Source: Schmidtea nova (taxonomy: Eukaryota). From it: a stretch of 63,672 bases of DNA. The stretch lies in assembly GCA_044892505.1 (NCBI GenBank), contig CM097882.1:179180329-179244000 (forward strand). Reading direction: 5' to 3'. How positions within the stretch are numbered: position 1 is the stretch's first letter; each line of letters begins with the position of its first letter. The notes beneath the pieces are model-generated. The model made no database searches. It saw only the letters and a list, made by a program, of their open reading frames with translations, and had not been told where the DNA came from. Made by a program: the position numbers and the translations under genes. Below, piece after piece: positions 1 through 63,672 of the stretch.

Positions 1-1250
1 TTTTTAACATAGAATAATTTTAAAGTTTTTATATTTGACCTACATAATTCTGACATAGAAAATTATCTAGTTGACCTACTTTTTTCTGACTTAGAAAATT
101 CGTACTGTTATTTATTTTAAACAACAAGAGAAGCAGAACGCGCGTTTCACGCGCGTTCAATGAGTACTGTTATTTGTCTTAAACAATAACAGGAGAAGAA
201 CGCGCGTGAAACGCGCGTTCAATGCATACTATTATCCTTATTAAAAACATACACACACGTAAGATAGCCATATACAGAAATTATTAACCTACTTAATTCG
301 AACTTAGAAATATTTGAAAATTATTGACCTACTTTAATTGAAAAATTTTGAAAATTATTATTGACCTACTTAATTTGTCCTCATCATGACCTTAAATCGA
401 CCTACTTTATTCTGACATAGAAAAATTTTTGAGAAAAATAAAGTTGACCTACTTATTTCTGACATAGAAAAACTTTTGAAAAAATAAAGTTGACCTACTT
501 ATTTCTGACATAGAAAAATTTTCAAGTATTTATATTTGACCTACTTAATTCTGACATAGAATAATTTTCAAGTTTTTTATATTTGACCTACTTTTTTCTG
601 ACATAGAAAAATTTTCAAAATTATTATTGACCTACTTAATTCGTTGTCATAGCAACTATCAAATTTTGAAAAATTAAGTTGACCTACTTATTCGTTGTCA
701 TAGCAACTTTAAAATATTTGACCTACTTTTTTCTGACATAGAAAAAATTTGAAAATTAAATTTGACCTACTTATTTTAACCTTAAATTCACCTTAAAATA
801 TTTGACCTACTTATTTTGTCCTTATCGTGACCTTAAATCGACCTAATTTTTGACCTTATATTGTCCTTAAAACAACCTTGACCTACTTTATTGTCCTTAA
901 AGTGTCCTTAAACCATAAATTTGACCTTAAATTCACCTTAAAATGTCCTTAAAACGACCTTGGCCTACTTTTTGACCTTAGAGAGTCCTGAAAATGACCT
1001 TAAGCGAAAAATTTGACCTTAAAGTGTCCTTAAAGTGTCCTTAAGCGAAAAATTTGACCATAAATTTGACCTTAAATTCACCTTAAAATGTCCTTAAAAC
1101 GACCTTGGCCTACTTTTTGACCTTAGAGAGTCCTGAAAATGACCTTAAGCGAAAAATTTGACCTTAAAGTGTCCTTAAAGTGTCCTTAAGCGAAAAATTT
1201 GACCTTAAATCGACCTACGTAAAAAATTTAACCTTAAATCGACCTACATA
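1..1250. repeat. Tandem repeat array rich in TTGACCTAC / GACCTTAA motifs, next to the Polinton capsid gene
   Basis: ~40-45 bp units (ttgacctactt...ctgacatagaaaaatttt) over 1-760, then shorter gaccttaa/gtccttaa units. An exact 145-bp tandem duplication spans 913-1057 and 1058-1204. Confidence 0.9.
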
Positions 1251-1479
1251 AAAAAAAATTTTTTTCTAGGGGGGGGTCTTGACCTATATCTGATGCGCTC
1301 ACATCCTACTACTCCGTCTCTGAAATCAAACACATTAGCCGAGATTAATAATGTTTAACCTGGCATGTTTACAAAACAAACACCCAAATCAGAGCCAAAA
1401 CAGGCTACTAAACCAGAAGCCCCTAACGTAAAAGGCATATAAACAAACGAATGAAAGGACATGGGACTATCTTTGAAAA

Positions 1480-2675
1480 ATGATTTGTGGAAAATCTGAA
1501 TTATGTATATTTGATCGACCATCGCCACAAGCGGTGATTGAATTTGGAGCATTGGAAGAGGTTTTTTTCTATGAATTCATTGACTGATAGTAGAAATGAA
1601 GTTGCGTTTTACATTAATGGTTCTCAAACGGAATATTTGGATTTGAACGATACCTTATAAACTGTTCAAATCAAGGTTGTAGATAAAGATAAAAAAGCTT
1701 TGGCTGATGCTGATACTACAACTCCAAACAACTTTCTGTTTCATACACTTTTTAAAGATGCAATTCTTAGATTTAATAATAATTATGCTCACAAGGCAAT
1801 AATAAAACTATTTTAAATTATAATTCGATACAAAAAATACATGTCTTACGCCTTTGGGTTATGGTAGTAATAAAGATAGGAAAAAGTGGATTAAAGGTTC
1901 AAAAACATTTATAATGTGTTCATCATTACAAGTAGACTTTATGGATCAGCCGAAATATTTACTTCCAGGTGTTAATATTCACATTAGGTTGAAAAGATCG
2001 GATTCTGCTCCATCACTAAATTGTAGTGCTGGAGCACCAATATGTCAATTAATTGATGCGAAACTATTGGTAAGAAGATTTCGAGTTGATCTGTCGGTAT
2101 TAGCAAGTCATCAAATTGGACTTAATTCTAAACATGCAATATATCCATTAAAATCGAAAGAAATAGTACAATTTGCAATTGCCAAAGGTGCCTCATCATT
2201 CTAAAAGGAACAAATATTTGGCGATAGAAGAATGCCTAACTTCATTCTCGTCACATTTCTAAGCGAAACTCAATACAATGGATCATATACTGCTTCAAGC
2301 TCAATTTTCAAGCATTTTAGTGTTACATCTCTTACTTTATCAAAAATTACTGATTATAGAGAAACATTTACTCAGAATTTCGATAATGATAATTGTTGTG
2401 CTACATATATGCAGTCAATTGTGAGAAATATGGGATATTTTGATAAAAATATGAATTGCGGTATAACTCTCGATGAATTTAAAACTAAATGCCCGTTCTT
2501 CACTTTTGTTCTCGCTCCTGATTTTGATTTGAATCAGAGTCAATTGCCTCAAAATGGAAATTTGCGTTTAGATATAAAATTTGCAAAAGCTATTACTGAA
2601 CCAGTACATGTTATAATATACGGAGTATTTTAAAATGAAGTACAAATTACTGCAAATCGAACTGTATTGATTTGA
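1480..2675 (+). pseudogene. Polinton/Maverick major capsid protein (F54H12.2-like, double jelly-roll), with frameshifts and stops
   Basis: ATG at 1480 gives MICGKSELCIFDRPSPQAVIEFG...VAFYINGSQTEYLDLNDT. It continues in ORFs 1854-2204 (DFMDQPKYLLPGVNIHIRLKRS) and 2232-2633 (MPNFILVTFL...NGNLRLDIKFAKA), ending NEVQITANRTVLI after a premature TAA. Motifs recognised from family knowledge. Confidence 0.8.
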
Positions 2676-2789
2676 ACTTTGTTCAAAAAAAAATACTTGT
2701 ATGATCCATTATTAGTATAAATGCAGTTAATTAGGTTTTTAAAATGTCATGGAGTAAGTATTTGATTTTTTATAACAATTTATTAATTT

Positions 2790-3131
2790 AGTTCCGTACA
2801 GATAAATCGAATAGGTGCTCAAATATTGGGTATTGAGTTTGTTGGAGTGTACCCAATTGATAAAATTCCATATTTGGATATAAATCAAGCAATAGATGTC
2901 AATACACAATCATCTATTCTCGGTGGGGTGCATTGGATTGCAGTCTATGTAAAAAGTGACGAGATATATGTTTTCGATTTAATGGGATACTATTATCCAT
3001 CACTTTTAGTCAAAAAACTATCATCAATTGGTGCCCCTATTGAATATAATAAAATTTACTTTCAACATTCATTAACTATTACTTGTGGTCAACATTGTCT
3101 TGCGTGGCTAATGTATAAACGTTATAATTAA
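2790..3131 (+). pseudogene. Polinton adenain-type cysteine protease (probably degenerate)
   Basis: QINRIG...FVGVYPIDKIP, NT..S...GVHWIAVY (catalytic His), VFD, and FQHSLTITCGQHC (oxyanion Gln, catalytic Cys). Lies directly after the capsid gene; no clear ATG. Confidence 0.8.
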
Positions 3132-3148
3132 ATAAATGTATTGTAAAA

Positions 3149-3478
3149 ATGTGTTACTTTATTAATATTTCTTGTCATAAAAATGTTATTAAAGAATTAT
3201 GTATAATTAATTCAAATATTATTTTGGAACCATTACTTACAAGATACTTTTGTTCAACATTTTTATTGAAAGTACTTGATGTTTCTCAAATATTTTATGC
3301 GCCTAATGAATGGAAAATCAGAATATTGAAGAAATATTTTCCAACTCTTCGATTAATACCATATTCAATAAAGAATAACATTTTTCCAACGAATATAACA
3401 TGTCTCTATGGTGAACATTTTAATTGTTTGTACAAACTTTGTCTATTATGTGTTGTTGATTATTTAACTATTAAATAA
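3149..3478 (+). CDS. Putative Polinton accessory ORF (109 aa), function unknown
   Basis: Open ORF right after the protease. The VIKELCI N-terminus and C-terminal C-x4-H-x2-C resemble small accessory proteins of invertebrate Polintons (recollection, not searched). Confidence 0.45.
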   Translation: MCYFINISCHKNVIKELCIINSNIILEPLLTRYFCSTFLLKVLDVSQIFYAPNEWKIRILKKYFPTLRLIPYSIKNNIFPTNITCLYGEHFNCLYKLCLLCVVDYLTIK

Positions 3479-4476
3479 ATGTATCTTATCGATATGTATG
3501 GCTAACAGGCACATGCATTAATAAAGCATGACTAACAAAGACTGGAGTACACATGCATGTTTAACAAAGACATGGCAAAACACATGCAGCAATCTGATTG
3601 GATAAAGGCGAGTATAAAAATAAAGATCTCGACGAAATTAATCATAATTTTAAAATGCAATTACCAAATTTCAAACCTGTTCAAATGTTCCACAACCATA
3701 AAATGAATTTTTTGGAAGTACCGATAGAATTCAAATTTTCGTTTCCAATCAAGCTGACAAAGACTGAATTTTCATATCTACGATAGTCAATTTCTAATGA
3801 AGATAGTTATTCAATAAACCGAATATTTAGCCATCTCAATGTCAATAGGAATTGCAACAACATTATTATAAGCGACAAAGATTCAGTGTTTTGCTCGGCT
3901 TTTCGAGAGATAGCGTATATAGATGAAGCATATTGGTATGTAGACGCAATTATTAAAGGATATAAAACCTATCAGGAAAATCGTTCAAGTCCTATTTGGA
4001 AAATAGTGAAAACTGTACAAACAGTGGTGTAATATTAATAAAATTATTAAACAAATCTTTGAGTTTCCTATTATTTGATAAATTAATTTAAAAAATCTTA
4101 GAATTTATAACAACNNNNNNNNNNNNNNNNNNNNNNNNNNNNNNNNNNNNNNNNNNNNNNNNNNNNNNNNNNNNNNNNNNNNNNNNNNNNNNNNNNNNNN
4201 NNNNNNNNNNNNNNNNNNNNNNNNNNNNNNNNNNNNNNNNNNNNNNNNNNNNNNNNNNNNNNNNNNNNNNNNNNNNCTTTGCTGCAAAAATAATAATTTT
4301 ATTAAGTGAGAAAATTTTCGATTATCAAATAATCCTCGTCAATTGTTTTTGATAATTTAAAATTTGTGGCAAGTGTTGCCGTTGAGATAATTCGTGCACT
4401 CCTCCAGAATTTCGAATCAGAAAGGCTTGATATTCTGCCATCGTTGCTTGTCAAATGATACATATAAACTAAGGAT

Positions 4477-4836
4477 TTAATAGTCCACTTCGATATTCTT
4501 TTGTATGATTTCGATTTGACTCATATTCAAAACTCTCGGTTGAACCCATTTTACCATCAATTTCTCATTGACTTCATCGGCATCGGCTTCAACAGGTTTC
4601 GTTGTTGCTGCTGTCTTGACTACTTGACGAAATGCTTTCTTTTCTTCCTCGGAGAACGATTTTATATGATTAAACCATCTTAAAGCATAGAAATAGCAGT
4701 CTTTAATTGACGAACATGCTTGAAACACTTCAACATCAGCAGTAAATTGATAATATCCATTAACATGGTTTTCATTGAACATATAATTGTTCAATTTTAA
4801 TTGACCGATATCGATTTTTAGATTACCAAATTCCAT
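4477..4836 (-). CDS. Orphan 119-aa ORF of unknown function, probably element-borne
   Basis: Intronless ORF with protein-like composition. Its upstream region shares the ACAGACGCGAG motif with the region above the orphan ORF at 46785-47375. Confidence 0.4.
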   Translation of the reverse strand: MEFGNLKIDIGQLKLNNYMFNENHVNGYYQFTADVEVFQACSSIKDCYFYALRWFNHIKSFSEEEKKAFRQVVKTAATTKPVEADADEVNEKLMVKWVQPRVLNMSQIEIIQKNIEVDY

Positions 4837-5177
4837 ATTTTCAAATTTAAATCAAATTAAGAATTTTCAATTCCACAAAATTTTTATTAATCCAATTGAT
4901 TTAGATAAACAAAAAACAAATCGTCCAAAATTAGTTTTTATCCAAAAAAATCCAATCAAAAGAAATTAAACTACAAATTCAAATCAACTCCAATTAAATT
5001 CTAAAAATCAATCGATAAAACAAAAAGAATTAAAAATCCGTCAAAATTAATTCTAATAATCAAAAGGCATTTTTAAATCAATTTTGTCCCAACCAATCCA
5101 AGAACTCGCACACAGACGCGAGCACCCTCACCAAAGAACACACATCAAGCCTCCAAAACCGCACAGCACTCACCACA

Positions 5178-5531
5178 TGTCATTTCGAACCATTTTTCTG
5201 TTTTTTTAATTTTTCGACTCAAGTTAATAAAAATACAATCAATCGAACAAATAAATGTTCAAGAATAGGCAATTGAAAAGAAAATTCAACTGAAAATGCT
5301 CTTAAATAAGAATTACGTTTTTGTAAATCATGAGGTCGAATGAGAATTATTATCATTGTTATTATTGCTTTCCGAATCCGGTTTCACGAGATAAAATTAG
5401 AGACCAATTTTTACATCATGATCGAGGCTTTTTAATGCCCCCGCTAGATATGCGATATTTTCCTTTTGAAATTATTATTTGAAATTGGCCAAAAAGGTTA
5501 TCAATATTGAAATTTCAATTATTCCTCAACA
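5178..5531 (-). mobile_element. Putative 3' LTR of a BEL/Pao retrotransposon (~354 bp)
   Basis: On the minus strand a polypurine tract GGAGAGGGGGA (5542-5532) is followed by TGTTGAGG... and ends ...AATGACA at 5178. It lies downstream of the integrase ORF. Confidence 0.6.
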
Positions 5532-5671
5532 TCCCCCTCTCCTTGACAACTTGTCAATTCGCAGTTAACATACCTAAACCAAATTAGCATTAACAATCAC
5601 AATTTGCCACGACCACGACTAATAAAATTTAATTTCATTTTATATCCCTCTTAACTATTATCAGGCGCAAC

Positions 5672-6199
5672 TCATATTTTTTGGACTTTCTTAGCCAATT
5701 CTAATGGAAAAATTTTTACAATTGGTCTGGTTTTCTCTTTACCTTGACATTCAACCTTAACGACTCTGACCTTTCCATCACTACCTGGAATCAGTTCCTT
5801 AATTCTTGCTAACGGCCATCGACCTTCTAAAATATTCGGTTCTAAAACCCAAACAACGTCACCTACTTTGACATCTCCGTTTTCTTTCCACCATTTTTGT
5901 CTTGTACCCCACATTGGTACGAGTTCTTTCTGCCACCTTTCCCGAAAATGGTTCACTATCTCCAAAATTCTTTTCCATCTTCTTCGGTAATCTACTCTTT
6001 CATTAGGGGGGATATCTTCTGTTCGATCCAGTCCAGGCCATTTTGATAAAATAAAGTCATTTGGAGTTAGTGCAATATCCTCTTTGCCGTCACTGCATTG
6101 CACTGTCAAAGGGCGAGAATTCAACAAGCCTTCTACTTTTATTAACACTGTATTCAGTTCTTCATCCGAAATGTCAGCTTCCCCAATAATTATCTTCAT
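5672..6199 (-). mobile_element. BEL/Pao retrotransposon integrase C-terminus (DUF5641-like), 5'-truncated
   Basis: VEGLLNSRPLT, ALTPNDF, RRWKRILEIVNHFRERWQKE, VKVGDVVWV, WPLARIKELIPGSDGKVRVVKV, RPIVKIFPLE are typical BEL/Pao motifs. Confidence 0.93.
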
Positions 6200-6419
6200 A
6201 GCTTTCTTCGCTATCGATTGACGAGGATTATTTGATAATCGAAAATTTTCTCACTTAATAAAATTATTATTTTTGCAGCAAACGCTTATTTTGTTACTTA
6301 TTTATTAATTAATATAATACTTAATGCTGCTACCAAGGAATCACCATTTTATAATAATAATAATAATAATAATTTTTTTGGCATGCAATCCAAGTGCAAT
6401 ACAAATGCAATACAAATGC

Positions 6420-6610
6420 AAATAAAGTTCTTTGTTAAACGGACTTAGAAAAATTTTCAAAAGTTCTTTGTTTAGGGGGGTATGTCTTATTTTCGACATA
6501 GAAAAATTTTCGAAATTATCTATGAGTCATACATGGGTGTACGCGCTAGCATACATATGTCTCTGTTCAAACGGACTTAGAAAAATTTTCAAAAAAGTTC
6601 TTTGTTAAAC
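6420..6610. repeat. Short repeats resembling the 1-760 array
   Basis: Two copies of ggacttagaaaaattttcaaaagttctttgtt and one cgacatagaaaaatttt, matching the unit at the window start. Confidence 0.5.
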
Positions 6611-7719
6611 CATATCGCGGAGCTATAAACAGCCCCACTCGTACGGAATCACCCTCGCAACTTTCCCCACGGACGACGCACCTATTTATTTTATGATTCA
6701 AGTTTAAATCCGGAATCACTAAAGCAAAACATGTATAATTTCAAAAACTCATTTTTCAAATATTTTTTAAACCCAATTCAAAATTTACAGAAAACTTCCA
6801 ATTACACATTAAAAAATAAAAATATACTTGAGCAAACTCGCAAAGGTTTGCTTTCCTTGAATAATCAAATAAAATGACAAAAGCTGGCTGGTGGAATCAC
6901 TCAAAAACTGACTGTCCGCAATTTTGGTATCAGAAAAAGTGTTAAAATTATGAATTTTCAACGCCTATATGTACTATTTTTGAGTAGCTGTGTGTCCACT
7001 ATCAATACGGGTTGCTACACAAATGTTAGGAAAACTGTGAGTGTATGTGGCGGTTTTTCTCTCGATTTTCTCTCATCTTACCGACCCCAACACCAGTCTC
7101 TTGGACAATACGTGTAAGCTCGCATGCTGATTCTATCGATACTGCATGCACGAATTTTTCAAAATATTTTTCTGTTACTGTTTTTAGTAACGTTTTTATC
7201 ATTATTCAGAAATCTTAATACATTCTAAAATCCCAAATAACCAACCTCGTCATGTTTCGTGGAACATTATAACTATACCTATAACTATTATAACTATTAT
7301 AACTATACCTATAACTATAACATACTCATCAGCGCTTCACGGTTCGATAGCTACACCGATAATTTCATTTATGACGTGCAAACCAAGATAATGACCAAGA
7401 TTCAGTGTTTTATTTATTTAATTAAAAATTATTTCATGTAATTCTCGTTTTAACTATTAGTTTTCATTTTCTAAATATTTATTATTAAATTTTGTATGTT
7501 ACTTAAATAATTTATTTATTTGTTTTATATTAAGTTCAACTAAAATTAATTTTGCGGTTCCACCAGCCTAACATAAAGTATTTTTTTATTCAATAATTTT
7601 CATATTATTATTTGTAAGAATATAGATCAATTTTTTTGGTTGTTAAGTACATGCGATGTATATGCACAACGTTATTTTATGCGGGCCCGGAGCTAGGAAT
7701 GAATCAACGAGGGGCAATT

Positions 7720-8400
7720 ACTTTATTTTAATTTACCTTTATTTTTATTTTTATTTATTTTTATTTATTTTTATTTATCTTTATCTTTATTTTTATTTTA
7801 ATTAACCTTTAACTTGATTTATCTTTATCCTATTTTATTTTTATTTATTTTTATTTATCTTTATCCTATTTTACCTTAATTTTAATTTACCTTTATTTTT
7901 ATTTTATTTTTATGTTAATTTATCTTTATGTTAATTTACCTTTATTTTAATTTATTTTTTTTTGATTTACTTTATATAATTTTATTTTGATTTTGATTGA
8001 TTTTGATTTATCTTTATTTTGATTATTATTTATTTATCTTTATTTTTATTTATATCTATCTTTATCTTTATTTATCTTTATTTTAATTTACCTTTATCCT
8101 ATTTTGTCTTTATCCTATTTTGTCTTTGTCTTTATTTATTTTTATTTATTTTAATTTTAATTTAACTTAACCTACTTTAACTTTATCTTATTTTATCTTT
8201 ATTTTATCTTTATTTTATTTTACCTTTATTTTAATTTTTCTTTATCCTATTGTAACTTAATTTTTCTTAATTTTTCTTTATTTTTCTTTAAATTAATTTT
8301 TCTTTTAATTTATCTTTATTTTAATATATCTTTATTTTAATTTAACTTTATCTTATTTAACTTTATCTTATTTTACCTTTATTTTATTTTCTTTTTTTAA
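7720..8400. repeat. Low-complexity T-rich run of TTTA(T/C)-type units
   Basis: Almost entirely tttatt/tttatc/ttacct units. Confidence 0.9.
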
Positions 8401-8627
8401 TGTTACTCACCATTTGCAATATCGATCTGTTGACCTGCTTGATCTGCGTGAGCATGAGAAGTTATACCAGGAGAAGCAACAGGAGGCTCGGTCCCCACAC
8501 GAATAGAACAGTAATCCAGCAATGTTTTTTGTTGCTTTGACATCTGGTTTAAAATAAACTTAAAATAAACTTAAAATAACCTTAAAAAATAAAATTAACT
8601 TAAAATTAACTTAAAAAATAAACTTAA

Positions 8628-8708
8628 CACGTTGACGGACAGTTGCGTCTATAGCCGTCAAGTTCAAGTAATTTTAATGCTGTAATTTTAATACTGTCCG
8701 TCAACGTG
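8628..8708. mobile_element. 81-bp piggyBac-like MITE
   Basis: TTAA on both sides and a perfect 16-bp TIR CACGTTGACGGACAGT. Confidence 0.75.
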
Positions 8709-9372
8709 TTAAAAAATAAACCTAATAATCCAAAATTAATAAACCAAAATTTATTAATTAAAGTTTGGTTTATTTATTTTACACCACATTGATTGGTTTG
8801 GGGGCATTTTTCTATTCAGGAAGGGCATTGCCCCCAAATGCCCCCATGGCGCTGGGCTTGATTTTATGTAAAATTATTAAATTAACAATTAATTATAAAT
8901 ATGTTCAAACTATAGTTAATTATGAATATATAAACAACACAAAATTTTCTTCGTTCATTGTAAAGGTTGCTTTGGGTTGTAACACGGGCATAAAAATTAA
9001 TAAATAATTTTAATCACTTAATAATACTAAATTACAGTGAAAATAATATATAAGAAGCTTGTATTGTTATAAAAATTTCAAAATTTCTAGTTAATATGTT
9101 AAATCGTATTCGGTATATAAATCTGAAATATTTTTTTAGGTTTTTAAATGCCAAAATTGTTGATTAAATTTTGTTACATATGCATTATATAAAAGCGGCA
9201 ATGTCAAATTTATGCTTCATTTAATTTTTAAATAACATTCTTAAATTTACCGAGAAAGTTTAATAGATATAAAAGATCCGCTTGTAATATTTTAACGAAG
9301 TCTAATTAAAAATTAGTAAATACATAAATGTACTTACCTAAATCATATATATATATATATTTTTTTTTTATT

Positions 9373-9612
9373 TCAATAATTCCTATAATGATGACTATAG
9401 ATCAAAATTTTTTTTATAAACAATAACACAATATTTCGGCACAGCCTTTATCAAGTGTGTATTTCAAATGTGTTTGAAATACACAATTGATAAAGGCTGT
9501 GCCGAAATATTGTGTTATTGTTTATAAAAAAATTTTGATCTATAGTCATCATTATGGGAATTATTGATAATAATAATAAAAAAGATCAAAGGTGAAAAAA
9601 GATAATTATGAT
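9373..9612. mobile_element. Palindromic Penelope-derived mini-element (copy 1) with two inverted hammerhead-like motifs
   Basis: Near-perfect ~195-bp palindrome at 9373-9567 plus a one-sided tail (aaagatcaaaggtgaaaaaagataattatgat). The same sequence recurs at 47805, 58616, 20017 and 60995. Confidence 0.85.
9426..9458 (-). ncRNA. Minimal type I hammerhead-like ribozyme motif, U3-A8 core variant
   Basis: ACAC-UUGAUAAA-GGC(UGU)GCC-GAAA-UAU-U-GUGU: stem I 4 bp, stem II 3 bp, palindromic stem III, NUH triplet AUU. Confidence 0.65.
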
Positions 9613-9730
9613 CATATATATATATATATATATATAATTTTATTTATTATTATTATATATTATATTAATTGTCAATAAGCGAAATTCTTTAAAATAACAA
9701 TTTTAAAAAGTTATTTACTTGAAAAGGTAA

Positions 9731-10113
9731 TGTGCTGGGTTCATGGAGGGGTTAGATGAAAAGTTCTAACGAGGGCTAGGGATTCCCCATCCATGATCAT
9801 ACATAAATATTCGTAAATTCACACTCGAGCGCCCTTGATTATTTCCCTTTATAACCAAGTTGGTGATGCGCAAGGTGGTTAAACAATGATGGGCAGGTGA
9901 GCTCTATCGCTAGAACTACTCCTCATTTATGTTTACGGGTTCATCGTTGCCGTTAGAAGGACTTACGCTTTAGTCGCGAATGAGTTTAGTTGTGGTCCTC
10001 CACAGTCTTTATTATTTACTTTCACAACACTTACGTAACGTTTTATTTATTTATATACGAATACTAGTGTATTTATGAAGGAATTATTTGAATAAAACTA
10101 AATGCTGGTTACA
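9731..10113 (+). mobile_element. LTR-like repeat copy A (383 bp, TG...CA)
   Basis: Starts TGTGCTGGG and ends AATAAAACTAAATGCTGGTTACA. Colinear motif matches to 27026-27413 and partly to 14832-15090. Confidence 0.55.
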
Positions 10114-10254
10114 CTTAAGATGTTCCATTTATTCGACTAATTAGTAAACTTTTATATTAAGACATAACAAAAATGTCAGCACGAATGATATTCTATTTTA
10201 TTATTATTACAACATATGGCTAAAAATCCCCTCTGGAGGGAAAACCTCGGTCAG

Positions 10255-10770
10255 CAGGTCTCCTTCCGATAATTTAGTTAACTCGTCGACCTGATCTTGT
10301 AGTGTTTGCGCGAAGTTTCCTCTGCCTCCTTCGCTTCTGGCCGATTCGCTTGCGTTTGTGGTGCGTGCTGATGGAGGGAGCACTCACAATAACTGGTTGA
10401 GATTCTTTTTCCGTAGTTTCGGTTAGACTTTCGATATCAGTGCTGATTGAGATTACTGACTTTTTCTCGGTGATTCACCTCTGATAGGCCGTCACTGAGT
10501 GGAGGCATTTTCGCAACTCAATCTTGGTTTCCTCCCACTCCATTTTGTAGTCTTCTGCTGTTCTCTGAGCCCACTTGGTTTTGCCGATTTGATCCTTCAT
10601 CCGCGCAGGAGCAAACCAACTCTGTGCCTCTGCTTTGGCCAATTGCTCTTTCGTTTGAGCCAATTCCTTGTTCTGAGCTCTTCGGATTCTCCATAGTTGG
10701 TGTATTTCCTTTTGGTGTTGTAGCGATTCTGTCTACAATCGTGATGAAGTAAAATTCACCCACTTTAATT
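10255..10770 (-). pseudogene. Coiled-coil ORF with basic C-tail (cassette A), disrupted
   Basis: QKEIHQLWRIRRAQNKELAQTKEQLAKAEAQ...EDYKMEWEETKIELRKCLHSV...HKRKRIGQKRRRQRKLR, with in-frame stops. Confidence 0.55.
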
Positions 10771-10884
10771 ATAATTTAAAATTAGTTATTTATTCAACAT
10801 ACAAAAATCAACTTCAATAAGTAAATTAGATTTAATAGAACTTTTATTGCTAATACACATTGTTTCAACATTAATGTTTATTCT

Positions 10885-11397
10885 CTACAACCGAAATAAA
10901 ATGTGGATCTCCTGATTTATTGCCGCTCGACGTAGCCTCGCTAATGAGAAATTTGGTTGAATGGTATTACATTCCTTCCCGAATGATCGTGGTGGGACAA
11001 ATGCGTGGAGTCCTAATTTGTGGAGCTCGTCTCGGGGAATGTGTCCCCAATATATCACTTGTCTGGGCTTCCCGTCGGCATCTCTTATAATAATTAATAG
11101 TCGTCCGAACTTCAGAGAATAGGTTTGATTAGATTATGGCCATCTAGGGCCACCCCAATATAGAATGAGATTGTTGTCATCAGCTCAAATAGAAAATGGG
11201 CACTTCCTTCCGAAGTCTCGACGCCATTTATACGTGAGCGCATTTATTGTTCGCACGATTGGCGAGGGTAATTCTTTTAGCTTTCTGGCCTTGTTTTCTG
11301 TTTTCCTTGCCTCCGATGACCGTCTACACTCGGCTATCATTCGGATTATTGTTTCCTCAGACATCTGTGTTATGTCAAAATATAATTTATGATTCAC
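10885..11397 (-). pseudogene. Uncharacterised ~170-aa Trp-rich protein (cassette A), two in-frame stops
   Basis: Read through the stops: MNHK...KLKELPSPI...KWRRDFGRKCPFSI*ADDNNLILYWGGPRWP*...IIRDADGKPRQVIYWGHIPRDELHKLGLHAFVPPRSF. Homologous to 25248-25754. Confidence 0.7.
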
Positions 11398-11426
11398 CTC
11401 CTCAATAAAAAAACTAATTTACTGAG

Positions 11427-11618
11427 TATCTCCGTCGTGATGTACCATGATCGGAATAATTTATACGTTTAATTTATTTAATTATCCCTGCGCTATGTAC
11501 AGCGATCAGGGTAGATACGAATAAAAGTTTTAGATAAGTTCCTGCGCTATTTACAGCGATCAGGATAACAATATAAAATTTCGAATTGATTCCTACGCTG
11601 TCTAGAGCGATCGGGAAT
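11427..11618. repeat. Array of four related bulged hairpins
   Basis: Hairpins at 11427-11458, 11483-11513, 11540-11565 and 11589-11618, each with a 6-nt loop and a similar 3'-side bulge. Confidence 0.75.
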
Positions 11619-14600
11619 GTTAGTTATGGATCAGTTTGAGTGTCATGCAGTTTATCGTAATTTCGTTTATGTTAAAGTGTCGACTGGTCGATTTAGTTGA
11701 TGGATAAATTTCCAATCGAATTTTCGTACGACTAGTTAAGGACTTTGACCCTAATTCATTCTACAATTCGCATTGTCGTATTGGAAAAAATTTGGACTTT
11801 TCATTAACAACTCGCCTATCTCTTGGGGTAATAACTAGCCTATTCCGCAAATATATTGGGTAGAAGGTACCTTGGGCCTTCGGGATGCCCCTTGCCGCAT
11901 GGCAGCCCTCCATGTAACACACTTCATCTTTGCCGACCCATCTTATGTGCAACAACAAAAATCTAAAATTATCATCGTGAATTCATCCACTGTGATCATT
12001 CTAATCATCTAATTTATATCAATTCATAAAAAAGGTGGAACCGCCGTGAGAAACCGTTAAGCTCCACGACGACGACTCTGGCTCCCTCGCCGCGTGAGCA
12101 GTCGAGGAAGCATATCTATGGATGTGAAATATAAAATTATAAATGATAAGCATTAAGGTTCAAAATAACATGAAATTAAAATTTATATGAACAACAAAAT
12201 CATGGGTACATATATGATAATAAAAATAAAAAACCAAAATTTACTGCTCCATACCGATGAAAATGATAACTGTTGCTGATAAGGTTCTCGTAAAAACTGA
12301 TGCTTCGCAAAATACACTCAAAGTTACACTCAGAATTTAATGCTTCACAATGGGCTCTACAAAATTCCTTTAAACAAAATGCTAACTTAGTGATTTTCGG
12401 ATCGGTATTTATACTGATCCGGCTGGTCAGATTGACCAATCAGGATCAGGCCGTCCATTAAAACCTGTCTATTATTTTATTCTATTGTAAATATTATTTT
12501 ATTTCCGGTTCAGGTTTCTCGCTGGGTGGTCCTGATTTTCAAAGTAATTAATCAATTAATTGCACTTTTATTTTGATTTAATTCTTTATTTTCCTGTTTC
12601 AGGCCCCCTTGCTGCTTGTTCTAATGTAAATTTTAAATTTTCTCATTTCTGTTAATTTATTTATTTTTTATTATTTTATTCAGATTTTTAATTCTGATTT
12701 TTCTATGTTTTTTTGTATTTATTATTTTTATTTTTTGTTTTATTGTATTGTTATTTTGGTGGTTTAGACCACTTGGCGGGCCCAACAAATGTTAATGATG
12801 TCAGTCCATCAGATATCTATTTATTTCCATCATTTCTAAATGTTTTTGATCTTATTTTATTTAAATATACCTTAATTTTTGAAAATCCTTTATCCAATTG
12901 CATATATGAATATTTTTATTATAGAATTCACTTGTCATGATTTTGTTGTTTTACTGACTGACGTTTTTACTCTGATATAATTATAAATCGTTCATTGTGA
13001 GTTGTGTTGAAAGGAACTAAATCTACAAGTTTCTACAAGTTTCTTATTTGATAATATGACCTTTGCATTGATCGTGCTAACACCTTATTTATTAATGTTT
13101 TTTGGTAATTGGGATAATTTATTTATAATTATATTTTAGATGAATTTTAATACTAAATAAATGTATGTATCTTATATTTTGTTGTTAAGTCACTTACACT
13201 TCAATGGCGCACATATATTTATTATTTATCGATTTTAATATATTAAAGTTTAATTTCATTTAGACTCATATTGCCTAGTGGTACAGTATTTTTTTCATTG
13301 TATAAAATTTCCTGAATTTTAATACCGGATGTAGCGAATTATTTAATATGTTTATATTTTACAAATCATTTTTGAGTGAAGAAAAGCTATTTTGTCTTAA
13401 TGGCTCAAGATTTAGACATTCTTTCAACAAAAGAAATTCAATGAAATCTAGATTACAGCGATAAATGCATGGTGGAAGCATCATATATTGGAAAATATTC
13501 TAACCAAACGGAACTGAGTTTTTTAAATAAATGTTAAGAAATTTAAATTCTAATTACATTTTCCGCGTTGAAACTAAAAAAGAATTTGTGCACCATACAC
13601 TATCTACCATAACAATTTATAAACATTTTTAAACCAGTTGAAAGTTTTTTCTTGAAAACAAAAAATATATAAAAATTATGAAGAACTTCTAGAATTTTTT
13701 AAAATTGAGTAATGTTATCAAAAATTAAAGGACTAAATTTACTAAATAGTAATAAAGGTGCTTTTGGGTTATCTTACCTCCTTATATTTAGTAGGCATAA
13801 AAACAATATTCAACAATTTAGCAACAAAAAAACAGTTAACATCTTAAAAGTTCACTTTCTGACATATATCATGTCATCAATAATAAAAATTAATTTATGA
13901 CATCAATAATTTATCTCAAGAAAAACTACCCCCCAAACAAACATGAATTTATTAGAATTAGCTAGTGTAATAGATGATAAATAAACTAGTGTTCGGTTTC
14001 TTCAGAGACACGGCCTACTTCATAATCAAAGAGTATGCAGCAATGGTCATGCAATGCAGCAATTGGGATAAGATAACCCAAAAGCACCCTAATAAATTCA
14101 TATTTTGTTAAACTCCCATGAGTTGATGGAAGTTTTTTTGTCTTGATATTTGCTTTTTTATTAGATATCAATAAATTAAATTTTTAATATTAATATTGAA
14201 AACATCCGAATATCACATTGATTTACATGTGTTTTGCCATGAGCAAGTGAATTATTTATATTATATTTTTTGAAAACTCATGCATCAAAATTTACAATCT
14301 GTCGGTGTTAATCTCCTTTTTCATGTAAATTATTATTTATATAAATTTGTATATGTATTAAGTGTTGTACATGTTCAGTATGAAAGGACACAGATCCTGG
14401 GCCTATTATAAAAGGACCATAGATTTGTTCTGAATAATAATGATTAATGAATTTTTGAATATAAATAGCAAAAAAATAATTATGATGACATTATTTTTGA
14501 ATTTTGTGATATTGAAACAAGAAAAGGAAAATATATATATAACTTTTTATAATATTCTTATATAAATATTAATAGCTTAAATTATATAAATTTTAATCAT

Positions 14601-14831
14601 TATATTTATTAAAAATAAGTAAACCTAGTGTGAGTTCAATTAAAATATTATATAAGATATAAGTCCCGTAACCCGTCATAAATGACGAAAGTAAAATAAA
14701 TTCTAGTTGTTTTTCTTTCATTAGACTTTTATTCTGAATTTTAAAAAAATAGGAATCATAAAAAAACTTAATCTTAATTAATATTAAAATAAAAATTAAT
14801 AAAAAATTATATATATATATATATTGGGAAG

Positions 14832-15551
14832 TGTGGGTGTTGTAAGAAAAATTATTATTGCCCCTAAGGATTAATACAACCCATAGCCCATCATAAATAT
14901 TAAACTACCTAAATCGTTTACCCATAGTTATTCCATAGCTAACTATGCTTCTCAAAAAATATACAAATAACCTCTCTTAACCCCCTTTGGTTTCCTCTAC
15001 AACTGTCCTTAATTTGCCTTTTCCCATCACACAAAATTTAACTGTCAGTGAAGTTTAGTTTGTTCTCACCGCGACTTTATAAACCGCGAACTTATGAATG
15101 GCAACTGCACATTCTTTAATCCTCCGTATGGTTTTCTTGAATTAATTTTAGCTGCGTCTGGAGTATGACTGTGAGTGGATATCTTTATTATGTTTTCATC
15201 TTCTATGTGACATCAAGCTCGACATTTCGGCATATCATATTCATTACATCTCCAGATTGTATTTGTTGTAATAGTTTTTTCTTTTAGAATTGTAAAACCA
15301 TCTACTACGAAGAGATTTCCATTTTTGCAACATTTTACATATTCTAGGCATTTTAGTGGTAACTGATATTTTAAAAAATATACCATATTAAATATACTGG
15401 ACTACATGACGTTAATTATAAAGGACAGTCGAAGTTATATAATACTTTAAATTAAAATTAACAAACCACAACGTTGCATTAAAATCAATTTAATCTAATT
15501 TAAATTGATGTCAATTAAAAAAAGGGTTATATACCAGTTTTGGGTGGTACA
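14832..15551 (+). mobile_element. LTR-like repeat copy C, interrupted by a MULE FLYWCH fragment
   Basis: 14832-15090 aligns by eye with 27413-27150 (catagtt.gc...gggta.acga...tgggttgta.taatcc.tag.g.caataataatttt). Ends GGTGGTACA like copy B. Confidence 0.45.
15100..15386 (-). pseudogene. FLYWCH zinc-finger fragment of a MULE/Mutator transposase
   Basis: GNLFVVDGFTILKEKTITTNTIWRCNEYDMPKCRA*CHIEDENIIKISTHSHTPD; the internal TGA is probably from CGA. Confidence 0.75.
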
Positions 15552-15554
15552 AAA

Positions 15555-15758
15555 TAATTAATTAATTAATTTAATATTTTAATATTTTAATAATTTATTT
15601 ATTTAATTAATATAGAATAATTAATCAAACGGAATATTAAAAGAAATGAAAATAATTAATTAATTAATTTAATATTTTAATATTTTAATAATTTATTTAT
15701 TTAATTAATATAGAATAATTAATCAAACGGAATATTAAAAGAAATGAAAATAATTAAT
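15555..15758. repeat. 98-bp tandem duplication
   Basis: Two near-identical AT-rich copies containing tagaataattaatcaaacggaatattaaaagaaatgaaaat. Confidence 0.85.
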
Positions 15759-16083
15759 CAATTGAATTTATTAAGGCCAGCCTAAGGAGATTAAAGCGTT
15801 CAGATCTTGATTTAATTCCAAAATTATTTTCAAATTCGAATAATTTTATTTTTTCGCAAATATCTTCAAACCTGGAATTTTTAGGGAGAAAGCTTCTTAA
15901 TGATCTCCATTTTCTTTCCATAGTATTCGTGTGGATTGAAATCTCGTCAATTTTAACAAAGGTCACAGAATGATTAACACTGTAATGAATATACCCAAAA
16001 TCTTTCAATCTGTTATATCCGCGCCCTTTGTCGGTACATATTGTGGCGTTTTGTTCAACAGACTGTAAAATAAACTGAGTCAA
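15754..16083 (-). mobile_element. Merlin (IS1595/ISXO2-like) transposase C-terminal fragment
   Basis: ICTDKGRGYNRL..FGYIHYSVNHSVTFV....IHTNTMERKWRSLR matches the TD..Y / H..VNHS..FV / HTN.IE..W pattern. Confidence 0.85.
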
Positions 16084-16202
16084 TACTTGGATAAAACTTG
16101 GATATTATAAATAATAACAATGGCGCACGTTTATGATCGATACTATTATTAACAGCTCACGGTTTTCAGTGCGTGATATAGAGCGCACGCTTATTGAAGT
16201 AA

Positions 16203-16244
<42 letters not shown>

Positions 16245-16247
<3 letters not shown>

Positions 16248-17360
16248 TCCCATCTTAGCCATCTTCTACATGAACTTTATAGAATCTAAGATCATATCTT
16301 TTTTTGAGAACAAAATACTTTTCTGGAAACGATACATCGACAACATCTTCATAGTCTCCACAATTCCTCTCAATCAAATCCTATCACACGCAAATTCTAC
16401 TAACACCAACATACAATTCACTTTTGAAACACCGAACACAGAAGGTAAAATACCGTTTTTAGATACCATGGTAAGTTTTACAAAAGGCCAAGATACACTA
16501 AATGCAAACACCGAGCTATATTCTAAAGGTTTACATAGTAGTCATATCCTCCCATGGAAAAGCCACGTTCCACTTCAACGCAAAATCGCATTACTAATAG
16601 GAGAAAGAAAAAGATCCATAAGAAACTGTTCAGGCGCAAACAAAATACAAGAAACATTAGAAAACTTCAAAATACGATTCCTCCAAAATGGATACCCTGA
16701 AGAATTTGTAAAGAAATACTTCCTTAACGAACCATACTACAATAAACGCAACAATAGGAAACGCCAGAAACACAATAACAATAACAAACACACAACATAT
16801 TTAAGATAACATTTCCTAAATGACACTACAGCCAACAAAATCACCAACATTTTTAATCAAACAGATTTGCCTATCCACATCTGTCCAACGTTCATAACCT
16901 CTGCACCGTTAAAATCACAACTCCGAAAGCCACCAATTTCCAACATCTCCAAACATAAATGTCTTTGCCGTTCCACAACCCGATGCTTTTGCTTTTCCAA
17001 AAATATAGTATATAAACTTTCTTGCCAAAAATGTGACGCTACTTACATAGGAGAAACACATAGAACTTTTCGCACCCGACTTAATGAACACACTAAAAAC
17101 AAAACTAGTAGTTATTACGAACACTGGAGAAAGTACATAAAACAACTCCATCTATAGAAGAAACAAATTCCAGATTCTACAAGAGGAATTCAAAATTTCA
17201 TTACAAAAATTAGCTTCCGAGACTTTTTACATAAAAAAATACAAACCATCCATCAACATTCAATTCGCACGAAAAAATTAAAATAAATTTTTTTCATCCA
17301 ATAAAATCATTATAAAATATAAAAAAATAATTAAGGTTACTATGTAGGATTAAGTTAATA
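16245..17360 (+). mobile_element. Penelope-like element 1 (RT C-terminus plus GIY-YIG endonuclease), 5'-truncated; its 3' end resumes at 20002 after a Tigger insertion
   Basis: WKRYIDNIF, GKIPFLDTMV, KWKSH-like SHVPLQRKI, LQNGYP, then KNIVYKLSCQKCDATYIGETHRTFRTRLNEH. Begins at a (TA)n tract. Confidence 0.92.
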
Positions 17361-19999
17361 CATGTGAACTCGTTTAATATCACCTCGGTTATTATCACGA
17401 CCTGTTTAATATCACTAAAACTCAAAATCCACTTGCCAAACATTATTAATCAATACATTTTTACTCGGTTAATATCATCTTGCATAATATCCATTTCCCG
17501 CTTATTATCATTTATTATAATCACTTATTATATTTTTTTATTTTGATATTTCAAATTCACTTAATATCGTGATTTTTTATGAATTTTTTTATAATCTTTT
17601 TTACCAAAGTTCACACAAAATAAGTTTAAAAAATTTAAAACTGAAACTTCAAATATAATTTAAATTTCCTATATTTTGTAACTGTTTTCTTATATTTCTT
17701 ATAAAAACAAACTTATTGCACAACAAAAACGCAAGATGGTGATAGAAAACCGTGAAAATCATATTTAAACAATTTTCCTATTTCGTTTTTCAAATCTTTT
17801 ATAAAACGCATTTATTTGCACATAAATACATATATTGAATGTACTCATCCAAAATGTAACAGGTGAGCATTTAAAAAGTAAACACACCTAAAATTGATGA
17901 TAATGCGCAGTTGGTTAATAACATTAGATGCAGTTCTGTCAATATATATTTTACCTAATAAAGTATGTTTTTATCTAATAAAGGTTTTGAAATACATATC
18001 TAATCAGAAACTTGATAATTTTAATTTAAAATACATATATTTATTGTAAGCAAGCAAAATCTACAGGGTTTTGATATAAACAGAGGTAAATTTTAATAAG
18101 TTTTCTTAATTTACTTGAGATTAAAGTGATTGTTGTTTTAATACACATGTATGTAATTTATAATTTCTTACAAGGGCTAAATCAAAAATGACAGAACGTA
18201 AACGAACAGAATTAACTGTAAAACAAAAATTGGATATTAGAGCAGCTTGTGATGGACCACTAAAACAAACGTATGCAGCTGTTGGTAAGAAATTCAACAT
18301 TGATTCATCAACAGTGAGCAAAATTTATAAAAACAAAAGTGCATTATCTGATGTTGTAAACTTAAACAGCAATAGAAAAAGAAAACGGCATAGCAGAGCT
18401 GAATATGTAGATAAAGCATTGTATAACTAACATTAGCATCAGCGGTGAAATACTGCGTGTCAAAGCTGAAGCCTTTGCTAGAGATCTATCCGTAATAAAT
18501 TTTGTGGCCAATAATGGATGGTTAGATAGATGGAAGAAAAGATTTGGAATCGTATATAAAAAAGCACATGGGAAAAAGTTGATGCAGATGTTCCTGCAGC
18601 AGAAGAATGGTTATCTACAACCTTGGTCGATGTATTCCGCCTCTATCAAACAAAAGATATTTACAACGCGGACAAAACTGGCCTTTTGTGGCGTGCAATG
18701 CCGAATGGTTCACATGTCTTTAAAGCAACTGAACTTTCTGTAAAGTATCAAAAGAAAGAGTTACTATTTTACTTTGTGCCAGTATGGATGGTGAGAAGCA
18801 ACTAGTTTTAGTAATTGGCAAATCTGAAACACCGCGTTGCTTTCGAGGTGTTAGACAGTTACCTGTAAACTATAAAAATAATTTAAATACCTGTATGACG
18901 TCCTCTATATTCGAAGAATGGCTACGTCAATGGGATAAAGAACTGTATTCTCAAAGTCGGAAGATTCCTTTAGTCTTAGACAATTGCTCTGCGCATCCAA
19001 AGTTAAAATTTAATAACATCGAATTAATTTTCCTCCCACCCAATGTAACATCACTAGCTCAACCGTGTGATCAAGGTATTATCCGCAATTTTAAGTTCCA
19101 TTATCGTCGATTACTTGTATTGAAATTACTAGCAGCAATTGAATCTTCCACTGCTCAAATACAAGCTGGGCAAATAGTAAAAAACTTAATCCATTGGATG
19201 CGGATCTTTAATAAAAGAAGCACGGAACAAGGTTACCAGCATAACTGTACAAAATTGTTTCAAAAAGACAAACTTTTGTAATAATGCTCCAGATTTAATT
19301 GAAAGTGACGAACTTGCTTTGAATATAAATGAACTTGATTTTGATTTTAATGAATATTTGGAAATGGATATCAATGAAGAATGTTCAGAACCTTTGAATG
19401 ATCAAATGATAGTGGAATCCATCGTGGAACAAAAAAAGCAAAATAAAAATAATAATGTGGCAAGTGATGATAGCGACGATGAAACAGAATCAACTGCAAC
19501 AACTATAACCAACAATATTGCTTTAGAATCTTTTAAAAATATACAAATGTTTTTAACAAATAACAATGCTGCAGATGGGACTGTTTAAATCAGTTGGATA
19601 ATATAGTTCAGCACACTATATTAAAAAATGCAACCAAAACATGTCAATTAACATTAGAAAAATGGTTCAAATAAATTTCCGAGCGTATATATGTATAATA
19701 TACATTGTATATGTATAAATAAATAAATGAATTATTACTAGTCAATATATTGGATGTATATTAAAAATAAATAAATTATTACTTAGTAGTCAATATAATG
19801 TCTTTTTTTCATAAATAAATACATAAATAAATTCTCTATTGAAATAAAATTTCGGTTATTGTCATGAATAATGATAATAATCGAGTTGTCGGTTAATGTC
19901 ACGTATGTGGATATTAAGCGAGTTTCGGTTATTATCACGACCCGCTTAATATCATGATTTTTTTGGAACCGTAAGCATGATATTAAGCGGGTTCGCCTG
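17361..19999 (+). mobile_element. Tigger/pogo DNA transposon (2639 bp) with decayed CENP-B/DDE_1 transposase (18188-~19590)
   Basis: TA TSDs at 17359-60 and 20000-01. TIRs catgtgaactcgtttaatatca vs rc caggcgaacccgcttaatatca. Fragments RTELTVKQKLDI, ANNGWLDRWKKRFGI, IYNADKTGL, LVLDNCSAH, FLPPNVTSLAQPCDQGII. Confidence 0.93.
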
Positions 20000-20001
20000 T
20001 A

Positions 20002-20075
20002 TAACGATTGAATTACATACTTGATAAAGGCTGTGCCGAAATATTGTGTTGTTTATAAAAAAATTTTGATCTATA
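20002..20075 (+). mobile_element. 3' end of Penelope-like element 1 with a hammerhead-like motif (20017-20049)
   Basis: AUAC-UUGAUAAA-GGC(UGU)GCC-GAAA-UAUU-GUGU followed by gtttataaaaaaattttgatctata, near-identical to one arm of the palindromic family. Confidence 0.75.
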
Positions 20076-21937
20076 TATATATATATGTGTGTGTGAATGT
20101 ATTGCAAATAATAATTTGACCATAATATTGAAGGCAAATATTAAAAATATATTTTAATGAATGGTAAAATGAATTAAAAATTTAAAAATGTAACAATAAT
20201 TGAAAAAATATTTTTTCGAAATTAGTCGTATAACTTCATTTTAACAGTAAATATTATAATAAATCTCAATCTCTACCAAAATATTTGACATTCAACTGGT
20301 TCAAATAAAATGTTTTATAATTACTGGCAAAATTACAAAATTAATATATAAATTTAATTAAATAAGTAATTATTGATGAATTAATTTACCTAGGATAGCA
20401 TTCATTTGAGATGGAGATATTTCAGGGTTCTTTTCTAAAAATTCCATATATTAAACTATAATATTTCATTATTATACTATATAGCTTAACAAAAGTATTC
20501 AAGAAAATATTATAATTAATATTCAATTGGTCAAAATTAATGTCGAATTATTCAGTAAAAGATGGTTTTTAATAGCCTTAATAAATGTCCTTATAATCGT
20601 AAAATTGTGATTTAAAGGTGTAATTTAAAATAATTCAACTATATTTTTTCACTTATTATTTTTAGTTTACTGAGATTCGAAAATGATTGCACAATTATGA
20701 TTTTTTTTAAATGGTAATAATGCGTTGGAAAATAAGCAGTTACTTAAAAAGAGAGCTCAAGAATACTATAAAAACACAAATCTAAGAGAAAAGACTGTTT
20801 TTTTCTGAAATTGTTAATAAATATATACAATTTAATTTAATAAACAGTTTTTAAAAAATCATAAGGGATTTTATTTATTTATTTTGGATTCAAACGACAA
20901 AATACTCGTTTATATATTAGAAAATTTAAAAAATCAAATTAGATACATTTGTGGTATACTAAAACGAAGAAGAAATTAGAAAAATTTCTTAGTGAAGCGG
21001 AATTTTGAATAAAACATGAAAGTATCGAAATTTATTATTTTGAATAATGCATGTAAATGTGTATTTTAAATTCGAATTTAATTGAAAATTCCCGGTGCAT
21101 CAGTGAACATTTAACATGCTCCATTTTGGCCCATTCCGTCGCTATATTGTTTTAAAAACGATTCGTCAAATTTATGTTTGCACATATCAACCGTTATACA
21201 GTGAAAATATCTCTTGATTTAACATTAACTTTTTTTTCAAAATTTATGATACAATAATCAAATTACAAATGATTAAAACTATCAGAAAATACCAAATTTT
21301 ACAACTTGTTCAATATCGGTTATTGAAAATATTGAATATCAGCATAAAATTTAAACCGAAACACAAAAATTCACGTGGTTATTAGTTTGAGGAAAAAAAG
21401 GAAAGATAGAAATTCCGATCGATTTTAATGAATCCGATTCAATCATTGAAACTAATTTGATTGGCTGAATTTTTAATCATGTTAATAACGCACTTTTACA
21501 CACATTTACATTCTACAAGTATACAAGCACTCAACAAATGCAACATTTTAAAGTCTAATTTATTCTAGAAATAATTTGTATGAAATTTTAAAACTACATT
21601 ACATATTTTCGTAGTAAATTTTCCCAATACAAACATCTGTGCGAATGTTGGCATAAATATGAAGCTGAAAGTCGTTTCGAAAAGCACACAGACCGTCATG
21701 TTTAGGACAACACACAGTTTATATGCACATTGAGACAACCTATTGAAGAAAATCACACAACCTGGACATTTAAAAAATTATATTTATCGATGAATATTTT
21801 TCATAAATGTTTATTTCGTAAATAAATTTTCTCAACCAAAGTAAGAAAATTATTTTATTTTTATTTTTTATTAAATTTTTAATAAAATCGATTTAAATCA
21901 ATATTTTCGAAAAAAAGGGAATTCTGTTTTTTTTCAA

Positions 21938-22141
21938 ATGTCAACTCCGCAAATCTGTGCCAAATGCTGTAAACCATTTACAGCTGGACCTATTCTTTCA
22001 GCTCTGGATAAAAAATGGCATCCTTCTTGTTTTGTCTGTGTCAATTGTAAAGGCGAATTAGCTCGGTCTTCGTTTCATGTGAAAGATGATTCTCCATACT
22101 GCGTTAATTGTTGGAAACAACTCTACCAACCCAGATGCACG
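21938..22141 (+). CDS. Two-LIM-domain protein, exon 1 (68 codons)
   Basis: MSTPQICAKC...KKWHPSCFVCVNC...PYCVNCWKQLYQPRCT is a complete LIM domain. GT donor at 22142, phase 0. Confidence 0.93.
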
Positions 22142-22851
22142 GTATTTATTTATTTATAATATATAATCGATGCAAATAAAATTATGCGTTTAATATTAAT
22201 ATGCATTTTCAAATTGAAACAATAAAAAAAATTTCAATTTTGAGAGCATTTTCAAAATACAAATTTTTTATTTTGTTTGAGTTTCTATTTAAACTTTAAT
22301 TGCAAGATTTTATTTTCAATTTTATTATATTTTTTTGTAAATTCAATGAGAAAATATTTTTTAAAAAATCATCAATAAACATATTTTTTAAGAAACTTTT
22401 TTATCTTCCTCACCGTTAATCTTTGTTCGATTTCATATGATTTCAGTTTTTAGACAAAAGATTAAAAAAATTTTCATTTTGTTCAAAACTAATTTTCAGC
22501 TGTCGAAAATTTGAGATAATAATTTTGATTTATTGTCAAAAAAAATAAAAATACATATTTTTATTAATAACATTTTTTTTTATTAAAATCCAAAATTTAT
22601 TTAACATATACTTAAAATAAATAAAATTCGGCGTGTTGGAAAATGTAGCACAATGTACCTAAGGGTTCCAATGAATTTGGATACATTAGATAAAAACGTT
22701 AAGGTTAAAACAACAACTTTTTTTTTGAAAAAAATAACATATGCGAGCCATATGTCAATTTCATTTCGATGATTCCAGGATTATTTTTTATAGAAAATTC
22801 CTAATTATTTTTATAGCACATTCTAAGTTATAATTGATTGTTTACTTTCAG

Positions 22852-23010
22852 GGTTGTCATACTATAATTGAACCAGAAGAGCAATATGTAACCTACAATG
22901 ATAATGCATATCACAAACAATGTTTCACTTGTGCTAACTGCAAACAAACTTTGGCTGGAAAACAATTTGTTATTCAAGATGACAAATTCTTGTGTCCAGA
23001 GCATGTGTAA
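22852..23010 (+). CDS. Two-LIM-domain protein, exon 2 (total 120 aa)
   Basis: Acceptor tttactttcag, phase 0. GCHTIIEPEEQYVTYNDNAYHKQCFTCANCKQTLAGKQFVIQDDKFLCPEHV* completes LIM2. Confidence 0.92.
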   Translation, partial: GCHTIIEPEEQYVTYNDNAYHKQCFTCANCKQTLAGKQFVIQDDKFLCPEHV

Positions 23011-23817
23011 AATGGAATTCATTTCCAATCGAATATAGAATAAACAAAATGATAAATAATTAAGCAATTATTAATTGTAAAATTTACTATAGATTTTTAG
23101 TGCTTTTATTATTATAATAATTTATCATTTGTTTTAAAATGACTTATGATGTGATTTAATGGATTTGGTTGTTTTAATTTAATTAGAACTTTTAAAATAT
23201 ATTGAAAAATTTCTTCAAATTTTATTTTGATTTAAATCTTTTACTTAAATGGCAATTTAGAATTATCCTCGCAATTTGTTTTCACTCTATAACTCGCAGA
23301 TCACCCAGAAGTGGTGAAACGTCATTATATTACCGCCGCGAAGGACTATATAGAAATTAAAACAAACTCAAGAAAAAGCACTATCACGACAACAAGGGGA
23401 ACATTCACACATTCGTAACTAATAATGTTCAGCGGTTGAACCGTAACAATATTGGATTATATCCACAGCCTAACGTGAAATTGAACCGAGGGCAAATGAA
23501 ATTCCACCCAAACGTAAAAAGTAAGGATTGAATGTTTCAGGAGAAACTTAACAAAACAAGCGAAAATAATCGGACGATTGCTCCCAATAAAGAAAATAAC
23601 TTGTTGGGCTGATAAGACCAAAATTTACAATAGAAATCAGCAGAAAATCGGCACAATAAAGTTAAATAATGAGAAATAATTAAATTGAATAAAAATAAGG
23701 AACAAATTTACATAGCAAATTTATAGGAAAAAGTAAAGGAATTATTAATAGTAGAATAAATTACTGTGGAAGGAAGTAGTATTAAAAATATAGTGTTAGT
23801 GTTCGGGTAGTGAAAAT

Positions 23818-24370
23818 CTAGTCAGGTTCATATCTAGGGTGCTGTAGAACACCTTCATAAATTAACTTACCACGATCATGTACCCGTGAAAACTCTAGAT
23901 TCGTTTCACATTGGGATTGTAAATGTCGGCGCGAGCCAAGTGGACACGTGAGCGACATTGGGGTAACTACTCTCACTTCTTCACTTACTTTTACTCCCAC
24001 ATGGTCTATTTTTATATCTTCTAAAGCTTCTTCCAACGTTTTTGGCTCTCTGATCTTCAAGGCTACCGAGAGAGTTTGGTTTCTCACACCTTCTATAAAG
24101 GCATGTATCATCATTTGTTCTTTTTCTCCTTCGTAACTTAGGCATCACATTCTTACTCTTTTCGAAATCTACTACATTCTCATCTCTTTCGTATCTGGTG
24201 TAGTTGAGAATATCTACAGTTATTGAGGTCTTTAATCTTTTAACCTCTACGATTTTGAGAATCAGTTCTTCGTATAGTTCTGGTTGTGATAATGTCTCCT
24301 AAGCATTCAATCTCTTTTACGATTTCTTCGTCAAAGTATTTTAAAAATACTTTAATTTTCTCTTCATTCG
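23818..24370 (-). pseudogene. Gypsy-type Gag (capsid) fragment
   Basis: NEEKIKVFLKYFDEEIVKEIEC...MMIHAFIEGVRNQTLSVALKIREPKTLEEALEDIK fits the FI.G...P.TL.EA Gag motif; frameshifted. Confidence 0.65.
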
Positions 24371-24960
24371 TTACCAAGTTGTGTTAGGGACTATTTCATT
24401 CAATAAATCGGAGTCGTATAGACCGGAAAGATGGTTCGTCTGTAATCTCAGATGTTGGGCAAATGCGCAACGTTTCCTTCGGCGCCCAGAGCCTATGTGG
24501 TTTTTGAGGATTGGAGTCGTGGTGTTCACAACACTGGGTATATTGACTTTTTCCTCGCTTATCTCGTCCGGCGCGTGACTCTCTGATTTATGAACGACTC
24601 TCGCCCATTTTCCAAAAGTGATGGGCTTAATCTCGGGCTTCAAATACTTTTTGATATAGGTTTTAAAACCTGATTCAGGCACCTTTTTAATTCAAACCAC
24701 ACATCATCTAGTTCTAACTGCACGTCAACGAGAGCTAGTTGGCCTCTCTCGGTTTTCTTTAACTGGGACTGCATTTGCGCTAGAGAGAAATAATTTGTCT
24801 GTAACCTGTCGATCTCTCTTGCTTGTCGAGCTATTCTAGCTTTGAGATTCGCCACTTACTGATACGCGATTCTTCGTTTTTCCCGTCGTCTTTTCTTTTC
24901 TAATGTGGAACAAATCTTGTGGGTCGAATTATTATTACAAGATACAAAATTGGATCAACA
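24371..24960 (-). pseudogene. Coiled-coil ORF with basic C-tail (cassette B), disrupted
   Basis: ANLKARIARQAREIDRLQ...VDVQLELDDVWFELKRCLNQV...NHIGSGRRRKRC, homologous to 10255-10770. Confidence 0.55.
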
Positions 24961-25247
24961 GTAATTAGTATAGTTATCAGGCGGGAATTCGCGGAGGTTG
25001 CAATGCTCGAATAACGTAATTACTCCTATATCTATACGAATGGTGTATGCGTTTGATTCTGATTTAGTCAAAAAGGAAAATATTAATACCCATATGCATT
25101 TGCTTTCGAATTAAACATTCGAAATGATCAAGAAAACTAGAAACCAAAACAAATACAGTTTAAAATAGAAAACATTTTATTCCTAATAACAAGGTTAATT
25201 TCATCGTCTGGTCTAAAGTTTACTCTGATCGTAATTGAGAAAACTTC

Positions 25248-25754
25248 TTAGATGGCTATTGCTGATCTCCATTCCGAATTCGATGTCTTTGAATCCAAGT
25301 TCAGTGATACTGGATGTTGATGGATCCACTTCGAATTTGACTGTCGAAATCGTGGATGAACTAGCAGTGCCAAACACAAGCTGTTGAATTCCCACCAGGG
25401 AATACAGCCAGAGTATAAGATCCATTTAGGTCTGTTCTTATCGTCTTTGTGCATGATAAACCACGTGGAGTTTTCAATGGAGACTTCGCGATCTTCTTCG
25501 AAAGGCCACTGGGGACCACCGCGCCACCATATTTCCTCTTAGGGATCAAGATCCCATATCGAAAAAGGAGCTCTGACCCGAAATTCGGTCCTCCGATAGC
25601 GCATCGCCGTGTCAACATTTTGTGAGATCTTGTGAGGCAGAGGCTTGAGAGACTTACAGATCTGCCATCAATATTCTGAATCTTGTCGAGCTGCTGCTAT
25701 ATCTGGAATGTTCACATTCTCACTTTCCACTAGTGAATTAGTATTATTTTCCAT
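25248..25754 (-). pseudogene. Uncharacterised ~170-aa Trp-rich protein (cassette B), two in-frame stops
   Basis: MENN...IAAARQDSEY*WQICKSLKPLPHKI...RYRRTEFRVRAPFSIWDLDP*EEIWWRGGPQWPF...DKNRPKWILYSGCIPWWEFNSLCLALLVHPRF. Confidence 0.7.
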
Positions 25755-27025
25755 TTTTAAATCTAAAATTGGTATAGAAAGATTTGCAATTTGGATGCTT
25801 GATTTACAATTATTTATGTGATTGGGTAACTCGCACTATGTGAATGACTTCAAACTCCTGATATTTTTTGATGCGTTGCTGTATTAAGCAGACACAATGT
25901 AGCGAGTAGATACTAGTCGGTCAATTAGATGTGTTTTTATGTGATCTCGCATTTGTATTTCGAGGTTGTTGACCATGCTAGATTTGCAGTCGTCGCAGAA
26001 TTTCATTAGAATGATTTCGATCGGCAGTAGTCGAGCGATTAATATTTCTTCCATTAAAAATGATTATACTTCTCTCGTAAGTTGAATTTATAAAAGAATT
26101 TATTATAAAATATTACCAGAATTTGAGTTAGTAAACGTGTTGATTCAATGATATTATACGAACATTTGTCATTTAATCATTATATTCGCTTGGTCAACTA
26201 TTAGATTTAATAACCCTGCGAAAGTCTCGGTGGAGGGCACTATCGTTATATATTCCCAAATAACTTTAACTCTGAACGCTGATAAATTTTGGGTTCACTA
26301 TGTCACTCGAACTTTATTATGGAATGATATGACGGGGTTTTCGAGAGTGCTGTGATGACTGGTTATGAGATGGCTGTCATACAATGTTACCTAAACTGCT
26401 GTCATTGGGTTCTAAGTTTTACTGCCCTATGTGATTTATTGAAAATGCATCTCTGCCTAATACTTGAATATCTCTATGTCAAGTATTTCGCTTGATGTTT
26501 CGGAAGTTTTTTTGCAACCGTTTCATGTGCAATCCCTCCATTTCCTGATAACCATTCGGTTGAGTTTAGTTTCTTTCCTCACCACGCCCGCATAACCCCG
26601 AGGGTCACAACAGTACGGCTATCAACCTTGTGGCCATGAACCACTAAGGCTTCTTGTCTATGATTGGATTTAAGGAGCATTAAAAATGATATGAGGGTTT
26701 ATCCGCAGAATATTAAAATAATGAATAACTATAATGTAGTTTCAAATCACCTTTATTGTCCAAGTATTGAAATAGTGTCAAAATTCACAATTACACGTTA
26801 ATTGACAAATATTGAAATGACACTAGATAAGACTAGATTCAATTATGCTTTATTTTGTGTAATTTCAATTAGATGATTTCATATTTTGCATAATCAATAT
26901 TTGAAAAATCATTATTCTTTTTGCTCGTTCAAATGATTCCCGATTAAACTAATTTTGGGAGGTGAATACGCCACGAGTTCTCAATCGGTTAAAAATGCTT
27001 GGGACGCATTGTCGGTTATAATTTT

Positions 27026-27413
27026 TGTACCACTGTCTTATTAAATTATATAAAATGGCGAGGGAGAAGTAAAAATTGAAGGATGATTATATAGATGTTT
27101 TTAAGAATAAATAAGTGTAGATCTGAAATAGGAAAGGTGATAGAAAGCTAGACAATAATCACACGAAAGGACCATAAAATAGATATGTGTGTAAGTCATT
27201 CTATCGGCAGCAGGAACCCAAAAGAGAGGATAGAGTAAGGAGTAGTTTTGGTAACAAAACTCGTCTACTAACTACTAACCACCGTGTAGAGTACCAACAT
27301 AGTTTGCGAAGGAGCAACTGCGGGTACACGAGTGAGGCATTTTAACATTTATGATATGGTGTGGGTTGTAGTAATCCCTAGAGACCAATAATAATTTTGT
27401 ACCAGCCCATACA
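27026..27413 (-). mobile_element. LTR-like repeat copy B (388 bp, TG...CA)
   Basis: Minus strand TGTATGGGC...GACAGTGGTACA. Shares ggacca, gtaagtc.ttcta.cggca, aggagtagtt, taaccacc, accaac and aatccctag in order with copy A. Confidence 0.55.
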
Positions 27414-28151
27414 CGTCAAGAAATTAATAAAATACAAAATAAATTAGAAAACATTTAAATCAACGAAACGATAAATAAAAGCTAATTGGTTAGTAAATAA
27501 TATAATAAAACTCACCGATTGCGGTAGACAAACTATTTTAATTGGCTAGCTCAATTACCAAATAGGTATATAAAGAGCTAGCCAAAACAGTTAATTTAGC
27601 ATTATTATATTCGAGAATCTTTGTTTTTTAACTAATCATAATGGTTTGATTGAACTGCACACAATTGTGTATATTGGAACAATCGAATAATGTAATTTTA
27701 ATTCTCTATTTTTAATTTGGATATTAGTTTCGGTAAACTCTCATTTCTTTTTCTCTGCTCAAAAGTAAAAGGTTGTTGAGCTTGGCAACTACCCAGCGAG
27801 GAGAGTGGGAATTACATAGAACATAGAGAGTAGCTTTAAAGTCATTTACTTAAAGGATGACAGGCATTAAACTGGCAATAAGTATAAATAAATTAAAAAA
27901 CGAAATTAGTATTTAATGAATTATATTCAGTCACCAGTGTAGAATTGATTCCACAAAATCGTACGAATTATAAATTACCATACGAGTGTCGAACCGTGAT
28001 ACTACCACCGCAAATTTCTGAATAATAAATAAATTACGAACGGGGAATTTGCATATTCGTTCATCACGTTACTTTACTGTTAATAGTCGTCGTAAGTGTG
28101 ATTTGCATAATTAATTAAAATCAATTATTAATTCAATCGAATAGCGAAACT

Positions 28152-28760
28152 ATGGAAGGAGAAATCTTGATGAAAATATGACAAATTAAAGACGAGATCA
28201 CGTCCTAGGGGACCACTCACCATCAATTACATCCGGTGATCCCAAAACTAAGACACAGATTCTACTCCGTCAACAGAAAAGCTTCCATACATTATTGATA
28301 TTTTTACGAAAAGCCGAGGAGATCATGAAAGATAAATCCGTAGGTCGATTAAAAAGACGTATAATCGAATAAGAGAGTATTCATTTCACTCCGACCCAGA
28401 AGAAAAAAGCCCAGACTAAGGTTGAAAGGTATCGTTGAGCAAATGAAGAGTTAAAACTTGAATTACGGGCCACATGATTAGAGTTGAAGAATCGCATATT
28501 TCAGATGAATCGCAATTTTATTCAGAATAAATTAACCATAAAAATTAGACCTTTCTCACTAGGAAAATGGGACAGCTCTCATGCAAAGCCACAATCAGCA
28601 ATTTCATAAGTAATGAAGGTACCCTATGAAACGTCATTGGGTCCAATGAAAAGAAAAGAAGAAAACAGTGCCAGTTACAAGAGACTATGTTTGATCTCCA
28701 GTTGATTCGCCAATTCAAGTTTTTAGATGGGTTAACCGAAGAGAAACTGATCGACGAAAT
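28152..28760 (+). pseudogene. Third decayed copy of the coiled-coil/basic-tail ORF
   Basis: AQTKVERYR*ANEELKLELRAT*LELKNRI (compare VQLELDDVWFELKRCL) and IGSNEKKRRKQC (compare IGSGRRRKRC). Confidence 0.5.
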
Positions 28761-29946
28761 TGTTGTATTGTGATGTATCTAAACACATGAGTTAGTTTTT
28801 GAGTTAGTTTAGTTCGTTCTTGAAAAAGGTTACAGTAGGATAATTTTGAGATGGGTGTACCTGGGAACCTAGAATTACGAAAATTGTTTAAATACATCAA
28901 TGAAAATAACCAACGAGAAGGAGTATATAAGTCGCTACTTATTGAAACTGAAAAAAACAGTTTTACTTCCTAAAATTGGTACACAAAAAGCGAATTTACT
29001 TCACCTCATCCTATACACTGACGTAGAACAAGCGGTGGCCTGGCCAAGGCCAAGTTTTGTTCAAATTAATTAAGTTTGAAATCACATTGTATTTTATTTG
29101 AAATTCGATATTGTATTCAAAGACGAAAAATAAAATAATTTTCTTTTATAACATAAATCAATATTTTAATACACGAACTAATCAGATATGCTGCACGGAT
29201 AGTTTTGTATTTTAACCGAATTTATAATGTTATGCTTCAAATATTTGATAATACTCTACACATTCACGAATTAAGTTAATATAAATATGAATATTTGATA
29301 TGCACTCTTCAGAATGACCACTGGGTTCGAAATCTTGAAGCGCGGGGTTCATAAACTCTTGTCTGACAAATTTTCAATAATACGAACTTAAAAACTGAGA
29401 TTTTCAATACGAAATCGAAGTTTGCGCCCAAATATTTATTTTAATAAAGATAAAACCCCGCACTTCGACCAAAATTGAGTCGTCTAAAATATATGCTCAA
29501 AAATAGTGGTCGGATAGATTTTGAAAATAATTTGTTTTTGATTGCTGTGGTTTGCCATATAATTAAATACGTTTGGTCGAGCAAAATAATTTAACTTGTT
29601 TTTCATAAAGATTTATGATATTAATGATTGATATTTATGTCAATTTCTTTTGAAGACTCGCTTCAAACTCAACCGTGAACGTGCTAAGTGAAAAGTTGAG
29701 ACCGATTTTCCGAAAATTTTGCAGCAATTTGGATTTTTGTTCACAATGATTATGATGCTTGTTTTTGAATTATGAATTTATTGTCTATATGTAAAATTGA
29801 TTTTGGAGAAGACCGAATATCTTTGTCTTCCATATGCTTTGTGGTAATGGTGAAATTGATGTGTCTATAAGGTTATAATAACACTTATATGTATTAATAG
29901 TTTTATTATAATATTTTGTTTTAATTATATTTGTTTTACTCTAGAG

Positions 29947-32698
29947 CAGGAGTGGCCAACCGGCGGCCCGCAATGTTTTAATGTTTTAAAAATAGAATAA
30001 AAACTTTTAAAAACTTTTTAAAATACGAAAATGATACCAAAAAAATATTTGTAATAAATACAACACAATGAATTTATATAGTTAATAATTACAATACAAA
30101 CTATAAAGATTTTTATCAAAAAACAAAAACCACGGAGCAATAAATTAAAATGGTAAATTTAATCATTTATTAACTGTGTTACTTTTTTTGATCGTCAATA
30201 CACGGTGCATATATATTATATTGCTTCTGAATAATTGATAATCATGCTAAACTTTGTTTATTTCATACACACCCATACAATTTCCGTTAATTTTGTGACG
30301 TTAATGTTTTTACAAATATTTCGAATTAATAGTTAACAAGCGTGGTAAAATATTAAATATAGAATAATTAAAATTCAATAATGACAATTAACGAAAAGAA
30401 AAGATCCCGAACAATTGATGCTGAAGGCAGAACTTTCCAAGAGAGATGGGAAAAGGATTATGTTTTCGTGGAACACTCTGGTAGTGCTTTATGTTTGGTT
30501 TGTAGTGACATAATTGCAATCATGAAAGATTATAATCTGAAACGTCATTACGAAACTCGTCACAAGCAAATTTATTCTAAATTTGAAGGCAAAATCAGAG
30601 AAGAAAAGATTGAGTTTCTGAAGACAAGCCTGACCAAGCAGCAGAACCTTTTCAATAAATATACAAAACAATCAGGAACAGTTGTTAGAGCAAGTTATGA
30701 AGTAGCAATTGCGATTGCAAGGCAAGGAAGGCCATTCACGGATGGGGAATTTGTCAAAAATTGTATGCTGAAAGTTGTTGGACATGTCTGCCCCGAAATG
30801 AAAGAACAGTTCACTAATGTTAGCCTGTCAAAACAAACCATTACACGCCGTGTTGAAGATATTGCCGCAAATCTTCTCCAGCAGCTTCAGCGTGCTTCGC
30901 GGCATTTTGTCTGGTATTCAGTCGCACTAGATGAGAGTACTGATTTATCAAATATAGCACAACTGCTGATATTCATCCGTGGAGTAAATGAAAACTTTGA
31001 AATTGTTGAAGATCTTGCTGGGCTTTGCAGCACGCATGACACGACAAAAGGTAGCGATATATTTGATGAACTGAAGATGGTATTGGAGAGACTAGAGCTG
31101 TCATGGGAAAACCTTACTGCCGTGACAACTGATGGTGCTCCTGCCATGATCGGTAATAAAATTGGTCTTACCGGGCTTGTAAAAAAACATTGTAAAGGGT
31201 TTAACATGCAGCAACTGACCTACCACTGCATAATTCATCAGGAAGCTCTCTGCAGCAAAACATTGCAGATGCAGCATGTCATGACTGTGGTGGTGAAGAT
31301 TGTGGACTTTATCCGCGCACGATCTCTAAACCATCGTCAGTTCAAGACTTTTTTGGAAGAAGCTGGTGCAGAGTTTAATGATATGCCATACTACACGGAA
31401 GTGCGCTGGTTGAGTAGGGGAATTGTTCTTGAAAAATTCTTTGCTTTGCGCAACGAAATTGGAAACTTCATGAAGGAAAAAGATTCGGCTGTTCCTCAGT
31501 TAGAAGATAAGAGTTATATGCAAGATTTGGCTTTTTTGACGGACATGATGTTCCATCTTAACCAGCTCAATACCAAACTTCAAGGTTCCAACCAGCTTGT
31601 ACACACTTTGTTTGAGGCAGTGAAGGCCTTTGAGTTGAAACTTCAAATTTTGATGACACATTTACATCAACACAAATTGGATCACTTTCCGACGTGCAAG
31701 AAAACACTTTATGCGGGAGACACATCATTTAAATTCGAACGGTATGAGGAATTGGTTACGAACCTGCTGCAGGAGTTTAAAAGAAGATTCGTTGACTTCC
31801 GTTCTAATGAAATGGAAATCCGGCTCTTTGGAAGTCCTTTCCTGGTGGATGTTGAAAATGTGTCGACAGATTTTCAAATGGAGCTTGTTGAGCTGCAATC
31901 CGATAGCTTTTTAAAACAAAAATATCTGAAAGGAAACTTGATCGAGTTTTATTCCCTCTTAACTTCCGACAAGTATCCAGCATTGCGGAAGAATGCATTA
32001 AAGATGATGAGTTTGTTTGGCAGTACATACATATGTGAGCAGACATTTTCAAGAATGAAATGCAATAAGTCGGTTCACAGGGCCAGACTTACTGATGTAC
32101 GACATCTTGCGCATTTTCGTGTCTGCATTTGATGTTAGTATAGAAGAACTCTCATCTGGCAAACAAGCTCAGGTTTCTCACTGAAAGACATTTGCCCCGA
32201 ATAGTTAAAATGTAGTGTTTTTGTACAAGCAATTTATTTTGCAATATAATGTTTTATATCCCGTTTCTTTACTTTTTGAATTGGTAGATTTACTAACTGT
32301 ACTAAAAAAAAGTAATAGTTTGCCGCCAGTAAAGATTGAACAATATTTATTGTTTATTTCATATGTCTATGTGTTTTTAACCAATTATTATTGTATATTA
32401 CATTTTGAAAATTTCCTTAATTCATTATGATTTCTATTCAGGGCCATCAAATATAAATAGTGCCAGTTTATCCTGTACCTAAGAAGCATAATTTATTTAA
32501 GATGCACGCAAATGCTTTATTGTTTTTTTAACGGTTGTCTCAGACCCCACTACGGGCGATTACTGCGCTCCTCCTGTCCTTTAGTTGGAATTAGCTCAGA
32601 AGCATCAGATAAAAATTTACGCCTTTCAAACCTGCGGCCCGCCGCATGGTTCAAAAATATTGTAATGGCCCTTTTTCCAAAAAGGTTGGCCACCCCTG
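29947..32698 (+). mobile_element. Full-length hAT transposon of Buster/Charlie/SPIN type (2752 bp)
   Basis: 15-bp TIRs CAGGAGTGGCCAACC / rc CAGGGGTGGCCAACC. Left flank CTCTAGAG matches the NTCTAGAN target consensus; right flank ATCTAATG matches it at 5 of 8 positions. Confidence 0.95.
30381..32132 (+). CDS. hAT transposase (GTF2IRD2/SPIN-like), 583 aa, probable frameshift near the C-terminus
   Basis: ALCLVC...LKRHYETRH zinc finger, ALDESTD, TTDGAPAM, HCIIHQEALC, VRWLSRG, STYICEQTFS. The expected ending (DILRIF...QAQVSH*) is in another frame and stops at about 32184. Confidence 0.93.
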   Translation: MTINEKKRSRTIDAEGRTFQERWEKDYVFVEHSGSALCLVCSDIIAIMKDYNLKRHYETRHKQIYSKFEGKIREEKIEFLKTSLTKQQNLFNKYTKQSGTVVRASYEVAIAIARQGRPFTDGEFVKNCMLKVVGHVCPEMKEQFTNVSLSKQTITRRVEDIAANLLQQLQRASRHFVWYSVALDESTDLSNIAQLLIFIRGVNENFEIVEDLAGLCSTHDTTKGSDIFDELKMVLERLELSWENLTAVTTDGAPAMIGNKIGLTGLVKKHCKGFNMQQLTYHCIIHQEALCSKTLQMQHVMTVVVKIVDFIRARSLNHRQFKTFLEEAGAEFNDMPYYTEVRWLSRGIVLEKFFALRNEIGNFMKEKDSAVPQLEDKSYMQDLAFLTDMMFHLNQLNTKLQGSNQLVHTLFEAVKAFELKLQILMTHLHQHKLDHFPTCKKTLYAGDTSFKFERYEELVTNLLQEFKRRFVDFRSNEMEIRLFGSPFLVDVENVSTDFQMELVELQSDSFLKQKYLKGNLIEFYSLLTSDKYPALRKNALKMMSLFGSTYICEQTFSRMKCNKSVHRARLTDVRHLAHFRVCI

Positions 32699-33088
32699 AT
32701 CTAATGCAAGGGTCATACAATCAAACGAGAAATCCTAAATAATAATGAAGAAATAATTAATTAATTAACTGTATTTTAAATTAACTTTTACATATTAAAA
32801 TAAAAAATTTAATTAATATAAAATATTAGATTACGGAATTATAAAATAAAAGAATGAATACAATTGTTATCCGCATTAAATTAAAAAAGTTTGATTTTGA
32901 AATCGATTATCAACGAATATTTGTTTTAAGTTATCAAATAAATGGCTTTAATAACTTTTGATTTTAGACATTTAAATTATATAATTTACATAATTTATTT
33001 AACATAAAATTATAATAATTATTGTTATCATTTTAAGTCATTAAATATTTTAGATATAACTTTTAAAATATTATAATATTCCTTGAAA

Positions 33089-33340
33089 ATGTTAATGAGC
33101 TTGAATGATACTTCGCCTGTTAATTCCAATGATGCCTGTATGTCTATTGTCAACAGTTTATTATGTCATCGACAAGGAGGAGAAAGTCAAAATTTTTCTA
33201 GAAAAGCAATTGAAAGTTTAGTAAAAAAATTAAAAGAAAAAAGAGAGGAACTTGATTTCTTGATAACGGCTGTAACAACTAGTGGGACACAACCGACCGG
33301 ATGTGTCACGATTCCTAAAACACTAGATGGTCGTCTTCAA
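33089..33340 (+). CDS. smad4: Smad4 exon 1 (MH1 N-half)
   Basis: MLMSLND...[36 protein letters not shown]...[13 protein letters not shown]; donor gtaagt, phase 0. The start could also be ATG 33095. Confidence 0.95.
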
Positions 33341-36300
33341 GTAAGTATAATTTTTTAAATTAAATTTCAACAAATCAAGTTTTTTTTCATTTTTTTTCAT
33401 CATGATTTTTTTCATTATTACATAATTAAATGTTTTTAATTTACTCTTTATTATACATTAAATTATTATATAATATAACTTAAAATACTCTTAAAGTTAA
33501 CTGAGAGAAAAGTTTTTGTAAAGCAGATTTGCTCAATCTACGACTCAACATACTAATTAAATTCGAGCAATACCAAGTCATAAAAACTGAAACAAGATAG
33601 AAAAGCTTGCGTAATCAATAAAAATTGTGCTGAATATATGAATAAAAATAAATGAGATGTTCGGTATTTTGAGATCGGGGTATATAAGCTCGTTCATAAC
33701 GAACCACGCCAAGGATATATGATGGTTCGTAAAAAATACGAAAGTTTAACTTAATCCATCGAGTAGAATTATATGACAAAAACGTAATCAAATAACGAAA
33801 AATAGAAAATTTAAAGAAGCGGTATTGTTTCTAAGGAAAAAGATTTATTTTAAGTACTATTTCCGCTTTTTTATTAAAAAAAATAAATTTCATTTGGATA
33901 TTTTAATCAAATTTAAAATTAAAATTATTGTTTAATTATGATTGTTTTGAAATACAATTTGTGGAGAGTATCTTACTTGTTGGATATTTTTTAACGTTAA
34001 ATTTAATAACTCCGTAACTGGGTTTTTAACTACTTTTATTATTATTCCAAATAGTGTAAACAAAAACTTGCTTTTACACTTTCTATGAACAATCCAAGTA
34101 CTGTATTTGTCAAAATATAACACGACTCCGACTATATGACATTAAGCAATCCCTTTAAATTTTTAGTTAAAGCTACAAATGATAAAAAATATGTAAAAGC
34201 ATCACTTAAAAATTCACTTAAAAATTCCTTCAATCGCCACTAGTAAGATCATATTTATCAGCACTTGATATCCTACTAGATATATCTTCTGATTCACTTT
34301 CTGCACCTGAGTCAGTGTCACTAGTATTTTGTTCTTTAAATACTGAAACTTTCAATAAAACAATAAAGCCTAGTAATATATATATTCGCGAGAGCTCAAT
34401 TGTGGAATGACACATTTCATATCGTATTATAATTTTAACTTTAGTCTCCATAGTAATTAGATATCTTTTATCTTTAGAATCACATTTATATTTGTTCGGC
34501 ATGATTAGTGTTGTATATTTTTATAATATATATGCATCATACAAAGAAGACATCTAAATTGCATTGTGTTGAGGAACAGGAGAGGTGGGGTGTAAAAGGC
34601 AACAGCCAGCACAGTCTATCCCCTTTCTCTCTTTCACTCACTCTTTCCATTTTATGAACATAATATGTTATGTTAACGCATGCGCAATCAAATAAAAAAC
34701 ACATTTTAAAATCGCGTAAGCACGAATTGCCGTAAGTCGAGGACTTACTGTGATAATTCAAATTATGGTATTTTCATACAAATTTAAGCAGTAAAAATAA
34801 AGAATAAGGATATTATAAACCGACAGAATAAGTTTAGGATTAAATAATTACAATATTTGCCCGAATAGAAGACGACCCCCAATGTTTATTGATTAATATA
34901 CAGAAATATATACACATGTGGAGTTATCGTGGGAGCTCAATGTTCACATATTTAATTTATTCAACAAATTAAGGGTTCAGTTATAAGCCGATCTTCAATT
35001 TTAATGAGTTTTGAGGTGAAAAAAATTGTCTTATATTCGGGTCAATACGGAAATAGCTATTTGATTATAAGTTGATTTAATATTATAAAATAACCCGTTT
35101 TATATAAATACATACAAGGACAAAAGGTAATCAATGAAGCATTGGAGACTTTCGATTACACTGCTATAAAGTAAAATATATGTACCTAGGCCCATCGTCG
35201 TAGATTCACTCCAAAATATCTCGACATAAACTGAAATGACACAAAGTGAATTATGATTTTATAAAGGAATTTTATATTAAAAATGTTATCCAAACAGCAC
35301 AACTTTCAAAGATTTACGATATAGAGTGAAAATTGGTGTTAATTTAGGTTCTACACAAATTCGAAAANNNNNNNNNNNNNNNNNNNNNNNNNNNNNNNNN
35401 NNNNNNNNNNNNNNNNNNNNNNNNNNNNNNNNNNNNNNNNNNNNNNNNNNNNNNNNNNNNNNNNNNNNNNNNNNNNNNNNNNNNNNNNNNNNNNNNNNNN
35501 NNNCAAACGAGCGTTTTATGTCGGTGTTTGATTGAAATATTGTTAAGAATATTACTGGTCATTGCACTTTGAATGTAAAATCACTTCCTTTTACTGCGAA
35601 ATAATGAATTTTTGGGAAAATAAAATAATCACACAGGGCCAAATCCGTCGAGTTTTGTGAATGATGTAACAAAAGTCAGAATCAATCAACAAGTTTAAAT
35701 AAAAGCCTGGCCACTGATATAGGTTCTAATATACAAAATATACATTTAATTGATCAATATTTTGTTTCTTTGAAAAATTTCAGTATTTTCAAGAGGCTAA
35801 GAAAGAGTTACGCCAACTCTTATAAACTTTCTATACTCAAAGAGGTCTTAATCAAAAAACTTGCTATTATAGCAAAAACATGTGGTTTGAATGAAAGAAT
35901 TTTGAGGCAATGGAAAGGTGAGATTTAGAGATTGAGTGAAGTCAAGAACAAATTGACAAGAAGAAATCTGGTAGTGGTTGCAAACCAACTATTGAAGAGC
36001 TTGAAAAGGTAATATCTGCCTGGTTTTCAAACAGAGGAGTTGTTAACAGAAAGAATTTGGAGAATTCTGCATTAAATCTTGCGAGAGAATATGGCTACGA
36101 GAATTTTGAGGGATCGAAACATTGGATAGATGGTTTTTAAAAACAATATAATATTAGGATTAGAAGATCTACGACACTAAAAGATTTCTAGTATTTTTAA
36201 ATTAGAATTATTAGTTCAGAATGCAAATTTCATCAAAACCAGCGAGCGTGATATAAGATTGTATTTATAATTATATAAAATTCTCTAACAAACAAATTGC

Positions 36301-39300
36301 TTTTCCAAAACATTACAAAAACTTATCTTAATTTATGAAATTTTGAATCTAATTAAATGTTCAATTTTAACGTTATATATTTATTATAGGTCCTTTTTGG
36401 CTTTTTAAAATGTAATTTTTTTCACCTTTTCCAAATGAAACCCCCTTAAAATTTTATTTAAAAACATTTTATTATCCAGCGATTTTCAAATTTGTCAGAA
36501 ATTTAGTCAATAAAGTGAATAGTGTTTATTGATAGGTCATTTAAAAATGATTCTAAAAATAATAATAATAGTGTTTTATAAATGAAAATGAATAATGAAG
36601 TAAAACACTTACAATGTCTCCTAAATACGTGATTGGATCTCGGTTGTTGCATTCGGTCACCATAGTATGCAACGCCTCATTGACGCGGAAGTATGTTTTC
36701 TTTTTCATTCCAGCTGTTGTTCCCAGTTCCAATTGTCGACTAAGAAGTACCATTTTGTCTGTGGACATTTTTTCCGGCCACCTTCATAACACACATGAGT
36801 ATCTTATTACCAGAAAATTACCTAAAAATTAGACACGACTAAATATATTCAAATCAACTAACACTTGACAAAGGCTGTTCCGAAATTTGTCAATTTTTCA
36901 AAATTTCTTTTATCAATTATCTTTGGAAAAGGAAAATAATATAATAATAATAATAATAAAGCAAGATAACGTGGGACAGTAAGAGGACATAAATATTTAA
37001 TAAGGTCTTTAAGATCTGTGAAACTTATCCACTTTAATCAATATTTAGAAGTAATTAACTAATTATTATTAAATTAAATTGTAATTTATGATGAACTCAA
37101 TAGTCTGATGTATCTTACCTTTATATATACATATATCAAAAGTATTAATATCAAATATTTTATAATTAAAATAAAGTTAAATTAAATATGGCTTATAATA
37201 AATAATCAATATAGAAATCCTAAAAATCAGCCTCAAAGTATTTGTTTGAATATTACAAATTTTGACAGTTTTTTGAGAAATAAATTTTATTTTGTTATTT
37301 TAATTGTGGACGAAGAAAATATCAACAAAATTGAAACTAACAAGAGTTAAATCTAAGAAGTTCGTATACTTTCAAAATATTCATTCTACTGAAATAGTGC
37401 AAGCAAATAAAATAGACCAGAAAACAATTAGATTTTCTTCACTTTTAGTCTTTTTATTCCAGCGATTAATATTTATTATATATTTGACAAAAATATTAAT
37501 TAATTGCTTAAAAGAAAAATGTCATTAAAAGAAATATAAAAACAATTTCAAATATAATAAAACATTTCCCCGTAACAGATTATAATAAATATATAAAATT
37601 AGTTTAACGTCCTTATCAATATCTGTCATACCGAGGTATTTTATGAATGGTCGCAAAAATGGGTTTGTATTTATCATTTTTTAATTCCTACTGCACGTAT
37701 AAAATATTGAATACTGAAAAAATTCTCAAAATGCACTTATTTTATCTACTATTTTGGTAAAATCTTATAAATTTTATAAAAAATATTAATTTTACAAGCT
37801 ACTTTTGTTTTGCATAAAACAATTAGTTTTCATTTATCCAAAACTGCACTTTCTAAATTGAAATCCAAATTTGAAAAATTGATGCAGATTTGGGAATTCG
37901 GGGCATATGTTATACGGAAAATTTTAGACAACAAAGTGTCAACATGTATGGAATCATCGAATTCAATCCGTTGAAGACTTTACAGTAATATCATTAGTCG
38001 CAAAGATAAACAAAATACTAAATGAATAATAACAAAATGTAATTTGTGTTAAAATTTTGCGTGGTATCCATGTGGCGTGAATGAATTAATGCGTTATAAG
38101 GATTACGAAACTAATTCTGATTAATAAAATTGTAATGATTTTTCAGCTGTGAATTAACTTGCTCATTCATCGTAGCACATGTCAACTAATTTTCTTCATA
38201 AACTTTGGGAACAGTTTGACGATAAAATTTTTAAAATAGTTTTATGACATTACAAAAATAATATTGATTTAGATTTACTATTTTAATAGAGCTTTTTAAT
38301 TTTTAATTTCTATATATAAATTACTGATACTGAAAAAGTAACATTGCATTCGTCTCTGATTTTGAAAATTATCTCATAAATCAAACAATAAAACTTAAAT
38401 AATTGAAATTTTTTCGCGGTTTCTTTTTATTATCCGTTTTTTAATCTTAATTTGATAACTCAACAAATATAGACGCCTATAATATTTAAATTAGTTGATA
38501 ATTTAATAATATTTAACTGACTAATTGATGAAACCTAATTCACAAAATCAGTGGTTATTAACCGGTGGTCCATATAATCAAATGTGGTCTTTAAAGCCGG
38601 CAGTCATATTTTTTATTTTATCATTAAAATACACCTTTTAATAGATATTTTTAATTGATATCGTAATAGAGCTCATAATTATTATTTTCATATTTTTGAT
38701 ATATTTAGACTCGGGTAAAAGTATATGAAATAAGAGATTCATTATAAATTAATTTATTTTACTATATACTTGAAAAGCAAAACAGATATCAACAAAAAAG
38801 AAAATAACTTAAACTAGTTACAAAAATCGAAATAATTAGGGAGATGGTTAAAAAACAAGCTTATTTTAAAATTTTACTTTTTACCATAAATACGATTTGG
38901 AATGCTTTATAATATGAAAATTAAATTATACAGGATTAAGTAAATTGAAAATGATTTACAAAAATGTTATGGAATGTTTTTATAACCAAATTTATTAATG
39001 ATTGCTGCAATTTAAATATTATTTTTAATAATTAATATATTTAACTGATCCTAAATTTTAATCAGATTGCCGGGCGAAAGTGTTTTCCTCATGTTATTTA
39101 TTCACGTATTTGGCGATGGCCAAATTTACACAAAAATGAATTACGCCAAAATAAATGTTGCATTTACGGTTATGAAATGAAACTGGATTATGTATGCATT
39201 AATCCGTATCACTATGACCGAGTCGTACCGTCGGCGGTAGATATCAGTGAACTTAGTTTAACATCAAGTATCGAGGATTTAGGTGAATTTAGGTATCTAT

Positions 39301-42300
39301 TAATCATTTTTACAACGAAAAAATTGTAGATGATACTGAAAGCCCATCTGTTATGGATAGTGAAAGCATTAACGAAACTCTTAAATATATTTCGAATTCC
39401 TCCAATGGACCAGGTATTTTGAGAATTAATTCAACATAAACAAAATTCAGATAATTTTATTGTTCTGCATTTAAATTTTCAAAATCTTATTTGGAATTTT
39501 GATGTAAATATCTATAAAATTAAACTTGATCTAATCCATTGACAAAAAACTAGCAATTTTTACAAGTGTCTTAAAATTCCTTACAAAGACTTATCTGCGA
39601 AACTTCATTCATCAGAAGCAAAATATTTTCATCAATACACAGCTGACATTATAATAGTTTTTTCTGCTTTTCTGAATTCAGGAGAAAGAAAATATTAAGC
39701 AAGAAGTAGAGTGATCAACATTTTAAGATCGAAATATTTCATCAAATAAACATTGTGGAGAAAGGCTTACTATTTTTAATAAACTCTGCTAACGACAANN
39801 NNNNNNNNNNNNNNNNNNNNNNNNNNNNNNNNNNNNNNNNNNNNNNNNNNNNNNNNNNNNNNNNNNNNNNNNNNNNNNNNNNNNNNNNNNNNNNNNNNNN
39901 NNNNNNNNNNNNNNNNNNNNNNNNNNNNNNNNNNNNNNNNNNNNNNNNNNNNNNNNNNNNNNNNNNNNNNNNNNNNNNNNNNNNNNNNNNNNNNNNNNNN
40001 NNNNNNNNNNNNNNNNNNNNNNNNNNNNNNNNNNNNNNNNNNNNNNNNNNNNNNNNNNNNNNNNNNNNNNNNNNNNNNNNNNNNNNNNNNNNTAAGTAAC
40101 AAAATAAGCCTTTGCTGCAAAAACAATTTTATTAAGTAAGAAAATTAATTAATTTAATACCTAATGCTGCTACCAAGGNNNNNNNNNNNNNNNNNNNNNN
40201 NNNNNNNNNNNNNNNNNNNNNNNNNNNNNNNNNNNNNNNNNNNNNNNNNNNNNNNNNNNNNNNNNNNNNNNNNNNNNNNNNNNNNNNNNNNNNNNNNNNN
40301 NNNNNNNNNNNNNNNNNNNNNNNNNNNNNNNNNNNNNNNNNNNNNNNNNNNNNNNNNNNNNNNNNNNNNNNNNNNNNNNNNNNNNNNNNNNNNNNNNNNN
40401 NNNNNNNNNNNNNNNNNNNNNNNNNNNNNNNNNNNNNNNNNNNNNNNNNNNNNNNNNNNNNNNNNNNNNNNNNNNNNNNNNNNNNNNNNNNNNNNNNNNN
40501 NNNNNNNNNNNNNNNNNNNNNNNNNNNNNNNNNNNNNNNNNNNNNNNNNNNNNNNNNNNNNNNNNNNNNNNNNNNNNNNNNNNNNNNNNNNNNNNNNNNT
40601 TTGAAAGGGTACTTTACAGGGTTTATCAAAATGTTTAATAACTTTGTTAAAATGTTTAATAATTTTATTTTATGGTTGTTAAATGATATAAATTTTTTGA
40701 GAAATATTTTATATATTTGGAATATTCAAACATTGAATATTTTACATTTTAATATGTGCTTTATTATCAATTGTGAACAAAATTAATAAAATGAAATAAA
40801 TTATATTACATTTATTTTAATAAAAAGGACTTGACAATAGTGTAAAAAACATATAAATTTAAGTATGAGTATTTCCGGTATGAGCGCCCTCCCTAAAAAA
40901 GTTTAAGCAGAGATTTTGATTGATTTCACGATGAGTTTCTTCAATACAGGTTAATAACTCGGCCTTTGAGTTACAATTATTGGACCTGCTTTTTTCTTTC
41001 CAAACAGAAAATATATATACTAGTTATCAAATATTAGACATTTAATAAGTGCAAAATTAAATTCATTTTTATGGTACTTTATTTAAATATGTAATATTAT
41101 TGAAAACCATTATCTATTGACACATTTGCACAATTTATATAATCACGCATACAAATGTTGGAAAACTTTTTCATAATTTTTGATATTTTGTAAAATAAAG
41201 CATAAATAAATGACATTTATTCATTTAAAGATGATTCTGTCCATATGCGCGCACGTATGACTTTGCAATACGGAAGCAGCAATGTGGAATATTCACTTGA
41301 TGATTCTGATCCATTAAAAACCAGAATAGGTCAGTCCTTGGATGTTCAGTCTATGTCTGATTCAAGTGGAAGTCCCAGTGATCAGTTTAAACCAAGGATT
41401 GGACAAGATGGGGATAACATACCAACTACTATTAAGTATGAAAACAGTGTAGTAGCACATTACTGCCAAAATTCACCAAGTAATGGCAATTTTAAAATTG
41501 CTAGTCTTACTGGCCGCGGAGGATCTCAGAATTCTCAAGGCAGTTCAGCTAGTCAGCAGCAGAATCAAACACAGAGAAATCCGAATCAACCAGCCCAGTC
41601 AACCCCACAGCAATCTAGGCCTAATTTCAACACTTCTAGCAGTTCCTGGAATCAAAATCAGGGGTTTGATCGGCCTCCGACAACATCAGCACAAGTGAGT
41701 AATGAGTTTTTAACAATCATAGATTTAAATTGAAATTATCACTAACACTTTAATTTTTGTCACTTTTTTATTTATTTTTTTTCAATTTCAGATATTTTCA
41801 TAATTTTTAAGACAATAGATCAAAAAAAAATCCTTTACAACACGAAATTGAAAGAAATGGAAAGAAATGGAATTAAATTATAAATATTGATTTTTTAGTG
41901 CATTCTGTCACTTTTATTATATATAAAAGCTTTTAAAGTTATAAACTCGTTTAACCGAAATATTGATCAATATATTCTAAAAAAAGAATTTATAAATTGA
42001 TTAAAAGATCAATTGTGAAAATTATATACTTGGTAAGGCTCAAAAGTCCCCAGACTAGTATAGAAATAAAAAAGTAAGATAAAGTTCTTTTATATTTGAA
42101 ATAAGACACATAAATAAAGGTTATAAATCAAAAGTTTGTTTTTATGTTTTGATATTTAATTTCGGTCACTTGGTTATTTTTAAAAGAAATGTTTGACTCC
42201 GGAACAAGTGTTTTTGATAGTCAAATAAGTGAAATACTTGATGGTGAAAACTTTGCAAATTTGAAGGAAATCATGTTTAAGAATAGAAAAATCACACAAA

Positions 42301-44062
42301 TAGAGTTGTCTGTAAAACTAAATGTTTGCAAGGGAACCAGACAAATTATGTTGAATCAATTGGGAATTAGGAAATTGTGTAGCAGGTTCCTTCTGCGTTA
42401 TTTAAAAGTAGAGATAGACGAAAATTTGCCCGTGAAAACAACCTTTTACTTTTGAATAGCACTGGACTTAACTTTTTGGGCAAATATCATGACAGAGTAT
42501 GAGAGACTTTTGAGCCTCTACATACCCAACTCTAGACGAGAATCTGAAGAGTAGGAAATACCTGGAGAGAGGCCGCAAAGATGCTTCGTTTAGACACTTT
42601 ATATGGAGAAAATGGGATGTTGAGTTTTGTTTGGGATGTTAAAGGAGTCTTAAAGGTCGATTTTTCCAACGGAAACATCACTTTTATCAATGAAACAAGA
42701 GACTTTATTTATTTCCCATCCAGAATCCTCATGGAACACAGGAATCGTTTAAACTGAAAGTAAAATAAATTGTTATACACATAATTCTGTTTTTACACAA
42801 TAGATACGTTCCTAAAAAATTCGTGTATAAAAAGATATTGGCTGAATGGAAAAATAGTAGATTGGTTTCATACCATAAATCAATACGAGCAAAATTAATA
42901 AATTTATACGAGCACCTTATTTTACTTATAACTTGTTAAAAATTCACAACAACTAAACGTCTTTTCTTTTCAATTCTCAAAACCAAACTAAATTGCATAC
43001 AAAGTACACTACGTTTTTACTTTATCTATATTTCGGGGATATAATCGACATAATCTAACTGAATTCTGAAGAATATAATGGCGAAGTTAAAATGTATGTA
43101 TACATTATTTGTGAAAAATGAAAAAAAAATTAATAGAACATCAAAAAAAATTCATAGAATATTGAAAATCGTGTTATAACAAAGCAATTCGTGTAAAAAG
43201 AGAAAAAAATTCTTTTTAATTCGTGTTAAATCAAATTCGTGTAAAAACAGAATTAAGTGTATATTTTTATTTTGAATATCCTTCTACTGATAATATGTAG
43301 ACAAATATCCGAAGGAAAAACATCCGAATAATTATCAAATTTTGTGTATTGTAATTCTAAATTTCTAAAAATATTAAAATCACAAATATTTCATTTTAGT
43401 AAACATTTGTTTTTCAGAAGGAGCTTTATATTAAAATATTGTCATCTTTAAGTCTCACCAAATTCTCATAATTATGAGTTTTAGGATGAACAGCTTCCAT
43501 GAACCCAGCTTCCTGAACACAGCTCAGAACCCGATGACAATGCAATATTCAACAGTTTGCCACACGTTCGAACTAAGGTTTCCGGGGCCCCATATAAAAG
43601 ACGGTTGTAAAAGTGATGAAAATGACAAAATGTATAATAATAATAAAAATTTTTCACTCACATAAGACTTAAAAGCAGAAAATAAATAAATTTTTTAATG
43701 TACCACGTTTTTAAAATGGACTAAACATGGAGAAAATAATTTTTCCTATCCTCACACATGAATTCCTAAGGGCTTATGATTGTAAGATTTTAAAAACTAT
43801 GAAAATGTATGTGAAATTTAAAATGAAATTTATTTATTTTAATTTTAGCTTTTTATTACTGATCGAATGTTTATTTACTAAGAAACAATATAGAACTTAA
43901 ACGGTGGCTGGACAAAATGGTACGGACAAAATGGTACAGACAAAATGGTACCATAAGAATGAAAAACATTTTTAAGTATATTAATATATGATCTAACCTT
44001 CATTCTAAACTAAAAAATTTATTAATTTATTTAATAATAATATTAATAATATTAATAATATT

Positions 44063-44093
<31 letters not shown>

Positions 44094-46312
44094 TCGAAAA
44101 AATGATGGCCTATTATTAATAAAAACACGAAATCGCCAAACAATAGAAATATATTTCAAGGACACAGTCCTCATCATCAGTCTGCCAGCATAATCTAAAT
44201 CAAATGCTATATACGGAAACAGTAATGACGTAATGGCTATGATTTAATGAGTTAATTAAATAATCTCAATAAATTCGTTGCTGATTGAATATTAATTGTA
44301 GGGGATTGTGATTTAATCACCAACGCCTCACATAAAATTCTTTCCAATTTATTATTAAAGTTTTTAAATATAATTTTAAAATCTTTTAAATCAGTTTCTC
44401 CTATACACATTTTTATATGCTCAATAATATTACTCACACCTTTCAATCGGCTATGTTCCTGAACCCGTGTGCGAAGATGACGGGAAGTCTCTCCAATGTA
44501 TGTGGCATTGCACCCATTACAAGAAAACTTATACACTAGATCAGAAACTAAACCTATTGGGGTTTGAGATTTATTACTAAACATATTTACTGATTTTTAA
44601 GACTTTGACACTGTTAAATATGTTAGAATTTCCTAAGGATTTCATTATAGAACACTTTTAAAACCTTCCGAATATGGAATTACTAAAACGTGCGTTTTTA
44701 AATGTTCACTATCATTAGATGGACTACCATTTCCAATGCTTTCATCAGGCTCAATCAATAGCCGATCAATGGTTTCCTTAGTCAGTCTTTCTACAAAAGC
44801 CTTTGAATATCCATTTTTATTCAGAAGAGAAACAAGTTTATGTATACTTTTGTTCGATTTTTCAAAAGTAGAAGATAATGACCACGATCTAAAAATCAAA
44901 CCCTTAATCATATTTTTATTATATTTAAAATCACAAAGCTTTTAGCAGTAGTATATAGACCTGTATCAGTTGGCTTTCTATATACTTCTGTTTCAAAACC
45001 CTTAGATGTTCGTTCCACTAACAAATCTAAAACTTCTTCTTCCACCGTAAACTTAATAAAGGAATGTAGTCCATTCATATAATTTAAAAAAGGAACAACA
45101 TCATCAGCATTCGAAAATACTAAAAAATATCATCAACGTAACGTTTATATATCTTAGGCTTAGAAAAAGGAAAATCAGAAATCTTTTTCTCTAATTTTGA
45201 AAGAAAAATCGACGCAAGAGTTGGAGCTAAAGGTGATCCCATCGCCACTCCATCAACTTGCTGATACCAATTATCATCAAAAAGAAAAGCAACATTTGAG
45301 GTTGCAAATATCAACAATTCACGAAAAGAAACTAAATCTAATGTCTGATCATCAACCATATTCTCTTTCCACAACTCACAACACTGATTAATCGTCTCAC
45401 TTAATGGAACATTTGTAAATAAACTAGTTACATCGAAAGACACCATATAATCAGCAGGATAAATAACCTGTTTTGTTATAAACTCAACAAATTCAAAAGA
45501 ATCCCGACACTCATACTCTTTAAAGATCAAAGGTTTTAACAATGAGTCAAGAACCTTAGCAACCTTATACTGTGCTGAACCAACCATAGAAAAAACCGGG
45601 CGCATTGGAACATCTTTTTTATGAATTTTCGGCAGACCATATAATTTTGCAGGTTGGAACCCAACCGCATATAGGTGTTTACCAAAATCACAATCTAAAT
45701 GTTTATCTTTTATCAGACGACAAACAAGTTTATTAAGAATTTCTTCATCTTTTTGGGGAGGAAATTTCCATATTCGGAAGGTTTTAAAAACTTTAAGTGT
45801 TCTATAATGAAATCCTTAGGAAATTCTAACATATTTAACAGTGTCAAAGTCTTTAAAATCAGTAAATATGTTTAGTAATAAATCTCAAACCCCAATAGGT
45901 TTAGTTTCTGATCTAGTGTATAAGTTTTCTTGTAATGGGTGCAATGCCACATACATTGGAGACTTCCCGCCATCTCCGCACACGGGTTCAGGAACATAGT
46001 CGATTGAAAGGTGTGAGTAATATTATTGAGCATAGAAAAATGTGTATAGGAGAAACTGATTTAAAAGATTTTAAAATTATACTAAAAACTTTAACAATAA
46101 ATGGGAAAGAATTTTATGTGAGGCGTTGGTGATTAAATCACAATCCCCTACAATTAATATTCAATCAACAACGAATTTATTGAGATTATTTAATTAACTC
46201 ATTAAATCATAGCCATTACGTCATATAGCATTTGATTTAGATTATGATGGCAGACTGATGATGAGGACTATGTCCTTGAAATATATTTCAATTGTTTGGC
46301 GATTTCGTGTTT

Positions 46313-46387
<75 letters not shown>

Positions 46388-47738
46388 TGTTAAAATGAGC
46401 TGAGACCATATTCAAAGCGTTTTTATTGTCATACGATAATAGTAACACATAACCACTAATGCATAGATTTTCTTTTTTACAATACAATTCAATGTGATTC
46501 AGTACGACTTCGAGCATTGATGTAAGTGTTATGGAATGATGAAACAATGGAATGGCATTACCAATAACTAGATTTCTTTGGGATTTTCTAAATCATTTGG
46601 AGATAATAAAATTCCATTGAGGATATTCAATATCATTTGCGATTTTACTAGATTTCTTTTTTTCAATTTCGCCAAGAGCTGACATTGAGTGTTTAACTAC
46701 TTCATTGAATTTGTCCAGGCAACGACTTTTTCAGATTACCATTCTAGTTTGCAATGTAGAACTCATCTATTCATTTGTGATTAACTAGTCGATTTGTGGA
46801 TTCATGAGAAAACGTTTAATTAGGTCGTTTAATTTTTCTAAATAGTTGTTATCCTGCATCGGTGTAGAAATGACAACTGATTTCGAAGAATAAACCTTTC
46901 CTTCCAATCCTACATACACATCGAATGCAAACTGGAAAAACATCCTCACAATATGCGAACCGATATTGTTTTCTAAATGATCCGGATAATGTATCCACAT
47001 ATATTCACAGAATTTTTGACTCTGAAATCTCACAATCTCATTTTTAGAAACGTCTTTGGATTTACAGGCTAAAAGAACTTTTTCCAATAATCTAGATGTA
47101 TTTTTACCGAGGATTACGCCACCCAAATATGCATTGATAGATCTAAATATAGAACCAACTACTTCACTTGTAGGATATGAAGAAACAAATTTTTCGATGA
47201 TGGAGCATATTGTTGCATGAAATCATACTTAAATACCATTTTTATTCAATGAAGCGACTGTTTTAATTACTATTTCATATCTTTCTTCTTCGGGTGCACT
47301 TTCAAATGATTTCAGACACGATTGATAATACTTCACAATATCTATATCAACTTTAAATAGCTCCTTTTCACTCATTTTTCGTTAATAAATCTCAATTATT
47401 TAAAACCCAAAATTAATGCTCTGAAACCAAAAACATAAATATCAACTTCCCCAAAATTCGGACCAGTAAAACAAAAACTCTAATTCTAAATCGAGAACCA
47501 AATTCTACAATAAAATATTTTCAAATTAACTCAATCAATAACTGAATCCACCTGCCATAAAAGAACATGCCACACAGACGCGAGTAACAAAAACAGCTCT
47601 GCGCATACAGACGCGAGAGCTCACTCCTCAGCACACCAATAGAAATATAAAAGCGCACACAGACGCTATATCTCACATCACACAGTCGCAACAAACCAAA
47701 AGCCAGAAACATGAAATGCGCACACCCAGAAATCACCA

Positions 47739-47805
<67 letters not shown>

Positions 47806-50800
47806 TCATAATTATCTTTTTTTACCTTTGATCATTTTTTATTATTATTATCAATAATTCTCATAATGATGACTATAGATCAAATTTTTTTTTATAAACA
47901 ATAACACAATATTTCGGTACAGCCTTTATCAAGTGTGTATTTCACACACTTGATAAAGGCTGTGCCGAAATATTGTGTTATTGTTTATAAGAAAAAATTT
48001 TGATCTATAGNNNNNNNNNNNNNNNNNNNNNNNNNNNNNNNNNNNNNNNNNNNNNNNNNNNNNNNNNNNNNNNNNNNNNNNNNNNNNNNNNNNNNNNNNN
48101 NNNNNNNNNNNNNNNNNNNNNNNNNNNNNNNNNNNNNNNNNNNNNNNNNNNNNNNNNNNNNNNNNNNNNNNNNNNNNNNNNNNNNNNNNNNNNNNNNNNN
48201 NNNNNNNNNNNNNNNNNNNNNNNNNNNNNNNNNNNNNAATATTACTAATAATAATAATAATAATAATTTTGTCCTATAACCAACTTAAACAATTTCGATA
48301 ACTGGAAATACCCGAGTATTAATAATTTTTGAAAAAATTATATCTGTATGATGTTAATAATTAATATTTCACTGAAATATTTTGTTTCTTTTTGAAAACT
48401 TGCGTCAAGGTGGCTAGTTTCTTATGAAGATGCGAGTGAAATTTAATAATTAATTTAATTTTTTATTAATTACTTAACTATATCATTATTTTAACATATC
48501 GCGGAGCCGGAACAATTAAAAATTTCCAGCTCATTGGTTTTATTTTATTCATTGATAATCAATAGTGTCAAATTATTAATAGCTTTATCTTAATAATGGA
48601 TTTATCTATTTTAAATTTTCTATAATGAAGATGCTTCTTTTTTTCTATAGCAGACAATGTTTAAATAAATTTCTTTTGAATATTGAATTAACGACTTTTA
48701 GAAAAACTTTCTAGATACAAAAGTTTTATTATTCATTTTAACTATATTTTCCCCCCAAATCATTGAAATAAGCTGAATATGGGAAACCTAAATGGTGCAT
48801 AATTTATGTGATTAAATTAAACTATAATTTTAAATATTTAACAGCGTAGTGACGTATTTAAAAAAAAATCGATATATTTTTAGGGTTTCGATTAAATATT
48901 GGGCAAGTAATGTGAAATTTCTCAACTGAAAAGCTTTTAAAAATAAACATCTATATACAATAATATAATCTACTATCTAGACAAGATAGGACTTTTGTGA
49001 ACTTGGTTCGTTTCAAATTCTTTAAACCAATTTTTAAAGTATAATTTTTTTTATTAAAATAGAATTGCTGGTCTTTCCACAATTGATATTAAAATGACAA
49101 TTCTATTATTGGAAAATGATTTTCAAAGATTTTCTAAAAATATAGTTATCAAAATTAATTAATAAAATTACCAGAAAAAACAAAATATATTACATTTTAG
49201 TTGATAATTATCCAATGAAGGCTAATTTTCAATGATAAAATTAAATATTAACTTCTCTATTGTTTCATTTAATTACGACTATTTGATAATGGAATAATAT
49301 GTTATTTTTTAAATCTACTTGTGTAAAAATTAATATAACTAATTAAGGCATGTCAAAAGATATTTTATCATATAAAAAAAGAGAATATCGAGTTATAAAG
49401 AAACTATTAAATGAAATAGATTTAAAACATTTTTAGTTTTACATGATATCAAGATAAAATCCCAATCATTGTAAATTTCTAAATTTTTAGAAGCCTACGG
49501 AGTTCTATTTTTTTTATAAATTTTAATAAATTTTAATAATTGATTAATGACTTAATTAGCAATGAATTATTATTCTAGAAATTCCGTGCTTTCATAATAA
49601 TATCATTTTTGAGTTGTTTGATTCATTAAATTTCAAAAAAAATATTACTTCAAAAAATCTTTTGTTTATGAATTAAAAAAAGGAAATAAAAATAATTTAT
49701 TTGCCTTTTAACTTTGTTTAAATCGCAATATCTTTGGCGCCATAACTCGTTATTGTTTATAATTTATTATTCTCAACAATATATATATATATTAGTCATT
49801 TTGGCGTCTTATTTTACACGTAAAGCGATCTAAATACAATGATTTCGTTCAAAGCTTGTTTGAATTAATAAATACATGTCTGGCTAAACAATTATTTAAA
49901 GACAAATTTAAGTAACAGATTTTAAATAAAGCTTTTCTAGAATTGATTTTTTTGAAAATAACTAAAATTTCTGAATGCTAGTTAATTAATTATTGACATT
50001 ATTATTCATTAAGAAAGTAAATGTCAGGCTTTATTTAGAGTGTTTCTGAGTAACATAATTCGATATAAAGTCTCAAGAACAATAAAGTATTAACTGAGTT
50101 TTTGACAAATTTTTGTTTTTTAATTTATTTATTAAACTTGCTAGTCATCAGCAATAACTTTTGTAACTTAGTTTGACTTGAATTCTCTATTTTCGTAATT
50201 TGTTCTATTTTAGTAATAAATTGAATTACTGGTTAAAAATTTTGATTTGACATATTTGAATTTCAACATTTTGTAAAAATTATTTAAATAAAATTGATAT
50301 GAAAATTAGTTAATTAAAAAAATAAATATTTCACTCTATATTTCACTCTTAAATTCACTCAAAACTAAAATTTCATAACTAAATTTAATTTTAAAACACA
50401 AGAACAATATATTTCATATAATATATTGAAAAATTTCAACTTGAAATCTCTATAAGGAAATTGTTCATAATATGGACATATGGATCAAACTTATATAACA
50501 TATTTTAGATATAATTACGTTATCTCTTTAACCCGAAGTTAATGAATAGATAAGAATTTATATTGAAATAAGGAAATAACACTAAATTTGACATATCAAT
50601 ATTTTTAAAATTGACCCACTTTCCCTGATCGGATCGATCTGAAGTTTTGACAGCATACAGTGTTCTCGACAACGAATCTTATTGCCAAATTTCAGCTCAA
50701 TCCGCTCACGAAAGTAATATGGCCTCACAAAATTTGCGTGGGGATACAAACATCAGCGAAGTTAATATAGAGAGAGTAAATATATTAAGTGAAACCAAAA

Positions 50801-52742
50801 AATAATTATTATATATGGAGATGTAAAAGTTAACTTCAAAAAAACCCCGGACAATTAACATTTCATTTCGATTCTCGAGTAATTTGAGATATTTTTTTAT
50901 GAAATTGAATCGAATCTAAATCAATTACTAGAGCCAAATCCAACTCAAATTCAAAATAAATTGAATTTAGATAGCGCTCTAAATCAGAAATTAGAAATTT
51001 CCATTCAAAACACTTTTAAAACACCTCATACTATCCACAAACCTTTTACATTTTTTACTAAAAAAATTAAAATTTACGAAACATCGTTTATATTAACAGA
51101 AGTTTTAAAAATGTCATAAAATTTATCTAAAGACCATAAAGTCAATTTCAACACAAAATTAAGGAATCTTTCAACTTTGGATAACATTTTATCGAAAAAA
51201 AACGAACACATTTATCCAATATGCCTATAAAAGTTTTCTGTGTCATTTCTTTTTCAAAACTTTATGTAATGAAGATTTTTATTTATTAATTTTATATTTA
51301 TTTTCTATTTATTACTTCTTATGTGATTTGAATTAACAGATAGATAAATAATTATATATTCGGTGAAAGAAAGTTGTTTTAATTGAAGCTTGAGAATTCT
51401 CGAGAAATCTCAAGAACTTTGAAAATAATTTTCGATTTAACGAAAATAAAAACGAAAGAAAAATCACCAATTCTGTTTGAAATTATTTAAAGTGTTTTGT
51501 AAAAGACATTTTTTCTAAAATAATGAATGTTTGATAAAGTATTTCATTTCCAGCCTTTACAAGCCTTAACTCACCAAAGACCACCTGAATATTGGTGCAC
51601 AATTGCATATTTTGAACTTAATCAGCAAGTTGGTGAATTATTTAAAGTACCAAGTCAATATTCATGTGTAACTGTTGATGGATATACAGATCCGTCAAGT
51701 CCTAATCGGTTCTGCCTCGGTCAACTGTCGAACGTTCATAGGTTTTAATTTTAAATTTACTAATACCGTTACTGTTATTTCAAACAATATAAATTCTAGG
51801 TCTGAATCATCTGAGAAGTCACGTCTTTATATAGGTAAAGGAGTTGAACTGAATAATGTCGGTGAAGGGGATGTGTGGATTAGATGTTTATCAGCTCATT
51901 CTGTGTTCGTACAAAGTTATTATCTGGATAGAGAAGCCGGCCGACAGCCAGGAGATGCTGTTCATAAAATTTATCCAGGTGCTTACATAAAAGTAATAAT
52001 ATTTTTTAATTATATAAAGTTCGAGTATTTATAATATATTTATAATATACATTTATCAAAAATAAATGCTATTATTATCATTAGCCTGGCCTCAATTTTT
52101 ATCAGTATGGGCATTTTAATATGACTGATAAATTTATTAAATTTTGTATTATTTATTATTAATATTATTTTTATTTATTTTATTATGAGTTTTTTAGGGA
52201 ATATAAATAATATTGTTAAAATAATTAAATTTTATTTACTTGATTATTTATTATTAATATTTTACGGGCATTTAAATAACATTAATAAAATTATAAATAA
52301 ATAAATAAATTTTTATTTATTTATTATTTATTTTATTATTATGAGTTTTTTGGAAAGTTAAATAAAATAATTAATTTTATTATTAATAATAAATATATTT
52401 TTAAGCATTCAAACACCATTAATAAAATAATTGATTTTTTTTATTTATTATGAATTTTATTATGAATGTTTTGAAAATTAAAATAAAATAAATAATTTTT
52501 ATTAATCTTATTATTAATAATAAATATATTTTTTGGGCATTCAAGCACCATTGATAAAATAATTTATTTATTTTTTATTTATTATGTATTTTATTATGAA
52601 TGTTTCGGAAATTAAAATAAAATTAATAAAATAAATAATTTTCATTAATCTTATTATTATTAGTAAATATATTTTTTGGGCATTTAAATAACATTAATAA
52701 AATAATAAATAAATTTTTATGAATTTTTTGGAAAGGTTAATA

Positions 52743-52776
<34 letters not shown>

Positions 52777-55700
52777 TTATGAATGTTTTGGAAATTAAAA
52801 TAAAATAAATAATTTTCATTAATCTTATTATTAATAATAAATATATTTTTTGGGCTTTTAAATACCATTGATAAAATAATTAATTTTTATTTATTATTAT
52901 CATTTTTTATTTATTTAATTATGAGTTTTTTTAGGAATATAAATAACATTGATAAAATAATTAATTGACATATATTTTTAATTACTTTATTATTTATAAT
53001 TAATATATTTACTGAGTATTTAAATACCATTTATAAAATAATTAAATTTTGTAATTTGTTTTATTTATTATTAATATTATTTTTATTTATTTTATTATGA
53101 GTTTTTTAGGGAATTTAAATAACATGGATAAAATAATTATTATTTATAACTAATATATATATTTTAAACATTTCAATACCATTAATAAAATAATTAAATG
53201 TTGTATTTTGTATTATTTATTATTAGTATTACTTTTACTTATTTTTATTTATTTTATTATAAGTTTTTTAAGAATTTAAATAACATGGATAAAATAATTA
53301 TTTTTTATTTAATTTATTATGAGTTTTTTGGAAATTTAAATAAAATTAATTTTATTATTTATAATTAATATCTTTTCTGAGCATTTAAACACCATTGATA
53401 AAATAATTAAATTTTATTTATTTATTATTATTAAATTTATTTAATTATTAGTTTTTAGGAATTTAAATAACATTGATAAAATAGTTAATTTATATTACAG
53501 GAATCCCTCGATTAAGGCGATTAATTGTTTTCCTGAAAGTGCCGCCCTAATCCAAGTTAATAATCAATATAAAATATTGTAATGCGACGCAAGACCTTAA
53601 AAATGCCGATCAACTTTTCAAAAAATACCTTTTTATGCCAATATAATAACCAGTAAATAGTATAAAAGAAAAAGATAATTATAAATCGCTGCACAACCAT
53701 CAAATGTTTATTAAAAATAAACATATATACTATAAATGTATAGTTTTCCTACAATTCAAAAGTTTAAAAAATTAAGAAACGAAATAATATAATTTCTTTG
53801 AAATATGTATACGAACAGTAAGGCGTTAAAAAGTTTATTTAAGTATTAAAATGAACAAATTAGAAAATATTTTATTTGTTTGAAAGATATTTTAGAAGAT
53901 TTGTTTGCACAGATTATTCTTTCTTTTTTTTCTTCAAGAATTAGTTCGTATGGAAGAACACCTTTTTTAATGATTCGGCAAATTTGCATGCCACGCTCGA
54001 AATCTGGATCAGCATCTATGATTTTTTGCTTTATATCTTCAACAACATTAAATATTTCTTCAATTTCATTTTTTAAGAACTTTCAGCCTCTTCATATGCT
54101 CGTTGTTCATCAATATTAACAAGGTCAGAATCACTTAATTGCTCTATATTTGATTCCAACAATTATCGAACATCTGTGTTGTCCATTTCATTTTCATCAA
54201 AGCCTAGTTGGCGTCAAATATTTGTTGCATCGGCCACAACAGTGTTGACATGGGTGAAACCACTGAAGTCATTTGCACAATGTGGCAAAATATGCCTACA
54301 AACTGCTCGCATGTTGCTTGCTGTAACTTCACACCATGACTCATGGACATTATATATGGTTTGTTTAATGTGATAACTTTTCCAAAAGTCAACTAAGGAA
54401 ATTGAATTCTTTCCAGTTGTTACTTTAATGGCTTGTCCAAAAGTTCTTAAACGTTGCAATTGTACATTGGCTGTAGAAGACTGGATGTGTTAGGAGGTAA
54501 AAAATCACTTTTACATTTTCATTTAAATCGGAAATTGATGGAGGGTGGCCTGGGGCATTGTCCAAAATTAATAATATTTTAAATGCCAGATTATTTTCTT
54601 CGTAGTAAAATTTTACTGTTGGACAAAAATATCTAGTAAACCATTCTTCAAATATGACCTTGGTCACCTCAGCTTTCTTATTAAAACGCCAAATTACAGG
54701 AAAGCATTCTGTATTGAAGCCTTTACTTAAACAGAGAGGTATATAACCAAAGGCTTTAATTTCAAGTCATCCTCTGCATTCCCACCTAATAAAATTGGTA
54801 TAAGACAGCCTGGTTGACTCTTTTCTTTTTTAGCCAAGAATGTTGTTTTCGACATTCGCTTCGAAAAAAGTCCAGTTTTGTCAACATTAAATATTTGTTG
54901 ATCAGTATAGCCTCCATCAGAAAGAATTTTCTTTAAAATATCATGATATGCCTTGGCCGCTTCATTATATGCACTAGCTGCTTCTCCAGTCAATGCAGTG
55001 TAATGCAATGCATATCTATTTTTAAAACGTTCAAACCAGCCATTGCTGGCTAGAAACGTTTATTTGTCACTAGAATTTGGTTGAATGTTTTTTTCTTCGT
55101 CTACTACTACTTGTTGTACATCTTCACTATCGTTTTCAGTTTTCGAATTTTCTTTAACTAACGCAGAATGACTCATTGATTTAGTTTTAAAAATCATTGT
55201 GCAGAGTGGTGTTCTTTTCTGATTGCAATTTTCTATCCAAATGGACAGAAAACGTTCCATTTCTATAATTATAGGACTTCTATTTCTTGTTAGTTGGCAT
55301 TGAGCTTAACGATTGTGCAAGCTTCCCTTTTTCTTATATTTCACTGGCTTCATTAATTGTTTTACGAATTGTTGACTCATTCACTCCATAATGGCGATCT
55401 ATTTTACTTTTAGAATCACCTTGCCCAAATCTATTTATTATGTCAATTTTTTTATTCTAAAGAAATAACTTTTCTTTTCTTTTTAACACAAGCACTGTCA
55501 GATTCACTTTTTCTTAGATCCATGGTTAATTTGGTTAATTTGTAGTACAACAATTGCTTGGTAAAATAGTATAAAAATTCATTTTTCGAGGTATTTTAAC
55601 AATATCCATGACGGTTCTTCATATCCATGCCACATGACATAGTATTGTTTATCTTTACCGACTATTTTAGTTTTCAATAATATTTGAATTCTAAATATTG

Positions 55701-58700
55701 TAGGAGTGGGAATAACTTGTAATTCTTGTTCATAGAATTTCCCACTGACTATATTGTTATCAGAGTCAGAAATAGTATACATGACAGGATTCTGGACTGT
55801 GTTGACTTTCTAATGCCTAGGCCTAGTTATCGAACTTAGGCTTGCGTATATAGTATTTAGGCTACGTTTACTTTAACTAGAGCTTTCAGATTCGATTAAT
55901 AAGAAACTTAGTTCTATTTCGAGTGAGAATTCATAAATTTCAAATATAGTTAACTTTTTAAAAAAAACCACACTAATTTAAATTTTTGATCAGCCCTAAT
56001 TGGAAGTTGATAACTAATAAAAACCTTAGTAAATGGAATTCCGCCCTAATCGAGGAATTCCTATAATTTTTAATTACTTTTATATTAATAATTAATATAT
56101 TTTTGGGAATTTAAATACCAGTTTAAATTTTAAAAACATTTAAATTTTATTTATTACTTATTTTATTATGAGTTTTTTTTGATTAGGCCATCCGCTGAAT
56201 GATGACAAGGGCTTGAAAATATAATTTTAATGTTGTGCTCCTTCATTAAAATATCCATAGTTTTGCTATAAAATGCTTTACCCCTGTCACAATGCAGAAA
56301 TCTCGGTGCTCCATATTTTAAAATCCAATTGTTTCTTAAAATTGTTGTAACGGTTTTTCGGTCTTGTGATTTTACTGTGTGTAGTGTAACATATTTACTA
56401 AAACTATCGATAATTCCTACGATATATCTCATTCCATACTCACTTTGTTTTAGCGAACCACAAAAATCTATAAATATTGTTTCAAAGAAACCTGATTCTG
56501 ACATTTTACAAATTTTCTCCTAACTCCGTGTAGTTGCAACTTTCCATTTTTGACAATTTTCACAACTTTGAACAACGTCTTGGATCAATCGTTTCATGTC
56601 TCATTACAAAATTATTTGACACATTTCTCAACTTTCATTGGTCCAGCATGACACAGTCTCTTATGATACTTTTTAATGAATTCAATTCTTTTATCATCCG
56701 GAATCCACATTTTATTGTTTTCTGTAATTACTCCACTCTTTATTATGAATTTGTTGTCCTCCTTTTGTTTTATGTTGTTTATGATTTCTGGAATTTCTTT
56801 TAAATTCCTTTGCTATTCTTGTTTCTGTCATGATTGTCAAAAGCTTCGTTTTGAGTTTTTCTGTCTTTGGATTAACATGGATGGTTTGGCAGTGAACGCA
56901 CGTCATATATTGGTCTCTTGACAGTTGCTTTGCGATGTTCTTCTCCTTTCCTAAATTGAAATTCTATTTCCAAACTACTTAAATAATTGATCCATGACTG
57001 GAATTGTGGAGTGATAGCTTTCTTTGTCTTCAGCATATAGGTTATGGCTTTGTGGTCCGTGCTTAGTATAAATCTTTTCCCATAAAGATAATGTTTAAAA
57101 TGGTTTTTAAAGCAATAGATTGCTAAAAATTCTTTTCTGGTAATGTAATAACCCACGTCATGTTTCAAAATGGCACGCGATCTATAAGCAATAACAGCTA
57201 ATACAATCGATGCTAACATCCCTATCGAATATGAAGGTTTTTGAAAAATCAGGAAACTTTAATATTGATGCATTAATTAACATATCTTTAAGTTTCCTAA
57301 ATGCACTTTAAATTTTTCTGTCCAAATCAACACTGCTTTTCTAGATAAATTTTCTATAGCAATTAGTTAACCCTAAAACTCCTCAAATTTTCGAATTCTT
57401 TTACTGCTTCAATTTTTTCTTCCTCTGTCTTTACTCCATCTTTGCTAATTATGTCCCATGAACTTTACTTCATCTTTCAAAAATTGACATTTTGACGAAC
57501 TAATTTTTAGTTCCGCTTGTTCTATTTTATTGAAAACGTTTTCAATATTTTCGTAGTATTCTTTTCATTATTTTGAAAATATAAGAAAACCATACAAAAC
57601 ACTATCGAAATTTGCTAATTAGTTCACCTAATCTTTGTTCATTAATTTTTGAAAAGTTGCGGGAGCTGCTACTATTCCAAATGGTATCTGATTAAAGCAA
57701 TATCTGTTTTTGGTAGAAAATGCTGTCTTCAGTCTTGATTCTTCCTCAAGCTCCATTCTCTAAATCAATTGTGCTGAAATATTTTGCACCTCCCAACGGA
57801 TCTAATAATTCATTTGCATTCGGGATTGGAAATATTTGTCGTTCTGTGATATTGTTTAGTGCTTTAAAATAGAGACAAATTCCTACATCGTTTTTATCTT
57901 TTTAACACACATTAAAGGTGTGTTTATGACGACTTACATTATGTTATAATTCCGATTTTTTATATCTAATATATATCTTTCTAATTAGATGGTCTGGCGT
58001 CGTCTTAGATTTATCACAATAAGTCTTCCTGATGTTAAAATTTCATGCATCATTAAATTTGTCTTACCCACATCCTATTTATGTTTCTTAAAAATTGACT
58101 CAAATTTTCTGCATAATTCTCTAACATTGATTAGATTTGCTCACTTCTTTTACGTTTTTCATTCCAACAATATTTACATCGTCCTTTAATAAACTGCTCC
58201 TAATCTTTAACAAATCGAATTTTCTTAAAAGTCTTTTTCTCCAATTACTTTTGGTGAAATCTCTTTGGCCAAAATAAATTTAATTATTCTCGTCTTTTTT
58301 GTTCCCACTATTTGAACTACAATATTTACTTTTCCAACTATAGATGCTGTTGACATATTTGCATATCTCAAAGAAACATAGCATTTCTCCAAACTAAACT
58401 TTTCTGTCTTTTCTAATATACTTTCATTAATCACACTGTCATTTGTTACTATGTCTAATAAACAACACACTTCGGTCTCATTGATCAATTTTGTGGTCTA
58501 CCATTTAATTTATTATATTTAATTATATTATTATTATTATTATTATTATTAATATTATTATTATTATTATTATTAATATTATTATTATTATTATTATTAT
58601 CATCATCATCATCATTAATTCTCATAATGCTGACTATAGATCAAAATTTTTTTTATAAACAATAACAATATTTCGGCACAGCCTTTATCAAGAAATACAC

Positions 58701-60888
58701 ACTTGATAAAGGCTGTGCCGAAATATTGTGTAATTGTTTATAAAAAAAAATTTTGATCTATAGTCATCATTATGAGAATTATTGATAATAATAATAAAAA
58801 AGATCAAAGGTGAAAAAAGATAATTATGATATTATTATTATTATTATTTACATTAATATTACAAACATACTCGACATCTCCAAAATCATCTAATCTCAAT
58901 CCATTATTACACCATTCACTATAAATATTTGCATCGGAAACGCATTTACAATTATCATTATTAATTACATGATCATTTCTCATCATTTATTACTGTTAAG
59001 TAAATTGTTACTAGTTGTACTATAATTAGTGGATGATTTGCTTTTTTATAGGTGATTATGATTTAGAGAGAATATTTTTATGTTTTATTATGATATGAAA
59101 TATGTAAAGGAAGTAATGTAGAGCCCAGCAGAGCCTCTTGTAAAACTTGTACCCGGGACTGCTGGGGTGAATGCTGTGTTGGTTCAGTAATTGGGGGGGC
59201 TTGAGTGCTGGTATGTATTATTAAACAAATTTCGATGAAAAGTAAGAATTAACACTTCTCACAGTGAACGGGGTTTTATAATCTTCTTTGGTTCGAGAAA
59301 TTCTAGTGTTCAAGGATTAGCTTCAGTTACTTTCTTTCTATTTCTTTTGATTTTCTGGGCAAGTTCTTCAATTTCGGAATTGAAATTTTTATCTAATTTC
59401 CTATTCGTATACTTTTAAAATTTGGTTATTGTTCTTTGTTCTCTTTATTATTCTTGTGTTTTCGCAATATTCCGTGATTCTCTAGTTTTCGTCTTGTCTC
59501 GGGTAATTCTTTTAATATTTTCCTAGGCGATTAGGTATTTAATTTGCAATTCTTTCTTAACGCTTTCTTAAATTTTCTATCGTTATTTTTACTGTCAATA
59601 TTTTCTAAATTGTCATGGACAATTGATTTATTCCGTATTTTTAAATTTAATTTTTTAATTCTTTAAATTGTTATTAATTGCCCATTATTCAAAATGATAA
59701 AAATAATAAAAGAAAGGGGGGTTGTTATGTGTCCGACCGGACGTCCACAATGAATTGCAAAACTTAAACAGATTACAAATTTGCTTATCTCTTCAAGCAC
59801 GACATCGAAATTCATCTTTTCTTAATAATATTATTACGTGCGATGACAAATGGATTTAATATTATAACCGTAAGCGGTCAGGAGAATGATTGGATAAACA
59901 TTAATGCCCAAATCAGTTTCCAAAACCGGAACTTCATTAAAAGAAAGATGCTCTCAGTCTGGTGGGTAAATGGGTAAAACAATCAGTTCTGAACGATACT
60001 GTGTAGAACTGGAAAAAATACATGAAAAACTCACCATTAGTCACCCTGCAATTGTTAATAGAAAAGGTCCAATTATCCTGCATGATAATGCCAGGGCTCA
60101 CATATTGAAAGTCACTCTAAAGAAATTTCACGACTTAGGATTTGATGTTTTACCGCATCTACTTTACTCACCCGATATATCACCAGAGGATTTCAACTTA
60201 TTTAGACATTTAAGTGTTTATATCAAGGGCAGGAAGATCAAAGATTTGGAGGATATAAAATCGACAGTTATCACTTTCTTGGACTTCAGACATGAGACTT
60301 TTTAAAGAAGGTATATAAAAGCTCTCGCAACGATGGCAAGATTGTATTAATGTTGATGGATAATATTTTGATTAAATGATAAATGTTTAAATAAATTTGT
60401 ACGCCTTTTGAATTATAATCAATTTAGCGGACATTTAATTCCGGGCAACATAATAATTAATTTTTTCAGTCATGACTTAATGTTATTAAATTTTAATACA
60501 ATTAAATTTCTCGAAAATCATAAAATTATGATAATCAGTTTTATTTCTAGTGATTAATTAAAATACTTTTCAATTCTTATAATTGACATTAATTATAGGT
60601 TTTTGATATAAGACAGTGCCACCAACAAATGAAAAAAGCAAGTACAGAAGCTCAGTTAGCATGGGTTCGTCAGGCTGCAGTAGTAGCTGGTAGTAGTAAC
60701 TCTATCACGTCTACAGTCGGTAATCAAGGATCTAACTCTTTAAATAATCTCAGTGCAGCTGGAATTGGAGTAGACGATCTGAGTCCGTTTTGTGTTTTGA
60801 GGTTAAGCTTTGTAAAAGGTTGGGGGCCGGATTATCCTCGTCATAATATTAAAGAAACTCCTTGCTGGATCGAAATTAAACTCAACAG
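33089..60888 (+). CDS. smad4: Smad4 (co-Smad) gene span: 7 coding exons, 1688 nt (562 codons plus 2 nt); last exon not found in the window
   Basis: MH1, NES-like motif, linker and MH2 join in frame with GT-AG introns of matching phase. Diagnostic L3 loop KGWGPDYPR. Confidence 0.95.
34120..34750 (-). mobile_element. Tigger-like remnant (terminus plus HTH start)
   Basis: Terminus CAGTAAGTCCTCGACTTACGGC on minus at 34750; [22 protein letters not shown] resembles a pipsqueak-type HTH. Confidence 0.6.
35800..36180 (+). pseudogene. pogo transposase N-terminal fragment (BrkDBD/CENP-B HTH-like)
   Basis: [11 protein letters not shown]...[20 protein letters not shown]...[24 protein letters not shown] pogo-type terminus (rc CCGTATTGACCCGAATATAAGAC) lies at 35028-35050. 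Confidence 0.65.
36553..36830 (-). pseudogene. MULE transposase C-terminal fragment
   Basis: [31 protein letters not shown] resembles the MULE C-terminal ...Y..L..IA motif (recollection). Confidence 0.45.
39066..39282 (+). CDS. smad4: Smad4 exon 2 (MH1 C-half plus NES-like motif)
   Basis: [26 protein letters not shown]...[23 protein letters not shown]; atcag acceptor, phase-1 donor. Confidence 0.95.
39330..39413 (+). CDS. smad4: Smad4 exon 3 (linker), after a 47-nt intron
   Basis: Phase 1/1, stop-free: [28 protein letters not shown]; flanked by tgtag and gtattt. Confidence 0.8.
41231..41694 (+). CDS. smad4: Smad4 exon 4 (Ser/Gln-rich linker)
   Basis: Phase-1 acceptor ttaaag keeps the 41245 ORF in frame; donor gtgagt at 41695, phase 0. 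Confidence 0.88.
42027..42700 (+). mobile_element. Decayed mariner element
   Basis: TIR-like tacttggtaaggctcaaaagtccc; [16 protein letters not shown]...LGIRKLCSR and [22 protein letters not shown]. Confidence 0.75.
42778..43259. mobile_element. Tc1/mariner-type MITE (482 bp)
   Basis: TA on both sides; 21-bp TIRs cacataattctgtttttacac vs rc cacttaattctgtttttacac. Confidence 0.75.
43910..43951 (+). repeat. Three copies of a 14-bp GGACAAAATGGTAC unit
   Basis: Read directly from the sequence; possibly subterminal repeats of a DNA transposon. Confidence 0.85.
44145..44183 (-). ncRNA. Minimal hammerhead-like ribozyme motif (CUGAUGA core)
   Basis: AGA-CUGAUGA-U-GAGGAC(UGU)GUCCUU-GAAA-UAUAU-U-UCU. 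Confidence 0.7.
46252..46290 (+). ncRNA. Hammerhead-like motif in the inverted arm of Penelope 2
   Basis: AGA-CUGAUGA-U-GAGGAC(UAU)GUCCUU-GAAA-UAUAU-U-UCA. Confidence 0.65.
46314..46386. repeat. (AAT)n microsatellite; further tracts at 47740-47803, 44060-44095 and 58520-58600
   Basis: Read directly from the sequence. Confidence 0.95.
46785..47375 (-). pseudogene. Orphan ORF of about 190 codons with at least one internal stop
   Basis: [48 protein letters not shown] then, in the same frame past stops, [11 protein letters not shown]...LGGVILGKN...FLMNPQID*. Confidence 0.4.
47805..48010. mobile_element. Palindromic Penelope-derived mini-element (copy 2, tail on the left), cut by an N-gap
   Basis: Arms meet at caagtgtgt-atttc-acacacttg. 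The hammerhead-like motif at 47946-47978 (+) is intact; the copy at 47904-47936 (-) has a stem II mismatch. Confidence 0.85.
51554..51741 (+). CDS. smad4: Smad4 exon 5 (MH2 start)
   Basis: [34 protein letters not shown]...[22 protein letters not shown](R); acceptor catttccag. Confidence 0.95.
51800..51992 (+). CDS. smad4: Smad4 exon 6 (MH2), after a 58-nt intron
   Basis: [17 protein letters not shown]...[42 protein letters not shown]; phases 2/0. Confidence 0.95.
52110..53497. repeat. Degenerate AT-rich tandem array (~150-bp units), resuming at 56066-56175 after the Tigger insertion
   Basis: Recurring ttattatgagttttt(a)ggaa and ta(a/c)cattgataaaataatt motifs. Confidence 0.75.
53498..56063 (-). 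mobile_element. Tigger DNA transposon (2566 bp) with a frameshifted transposase
   Basis: TA TSDs; TIRs caggaatccctcgattaaggcg vs rc taggaattcctcgattagggcg. Fragments [50 protein letters not shown]. Confidence 0.92.
55579..55800 (-). pseudogene. Polinton-type integrase C-terminus with chromodomain, inside the Tigger element
   Basis: [23 protein letters not shown]...[31 protein letters not shown]. Confidence 0.7.
56166..58490 (-). mobile_element. Decayed Gypsy pol (protease, RT, RNase H, integrase)
   Basis: [14 protein letters not shown] (protease), [24 protein letters not shown] (RT), [29 protein letters not shown] (RNase H), IFIDFCG...DSFSKY...LHCDRGKAF (integrase). Confidence 0.93.
58616..58830. 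mobile_element. Palindromic Penelope-derived mini-element (copy 3)
   Basis: Arms meet at tcaag-aaatacaca-cttga; hammerhead-like motif at 58699-58731 (+); inserted in (ATT)n/(ATC)n. Confidence 0.85.
59730..60455 (+). mobile_element. Decayed mariner element (DD34D type) with a 3' TIR
   Basis: [48 protein letters not shown]; terminus cggacatttaattccgggcaacataata. Confidence 0.9.
60599..60888 (+). CDS. smad4: Smad4 exon 7 (MH2 helical bundle and L3 loop)
   Basis: [11 protein letters not shown]...QAAVVAG...[44 protein letters not shown](R); donor gtaaag, phase 2. Confidence 0.96.
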
Positions 60889-60994
60889 GTAAAGCATTTA
60901 ATTATAAAAGAAATTTATAATTCCCCAGTTTTTTTGCTACTTAAAATAAATAAAAAATTACGACATACTATGTAATGTTTTCAAAAAATTACTT

Positions 60995-61112
60995 TCATAA
61001 TTATCTTTTTGTTTCACCTTTGATCTCTTTATTTTTCCATCAGTACTTTCCATTATAATATGATTATAGATTAAACACTGATCTATAATCATGTTATTAT
61101 GGAAATTATTGA
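60995..61112. mobile_element. Degenerate, internally deleted copy of the palindromic family (ribozyme part lost)
   Basis: tcataattatctttt..tttcacctttgatc tail plus attatagat...atctataat...ggaaattattga. Confidence 0.55.
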
Positions 61113-61274
61113 TAGTTAATACTTTATCCTGAAATTCATTATAAATTCCAAGGCGGTAATCCAGCTGGTATTAAAATAATAAAATTTTACACCTCTTCCT
61201 GCAGTGTTCTTTCACCTTTTCAGAAATATGAGCTCGGCATGATACCCAAACAATACATCTACCATTACTTACAT

Positions 61275-62140
61275 CAGTGGTTATCAACCTTTTTGGCTTG
61301 CGTACCCATTGGTAGTTCATTATCCTAATTTGTACCCATTAAATTAGAAAAATGTTTACAATTTAAATCAGTGTTGTCTAAGATGTGTGCTGCGAAAAAA
61401 ATCTGCAAACATTTAAAATTACTAAGGTTTAGTATCTTCGAGTTGTATATAAAAATAAATCTATAACTTGGTTTTCTTTCTTCGCAATGGTAGTTAGAAA
61501 TGATATTCAAATCTAACTTAAGTGTGCATTGTATTGAATCAATACCATATCAGTTATATTCAAATTTGTAATCAATAATCAATTTTTAATCAATACTATT
61601 GGTTGTTTAAGTTTATCGAACTCATGATTCAATTTTTCTCTCTTCACTTTCTATAATTTCGCTATTTGTGATTAAAGTATAAATTTTTTCCAGCTATTGC
61701 TAATTTAAATATCAAAAAATTTATAGGATCTCCCCAAAACCCGATTTTTTTCGATGTCATCGAAAAAATTTGAAAAAGATTTATCCATATCGGTTATATT
61801 CAAATTTTTAAAAACTAGGAAAAATGTAACTACTAAAAATCTTAACGAGCTGAAACTTTTAGTATGTCCACAAAACCCGATTCGGTAATTGAAGTCATCG
61901 AAAAAATTTGAAAAAGATTTATCCATATCGGTTATATTCACATTTTCAAAAACACAATAAATTCTTGGGAAAAAAAGCAGAAAGATTTAAACCAGCATCA
62001 AAATGAAGACAAAACTGAAAAAACGTAACCTCAAAACAAAAATACCATGAAGATATCTTGATTTTAAGTTCTTTCGAAAGCGCCGCGGGATTTTGAGTTT
62101 ATTTAGTGTGCCGTGCGCGATTTTTAGTTGGAAACCACTG
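61275..62140. mobile_element. Non-autonomous hAT (Charlie-like) element containing an internal direct duplication of ~70 bp
   Basis: TIRs cagtggttatcaacc / rc cagtggtttccaact; flanks acttacat / attttaat (5 of 8). Duplicated unit catcgaaaaaatttgaaaaagatttatccatatcggttatattca. Confidence 0.65.
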
Positions 62141-62281
62141 ATTTTAATGCTCGCAGTTGTTATTATTTTAAACTTGTTCCGACACTAAATAAATAGCAAT
62201 AGCGTGTCAAGGAGTTTATTGCCCAGAATGTTTATTGATGAAATAACTTTTTAATAAAAAACAACGTAATAAATATAAACT

Positions 62282-63216
62282 ACTAGCTGCCATACCCGGG
62301 AATAAAACAAAACAAAATCATAAACACATCAAAGATGCAAAAGTAAAATTATATTTGACAATTTTTATTTACTTGCAATTGTATGAAATTTATTAGGTAT
62401 GTTAAATGTGCTTTAACGTTTTCTAATGACAGCTTGCATTGATTGTATTATTTACCGGTTATAAAATCTTATAAGAAATTTTATACACTTGTATTTAAAA
62501 AAAAATTAATTCACTGATAGGTTTATTTTCATATGAAATCGGTTTTAATGTACTTTTAGTTTTGATTATTCAATTTGTATATGTAATTTTAATCGCTTCC
62601 CAAATTACGTTTTTTATGATAGTACTAAAATTTCAATAATAAGGAAATTGTTGAAATGCCCTTTTTCCAAACTGCGTAAATAAAACACCACTAATTTCAA
62701 ATTCCTTGGTTTTTTAAAATGGGTAATTAAACACCGCTAATTTCGTAGTGAAAACTAAATTAATAATGTACAGTGTAGTAGTTGACAGAGAAAATTGACG
62801 TTTATGAATTGAAATATAACACAAAATTTAATTGATCGTAATGGATTGTTGTAGAATCGCTGTCAAAAAGCGTTCCAGAATGAATAAGCGATACAAACAT
62901 ACATACTTTTGTTCTTTATATATTAGAATATTGTATACAGTTTCACAACACTAAAATATGATTTATATAAGAAAAGCCATGTTAAGTACAATTAATAGGT
63001 GCCTGCGTAAAGAAAACGCGCTTGTGACGCAAGGAATTGGACTTTTTAAAATGCTATCATGCTTAATTAAAAAATTTTCCTATACATTGTACTACTGAAA
63101 ATTACATCAGTAGTCGAGAAGATTGATTTCGAATCGCTGCCAAAAGGCGTTCCAGAGTGAATCAGCTATAGAAACATATAAATATACATACTTTTGTTCT
63201 TTATATATTAGAAGAT
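62282..63216 (+). mobile_element. Helitron/Helentron-type non-autonomous element with a duplicated 3' module
   Basis: Starts ACTAGCTGCCATACCCGG and ends catacttttgttctttatatattagaagat; the 3' module occurs twice (about 62830-62930 and 63115-63216). Confidence 0.5.
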
Positions 63217-63269
63217 TATATAAACATAAAGTTAAATATTCGCAATTTTACTTTACATTTCTACTTTAA

Positions 63270-63342
63270 CACGTTAATCGCCACGATAATATCAGACACA
63301 TATAAACGTCAGACACATATGACTGACATGGCGATTAACGTG
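63270..63342. mobile_element. 73-bp piggyBac-like MITE
   Basis: TTAA on both sides; perfect 14-bp TIR CACGTTAATCGCCA. Confidence 0.75.
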
Positions 63343-63672
63343 TTAAACGAAAAAAAACATAACTTCAAACAATATTTTATTTGTAAATAGTGAGCGCTAA
63401 AACAATTTTAGTTTTCCAACGTTTGCTATCTCTCTGAAACTGGATCGAGACTAGGAGAGAATAGTATATTTTTAACATCCGCTATTACTACATTTATTTT
63501 GCGTTCCTCTGGCTGAGAATCACTGATTTACATCAATACGGAGGAACATTATATCAATCCACAAAATAATTAGCTTTTGATTGACCCAGGCTAATTCTTT
63601 TAATTGATTCTGTGTCTTTGCCTTTGTGTATTACAAAATTGGTAGCTTTTCTAACATATGACCAAATTCTGT

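What the first reader, a model, noticed from the sequence alone, without database searches (positions are those of the whole stretch)
9373..9612. Multicopy foldback mini-element made of two inverted hammerhead-like ribozyme motifs with a compensatory U3-A8 core
Seen: a ~195-bp palindrome plus a ~45-bp one-sided tail occurs at 9373, 47805 and 58616, with degenerate copies at 60995 and 36861. The three main copies sit in (AAT)n or (TA)n tracts. Each arm contains ACAC-UUGAUAAA-GGC(UGU)GCC-GAAA-UAU-U-GUGU. Known: the hammerhead core is C3 U4 G5 A6 N7 G8 A9...G12 A13 A14, C3 pairs with G8, and Penelope-like elements carry minimal type I hammerheads with palindromic stem III that act as dimers. Here positions 3 and 8 are both switched (U3-A8), so the tertiary pair is kept. 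The three hairpin apices differ (4-nt loop, 5-nt loop, asymmetric deletion), suggesting separate snap-back events or tip erosion. Inference: a non-autonomous, ribozyme-bearing foldback retroelement mobilised by Penelope RT, whose transcript could also form a ~95-bp dsRNA hairpin.
Basis: partly seen in the sequence, partly recalled or inferred. Interest (0 to 1): 0.85.

Follow-up and report, generated by a model that had tools for sequence, protein, structure and literature searches.

The report
Penelope retroelement stubs recording RNA ends
These palindromes are short head-to-head end pieces of a very abundant Penelope-type jumping gene, a known kind of structure, but their fold-back points pile up at two fixed places that likely mark where the element's RNA starts and where its predicted self-cutting ribozyme would cut.

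Summary
The foldbacks are not a separate element: each arm is 94-96% identical to the 3' end (pseudo-LTR) of an autonomous Penelope-like element (PLE) in the same genome (2.76-kb unit, 865-aa RT + GIY-YIG frame; a 1.1-kb piece lies in this window). The ribozyme 21-mer has 43,926 exact matches; at least 6,707 short foldbacks exist. The U3-A8 core, opposite-strand hammerhead pairs, inverted pLTRs and the one-sided tail are all in print. The two motifs lie on opposite strands and would be buried in the hairpin, so the foldback is not a ribozyme dimer. Apexes recur across subfamilies, so foldbacks are likely remade at each insertion. What I did not find in print: arm 5' ends stop at a hard edge 10-12 nt before the core (46 of 78 arms end at -13..+5; 1 of 30 copies that came through the ORF do), and a smaller class stops at the predicted cut (341 sites against 61 and 37 in control windows). 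That suggests a genomic record of the start of the RNA and of ribozyme cleavage in the cell. No RNA data were available, and a second PLE family did not show the cut-site class.

The parts
9373..9612 (.). Foldback copy 1: two head-to-head PLE 3' ends (pLTR stubs), tail on the right, in (TA)n
9373..9465 (-). Tail-less arm; 5' end at -11 (U3 of the core = 0, at 9454); intact minimal hammerhead 9465-9422; predicted cut between 9430 and 9429
9466..9475 (.). Ten extra bases at the apex, not in the parent at this place
   Evidence: L001 row: -11, -11, insert 10
9476..9612 (+). Tailed arm; 5' end at -11; core U3 at 9487 (first stem I pair broken by C>A); predicted cut after 9511; parent's start codon at 9554
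9575..9612 (+). One-sided tail (about +88 to +126; left border blurred by AAT repeats) = early codons of the parent ORF, between the two 3' ends used by the family
47805..48010 (.). Foldback copy 2, tail on the left; arms end at -11 and -5; right arm runs into N
58612..58830 (.). Foldback copy 3, tail on the right; arms end at about -12 and -1
16245..17360 (+). 5'-truncated piece of the parent PLE (RT end, thumb, GIY-YIG, 3' UTR), 96% identical to the intact unit, frames broken
20000..20075 (+). Hammerhead end of the same copy, separated from 16245-17360 by a 2,639-bp insertion
60995..61114 (.). Old decayed foldback of the family without the ribozyme
36861..36890 (+). Lone decayed hammerhead motif of the family

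Best explanation
The palindromes are head-to-head copies of the last 100-140 bases of an autonomous Penelope-like retrotransposon that sits in this genome, likely made anew at each insertion when its reverse transcriptase starts near the 5' end of the element's own RNA and runs off that end after a short way. Shown: the arm is the pLTR (minimal hammerhead, UTR, first codons) of a 2.76-kb RT + GIY-YIG unit; copies end at two 3' sites (about +88 and +126), one per arm; arm 5' ends stop at -10 to -12, a smaller class at +24 to +26; insertions sit mostly in (AAT)n/(TA)n with 12-14-bp target duplications. Inferred: the endonuclease nicks AT-rich DNA on both strands; the RT primes at the two internal sites, which on an RNA that begins at -11 and runs into the ORF lie only 100-140 nt from the 5' end; the two short cDNAs (or one cDNA and its fold-back copy) are joined at the apex through 0-2 bases of microhomology. 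The -11 edge is likely the transcription start; the +25 edge is likely the 5' end left by hammerhead cleavage. Long and tandem copies would come from templates without these ends (read-through of tandem arrays or a circular RNA). The stubs are likely dead on arrival.
For: Arm identity to the parent and tandem units of 2,762-2,767 bp with an open 869-codon frame; RVT_1 in the parent, RVT_1 in 16 of 16 and GIY-YIG in 11 of 16 aligned proteins; the same one-tail head-to-head build at arm lengths of 0.7-2.7 kb. Exact counts fall 49,356 (+62), 43,926 (core), 12,449 (19 nt upstream of the core), 4,458 (RT), 1,027 (ORF start). 46 of 78 arms in the first 2.0 Mb of C1 end at -13..+5. Foldback joins: 6,707 just upstream of the core (control 5), 37 about 40-60 nt further upstream (control 13), 341 in the window holding the cut (control 35), 61 about 30 nt downstream of it (control 6). 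In the list 27 of 46 have the longer arm ending at +24..+26 (hand count; P 4.5e-8 if uniform over 14 places). Only 1 of 30 copies that come out of the ORF and reach this region stop at -13..+5 (P 5e-10), so the edge is not a plain RT stop or a deletion hot spot of the sequence. Tail on one arm only in 111 of 113 held foldbacks. The same apex recurs in different subfamilies; a marked subfamily has long copies too (3 of 30). One foldback's tailed arm runs 42 bases into the ORF before its target duplication, so its template ran into the ORF. Relatives keep the motif behind the ORF with compensatory changes. Two internal RT start sites bounding the tail, cleavage of both strands at ATT and a need for ORF sequence beyond the tail were shown in vitro for an Anolis PLE (PMC11167929).
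Against: No RNA evidence for a start at -11 or a cut at +25. A second PLE family in the same genome (C3-G8 core, 1,152 exact matches) shows neither class: 29 of 30 copies extend at least 70 nt upstream of its core and foldbacks at its predicted cut number 8 against a control of 4, all chance-like; the family is about 40 times smaller and the products would be very short, so this is a weak negative. In the predicted fold of a 141-nt RNA from -11 through the tail the ribozyme pairs are minor (0.07-0.11 for stem I, 0.37 for stem II) and the stem III palindrome duplex is only -0.2 kcal/mol. If RNAs starting at -11 read through to a downstream tail, full-length copies ending at -11 should exist; I saw none among 30, which needs the extra assumption that such RNAs end earlier (an AATAAA lies at -81). 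19 of 46 sites in the list extend upstream of +24. In 17 of 70 foldbacks the tail-less arm is the longer one at the apex, which a pure snap-back of the tailed cDNA does not predict. RNA-seq reads ending at the cut were not found for the Anolis element.
Confidence: 0.75

Rival explanations
1. The 138-nt arm is a SINE-like non-autonomous element with an internal promoter: stubs are transcribed from -11 and remobilised by the PLE protein, the foldback being rebuilt at each round (closest to the first reader's idea).
For: Stubs outnumber long copies about 2.5 to 1; the hard edge is missing from through-ORF copies; Drosophila Penelope has an internal, TATA-less promoter (PMC2377424); older subfamilies are mostly stubs in my loci.
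Against: Every subfamily tested has long copies; one foldback template ran into the ORF; the Anolis protein needs ORF sequence beyond the tail, which stubs lack; most stubs sit in a perfect hairpin.
Confidence: 0.12
2. The +25 class is not cleavage but an RT stall or template jump at the folded (or dimerised) ribozyme, or the tail of the -11 class helped by the AATATT palindrome.
For: 5 of 46 sites pivot on the palindrome at +19..+24 and 14 more extend further upstream (hand count); RT must unwind stem I, whose 3' strand begins at +25; family 2 lacks the class.
Against: The pile-up is 3 nt wide and sits on the predicted first base of the 3' product; in the list 9 of 15 distinct loci have the longer arm at +24..+26, 6 at +28..+30 and none clearly further up, the shape of a hard edge as for the -11 class; a stall should also hit through-ORF copies (0 of 42 end at +24..+26, though only about 2-3 would be expected).
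Confidence: 0.35
3. The whole foldback transposes as one unit, as a retroelement with a working ribozyme dimer or as a DNA-transposon MITE.
For: Some apexes are common (one symmetric apex recurs many times in the list); terminal inverted repeats and target duplications are present.
Against: Dozens of apex forms, the common ones predicted by 2-nt microhomology and shared by different subfamilies; arms are the PLE end; one-sided tail; 12-14-bp duplications; the two motifs are antisense to each other and base-paired in any foldback RNA.
Confidence: 0.03
4. The -11 edge is a splice acceptor (cis intron or spliced leader), as in D. virilis Penelope, where the intron ends at the 5' side of helix I.
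For: An AG lies at -12/-11 in the youngest subfamily and many arms end at -10; PMC4209133 describes that intron position.
Against: Older subfamilies have TG there and give the same edge; bases added beyond -11 are local re-copies and share no common upstream exon.
Confidence: 0.08

Closest known systems
C-terminal endonuclease Penelope-like elements (Neptune/Nematis type by linker), with inverted pLTR and one-sided tail (Arkhipova et al. 2013 PMC3846280; Craig et al. 2021 PMC8557442)
   Same: Single RT + GIY-YIG ORF, tandem units, pLTR overlapping the first codons, inverted 5'-truncated copy, 30-40-bp tail on one end, palindromes at the inverted junction, microsatellite targets, target duplications.
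   Different: Very short foldbacks are the main product here (at least 6,707; an estimated 29,000 arms), with a fixed 5' edge. The linker has lost its first cysteine and reads CxC. Clade not tested by a tree.
Minimal type I hammerheads of metazoan PLEs, U3-A8 variant (Cervera and de la Pena 2014, PMC4209133)
   Same: U3-A8 pair, extra base between A9 and stem II, G10.1-C11.1, palindromic 15.2-16.2, short stem I, opposite-strand pairs.
   Different: Stem II is only 3 bp (7-8 bp in their Schistosoma families); one nearly invariant motif in about 44,000 copies; pairs lie only 0-40 bp apart.
Poseidon element of Anolis (PAc; Frangieh et al. 2024, PMC11167929)
   Same: Two internal RT start sites bounding the tail, AT-rich targets, hammerhead near the ORF start.
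   Different: Here the ORF starts 66 nt after U3, downstream of the cut; a genomic class of copies begins at the predicted cut, whereas they found no RNA-seq reads ending there.
Non-LTR retrozymes (Li, Clavereau and Pollet 2026 preprint, 10.64898/2026.07.22.740005)
   Same: Non-coding, hammerhead-bearing repeats derived from PLE pLTRs.
   Different: Retrozymes are head-to-tail tandems with same-strand ribozymes; these are head-to-head pairs with no sign of own amplification.
MITE / Foldback DNA transposons (recalled, no call)
   Same: Palindromic, non-coding, high copy, AT-rich targets.
   Different: No transposase link; asymmetrical ends; sequence is a retroelement end.

Membership tests
Penelope-like element (EN+) | One ORF with RT and C-terminal GIY-YIG endonuclease | tested here: met
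   865-aa frame; RVT_1 E 1.3e-7; GIY-YIG in 11 of 16 aligned proteins though not above threshold in the parent itself; VYxxxCxxC..YIGET..R...H motif aligned; PHROG endonuclease E 0.014
Penelope-like element (EN+) | Tandem or partial-tandem units forming pLTRs, direct or inverted | tested here: met
   Units at 2,762-2,767 bp spacing and inverted partners
Penelope-like element (EN+) | 30-40-bp tail on one end, overlapping the ORF start | tested here: met
   3' ends at +84..+103 (33) and +121..+134 (41) of 78; 111 of 113 foldbacks have one tail; start codon at +66
Penelope-like element (EN+) | RT groups with PLE clades in a tree | not tested
   No named reference set of PLE clades was on hand; homologues are unnamed RT + GIY-YIG proteins
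Neptune/Nematis clade | CX2-5CxxC linker before GIY-YIG | tested here: inconclusive
   Homologues have a three-to-four-cysteine linker; the parent has CxC plus a later C and lacks the first C (definition)
Minimal type I hammerhead | Core with paired 3-8, GAAA, U16.1-H17, stems I and II, palindromic stem III | tested here: met
   Lowest-energy fold of the 47-nt motif has stems I and II; 4 of 4 motif hits in 16 metagenome loci sit behind the ORF, 2 with C3-G8 and 2 with U3-A8, with changed but paired stems; subfamily-level changes are absent from -11..+27 and start at +28
Minimal type I hammerhead | Match to an Rfam hammerhead model | tested here: not met
   No hammerhead family at E <= 10; whether these models can score a motif without helix III was not checked
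Minimal type I hammerhead | Self-cleavage | not testable with these tools
   Only indirect: copies ending at +24..+26
Non-autonomous element that moves as its own unit | Clades of copies with shared ends and private variants, absent from the parent | tested here: not met
   Apexes shared across subfamilies; long copies in each subfamily looked at; only one marker was tested genome-wide
Non-LTR retrozyme | Head-to-tail tandem units each with a same-strand hammerhead | tested here: not met
   Arms are head-to-head
MITE | Symmetric terminal inverted repeats shared with a transposase element; fixed short target duplication | tested here: not met
   One-sided tail, 12-14-bp duplications in 15 of 22 readable non-simple flanks, ends shared with an RT element

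The most novel reading that the evidence does not exclude
Thousands of dead stubs are a fossil 5'-end map of a Penelope RNA in the germ line: most start at the transcription start 11 nt before the ribozyme, several hundred start exactly at the hammerhead cut, and long tandem copies come from an end-less (circular or multimeric) template. This would be genomic evidence that a minimal U3-A8 hammerhead cleaves in the cell and that the cut RNA is still reverse-transcribed, and it would explain why Penelope elements need tandem copies to move whole.
Probability: 0.4. Interest if true: 0.7.

Novelty: new member of a known kind. Interest (0 to 1): 0.42.

Why it matters
Whether the weak minimal hammerheads of animal PLEs cut in vivo, and how PLEs make their inverted ends and tail, are open questions (PMC4209133, PMC11167929, PMC8557442). 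This family gives tens of thousands of natural junctions with base-level edges, so both can be tested by counting, and by one 5'-end sequencing run. For annotation: such palindromes will be called MITEs or microRNA hairpins (one search gave microRNA models at E 1e-8 to 1e-11, below their cut-offs) and may be a large source of double-stranded RNA.

Tried and rejected
Rfam scan of 9300-9700: no hammerhead, only generic hairpin matches below gathering scores. Sequencing runs: no RNA holder listed; three of the four listed runs (unknown kind, contigs, one study, possibly the source of the assembly) were laid on the parent end and show loose ends at -9 to -11, which speaks against an assembly artefact but says nothing on RNA. 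Count of pivots at +24..+33 with an AT-rich pattern: 938 against a control of 802, unusable as a count; only its listed sites were read, 8 of them checked in DNA and all real. Family 2 cut-site search: negative. PDB search: nothing significant. DNA alignments of the hammerheads were out of register, so no formal pair count was run; pairings were read from the sequences. Co-folding two motifs did not give the hammerhead dimer. Arm-to-arm marker agreement (88 of 88 callable for a 3-bp indel; 63 shared changes against 9 in shuffles, where some asymmetric foldbacks were counted twice; 21 of 22) cannot tell one RNA from two RNAs of the same subfamily, so snap-back versus twin priming stays open. 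Lunse et al. 2017 (PMC5785218) was not held; it may describe similar variants. The host was not identified; paper searches with a guessed host group gave nothing relevant. Earlier findings of this scan: none for this genome or sequence.

Full report
Numbering: U3 of the hammerhead core is 0; the predicted cut lies between +24 and +25.

1. Observation. Three of six arms carry the intact motif. The copy at 60995 has no ribozyme, the one at 36861 is a lone decayed motif, and a further motif at 20000-20075 was missed. Copy 2 runs into a masked stretch, so its right end is unseen.

2. What it is. A search of the own genome (1.25 Gb) with one arm gave 679 candidates, 40 scored, at 93-100% identity. 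Several loci continued upstream into endonuclease and RT coding sequence. Longer stretches showed natural tandem units of 2,762-2,767 bp with an open 869-codon frame (865 aa from the first ATG). The protein has RVT_1; its homologues (234 at E <= 0.001, best 51% identical) carry RVT_1 and GIY-YIG. The arm is the unit's end: hammerhead, 40 nt of UTR, the start codon at +66 and the first 20 codons. The window holds a 96%-identical 1.1-kb piece of this element at 16245-17360, whose hammerhead end at 20000-20075 was pushed away by a 2.6-kb insertion.

3. Numbers. Exact genome counts: 49,356 for a 21-mer at +62, 43,926 for the core, 12,449 for the core with 19 upstream bases, 4,458 for the RT motif, 1,027 for the tail-to-ORF junction; reversed controls 0. 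These are exact-match counts of different words, so they are lower bounds and only roughly comparable. All 78 sites listed in the first 2.0 Mb of C1 were fetched: 46 end at -13..+5, 5 at +24..+33, 3 at +6..+23, 2 beyond +33, 2 at -30..-14, 20 further upstream (a few local duplicates not removed). 3' ends: 33 tail-less, 41 tailed, 4 into the ORF. Of 74 3' flanks, 47 are (AAT)n/(ATT)n, 8 (TA)n, 19 other. Among 113 distinct foldbacks held (gathered by several searches, not a random sample), 111 have the tail on one side; 67 join with 0-2 bases of overlap; 15 of the 22 whose duplication is not a simple repeat have 12-14 bp.

4. The ribozyme. The 47-nt motif folds at lowest energy into the minimal hammerhead, with stem I extendable to -9 past one bulge, so the -11 edge is also the 5' border of the motif. 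Subfamily-level changes are absent from -11..+27 and begin at +28 (the anchor allowed 4 changes, and some foldbacks were counted twice). Of 16 related metagenome loci, 4 gave a motif hit, all behind the ORF: two C3-G8, two U3-A8, with changed but paired stems I and II and a CG or UA palindrome; the closest relative has a decayed U3-A8 motif. A second PLE family in the window has C3-G8. So the motif is a hammerhead by comparison. Cleavage is untested. In a longer RNA the fold is minor, and a transcript through the foldback would pair the motif with its own complement.

5. Two edges. Foldbacks joined within 17 bases between the two cores: 6,707 (control 5). A like window 40-60 nt upstream: 37 (control 13). 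The window holding the predicted cut: 341 (control 35). A window about 30 nt downstream: 61 (control 6; its anchor misses the subfamilies with the 3-bp insertion). Of the 50 sites listed, I dropped 3 chance-like and 1 same-locus repeat; by hand 27 of 46 have the longer arm ending at +24..+26, 5 pivot on a palindrome at +19, 14 lie elsewhere in +13..+23 (P 4.5e-8 under a uniform spread). 26 of the listed sites were read in DNA and 25 were real elements. The 50 sites listed reduce to 15 loci (35 tandem copies and one duplicate counted once): 9 at +24..+26 (one can be read as +22), 6 at +28..+30. Then 40 regions were fetched around tail-to-ORF junctions, chosen from the first part of the 100 listed and leaving out sites with an upstream tandem neighbour and one site already held; they hold 42 junctions, 41 running on into the ORF to the edge of the fetched DNA. 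Their 5' ends are scattered: 1 of the 30 that reach +5 ends at -13..+5, against 46 of 68 (P 5e-10). The site already held is a -8 foldback whose tailed arm goes 42 bases into the ORF and ends at a 12-bp duplication. Thus the -11 edge belongs to short products and not to the sequence as such. Family 2 shows neither edge.

6. Does the foldback move as a unit? The common apexes are those given by 2-base microhomologies and recur in old and young subfamilies. A subfamily marked at +28 (1,595 exact matches) has 22 foldback arms, 3 long copies and 5 others among 30 loci. Arms of one foldback share subfamily markers, which fits one template or two templates of the one active subfamily. The tailed arm is longer at the apex in 40, equal in 13, shorter in 17 of 70; pure snap-back of the tailed cDNA predicts no third class unless later deletions occurred, so priming on both target strands followed by end joining is at least as likely.

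7. Mechanism. See Best explanation. Shown: identity, ends, edges, targets. Inferred from the Anolis work: internal priming at the two tail borders, nicks on both strands. Inferred from my counts alone: start at -11, cleavage at +25, and end-less templates for long copies.

8. Literature seen. PMC4209133: parts 1-2 of 4 (abstract, results, discussion). PMC11167929: parts 1-2 of 4. PMC3846280, PMC8557442, PMC6765202, PMC2377424, PMC9977147, PMC6155905: passages only. Preprint 10.64898/2026.07.22.740005: part 1 of 5 and passages; its supplements are closed. No supplements were read; those of PMC4209133 and PMC11167929 (motif alignments, coverage of genomic copies) may bear on novelty. PMC5785218 was not held. 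Eight full-text searches (listings only, apart from the papers named) showed no paper that maps genomic PLE 5' ends to a start site or to the hammerhead cut; most subscription papers are not in the library. MITE features and the transposon labels in the passing notes are recalled.

9. Verdict. The structure and the U3-A8 core are known; this is a new, very abundant family of a known kind. The two sharp 5' edges are the part worth following. Interest 0.42; novel reading 0.4 likely, 0.7 if true.

Noticed in passing
window 44111-46324: Second PLE family: head-to-head copy in (AAT)n with about 550-bp inverted ends, RT piece (231 aa) and a C3-G8 hammerhead (cores at 44180 minus and 46255 plus); 1,152 exact matches in the genome, 30-nt one-sided tail, no short-stub class.
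   Followed up: partly
window 17361-19999: 2,639-bp insertion at a TA inside the PLE copy, with a 182-aa frame that looks like a pogo/Tigger transposase piece (label recalled).
   Followed up: no
window 30372-32132: Open 586-aa frame resembling a hAT transposase (label recalled).
   Followed up: no
window 4278-6282: 66-bp perfect inverted repeat 1.87 kb apart around a 192-aa frame resembling the end of a BEL/Pao integrase (label recalled).
   Followed up: no
G000:C1:3074736-3152459 (L224): At least 35 copies of one ribozyme-less foldback amplified in a local array over about 80 kb.
   Followed up: partly
L047, L060, L147, L177 (G000): Further hammerhead motifs with C3-G8 cores in the same genome, among them one with a canonical short stem III, possibly from other PLE families or a retrozyme.
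   Followed up: no
L178, L105, L041 (G000): Some copies of the oldest subfamily have C at position 17 in place of U, the triplet usually held to cleave better (recalled).
   Followed up: no
window 7700-8400, 52100-53500, 840-1220: AT-rich minisatellite-like arrays (16-bp, about 80-bp and 41-bp periods).
   Followed up: no

Follow-up and report, generated by a model that had tools for sequence, protein, structure and literature searches.

The three coiled-coil reading frames found in the window, a 63,672-nt stretch of the Schmidtea nova genome, are decayed copies of one conserved gene, ORF-C. Comparison with copies elsewhere in the genome revealed that ORF-C is almost certainly a selected gene encoded within the LTR of a giant gypsy-like retroelement, where it follows a Trp-rich partner, ORF-W.

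Decayed ORF-C copies in the window

The peptides quoted for copies A, B, and D in a sequence-only reading were all found at the coordinates given there, and its proposal that the three ORFs are homologous was borne out. Scored with a profile built only from intact natural ORF-C copies located elsewhere in the genome, A reached 150.1 bits, B 52.8 and 46.7 bits in two frames, and D 63.3 bits, whereas the best of 1000 shuffles per piece reached at most 13.0 bits and the reversed pieces at most 2.4 bits. Three other helical ORFs from the same element scored below 0 bits, and A still scored 62.3 bits when the profile was built without its own subfamily. A six-frame scan of the window with the ORF-C profile matched A, B, and D and nothing else.

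The window copies are short and broken, with pairwise identities of about 21–29%, which would fit coiled-coil or basic compositional bias, or frames left open by chance in LTR DNA, as the source of their similarity. Bias as the sole cause was tested and fails in the shuffle and reversal controls; together with the invariant residues outside the coiled coil, dN/dS values well below 1, and the recurrent linkage described below, these controls leave such an explanation a vanishingly small probability.

Table 1. Features of the ORF-C-bearing LTR copies and their surroundings (window positions)
Feature	Position	Strand	Basis or remark
Solo LTR, Burro-like element, subfamily I, 3055 bp	9733..12787	-	TG..CA ends
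Inverted CCAAT box and TATA box, predicted LTR promoter	12406..12441	-	Motif pair at same place in four subfamilies
Predicted splice donor closing short leader exon, GT 12244-12243	12239..12246	-	Donor-like site in promoter-bearing copies
Two hairpins with UGUAHAUA motif, in predicted intron	11485..11565	-	Subfamily I only
ORF-W (Trp-rich partner ORF), copy A	10885..11366	-	257.9 bits
ORF-C copy A (coiled coil, IRPxT..W motif, Arg-rich helix), decayed	10207..10734	-	Profile; acceptor AG 10734-10733
AATAAA, predicted poly(A) signal, just after ORF-C stop	10197..10202	-	Motif
Conserved two-hairpin RNA element near LTR 3' end	9818..9972	-	18/30 pairs change on both sides
ORF-W remnant, copy B, divergent subfamily	25329..25676	-	94.4 bits; 32% to A's ORF-W
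ORF-C copy B, two frames, cut at 24385	24380..24894	-	Profile
Fragment of different high-copy repeat, Gag-like coding, truncates B	23978..24388	-	Not part of cassette
Deleted LTR remnant with copy D: ORF-W stub up to 28320, then ORF-C	27418..28873	+	Comparison with relatives
ORF-C copy D, stops and frameshift; basic tail and C-terminal helix in second frame	28307..28773	+	Profile

Copy A lies in a solo LTR flanked by a 4-bp target duplication (9729–9732 and 12788–12791); its ends and promoter are the same as those of the LTRs of full-length elements, and it is homologous to both element ends. The limits of A, previously placed at 10770–10255, were corrected to 10732–10207. Besides lacking its start codon, it has undergone two in-frame deletions and acquired a stop and, near 10315, a frameshift. 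The ORF-W of copy A has an acceptor AG directly before its ATG (11364) and two internal stops. The Gag-like piece reported beside B does adjoin it but belongs to a different repeat that cuts B at 24385, so the adjacency is accidental and a linkage of B to Gag was rejected; the piece gave no tblastn match to the parent element, and B's relatives L032 and L034 have other sequence beyond the breakpoint. The two-gene cassette described for A and B was present in both, and D proved to be cassette-derived as well: compared with L064, it has lost about 480 bp at 28320, and with them most of its ORF-W. All three ORF-C copies in the window are dead, and they are useful as pointers to the family.

The parent element and conservation of its LTR genes

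Two elements, of 29.7 and 29.8 kb, each carry intact ORF-W and ORF-C in LTRs that are 3125 bp long and 99.9% identical, and a third full-length element measures 28.9 kb with LTRs 97.7% identical. A TIR DNA transposon was rejected as the source, since full-length elements with paired LTRs exist. The LTRs of ORF-C-bearing elements span 3.1–3.6 kb, and a 4-bp target duplication was present in 18 of the 22 related copies with both ends resolved. ORF-C and ORF-W, in sense orientation, occur in each of an element's two LTRs as well as in solo LTRs, with a conserved CCAAT/TATA pair on their upstream side and the primer site on their downstream side. The LTR termini recur in subfamilies II–IV and the primer-site sequence in III and IV; at least four LTR subfamilies retain ORF-C, with mutual identities of 21–34%.

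Pfam analysis of the internal region identified zf-CCHC, fusion glycoprotein, protease, RT, RNase H, integrase, ankyrin, and MATH/TRAF domains, and the element also carries a RING module. A single natural frame of 5430 aa runs from the Gag zinc knuckles through an in-frame fusion glycoprotein and protease to RT, RNase H, and integrase. BIR, BCL2-like, SUMO-like, and dUTPase-like modules were absent from the Pfam list at E 0.001; several of these are reported via the more sensitive HHpred. This organization resembles that of Burro and GYPSM1, described in section 7 of PMC6431247 as planarian giant gypsy-like LTR elements of ~30 kb and high copy number, with a CCHC Gag, a fusion glycoprotein that continues the Gag frame ahead of protease, PR-RT-RH-IN, ankyrin, MATH/TRAF, and accessory ORFs. 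In contrast, the text of that section, which lists accessory ORFs and domains, mentions no gene within the LTRs, and MATH/TRAF is here a separate ORF downstream of pol. No literature describing genes in Burro LTRs was found, including in passages of PMC11410931, PMC13238120, PMC13524379, PMC8532177, and PMC7264820, although figures, supplements, and Repbase entries may show these ORFs.

Intact ORF-C copies encode 145–200 aa with a conserved core (F46, M51-K52, R60, E71, A74, E78, C82, T87, L95, I99-R100-P101-x-T103, and W107), whose invariant residues include non-coiled-coil positions. The dN/dS values were 0.07–0.30 in 20 of 29 chosen ORF-C pairs (the rest being saturated) and 0.09–0.37 in 14 of 19 ORF-W pairs, so purifying selection acts on both genes. 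For the 16 copies carrying both ORFs, the two protein trees have matching deep splits. The proposed order, ORF-C behind ORF-W, recurs across the genome: among 138 testable places ORF-W was upstream at 107, downstream at 3, and on the opposite strand at 2, with no ORF-W at threshold at 31, and it was upstream at 63 of the 84 places found by ORF-C alone. Selection on both genes spans subfamilies with saturated synonymous sites.

Two sequence features noted earlier fared less well in the alignment. The W of the motif LE....W.ELK.C is not a conserved column, and the IG..RRR tail holds for two subfamilies and the window copies, whereas the two other subfamilies read RKSHAQRR there. A basic tract (at least 7 R/K in 12 residues) occurs in 28 of 32 intact copies. 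An AlphaFold model of ORF-C, of low global confidence (pTM 0.32), places helices at 3–44 and 48–95, the N-terminal ones being long and amphipathic, and an Arg-rich helix at 144–174; this last helix is kept in all four subfamilies. Subfamilies III and IV lack the C-terminal helices seen in I and II. The proposal of a possibly oligomerizing nucleic-acid-binding or nuclear-localized accessory protein is supported in part, in that ORF-C is a retroelement accessory gene, linked to ORF-W, with a long helical N-terminal part and a basic tail. Foldseek searches of PDB and BFVD with the ORF-W model (pTM 0.67) gave no match at E 0.001, and the best VIA-align Z was 2.7, a result that shows neither a new nor a different fold.

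No ORF-C homologue outside this genome was found in protein, structure, metagenome, or viral-contig collections. Word-index protein searches, with one copy and with the alignment against longer proteins, were blank, HMMER over 1.84 billion representatives gave 0 matches, PDB sequences a best E of 0.97, Pfam only weak coiled-coil matches (E 0.01 or worse), and the ESM Atlas a best value of 0.88 with low recognition; metagenome and viral contigs were blank, as were homologue searches with ORF-W. The searched collections are poor in flatworm repeats, so these blanks do not show absence from other planarians.

ORF-C and ORF-W might instead target the host cell (apoptosis, ubiquitin, or RNA defence) with no role on element RNA, in line with the RING, TRAF/MATH, and ankyrin modules of the element and with the host-manipulation role proposed for Burro in section 7 of PMC6431247. 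We consider this improbable, because those modules are recognizable host domains whereas ORF-C has no family match below E 0.01, and because the Arg-rich helix is retained in all four subfamilies.

Predicted expression signals and RNA structures of the LTR

Each LTR is probably its own spliced two-gene unit, as predicted from the DNA only. The predicted promoter lies about 350–380 nt from the LTR 5' end and about 2.7 kb upstream of the primer site, and its CCAAT/TATA pair occupies the same LTR place in four subfamilies. By motif criteria chosen after seeing the data, with same-subfamily copies non-independent and backgrounds not AT-matched, a donor-like site was present in 65 of 76 promoter-bearing copies (19.7% background), an acceptor lay at most 14 nt from the ATG at 10/10 ORF-C and 6/9 ORF-W starts (17% background), and AATAAA stood behind the ORF-C stop in 24 of 32 ORF-C rows (13% background). 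The acceptor-to-ATG offsets vary (1, 2, 5, 6, 7, 8, and 14 nt), which fits a non-coding leader. With promoter and donor upstream, an acceptor at each ATG, and AATAAA after ORF-C, the LTR looks like a spliced two-gene unit. Four sequence runs on a young LTR (contigs, of unrecorded kind) gave no joint at the predicted sites among the matches listed, which is uninformative either way. A second promoter near the LTR 3' end was rejected as the genomic start, the TATA-like motif there occurring only in subfamily I, and a W-C fusion through splicing was rejected because the end of ORF-W has no conserved donor.

The two-hairpin element follows the predicted poly(A) signal toward the LTR 3' end and adjoins the primer site. 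Its base pairs are preserved across subfamilies, with a covariation score of 0.555 versus 0.267 for shuffled and at most 0.142 for slid alignments. The intron hairpins are confined to subfamily I or weakly covarying (3/20 pairs); the UGUAHAUA motif of the subfamily I hairpins is of Pumilio type. Rfam returned nothing significant across five LTR loci.

The promoter position implies an unusually long minus strong-stop DNA of about 2.7 kb. One could imagine that ORF-C assists the particle or replication, as an RNA chaperone or a packaging factor in the copying and transfer of this ~2.7 kb DNA; the distance from promoter to primer site and the structured RNA element flanking that site would suit such a role, and Arg-rich helices bind RNA in many capsid proteins. 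Zinc knuckles are already present in Gag, however, and proteins made from a small mRNA spliced on its own are more typically regulators, which makes a helper quite improbable.

The sequence-only reading had missed that the cassette sits inside an LTR, downstream of its promoter. MMTV sag, HIV nef, and foamy-virus bel/bet are accessory genes in or overlapping an LTR and reached by splicing from the leader; they occupy U3, ahead of the LTR promoter, with expression from the 3' end. ORF-W and ORF-C likewise code within the LTR and are reached by predicted leader splicing, but they lie downstream of the promoter, on the R/U5 side, so a solo LTR could express both. LTRs are generally regarded as non-coding, and in the exceptions known to us the genes lie upstream of the LTR promoter; selected orphan genes downstream of it would make every LTR, including abundant solo LTRs, potentially protein-expressing, and would also entail an R or U5 region of great length. 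The additional ORFs of plant LTR retrotransposons, described in passages of PMC7264820 as conserved, of unknown function, and proposed to regulate retrotransposition, are similar as conserved extra ORFs of a retroelement. According to the same passages they differ in being internal, with most of them located between pol and the 3' LTR; neither "in the LTR" nor "within the LTR" occurs as a phrase in PMC7264820.

Candidate functions of ORF-C

By analogy with Rev and Rex, we tentatively read ORF-C as an oligomeric Arg-rich RNA-binding protein that would favor the element's unspliced full-length RNA. Transcription is predicted to start about 400 nt into the LTR, and a short leader would be spliced to either ORF-W or ORF-C, giving small mRNAs that would terminate just behind ORF-C, so that any LTR would be a two-gene unit. 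The genomic RNA would have to avoid that splicing and read through the poly(A) signal of the 5' LTR. ORF-C may self-associate via its N-terminal helices, and its Arg-rich helix may bind a hairpin that only unspliced or read-through RNA contains, the candidates being the covarying 3' element and the intron hairpins; binding would stabilize or export such RNA.

HIV Rev/RRE, HTLV Rex/RxRE, and HERV-K Rec are small Arg-rich-helix proteins with helical oligomerization surfaces. ORF-C is similarly small, with an Arg-rich helix, helical surfaces, and a predicted spliced mRNA, and the LTRs of its element likewise form conserved hairpins. It differs in having no sequence relationship to them and no conserved leucine-rich export signal, in its much longer coiled coil, and in a gene lying wholly inside the LTR, downstream of the promoter. 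No leucine-rich pattern, as scored with consensus classes of export signals, was common to all ORF-C subfamilies, and with the C-terminal helices absent in III and IV a defining feature of Rev is lacking. The role of Rev is also covered in a passage of PMC7264820. The basic tract could equally be an NLS or a DNA-binding patch, and the primer-adjacent 3' hairpins could simply serve packaging or priming through Gag.

A somewhat unlikely alternative is that ORF-C, with or without ORF-W, regulates transcription or chromatin in the nucleus, either by transactivating the LTR promoter in the manner of Tax/Tas or by counteracting PIWI silencing. The basic tract is compatible with an NLS, and an early LTR-only spliced mRNA would suit a positive-feedback activator, for which foamy-virus Tas/Bet is a precedent; yet the promoter is simple and alike across subfamilies whose proteins share only 21–34% identity, and no conserved leucine zipper of the bZIP kind follows the basic region, the coiled coil being N-terminal and the sequence beyond the basic tract variable between subfamilies. 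Silencing of Burro elements by PIWI in a related planarian, reported in a passage of PMC8532177, favors such a regulator. Its basic tail would be a localization or DNA-binding signal.

The Rev-like reading can be extended, more doubtfully, to Burro-like elements as gypsy-lineage complex retroviruses, with an LTR two-gene unit, a convergent Rev/Rex-like switch, and solo LTRs supplying proteins in trans. An early spliced LTR-only mRNA would then make ORF-C, and ORF-W would be a partner of unrecognized fold. Should ORF-C prove to be an RNA switch, Rev-like regulation would extend beyond Retroviridae.

Homology and origin of copies A, B and D

The window is AT-rich animal DNA crowded with broken mobile elements. 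A coiled-coil ORF had been proposed to occur three times in it (copies A, B and D), and the quoted peptides were found there. Compared pair by pair, A, B and D were only weakly similar (B to D, E 0.011), so profiles were built from intact natural copies of the underlying gene, ORF-C, located elsewhere in the 1.25-Gb assembly. The ORF-C profile matched only A (150.1 bits), B (52.8 + 46.7) and D (63.3) in the window, with controls at no more than 13.0 bits (1000 shuffles per piece) or 2.4 bits (reversed pieces); three further helical ORFs carried by the same element scored below 0. A profile lacking A's subfamily (LTR subfamily I) still detected A at 62.3, and one built from that subfamily alone gave 38.5 + 42.0 for B and 28.9 for D. 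The motif LE....W.ELK.C, put forward in the sequence-only reading, held in part, its W being no conserved column; the conserved columns are F46, M51-K52, R60, E71, A74, E78, C82, an IRPxT motif and W107. ORF-C identity between subfamilies II–IV and subfamily I was 21–34%.

A 1.3-kb probe from A revealed a large repeat family (40 of 968 candidates scored). Homology of A to its relatives ends abruptly at 9733 and 12787, the repeat ends are TG..CA, and 18 of the 22 copies with both ends resolved carry a 4-bp target duplication (30 loci checked, eight lacking one resolved end). Two of the four copies without a duplication continue into common internal sequence, through which full-length elements were located. 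Two young elements measure 29.8 and 29.7 kb, with LTRs of 3125 bp and 99.9% identity; in each element the Trp-rich ORF-W (159 aa) and ORF-C (198 aa from Met) are present, intact and in sense orientation, in both LTRs. The sharp TG..CA ends, the target duplications and the paired LTRs of the full-length elements identify A as a solo LTR.

Probing the genome with B and D brought in further subfamilies (II, III and IV), which have LTRs of 3.1–3.6 kb with the same termini as I and 4-bp duplications; in III and IV the primer-site sequence is the same too. B is a divergent LTR piece that stops at 24385, where a fragment of a different repeat truncates it, and all 21 loci examined for that fragment match it alone, one extending to 24407. 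The Gag piece that had been seen abutting B belongs to this other repeat, so its adjacency is accidental. D shares its flanks with loci L062 and L064 and lacks about 480 bp at 28320, a stretch that, read by eye, holds a decayed ORF-W in L064, L171 and L172. LTR termini could be recognised for neither of these two copies inside the window, so their probable LTR origin rests on homology.

Features of the window (positions in the whole stretch)
Feature	Position	Strand	Remark
Copy A	ORF-C 10207-10734, in LTR 9733-12787	-	solo LTR
Two-hairpin RNA element	9818-9972	-	near LTR 3' end
Copy B	24380-24894	-	
Fragment of another repeat	23978-24388		truncates B
Copy D	28307-28773	+	
Remnant of related LTR 3' end	27197-27415	+	directly precedes the LTR remnant (27418-28873) that carries D
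Remnant of related LTR 3' end	14816-14953	-	
Polinton-like capsid and protease pieces (presumed); BEL/Pao-like integrase piece	1824-3478; 4278-6282	+ (first)	shared entry
Presumed LIM-like exon	near 22028		
Open frame, presumably hAT-like transposase	30372-32132	+	586 aa, apparently young
Host-gene exons, presumably Smad4-like judging by peptides	33095-60900	+	introns full of mobile elements
Presumed Penelope-like RT/GIY-YIG remains	44111-46324		

The parent element and its gene pair

In the full-length element, Pfam identified zinc knuckles, a Monjiviricetes-type fusion glycoprotein, protease, RT, RNase H, integrase and ankyrin repeats in a single long frame, and RING and TRAF/MATH domains in separate ORFs. 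These domains agree with the Burro/GYPSM1 architecture as outlined in a review (PMC6431247), and the element family suggests a planarian-like flatworm. A protein search (9628 first-look candidates, 150 scored) shows abundance, not copy number.

After merging of overlapping loci and omission of 17 without tabulated coordinates, ORF-C was present at 141 places, 138 of them with sufficient upstream DNA. ORF-W lay upstream at 107 of the 138, downstream at 3 and on the opposite strand at 2, so the association and order first noticed in the window recur in the genome. Among places located by ORF-C alone, ORF-W was upstream at 63 of 84; some of the places without a detected ORF-W hold copies that have decayed or been interrupted. 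Nei-Gojobori dN/dS, for mutually non-independent pairs drawn from intact frames, was 0.07–0.30 for ORF-C (20 of 29 chosen pairs, nine saturated) and 0.09–0.37 for ORF-W (14 of 19, five saturated). Trees of the two ORFs from 16 copies bearing both show the same deep split, while long branches leave the finer order unsure.

Burro elements, with their accessory ORFs, are already known; no description of genes inside Burro LTRs turned up in the literature texts open to search, among which were neither the primary genome paper nor figures nor Repbase. We judge the window set to be real and ordinary-looking, consisting of dead copies; the LTR-internal gene pair they derive from is unusual and, in those texts, undescribed.

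In one element (L124:7513-8025, L126:1658-2170) only the first 420 bp and the last 237 bp of the LTR match A, and the ORF-W within it is divergent; the interiors of LTRs seem either to be swapped or to change more quickly than their ends. The last internal ORF before the 3' LTR (L201:8575-9177, +; L070:250-816, -) encodes a protein of about 190 aa that begins like a signal peptide and has a coiled coil, a single hydrophobic segment and a tail rich in basic residues; it had no Pfam match. The ATG of a RING-finger ORF located between primer site and Gag (L199:6265-6723, +) is preceded by an acceptor-like AG. L180 and L181 (G000:C2:292697641-292706302), two copies separated by about 5.4 kb and possibly a tandem duplication, each have ORF-C adjoining an antisense Cys-rich zinc-finger-like ORF.

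Predicted expression and proposed role of ORF-C

All four subfamilies carry an inverted CCAAT box and a TATA box about 350–400 nt from the LTR 5' end, 1.6–2.4 kb upstream of ORF-C; another TATA-like site, close to the 3' end, is confined to subfamily I and was rejected as the genomic start. By criteria set after the data were seen, and against backgrounds not AT-matched, 65 of the 76 copies with the promoter have a donor-like site behind it (background 19.7%), 10/10 ORF-C and 6/9 ORF-W starts tested have an acceptor-like AG no more than 14 nt from the ATG (17%), and AATAAA occurs within about 60 nt past the stop in 24 of 32 rows for ORF-C and 10 of 32 for ORF-W (13%). Three of four internal accessory ORFs also have an acceptor-like signal before the ATG. 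The acceptor-to-ATG offsets keep no single frame, which fits a non-coding leader. The simplest reading is a single leader that would be spliced to either ORF-W or ORF-C, with the RNA ending behind ORF-C; this would place both genes on the R/U5 side of the LTR, with a predicted R of about 2.3 kb or U5 of about 2.7 kb.

The AlphaFold model of ORF-C (32-row alignment; mean pLDDT 77.9, pTM 0.32) has helices at 3-44 and 48-95, separated by a break at the conserved F-x-P; beyond IRPxT come a short helix, a disordered linker and, at 144-174, a helix that carries the basic tract. At least 7 R/K in 12 residues occur in 28 of 32 copies. ORF-W was modelled as a small alpha/beta domain (pTM 0.67).

Ahead of the primer site, the 5' LTR would hold one splice donor, a pair of acceptors and a poly(A) signal, and the element would have to suppress these predicted signals to make genomic RNA. 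Complex retroviruses operate such a switch through a small protein that is made from the default spliced RNA and combines a long coiled coil with an Arg-rich helix. By analogy, the preferred, if tentative, reading is that ORF-C may be an RNA switch of this type, favouring genomic RNA. The main rival, a transactivator or anti-silencing role, is rather unlikely; host manipulation is distinctly improbable, and a packaging or chaperone function slightly more so. ORF-C is not assigned to the Rev family: it differs from Rev in lacking homology to it and a conserved export signal, no pattern common to the subfamilies being found in the 32 copies.

RNA elements and neighbouring repeats

In the predicted intron of subfamily I there are a weaker hairpin pair and hairpins bearing a motif that we take to be Pumilio-type; the latter hairpins were not found in five subfamily II–IV LTRs checked, which gave one unstructured match. 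The two-hairpin element of copy A lies about 240–390 nt past the ORF-C stop and is kept, with strong covariation, across all LTR subfamilies. In an alignment of 14 sequences picked for diversity from 65, 91% of cells pair (76% shuffled, at most 44% slid) and 18 of 30 pairs show changes on both sides, a count matched in 23 of 500 shuffles, with the structure derived from the alignment tested and relatedness inflating the shuffle test. Its GGAGUAGU and CCAAC segments are invariant, and it had no Rfam match.

Elsewhere in the window, the Penelope-like remains lie between long inverted arms that are 89–99% complementary, and the BEL/Pao-like integrase piece lies between perfect 66-nt inverted arms.

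Follow-up and report, generated by a model that had tools for sequence, protein, structure and literature searches.

Some LTR retrotransposons, among them Burro-like and plant elements, carry accessory open reading frames (ORFs) 5' of gag (PMC6431247, in excerpt; PMC7264820). The Burro-like element of the planarian Dugesia tigrina carries such an ORF, encoding a MATH_TRAF_C domain, upstream of ORF1, and decayed Burro-like fragments with stops and frameshifts are described from D. japonica (excerpt of PMC6431247). In plants, the extra ORFs of Ty3/Gypsy elements, namely those of Ogre (PMC6431247, in excerpt), ORF0 of Retrosat2 (PMC3485330, in excerpt) and the aORFs of Grande, RIRE2 and Retand (PMC7264820), are conserved across diverged families without database relatives, and nuclear or regulatory roles have been proposed for them (excerpts of PMC6431247, PMC3485330 and PMC7264820). 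Extra genes also occur in LTR elements of other invertebrates, such as ORF3 of bdelloid rotifers, which lies 3' of pol and encodes Env, a GDSL esterase or a DEDDy exonuclease (excerpt of PMC5408684). Accessory ORFs of LTR retrotransposons are thus known as a class but poorly understood, and the literature searched offers few animal cases located 5' of gag.

Here we analyze a protein family, denoted ORF0, that is present in two decayed copies, A and B, in a 63,672-nucleotide stretch of the Schmidtea nova genome (hereafter the window). The locus resembles Burro/GYPSM1 in combining a Gypsy-type Gag, an accessory ORF upstream and decay to fragments, but ORF0 has no match to MATH, BIR, BCL2 or ankyrin domains in Pfam, in contrast to the upstream MATH_TRAF_C protein (excerpt of PMC6431247). 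In the giant Burro elements, an ORF1 polyprotein of 4,900-5,100 aa includes MATH, SUMO-like, BIR, BCL2, env and dUTPase domains after Gag (same excerpt), none of which is found in the frames scanned here; two or three CCHC knuckles follow the capsid, compared to one degenerate knuckle recognized here by eye; and the length exceeds 30 kb, whereas the relics at A and B, compared by description only, span 2-3 kb and lack RT. The first-pass annotation had assigned ORF0 to such a giant, Burro-type element; with no pol, MATH, BIR, BCL2 or env remnant near A or B and no LTR pair in the window, this part of the assignment is not borne out, although the Burro-type domains may have been lost from these relics by deletion. 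The plant ORFs differ from the present case in the host, an animal here, in the organization, here a sense-strand cassette of at least two ORFs, and in that no sequence similarity was detected. ORF0 matches none of the bdelloid ORF3 products in Pfam.

Two diverged copies of an orphan protein family

When in-frame stops are read through, both frames proposed in the first-pass annotation are present (171 codons in A and 169 in B, final stop included; Table 1). The two proteins share 42 identical residues of 128 (BLASTP with X at stops, E 1e-14), with a Smith-Waterman score of 129 that none of 5000 shuffles reaches (mean 28.9, maximum 58); among the 36 frame pairs compared, the antisense shadow of this pair scores 83 and all others at most 35. 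A tblastn search across the whole window recovers the homology (E 2e-10), and there is no further copy in the window besides A and B. The DNA is unalignable, as had been suspected by eye, with a local score of 16 against a shuffle mean of 19, i.e., no better than shuffles. The signature residues listed in the annotation are found in the alignment, and its TGA stop in A lies at the position it gave. Similarity along the whole length holds for a core of ~125 residues (13-137 of A with 11-135 of B) and not for the last ~33 residues; likewise, the label 'Trp-rich' fits B (11 Trp) but not A (4 Trp), and Trp is invariant in only two columns.

The start of ORF0-B is uncertain because the frame continues stop-poor for ~100 codons further upstream (P 0.02). 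No homology was detected between the regions upstream of A and of B, and the stop-depleted ORF 5' of A was ruled out as an ORF0 paralog (z about 0).

Identity between A and B at the three codon positions is 50/53/25% over 118 codons, with pN of 0.48 and saturated pS of 0.92. This conservation of the protein in the face of saturated synonymous sites supports the past purifying selection postulated in the annotation. Stops are depleted, with 2 in 170 codons of A and 2 in 168 of B compared to about 10 expected (P 0.002 each), and neither copy contains an internal frameshift. Both copies are dead, at a similar level of decay, yet separated by saturated divergence; they would represent two long-separated families that inserted independently and then decayed.

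Searches of Pfam and NCBIfam produced no matches, and nothing significant was detected in PHROGs (best E 0.45) or among PDB sequences (best E 0.16). The two-sequence alignment retrieved none of 1,835,955,588 protein representatives at E 0.001, and there were no homologs among 142 candidates of 92-298 aa or 1245 candidates of 299-2000 aa. In bacterial and archaeal genomes, 57 pattern matches yielded no confirmed relative, and a tblastn search of 50,697 phage records with copy B found no match. ORF0 is accordingly an orphan in all protein and profile sets searched, in agreement with the earlier failure to recognize a domain; such an outcome is expected because these sets contain few eukaryotic transposon ORFs. 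Resemblances to F-box, SOCS-box, MATH and BCL2 motifs received no profile support. The literature searched, motifs included, does not describe ORF0, but published Burro/Repbase sequences could include it.

Table 1. Features around the two ORF0 copies (positions in the window)
Feature	Positions	Strand	Remarks
Repeat R1, LTR-like	9730..10214	-	directly 3' of cassette A; starts TGT; short purine run 12 nt before
Second cassette ORF, copy A	10237..10732	-	coiled coil, S/T-rich linker, basic patch, C-terminal helix block; broken by stop and frame change
Spacer A, AT-rich	10733..10884	-	152 nt, 79% AT, three AATAAA
ORF0 copy A	10885..11397	-	~170 aa; conserved core 11361-10987; two internal stops, 11187-11185 (TGA) and 11136-11134
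Stop-depleted ORF 5' of A	11623..11982	-	one stop over 120 codons; no relation to ORF0 or to the sequence upstream of B
Repeat R2, LTR-like	14821..15130	-	60% identical to R1; the repeat near A of the first-pass annotation
Zinc-knuckle-like stretch, degenerate	23925..23966	-	by eye; no Pfam match; CCHC-type neighbors by features
Ty3/Gypsy-like Gag capsid fragment	24010..24383	-	in three frames; 59-79% identical to P0004 residues 52-179
Second cassette ORF, copy B	24386..24897	-	homologous to copy A; broken
Spacer B, AT-rich	24898..25247	-	350 nt, 69% AT, one AATAAA; at most weak similarity to spacer A (z 2.6)
ORF0 copy B	25248..25754	-	~168 aa; conserved core 25724-25350; two internal stops, 25670-25668 and 25541-25539
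In-frame 5' extension of ORF0-B	25755..26054	-	2 stops in 100 codons; no counterpart in A
Repeat R3, LTR-like	27060..27417	+	antisense to cassette B; 62% identical to R1, 69% to R2

A two-gene cassette and an adjoining Gag capsid

As noted in the annotation, both ORF0 copies are located upstream of the same coiled-coil ORF (z 10.9 for the homology, with z 8.1 for the C-terminal block), and this second ORF was under selection as well (pS 0.83, pN 0.43 between A and B). The shared C-terminal block was considered as a capsid helix and rejected as weak (z 3.9 in B, 0.5 in A). In B, a capsid fragment begins 2 nt past the last shared cassette block, on the same strand and with no LTR or UTR in between; it is 5'-truncated, with no counterpart of residues 1-51 of the related protein P0004. 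A feature search grouped a 108-aa piece of this capsid and P0004 with Retrotrans_gag, Ty3_capsid and zf-CCHC clusters (0.86-0.94); the assignment to gag is based on this search and on motif reading, with no Pfam HMM gag match for the capsid pieces or P0004. The whole window contains no intact CCHC pattern, and coding-like sequence stops about 200 nt beyond the B capsid. After cassette A, no capsid was detected (P0004 against the 3' frames, z at most 1.4). Homology of the two 3' flanks was rejected, with z of 4.8 at the protein level but 0.3 for DNA. A scan of 12 minus-strand frames in the surroundings of A and B revealed no pol, MATH, BIR, BCL2 or env remnants; pol (PR-RT-RH-IN), which adjoins neither copy, may have been deleted.

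These observations are compatible with a Ty3/Gypsy-type LTR retrotransposon lineage in which ORF0 served as an accessory gene, occupying the first conserved position of a two-gene cassette 5' of the Gag capsid; we assign this reading a probability of roughly 0.5. The conserved accessory gene postulated by the first-pass annotation is thereby retained for B, which the capsid follows on the same strand, and lacks such a neighbor in A. The order in this lineage would be ORF0, AT-rich spacer, coiled-coil/basic ORF and gag. An internal deletion in B would have removed pol and the beginning of the capsid, which accounts for the capsid lying 2 nt from the cassette without LTR or UTR; another in A would have eliminated gag-pol and joined the cassette to its own 3' LTR-like repeat. 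The cassette and gag probably belonged to one element, although their continuity is not visible and the missing P0004 residues count against it. The family consists of two sequences only.

Predicted properties of ORF0

The invariant blocks are of the aromatic/proline type (W-GGP-x-WP, PFSI and Y-x-G-x-IP). No transmembrane stretch is apparent (best 19-residue hydropathy 0.42 in A and 1.06 in B) and hydropathy reveals no signal peptide plus transmembrane anchor, the hallmark of Env; there is no invariant Cys or His across the alignment, and the pI is 10.2 in A and 6.2 in B. The lack of a transmembrane stretch, of invariant Cys/His and of a shared pI argues against Env, a metal finger and a conserved basic nucleic-acid binder, respectively. 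AlphaFold2 models from the two-sequence alignment are uninformative (pLDDT 35.6 and 44.5), with both following the order helix-helix-strand-[GGPxWP]-hairpin-helix; Foldseek with these low-confidence models found nothing at E 0.001, and in a wide VIA structure search the top score, Z 4.1, fell on the helices at the N terminus.

ORF0 would probably have been a small, soluble alpha+beta protein, translated on its own. It might act as a non-structural adaptor in which the invariant blocks bind a host or element protein; given the accessory-gene assignment, we tentatively suggest that, by analogy with retroviral accessory factors, such an adaptor could help the element to evade or steer host control. 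The invariant residues include D, E, R and Y, so that an enzymatic role is possible. It is doubtful, however attractive, that these relics represent an undescribed flatworm Gypsy-type lineage with a conserved multi-gene 5' cassette of retrovirus-like complexity, in which ORF0 would adopt a new fold and counteract silencing or hijack the host against PIWI/piRNA restraint in planarian stem cells. If ORF0 does modulate the host, it bears on retroelement persistence in stem cells under PIWI control (PMC8532177, in excerpt). Conserved across families with saturated synonymous sites and with no relatives in 1.84 billion representatives, ORF0 marks a gap in protein space and can serve as a concrete query for searches of flatworm genomes, even if interest is limited by a family of two dead members whose function is only proposed.

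Alternative origins of the cassette

Several small unrelated ORFs in series, with gag next to one copy of the two and truncated there, would also befit accessory genes of a DNA-virus-like element, a Maverick/Polinton or another endogenous virus, in which case the gag of B would be a nested insertion brought next to the cassette by a subsequent deletion. Remains of a Maverick-like element, including an adenoviral-type protease, indeed lie at 1.8-3.5 kb of the window (Peptidase_C5, E 8.5e-5), 7 kb from A, with BEL/Pao and other debris in between. We nevertheless consider this origin unlikely: the polymerase, integrase, ATPase and capsid of such an element were not found beside either copy, PHROGs, the phage search and the (poor) fold model gave no viral match, and two events are required where one deletion otherwise suffices.

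Should ORF0 instead be the matrix-like N-terminal part of Gag, linked to the coiled coil and capsid by splicing or recoding, it would not be a free protein. A coiled coil followed by a capsid is a known Gag layout, that of Arc-type Gag, and in both copies the conserved part of the coiled-coil frame lacks an upstream in-frame ATG, and an AG precedes the frame. However, both ORF0 copies end at the same place after the unconserved ~33-residue tail, the spacers differ in length and contain stops and AATAAA (a motif frequent across the window, 3.4 per kb), and no conserved donor site was seen; that no fusion appeared among the 299-2000-aa proteins is weak evidence in the same direction. This makes a Gag part quite improbable.

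We give little credence to the cassette as a 3' accessory unit located where env would be, after pol and before the 3' LTR, with B rearranged. Cassette A does lead straight into a short stretch of purines and then an LTR-like repeat with TGT at its start, and additional ORFs of plant elements are most often of the 3' type (PMC7264820), but no pol remnant was found upstream of either copy, a membrane segment is absent, and capsid rather than an LTR lies downstream of B. In favor of the retrotransposon assignment preferred above, the three R copies in the window are all clustered near the two cassettes, at 9.7-27.4 kb. Counting against that assignment, no LTR pair or primer-binding site was found around the cassettes; R1 and R2 are 60% alike compared to roughly 87-90% predicted for partner LTRs (d 0.05-0.07 from the stop count, upper limit 0.19-0.26), and target-site duplication candidates were at chance level, with none for R1. 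The claim that the same LTR-like repeat lies near both copies holds insofar as a 142-bp repeat is shared (72%), but it is situated 3.4 kb 5' of A in the sense orientation and 1.5 kb 5' of B in the antisense orientation, and is not a positional counterpart because of this inversion. One frame of R looked coding, but its conservation is not codon-periodic; R belongs to no Rfam family, and the folding of 6 strands gave nothing significant (best z -1.4).

If the cassettes were instead dead duplicates of host genes, a pair specific to the lineage, the lack of relatives in any set searched would be natural; this origin is, however, very hard to reconcile with two intronless copies outside the LIM and Smad4 genes, where host genes of the window are split by long introns, with their similar level of death despite saturated divergence, and with the transposon debris in which both are embedded. 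Both cassettes are GC-richer islands (0.40 and 0.38 vs 0.29), a further point for the retrotransposon assignment, in a window of 28.8% GC; planarian genomes are >70% AT (PMC11410931).

ORF0 homology and past selection

The two frames described in the first-pass annotation, here called ORF0, the gene for an orphan protein of about 170 aa, are present at the positions given there (copies A and B in the table), each with two internal stops, and, as a correction, the frame of B continues for about 100 codons upstream. With translations carrying X at the stops, residues 13-137 of A align with residues 11-135 of B (42/128 identities, E 1e-14), and none of 5000 shuffled controls attained the score of 129. 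The similarity, initially described as extending along the full length, holds for this core, whereas the tails are unalignable; the label 'Trp-rich' suits B (11 W) but not A (4 W). A tblastn search across the whole window recovered the A-B match (E 2e-10) and no third copy. At the DNA level, the two copies score 16, below the shuffle mean of 19; 50%, 53% and 25% of the first, second and third codon positions, respectively, are identical, pS is 0.92 vs a pN of 0.48, and stop codons are fewer than expected in both frames (P 0.002 each). The combination of homology, DNA-level dissimilarity, pS above pN and stop depletion indicates that ORF0 is a once-selected protein of which both copies are now dead, bearing out the proposed past purifying selection. 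From two stops per copy, the neutral change since the copies died is estimated at approximately 5-7%, within broad limits; because this is far below the A-B divergence, we infer that A and B are relics of two old families rather than products of local duplication.

The orphan status of ORF0 stands: none of the protein sets, profile libraries and structure libraries searched yielded a relative. The papers searched gave no description of ORF0, which could be recorded in repeat libraries or supplements. AlphaFold models from two-sequence input are of low confidence for both copies, fold searches with them were uninformative, and their agreement is limited to a succession of helix, helix, strand, GGPxWP loop, beta hairpin and helix. 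Neither copy has a membrane segment, their charges are unlike, and they share no invariant Cys or His; the invariant residues, chiefly Pro, Gly, aromatic and aliphatic, suggest that the domain is compact and globular and binds through an aromatic surface, and several invariant acidic and basic residues make an enzymatic role possible.

The cassette and its surroundings

ORF0 is a real, selected orphan family within a two-gene cassette. The second ORF, correctly noted as common to both copies, is homologous between them (coiled coil z 10.9; pS 0.83, pN 0.43) and follows an AT-rich spacer of 152 nt in A and 350 nt in B; it encodes a coiled coil, then a basic patch and a 26-residue C-terminal block (46% identity, z 8.1). 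The shared sequence runs as far as 10237 in A and 24386 in B. Both copies are also preceded, upstream of ORF0, by further stop-depleted, coding-like sequence, that of A being unrelated to that of B.

In B, a Gag-like piece starts 2 nt past the shared sequence and matches, at 59-79% identity, residues 52-179 of P0004, a 192-aa ENA protein that was the sole match (1/172 candidates) in the last homologue search. In a feature search, both fell among Retrotrans_gag, Ty3_capsid and zf-CCHC clusters; Pfam profiles alone recognized neither. No counterpart of P0004 residues 1-51 was found upstream in B, which implies that the cassette-capsid join arose by deletion or recombination. Past the capsid piece lies a degenerate knuckle, identified by eye, and the coding-like sequence stops near 23800.

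No capsid lies 3' of cassette A; its place is taken by R1, one of three LTR-like repeats (R1-R3), which starts directly 3' of the cassette at 10214 with TGT, 12 nt past a short purine run. The repeats are 60-69% identical, non-coding by codon pattern, without an Rfam match or a stable fold, and confined to the region around the two cassettes. No pair among them brackets A or B, and R3 is inverted relative to B. R1 and R2 (146/244 identical, z 2.8) are so dissimilar that they could be partner LTRs only if the upper limit of the age estimate applied.

Origin of the cassette

We put the probability that the cassette and gag belong to one element at about 0.6. In the simplest history, a single Gypsy-type lineage would have had the order LTR, variable ORFs, ORF0, coiled-coil ORF, gag, pol, LTR, and A and B would be deletion derivatives of two diverged families within it. 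Against one element count the presence of gag beside one copy only, its missing start and the lack of a visible LTR pair; the foremost rival, although unlikely, is a cassette of DNA-virus-like origin in which gag is nested. What ORF0 did can only be inferred. Given one element, we favor a separately translated accessory adaptor protein, by analogy: additional ORFs of plant elements have been proposed to play an accessory role like that of retroviral accessory factors (PMC7264820). That ORF0 is instead a spliced Gag N-terminal domain is improbable, and a 3' cassette somewhat more so. Host pseudogenes are the least credible origin of A and B. ORF0 is probably a retrotransposon accessory gene.

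Judged by the polyprotein domains searched for, the proposed membership in Burro, the giant Gypsy-type elements, does not hold, and the link is unproven. According to PMC6431247, the Burro Gag opens a polyprotein of ~4,900 aa with MATH, BIR, BCL2, env and pol; in a relative from D. tigrina, an accessory ORF lies upstream, to which ORF0 is comparable at best.

Genomic setting

The window is AT-rich animal sequence (GC 28.8%), a composition that would fit a triclad flatworm host (PMC11410931). A lies upstream of a LIM gene, and B between it and a Smad gene. Transposon debris includes BEL/Pao (DUF5641), hAT, ISXO2-like, FLYWCH, gypsy RNase H/integrase and Maverick-like sequences.

Features of the window, by position
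Feature	Position	Strand	Remarks
Maverick/Polinton-like remnant	1824-3478	+	adenoviral-type protease (Peptidase_C5); tandem arrays at 1-1255
Orphan ORF	4477-4851	-	open, 124 codons; 3' of BEL/Pao integrase end (DUF5641 at 5672-6250)
Palindromic MITE-like repeat	9357-9671, 19995-20075, 47753-48010, 58502-58830		one truncates region 3' of R1
R1, R2, R3	9730-10214, 14821-15130, 27060-27417	-, -, +	diverged copies; conserved ~100-nt 3' part
ORF0, A	11397-10885	-	
Upstream of ORF0-A	11623-11982	-	NUMOD1 match weak and sub-threshold (E 0.006)
FLYWCH (MULE-like) fragment	15100-15398	-	
ISXO2-like transposase fragment	15754-16104	-	
Penelope-related element	16198-17157		related to that at 44111-46324
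LIM gene	21875-23007	+	host; small, two LIM domains
ORF0, B	25754-25248	-	
Upstream of ORF0-B	25755-26700	-	
hAT transposase	30372-32132	+	open, 586 codons; Spin-doc zinc finger; apparently young
Smad gene	33077-60889	+	host; MH1 and MH2 exons; 28 kb; transposon-filled introns
Penelope-like element	44111-46324		RT and GIY-YIG-like pieces; long inverted duplicated ends
Orphan frame	46785-47222	-	145 codons; within Penelope region

By its motifs, the Smad gene is probably Smad4-like. The ORFs of the Maverick/Polinton-like remnant, which have no Pfam match, are presumably capsid-like. The 124-codon ORF, without a Pfam or NCBIfam match, may be misassembled because it sits beside a gap in the assembly that carries a 66-bp inverted duplication.
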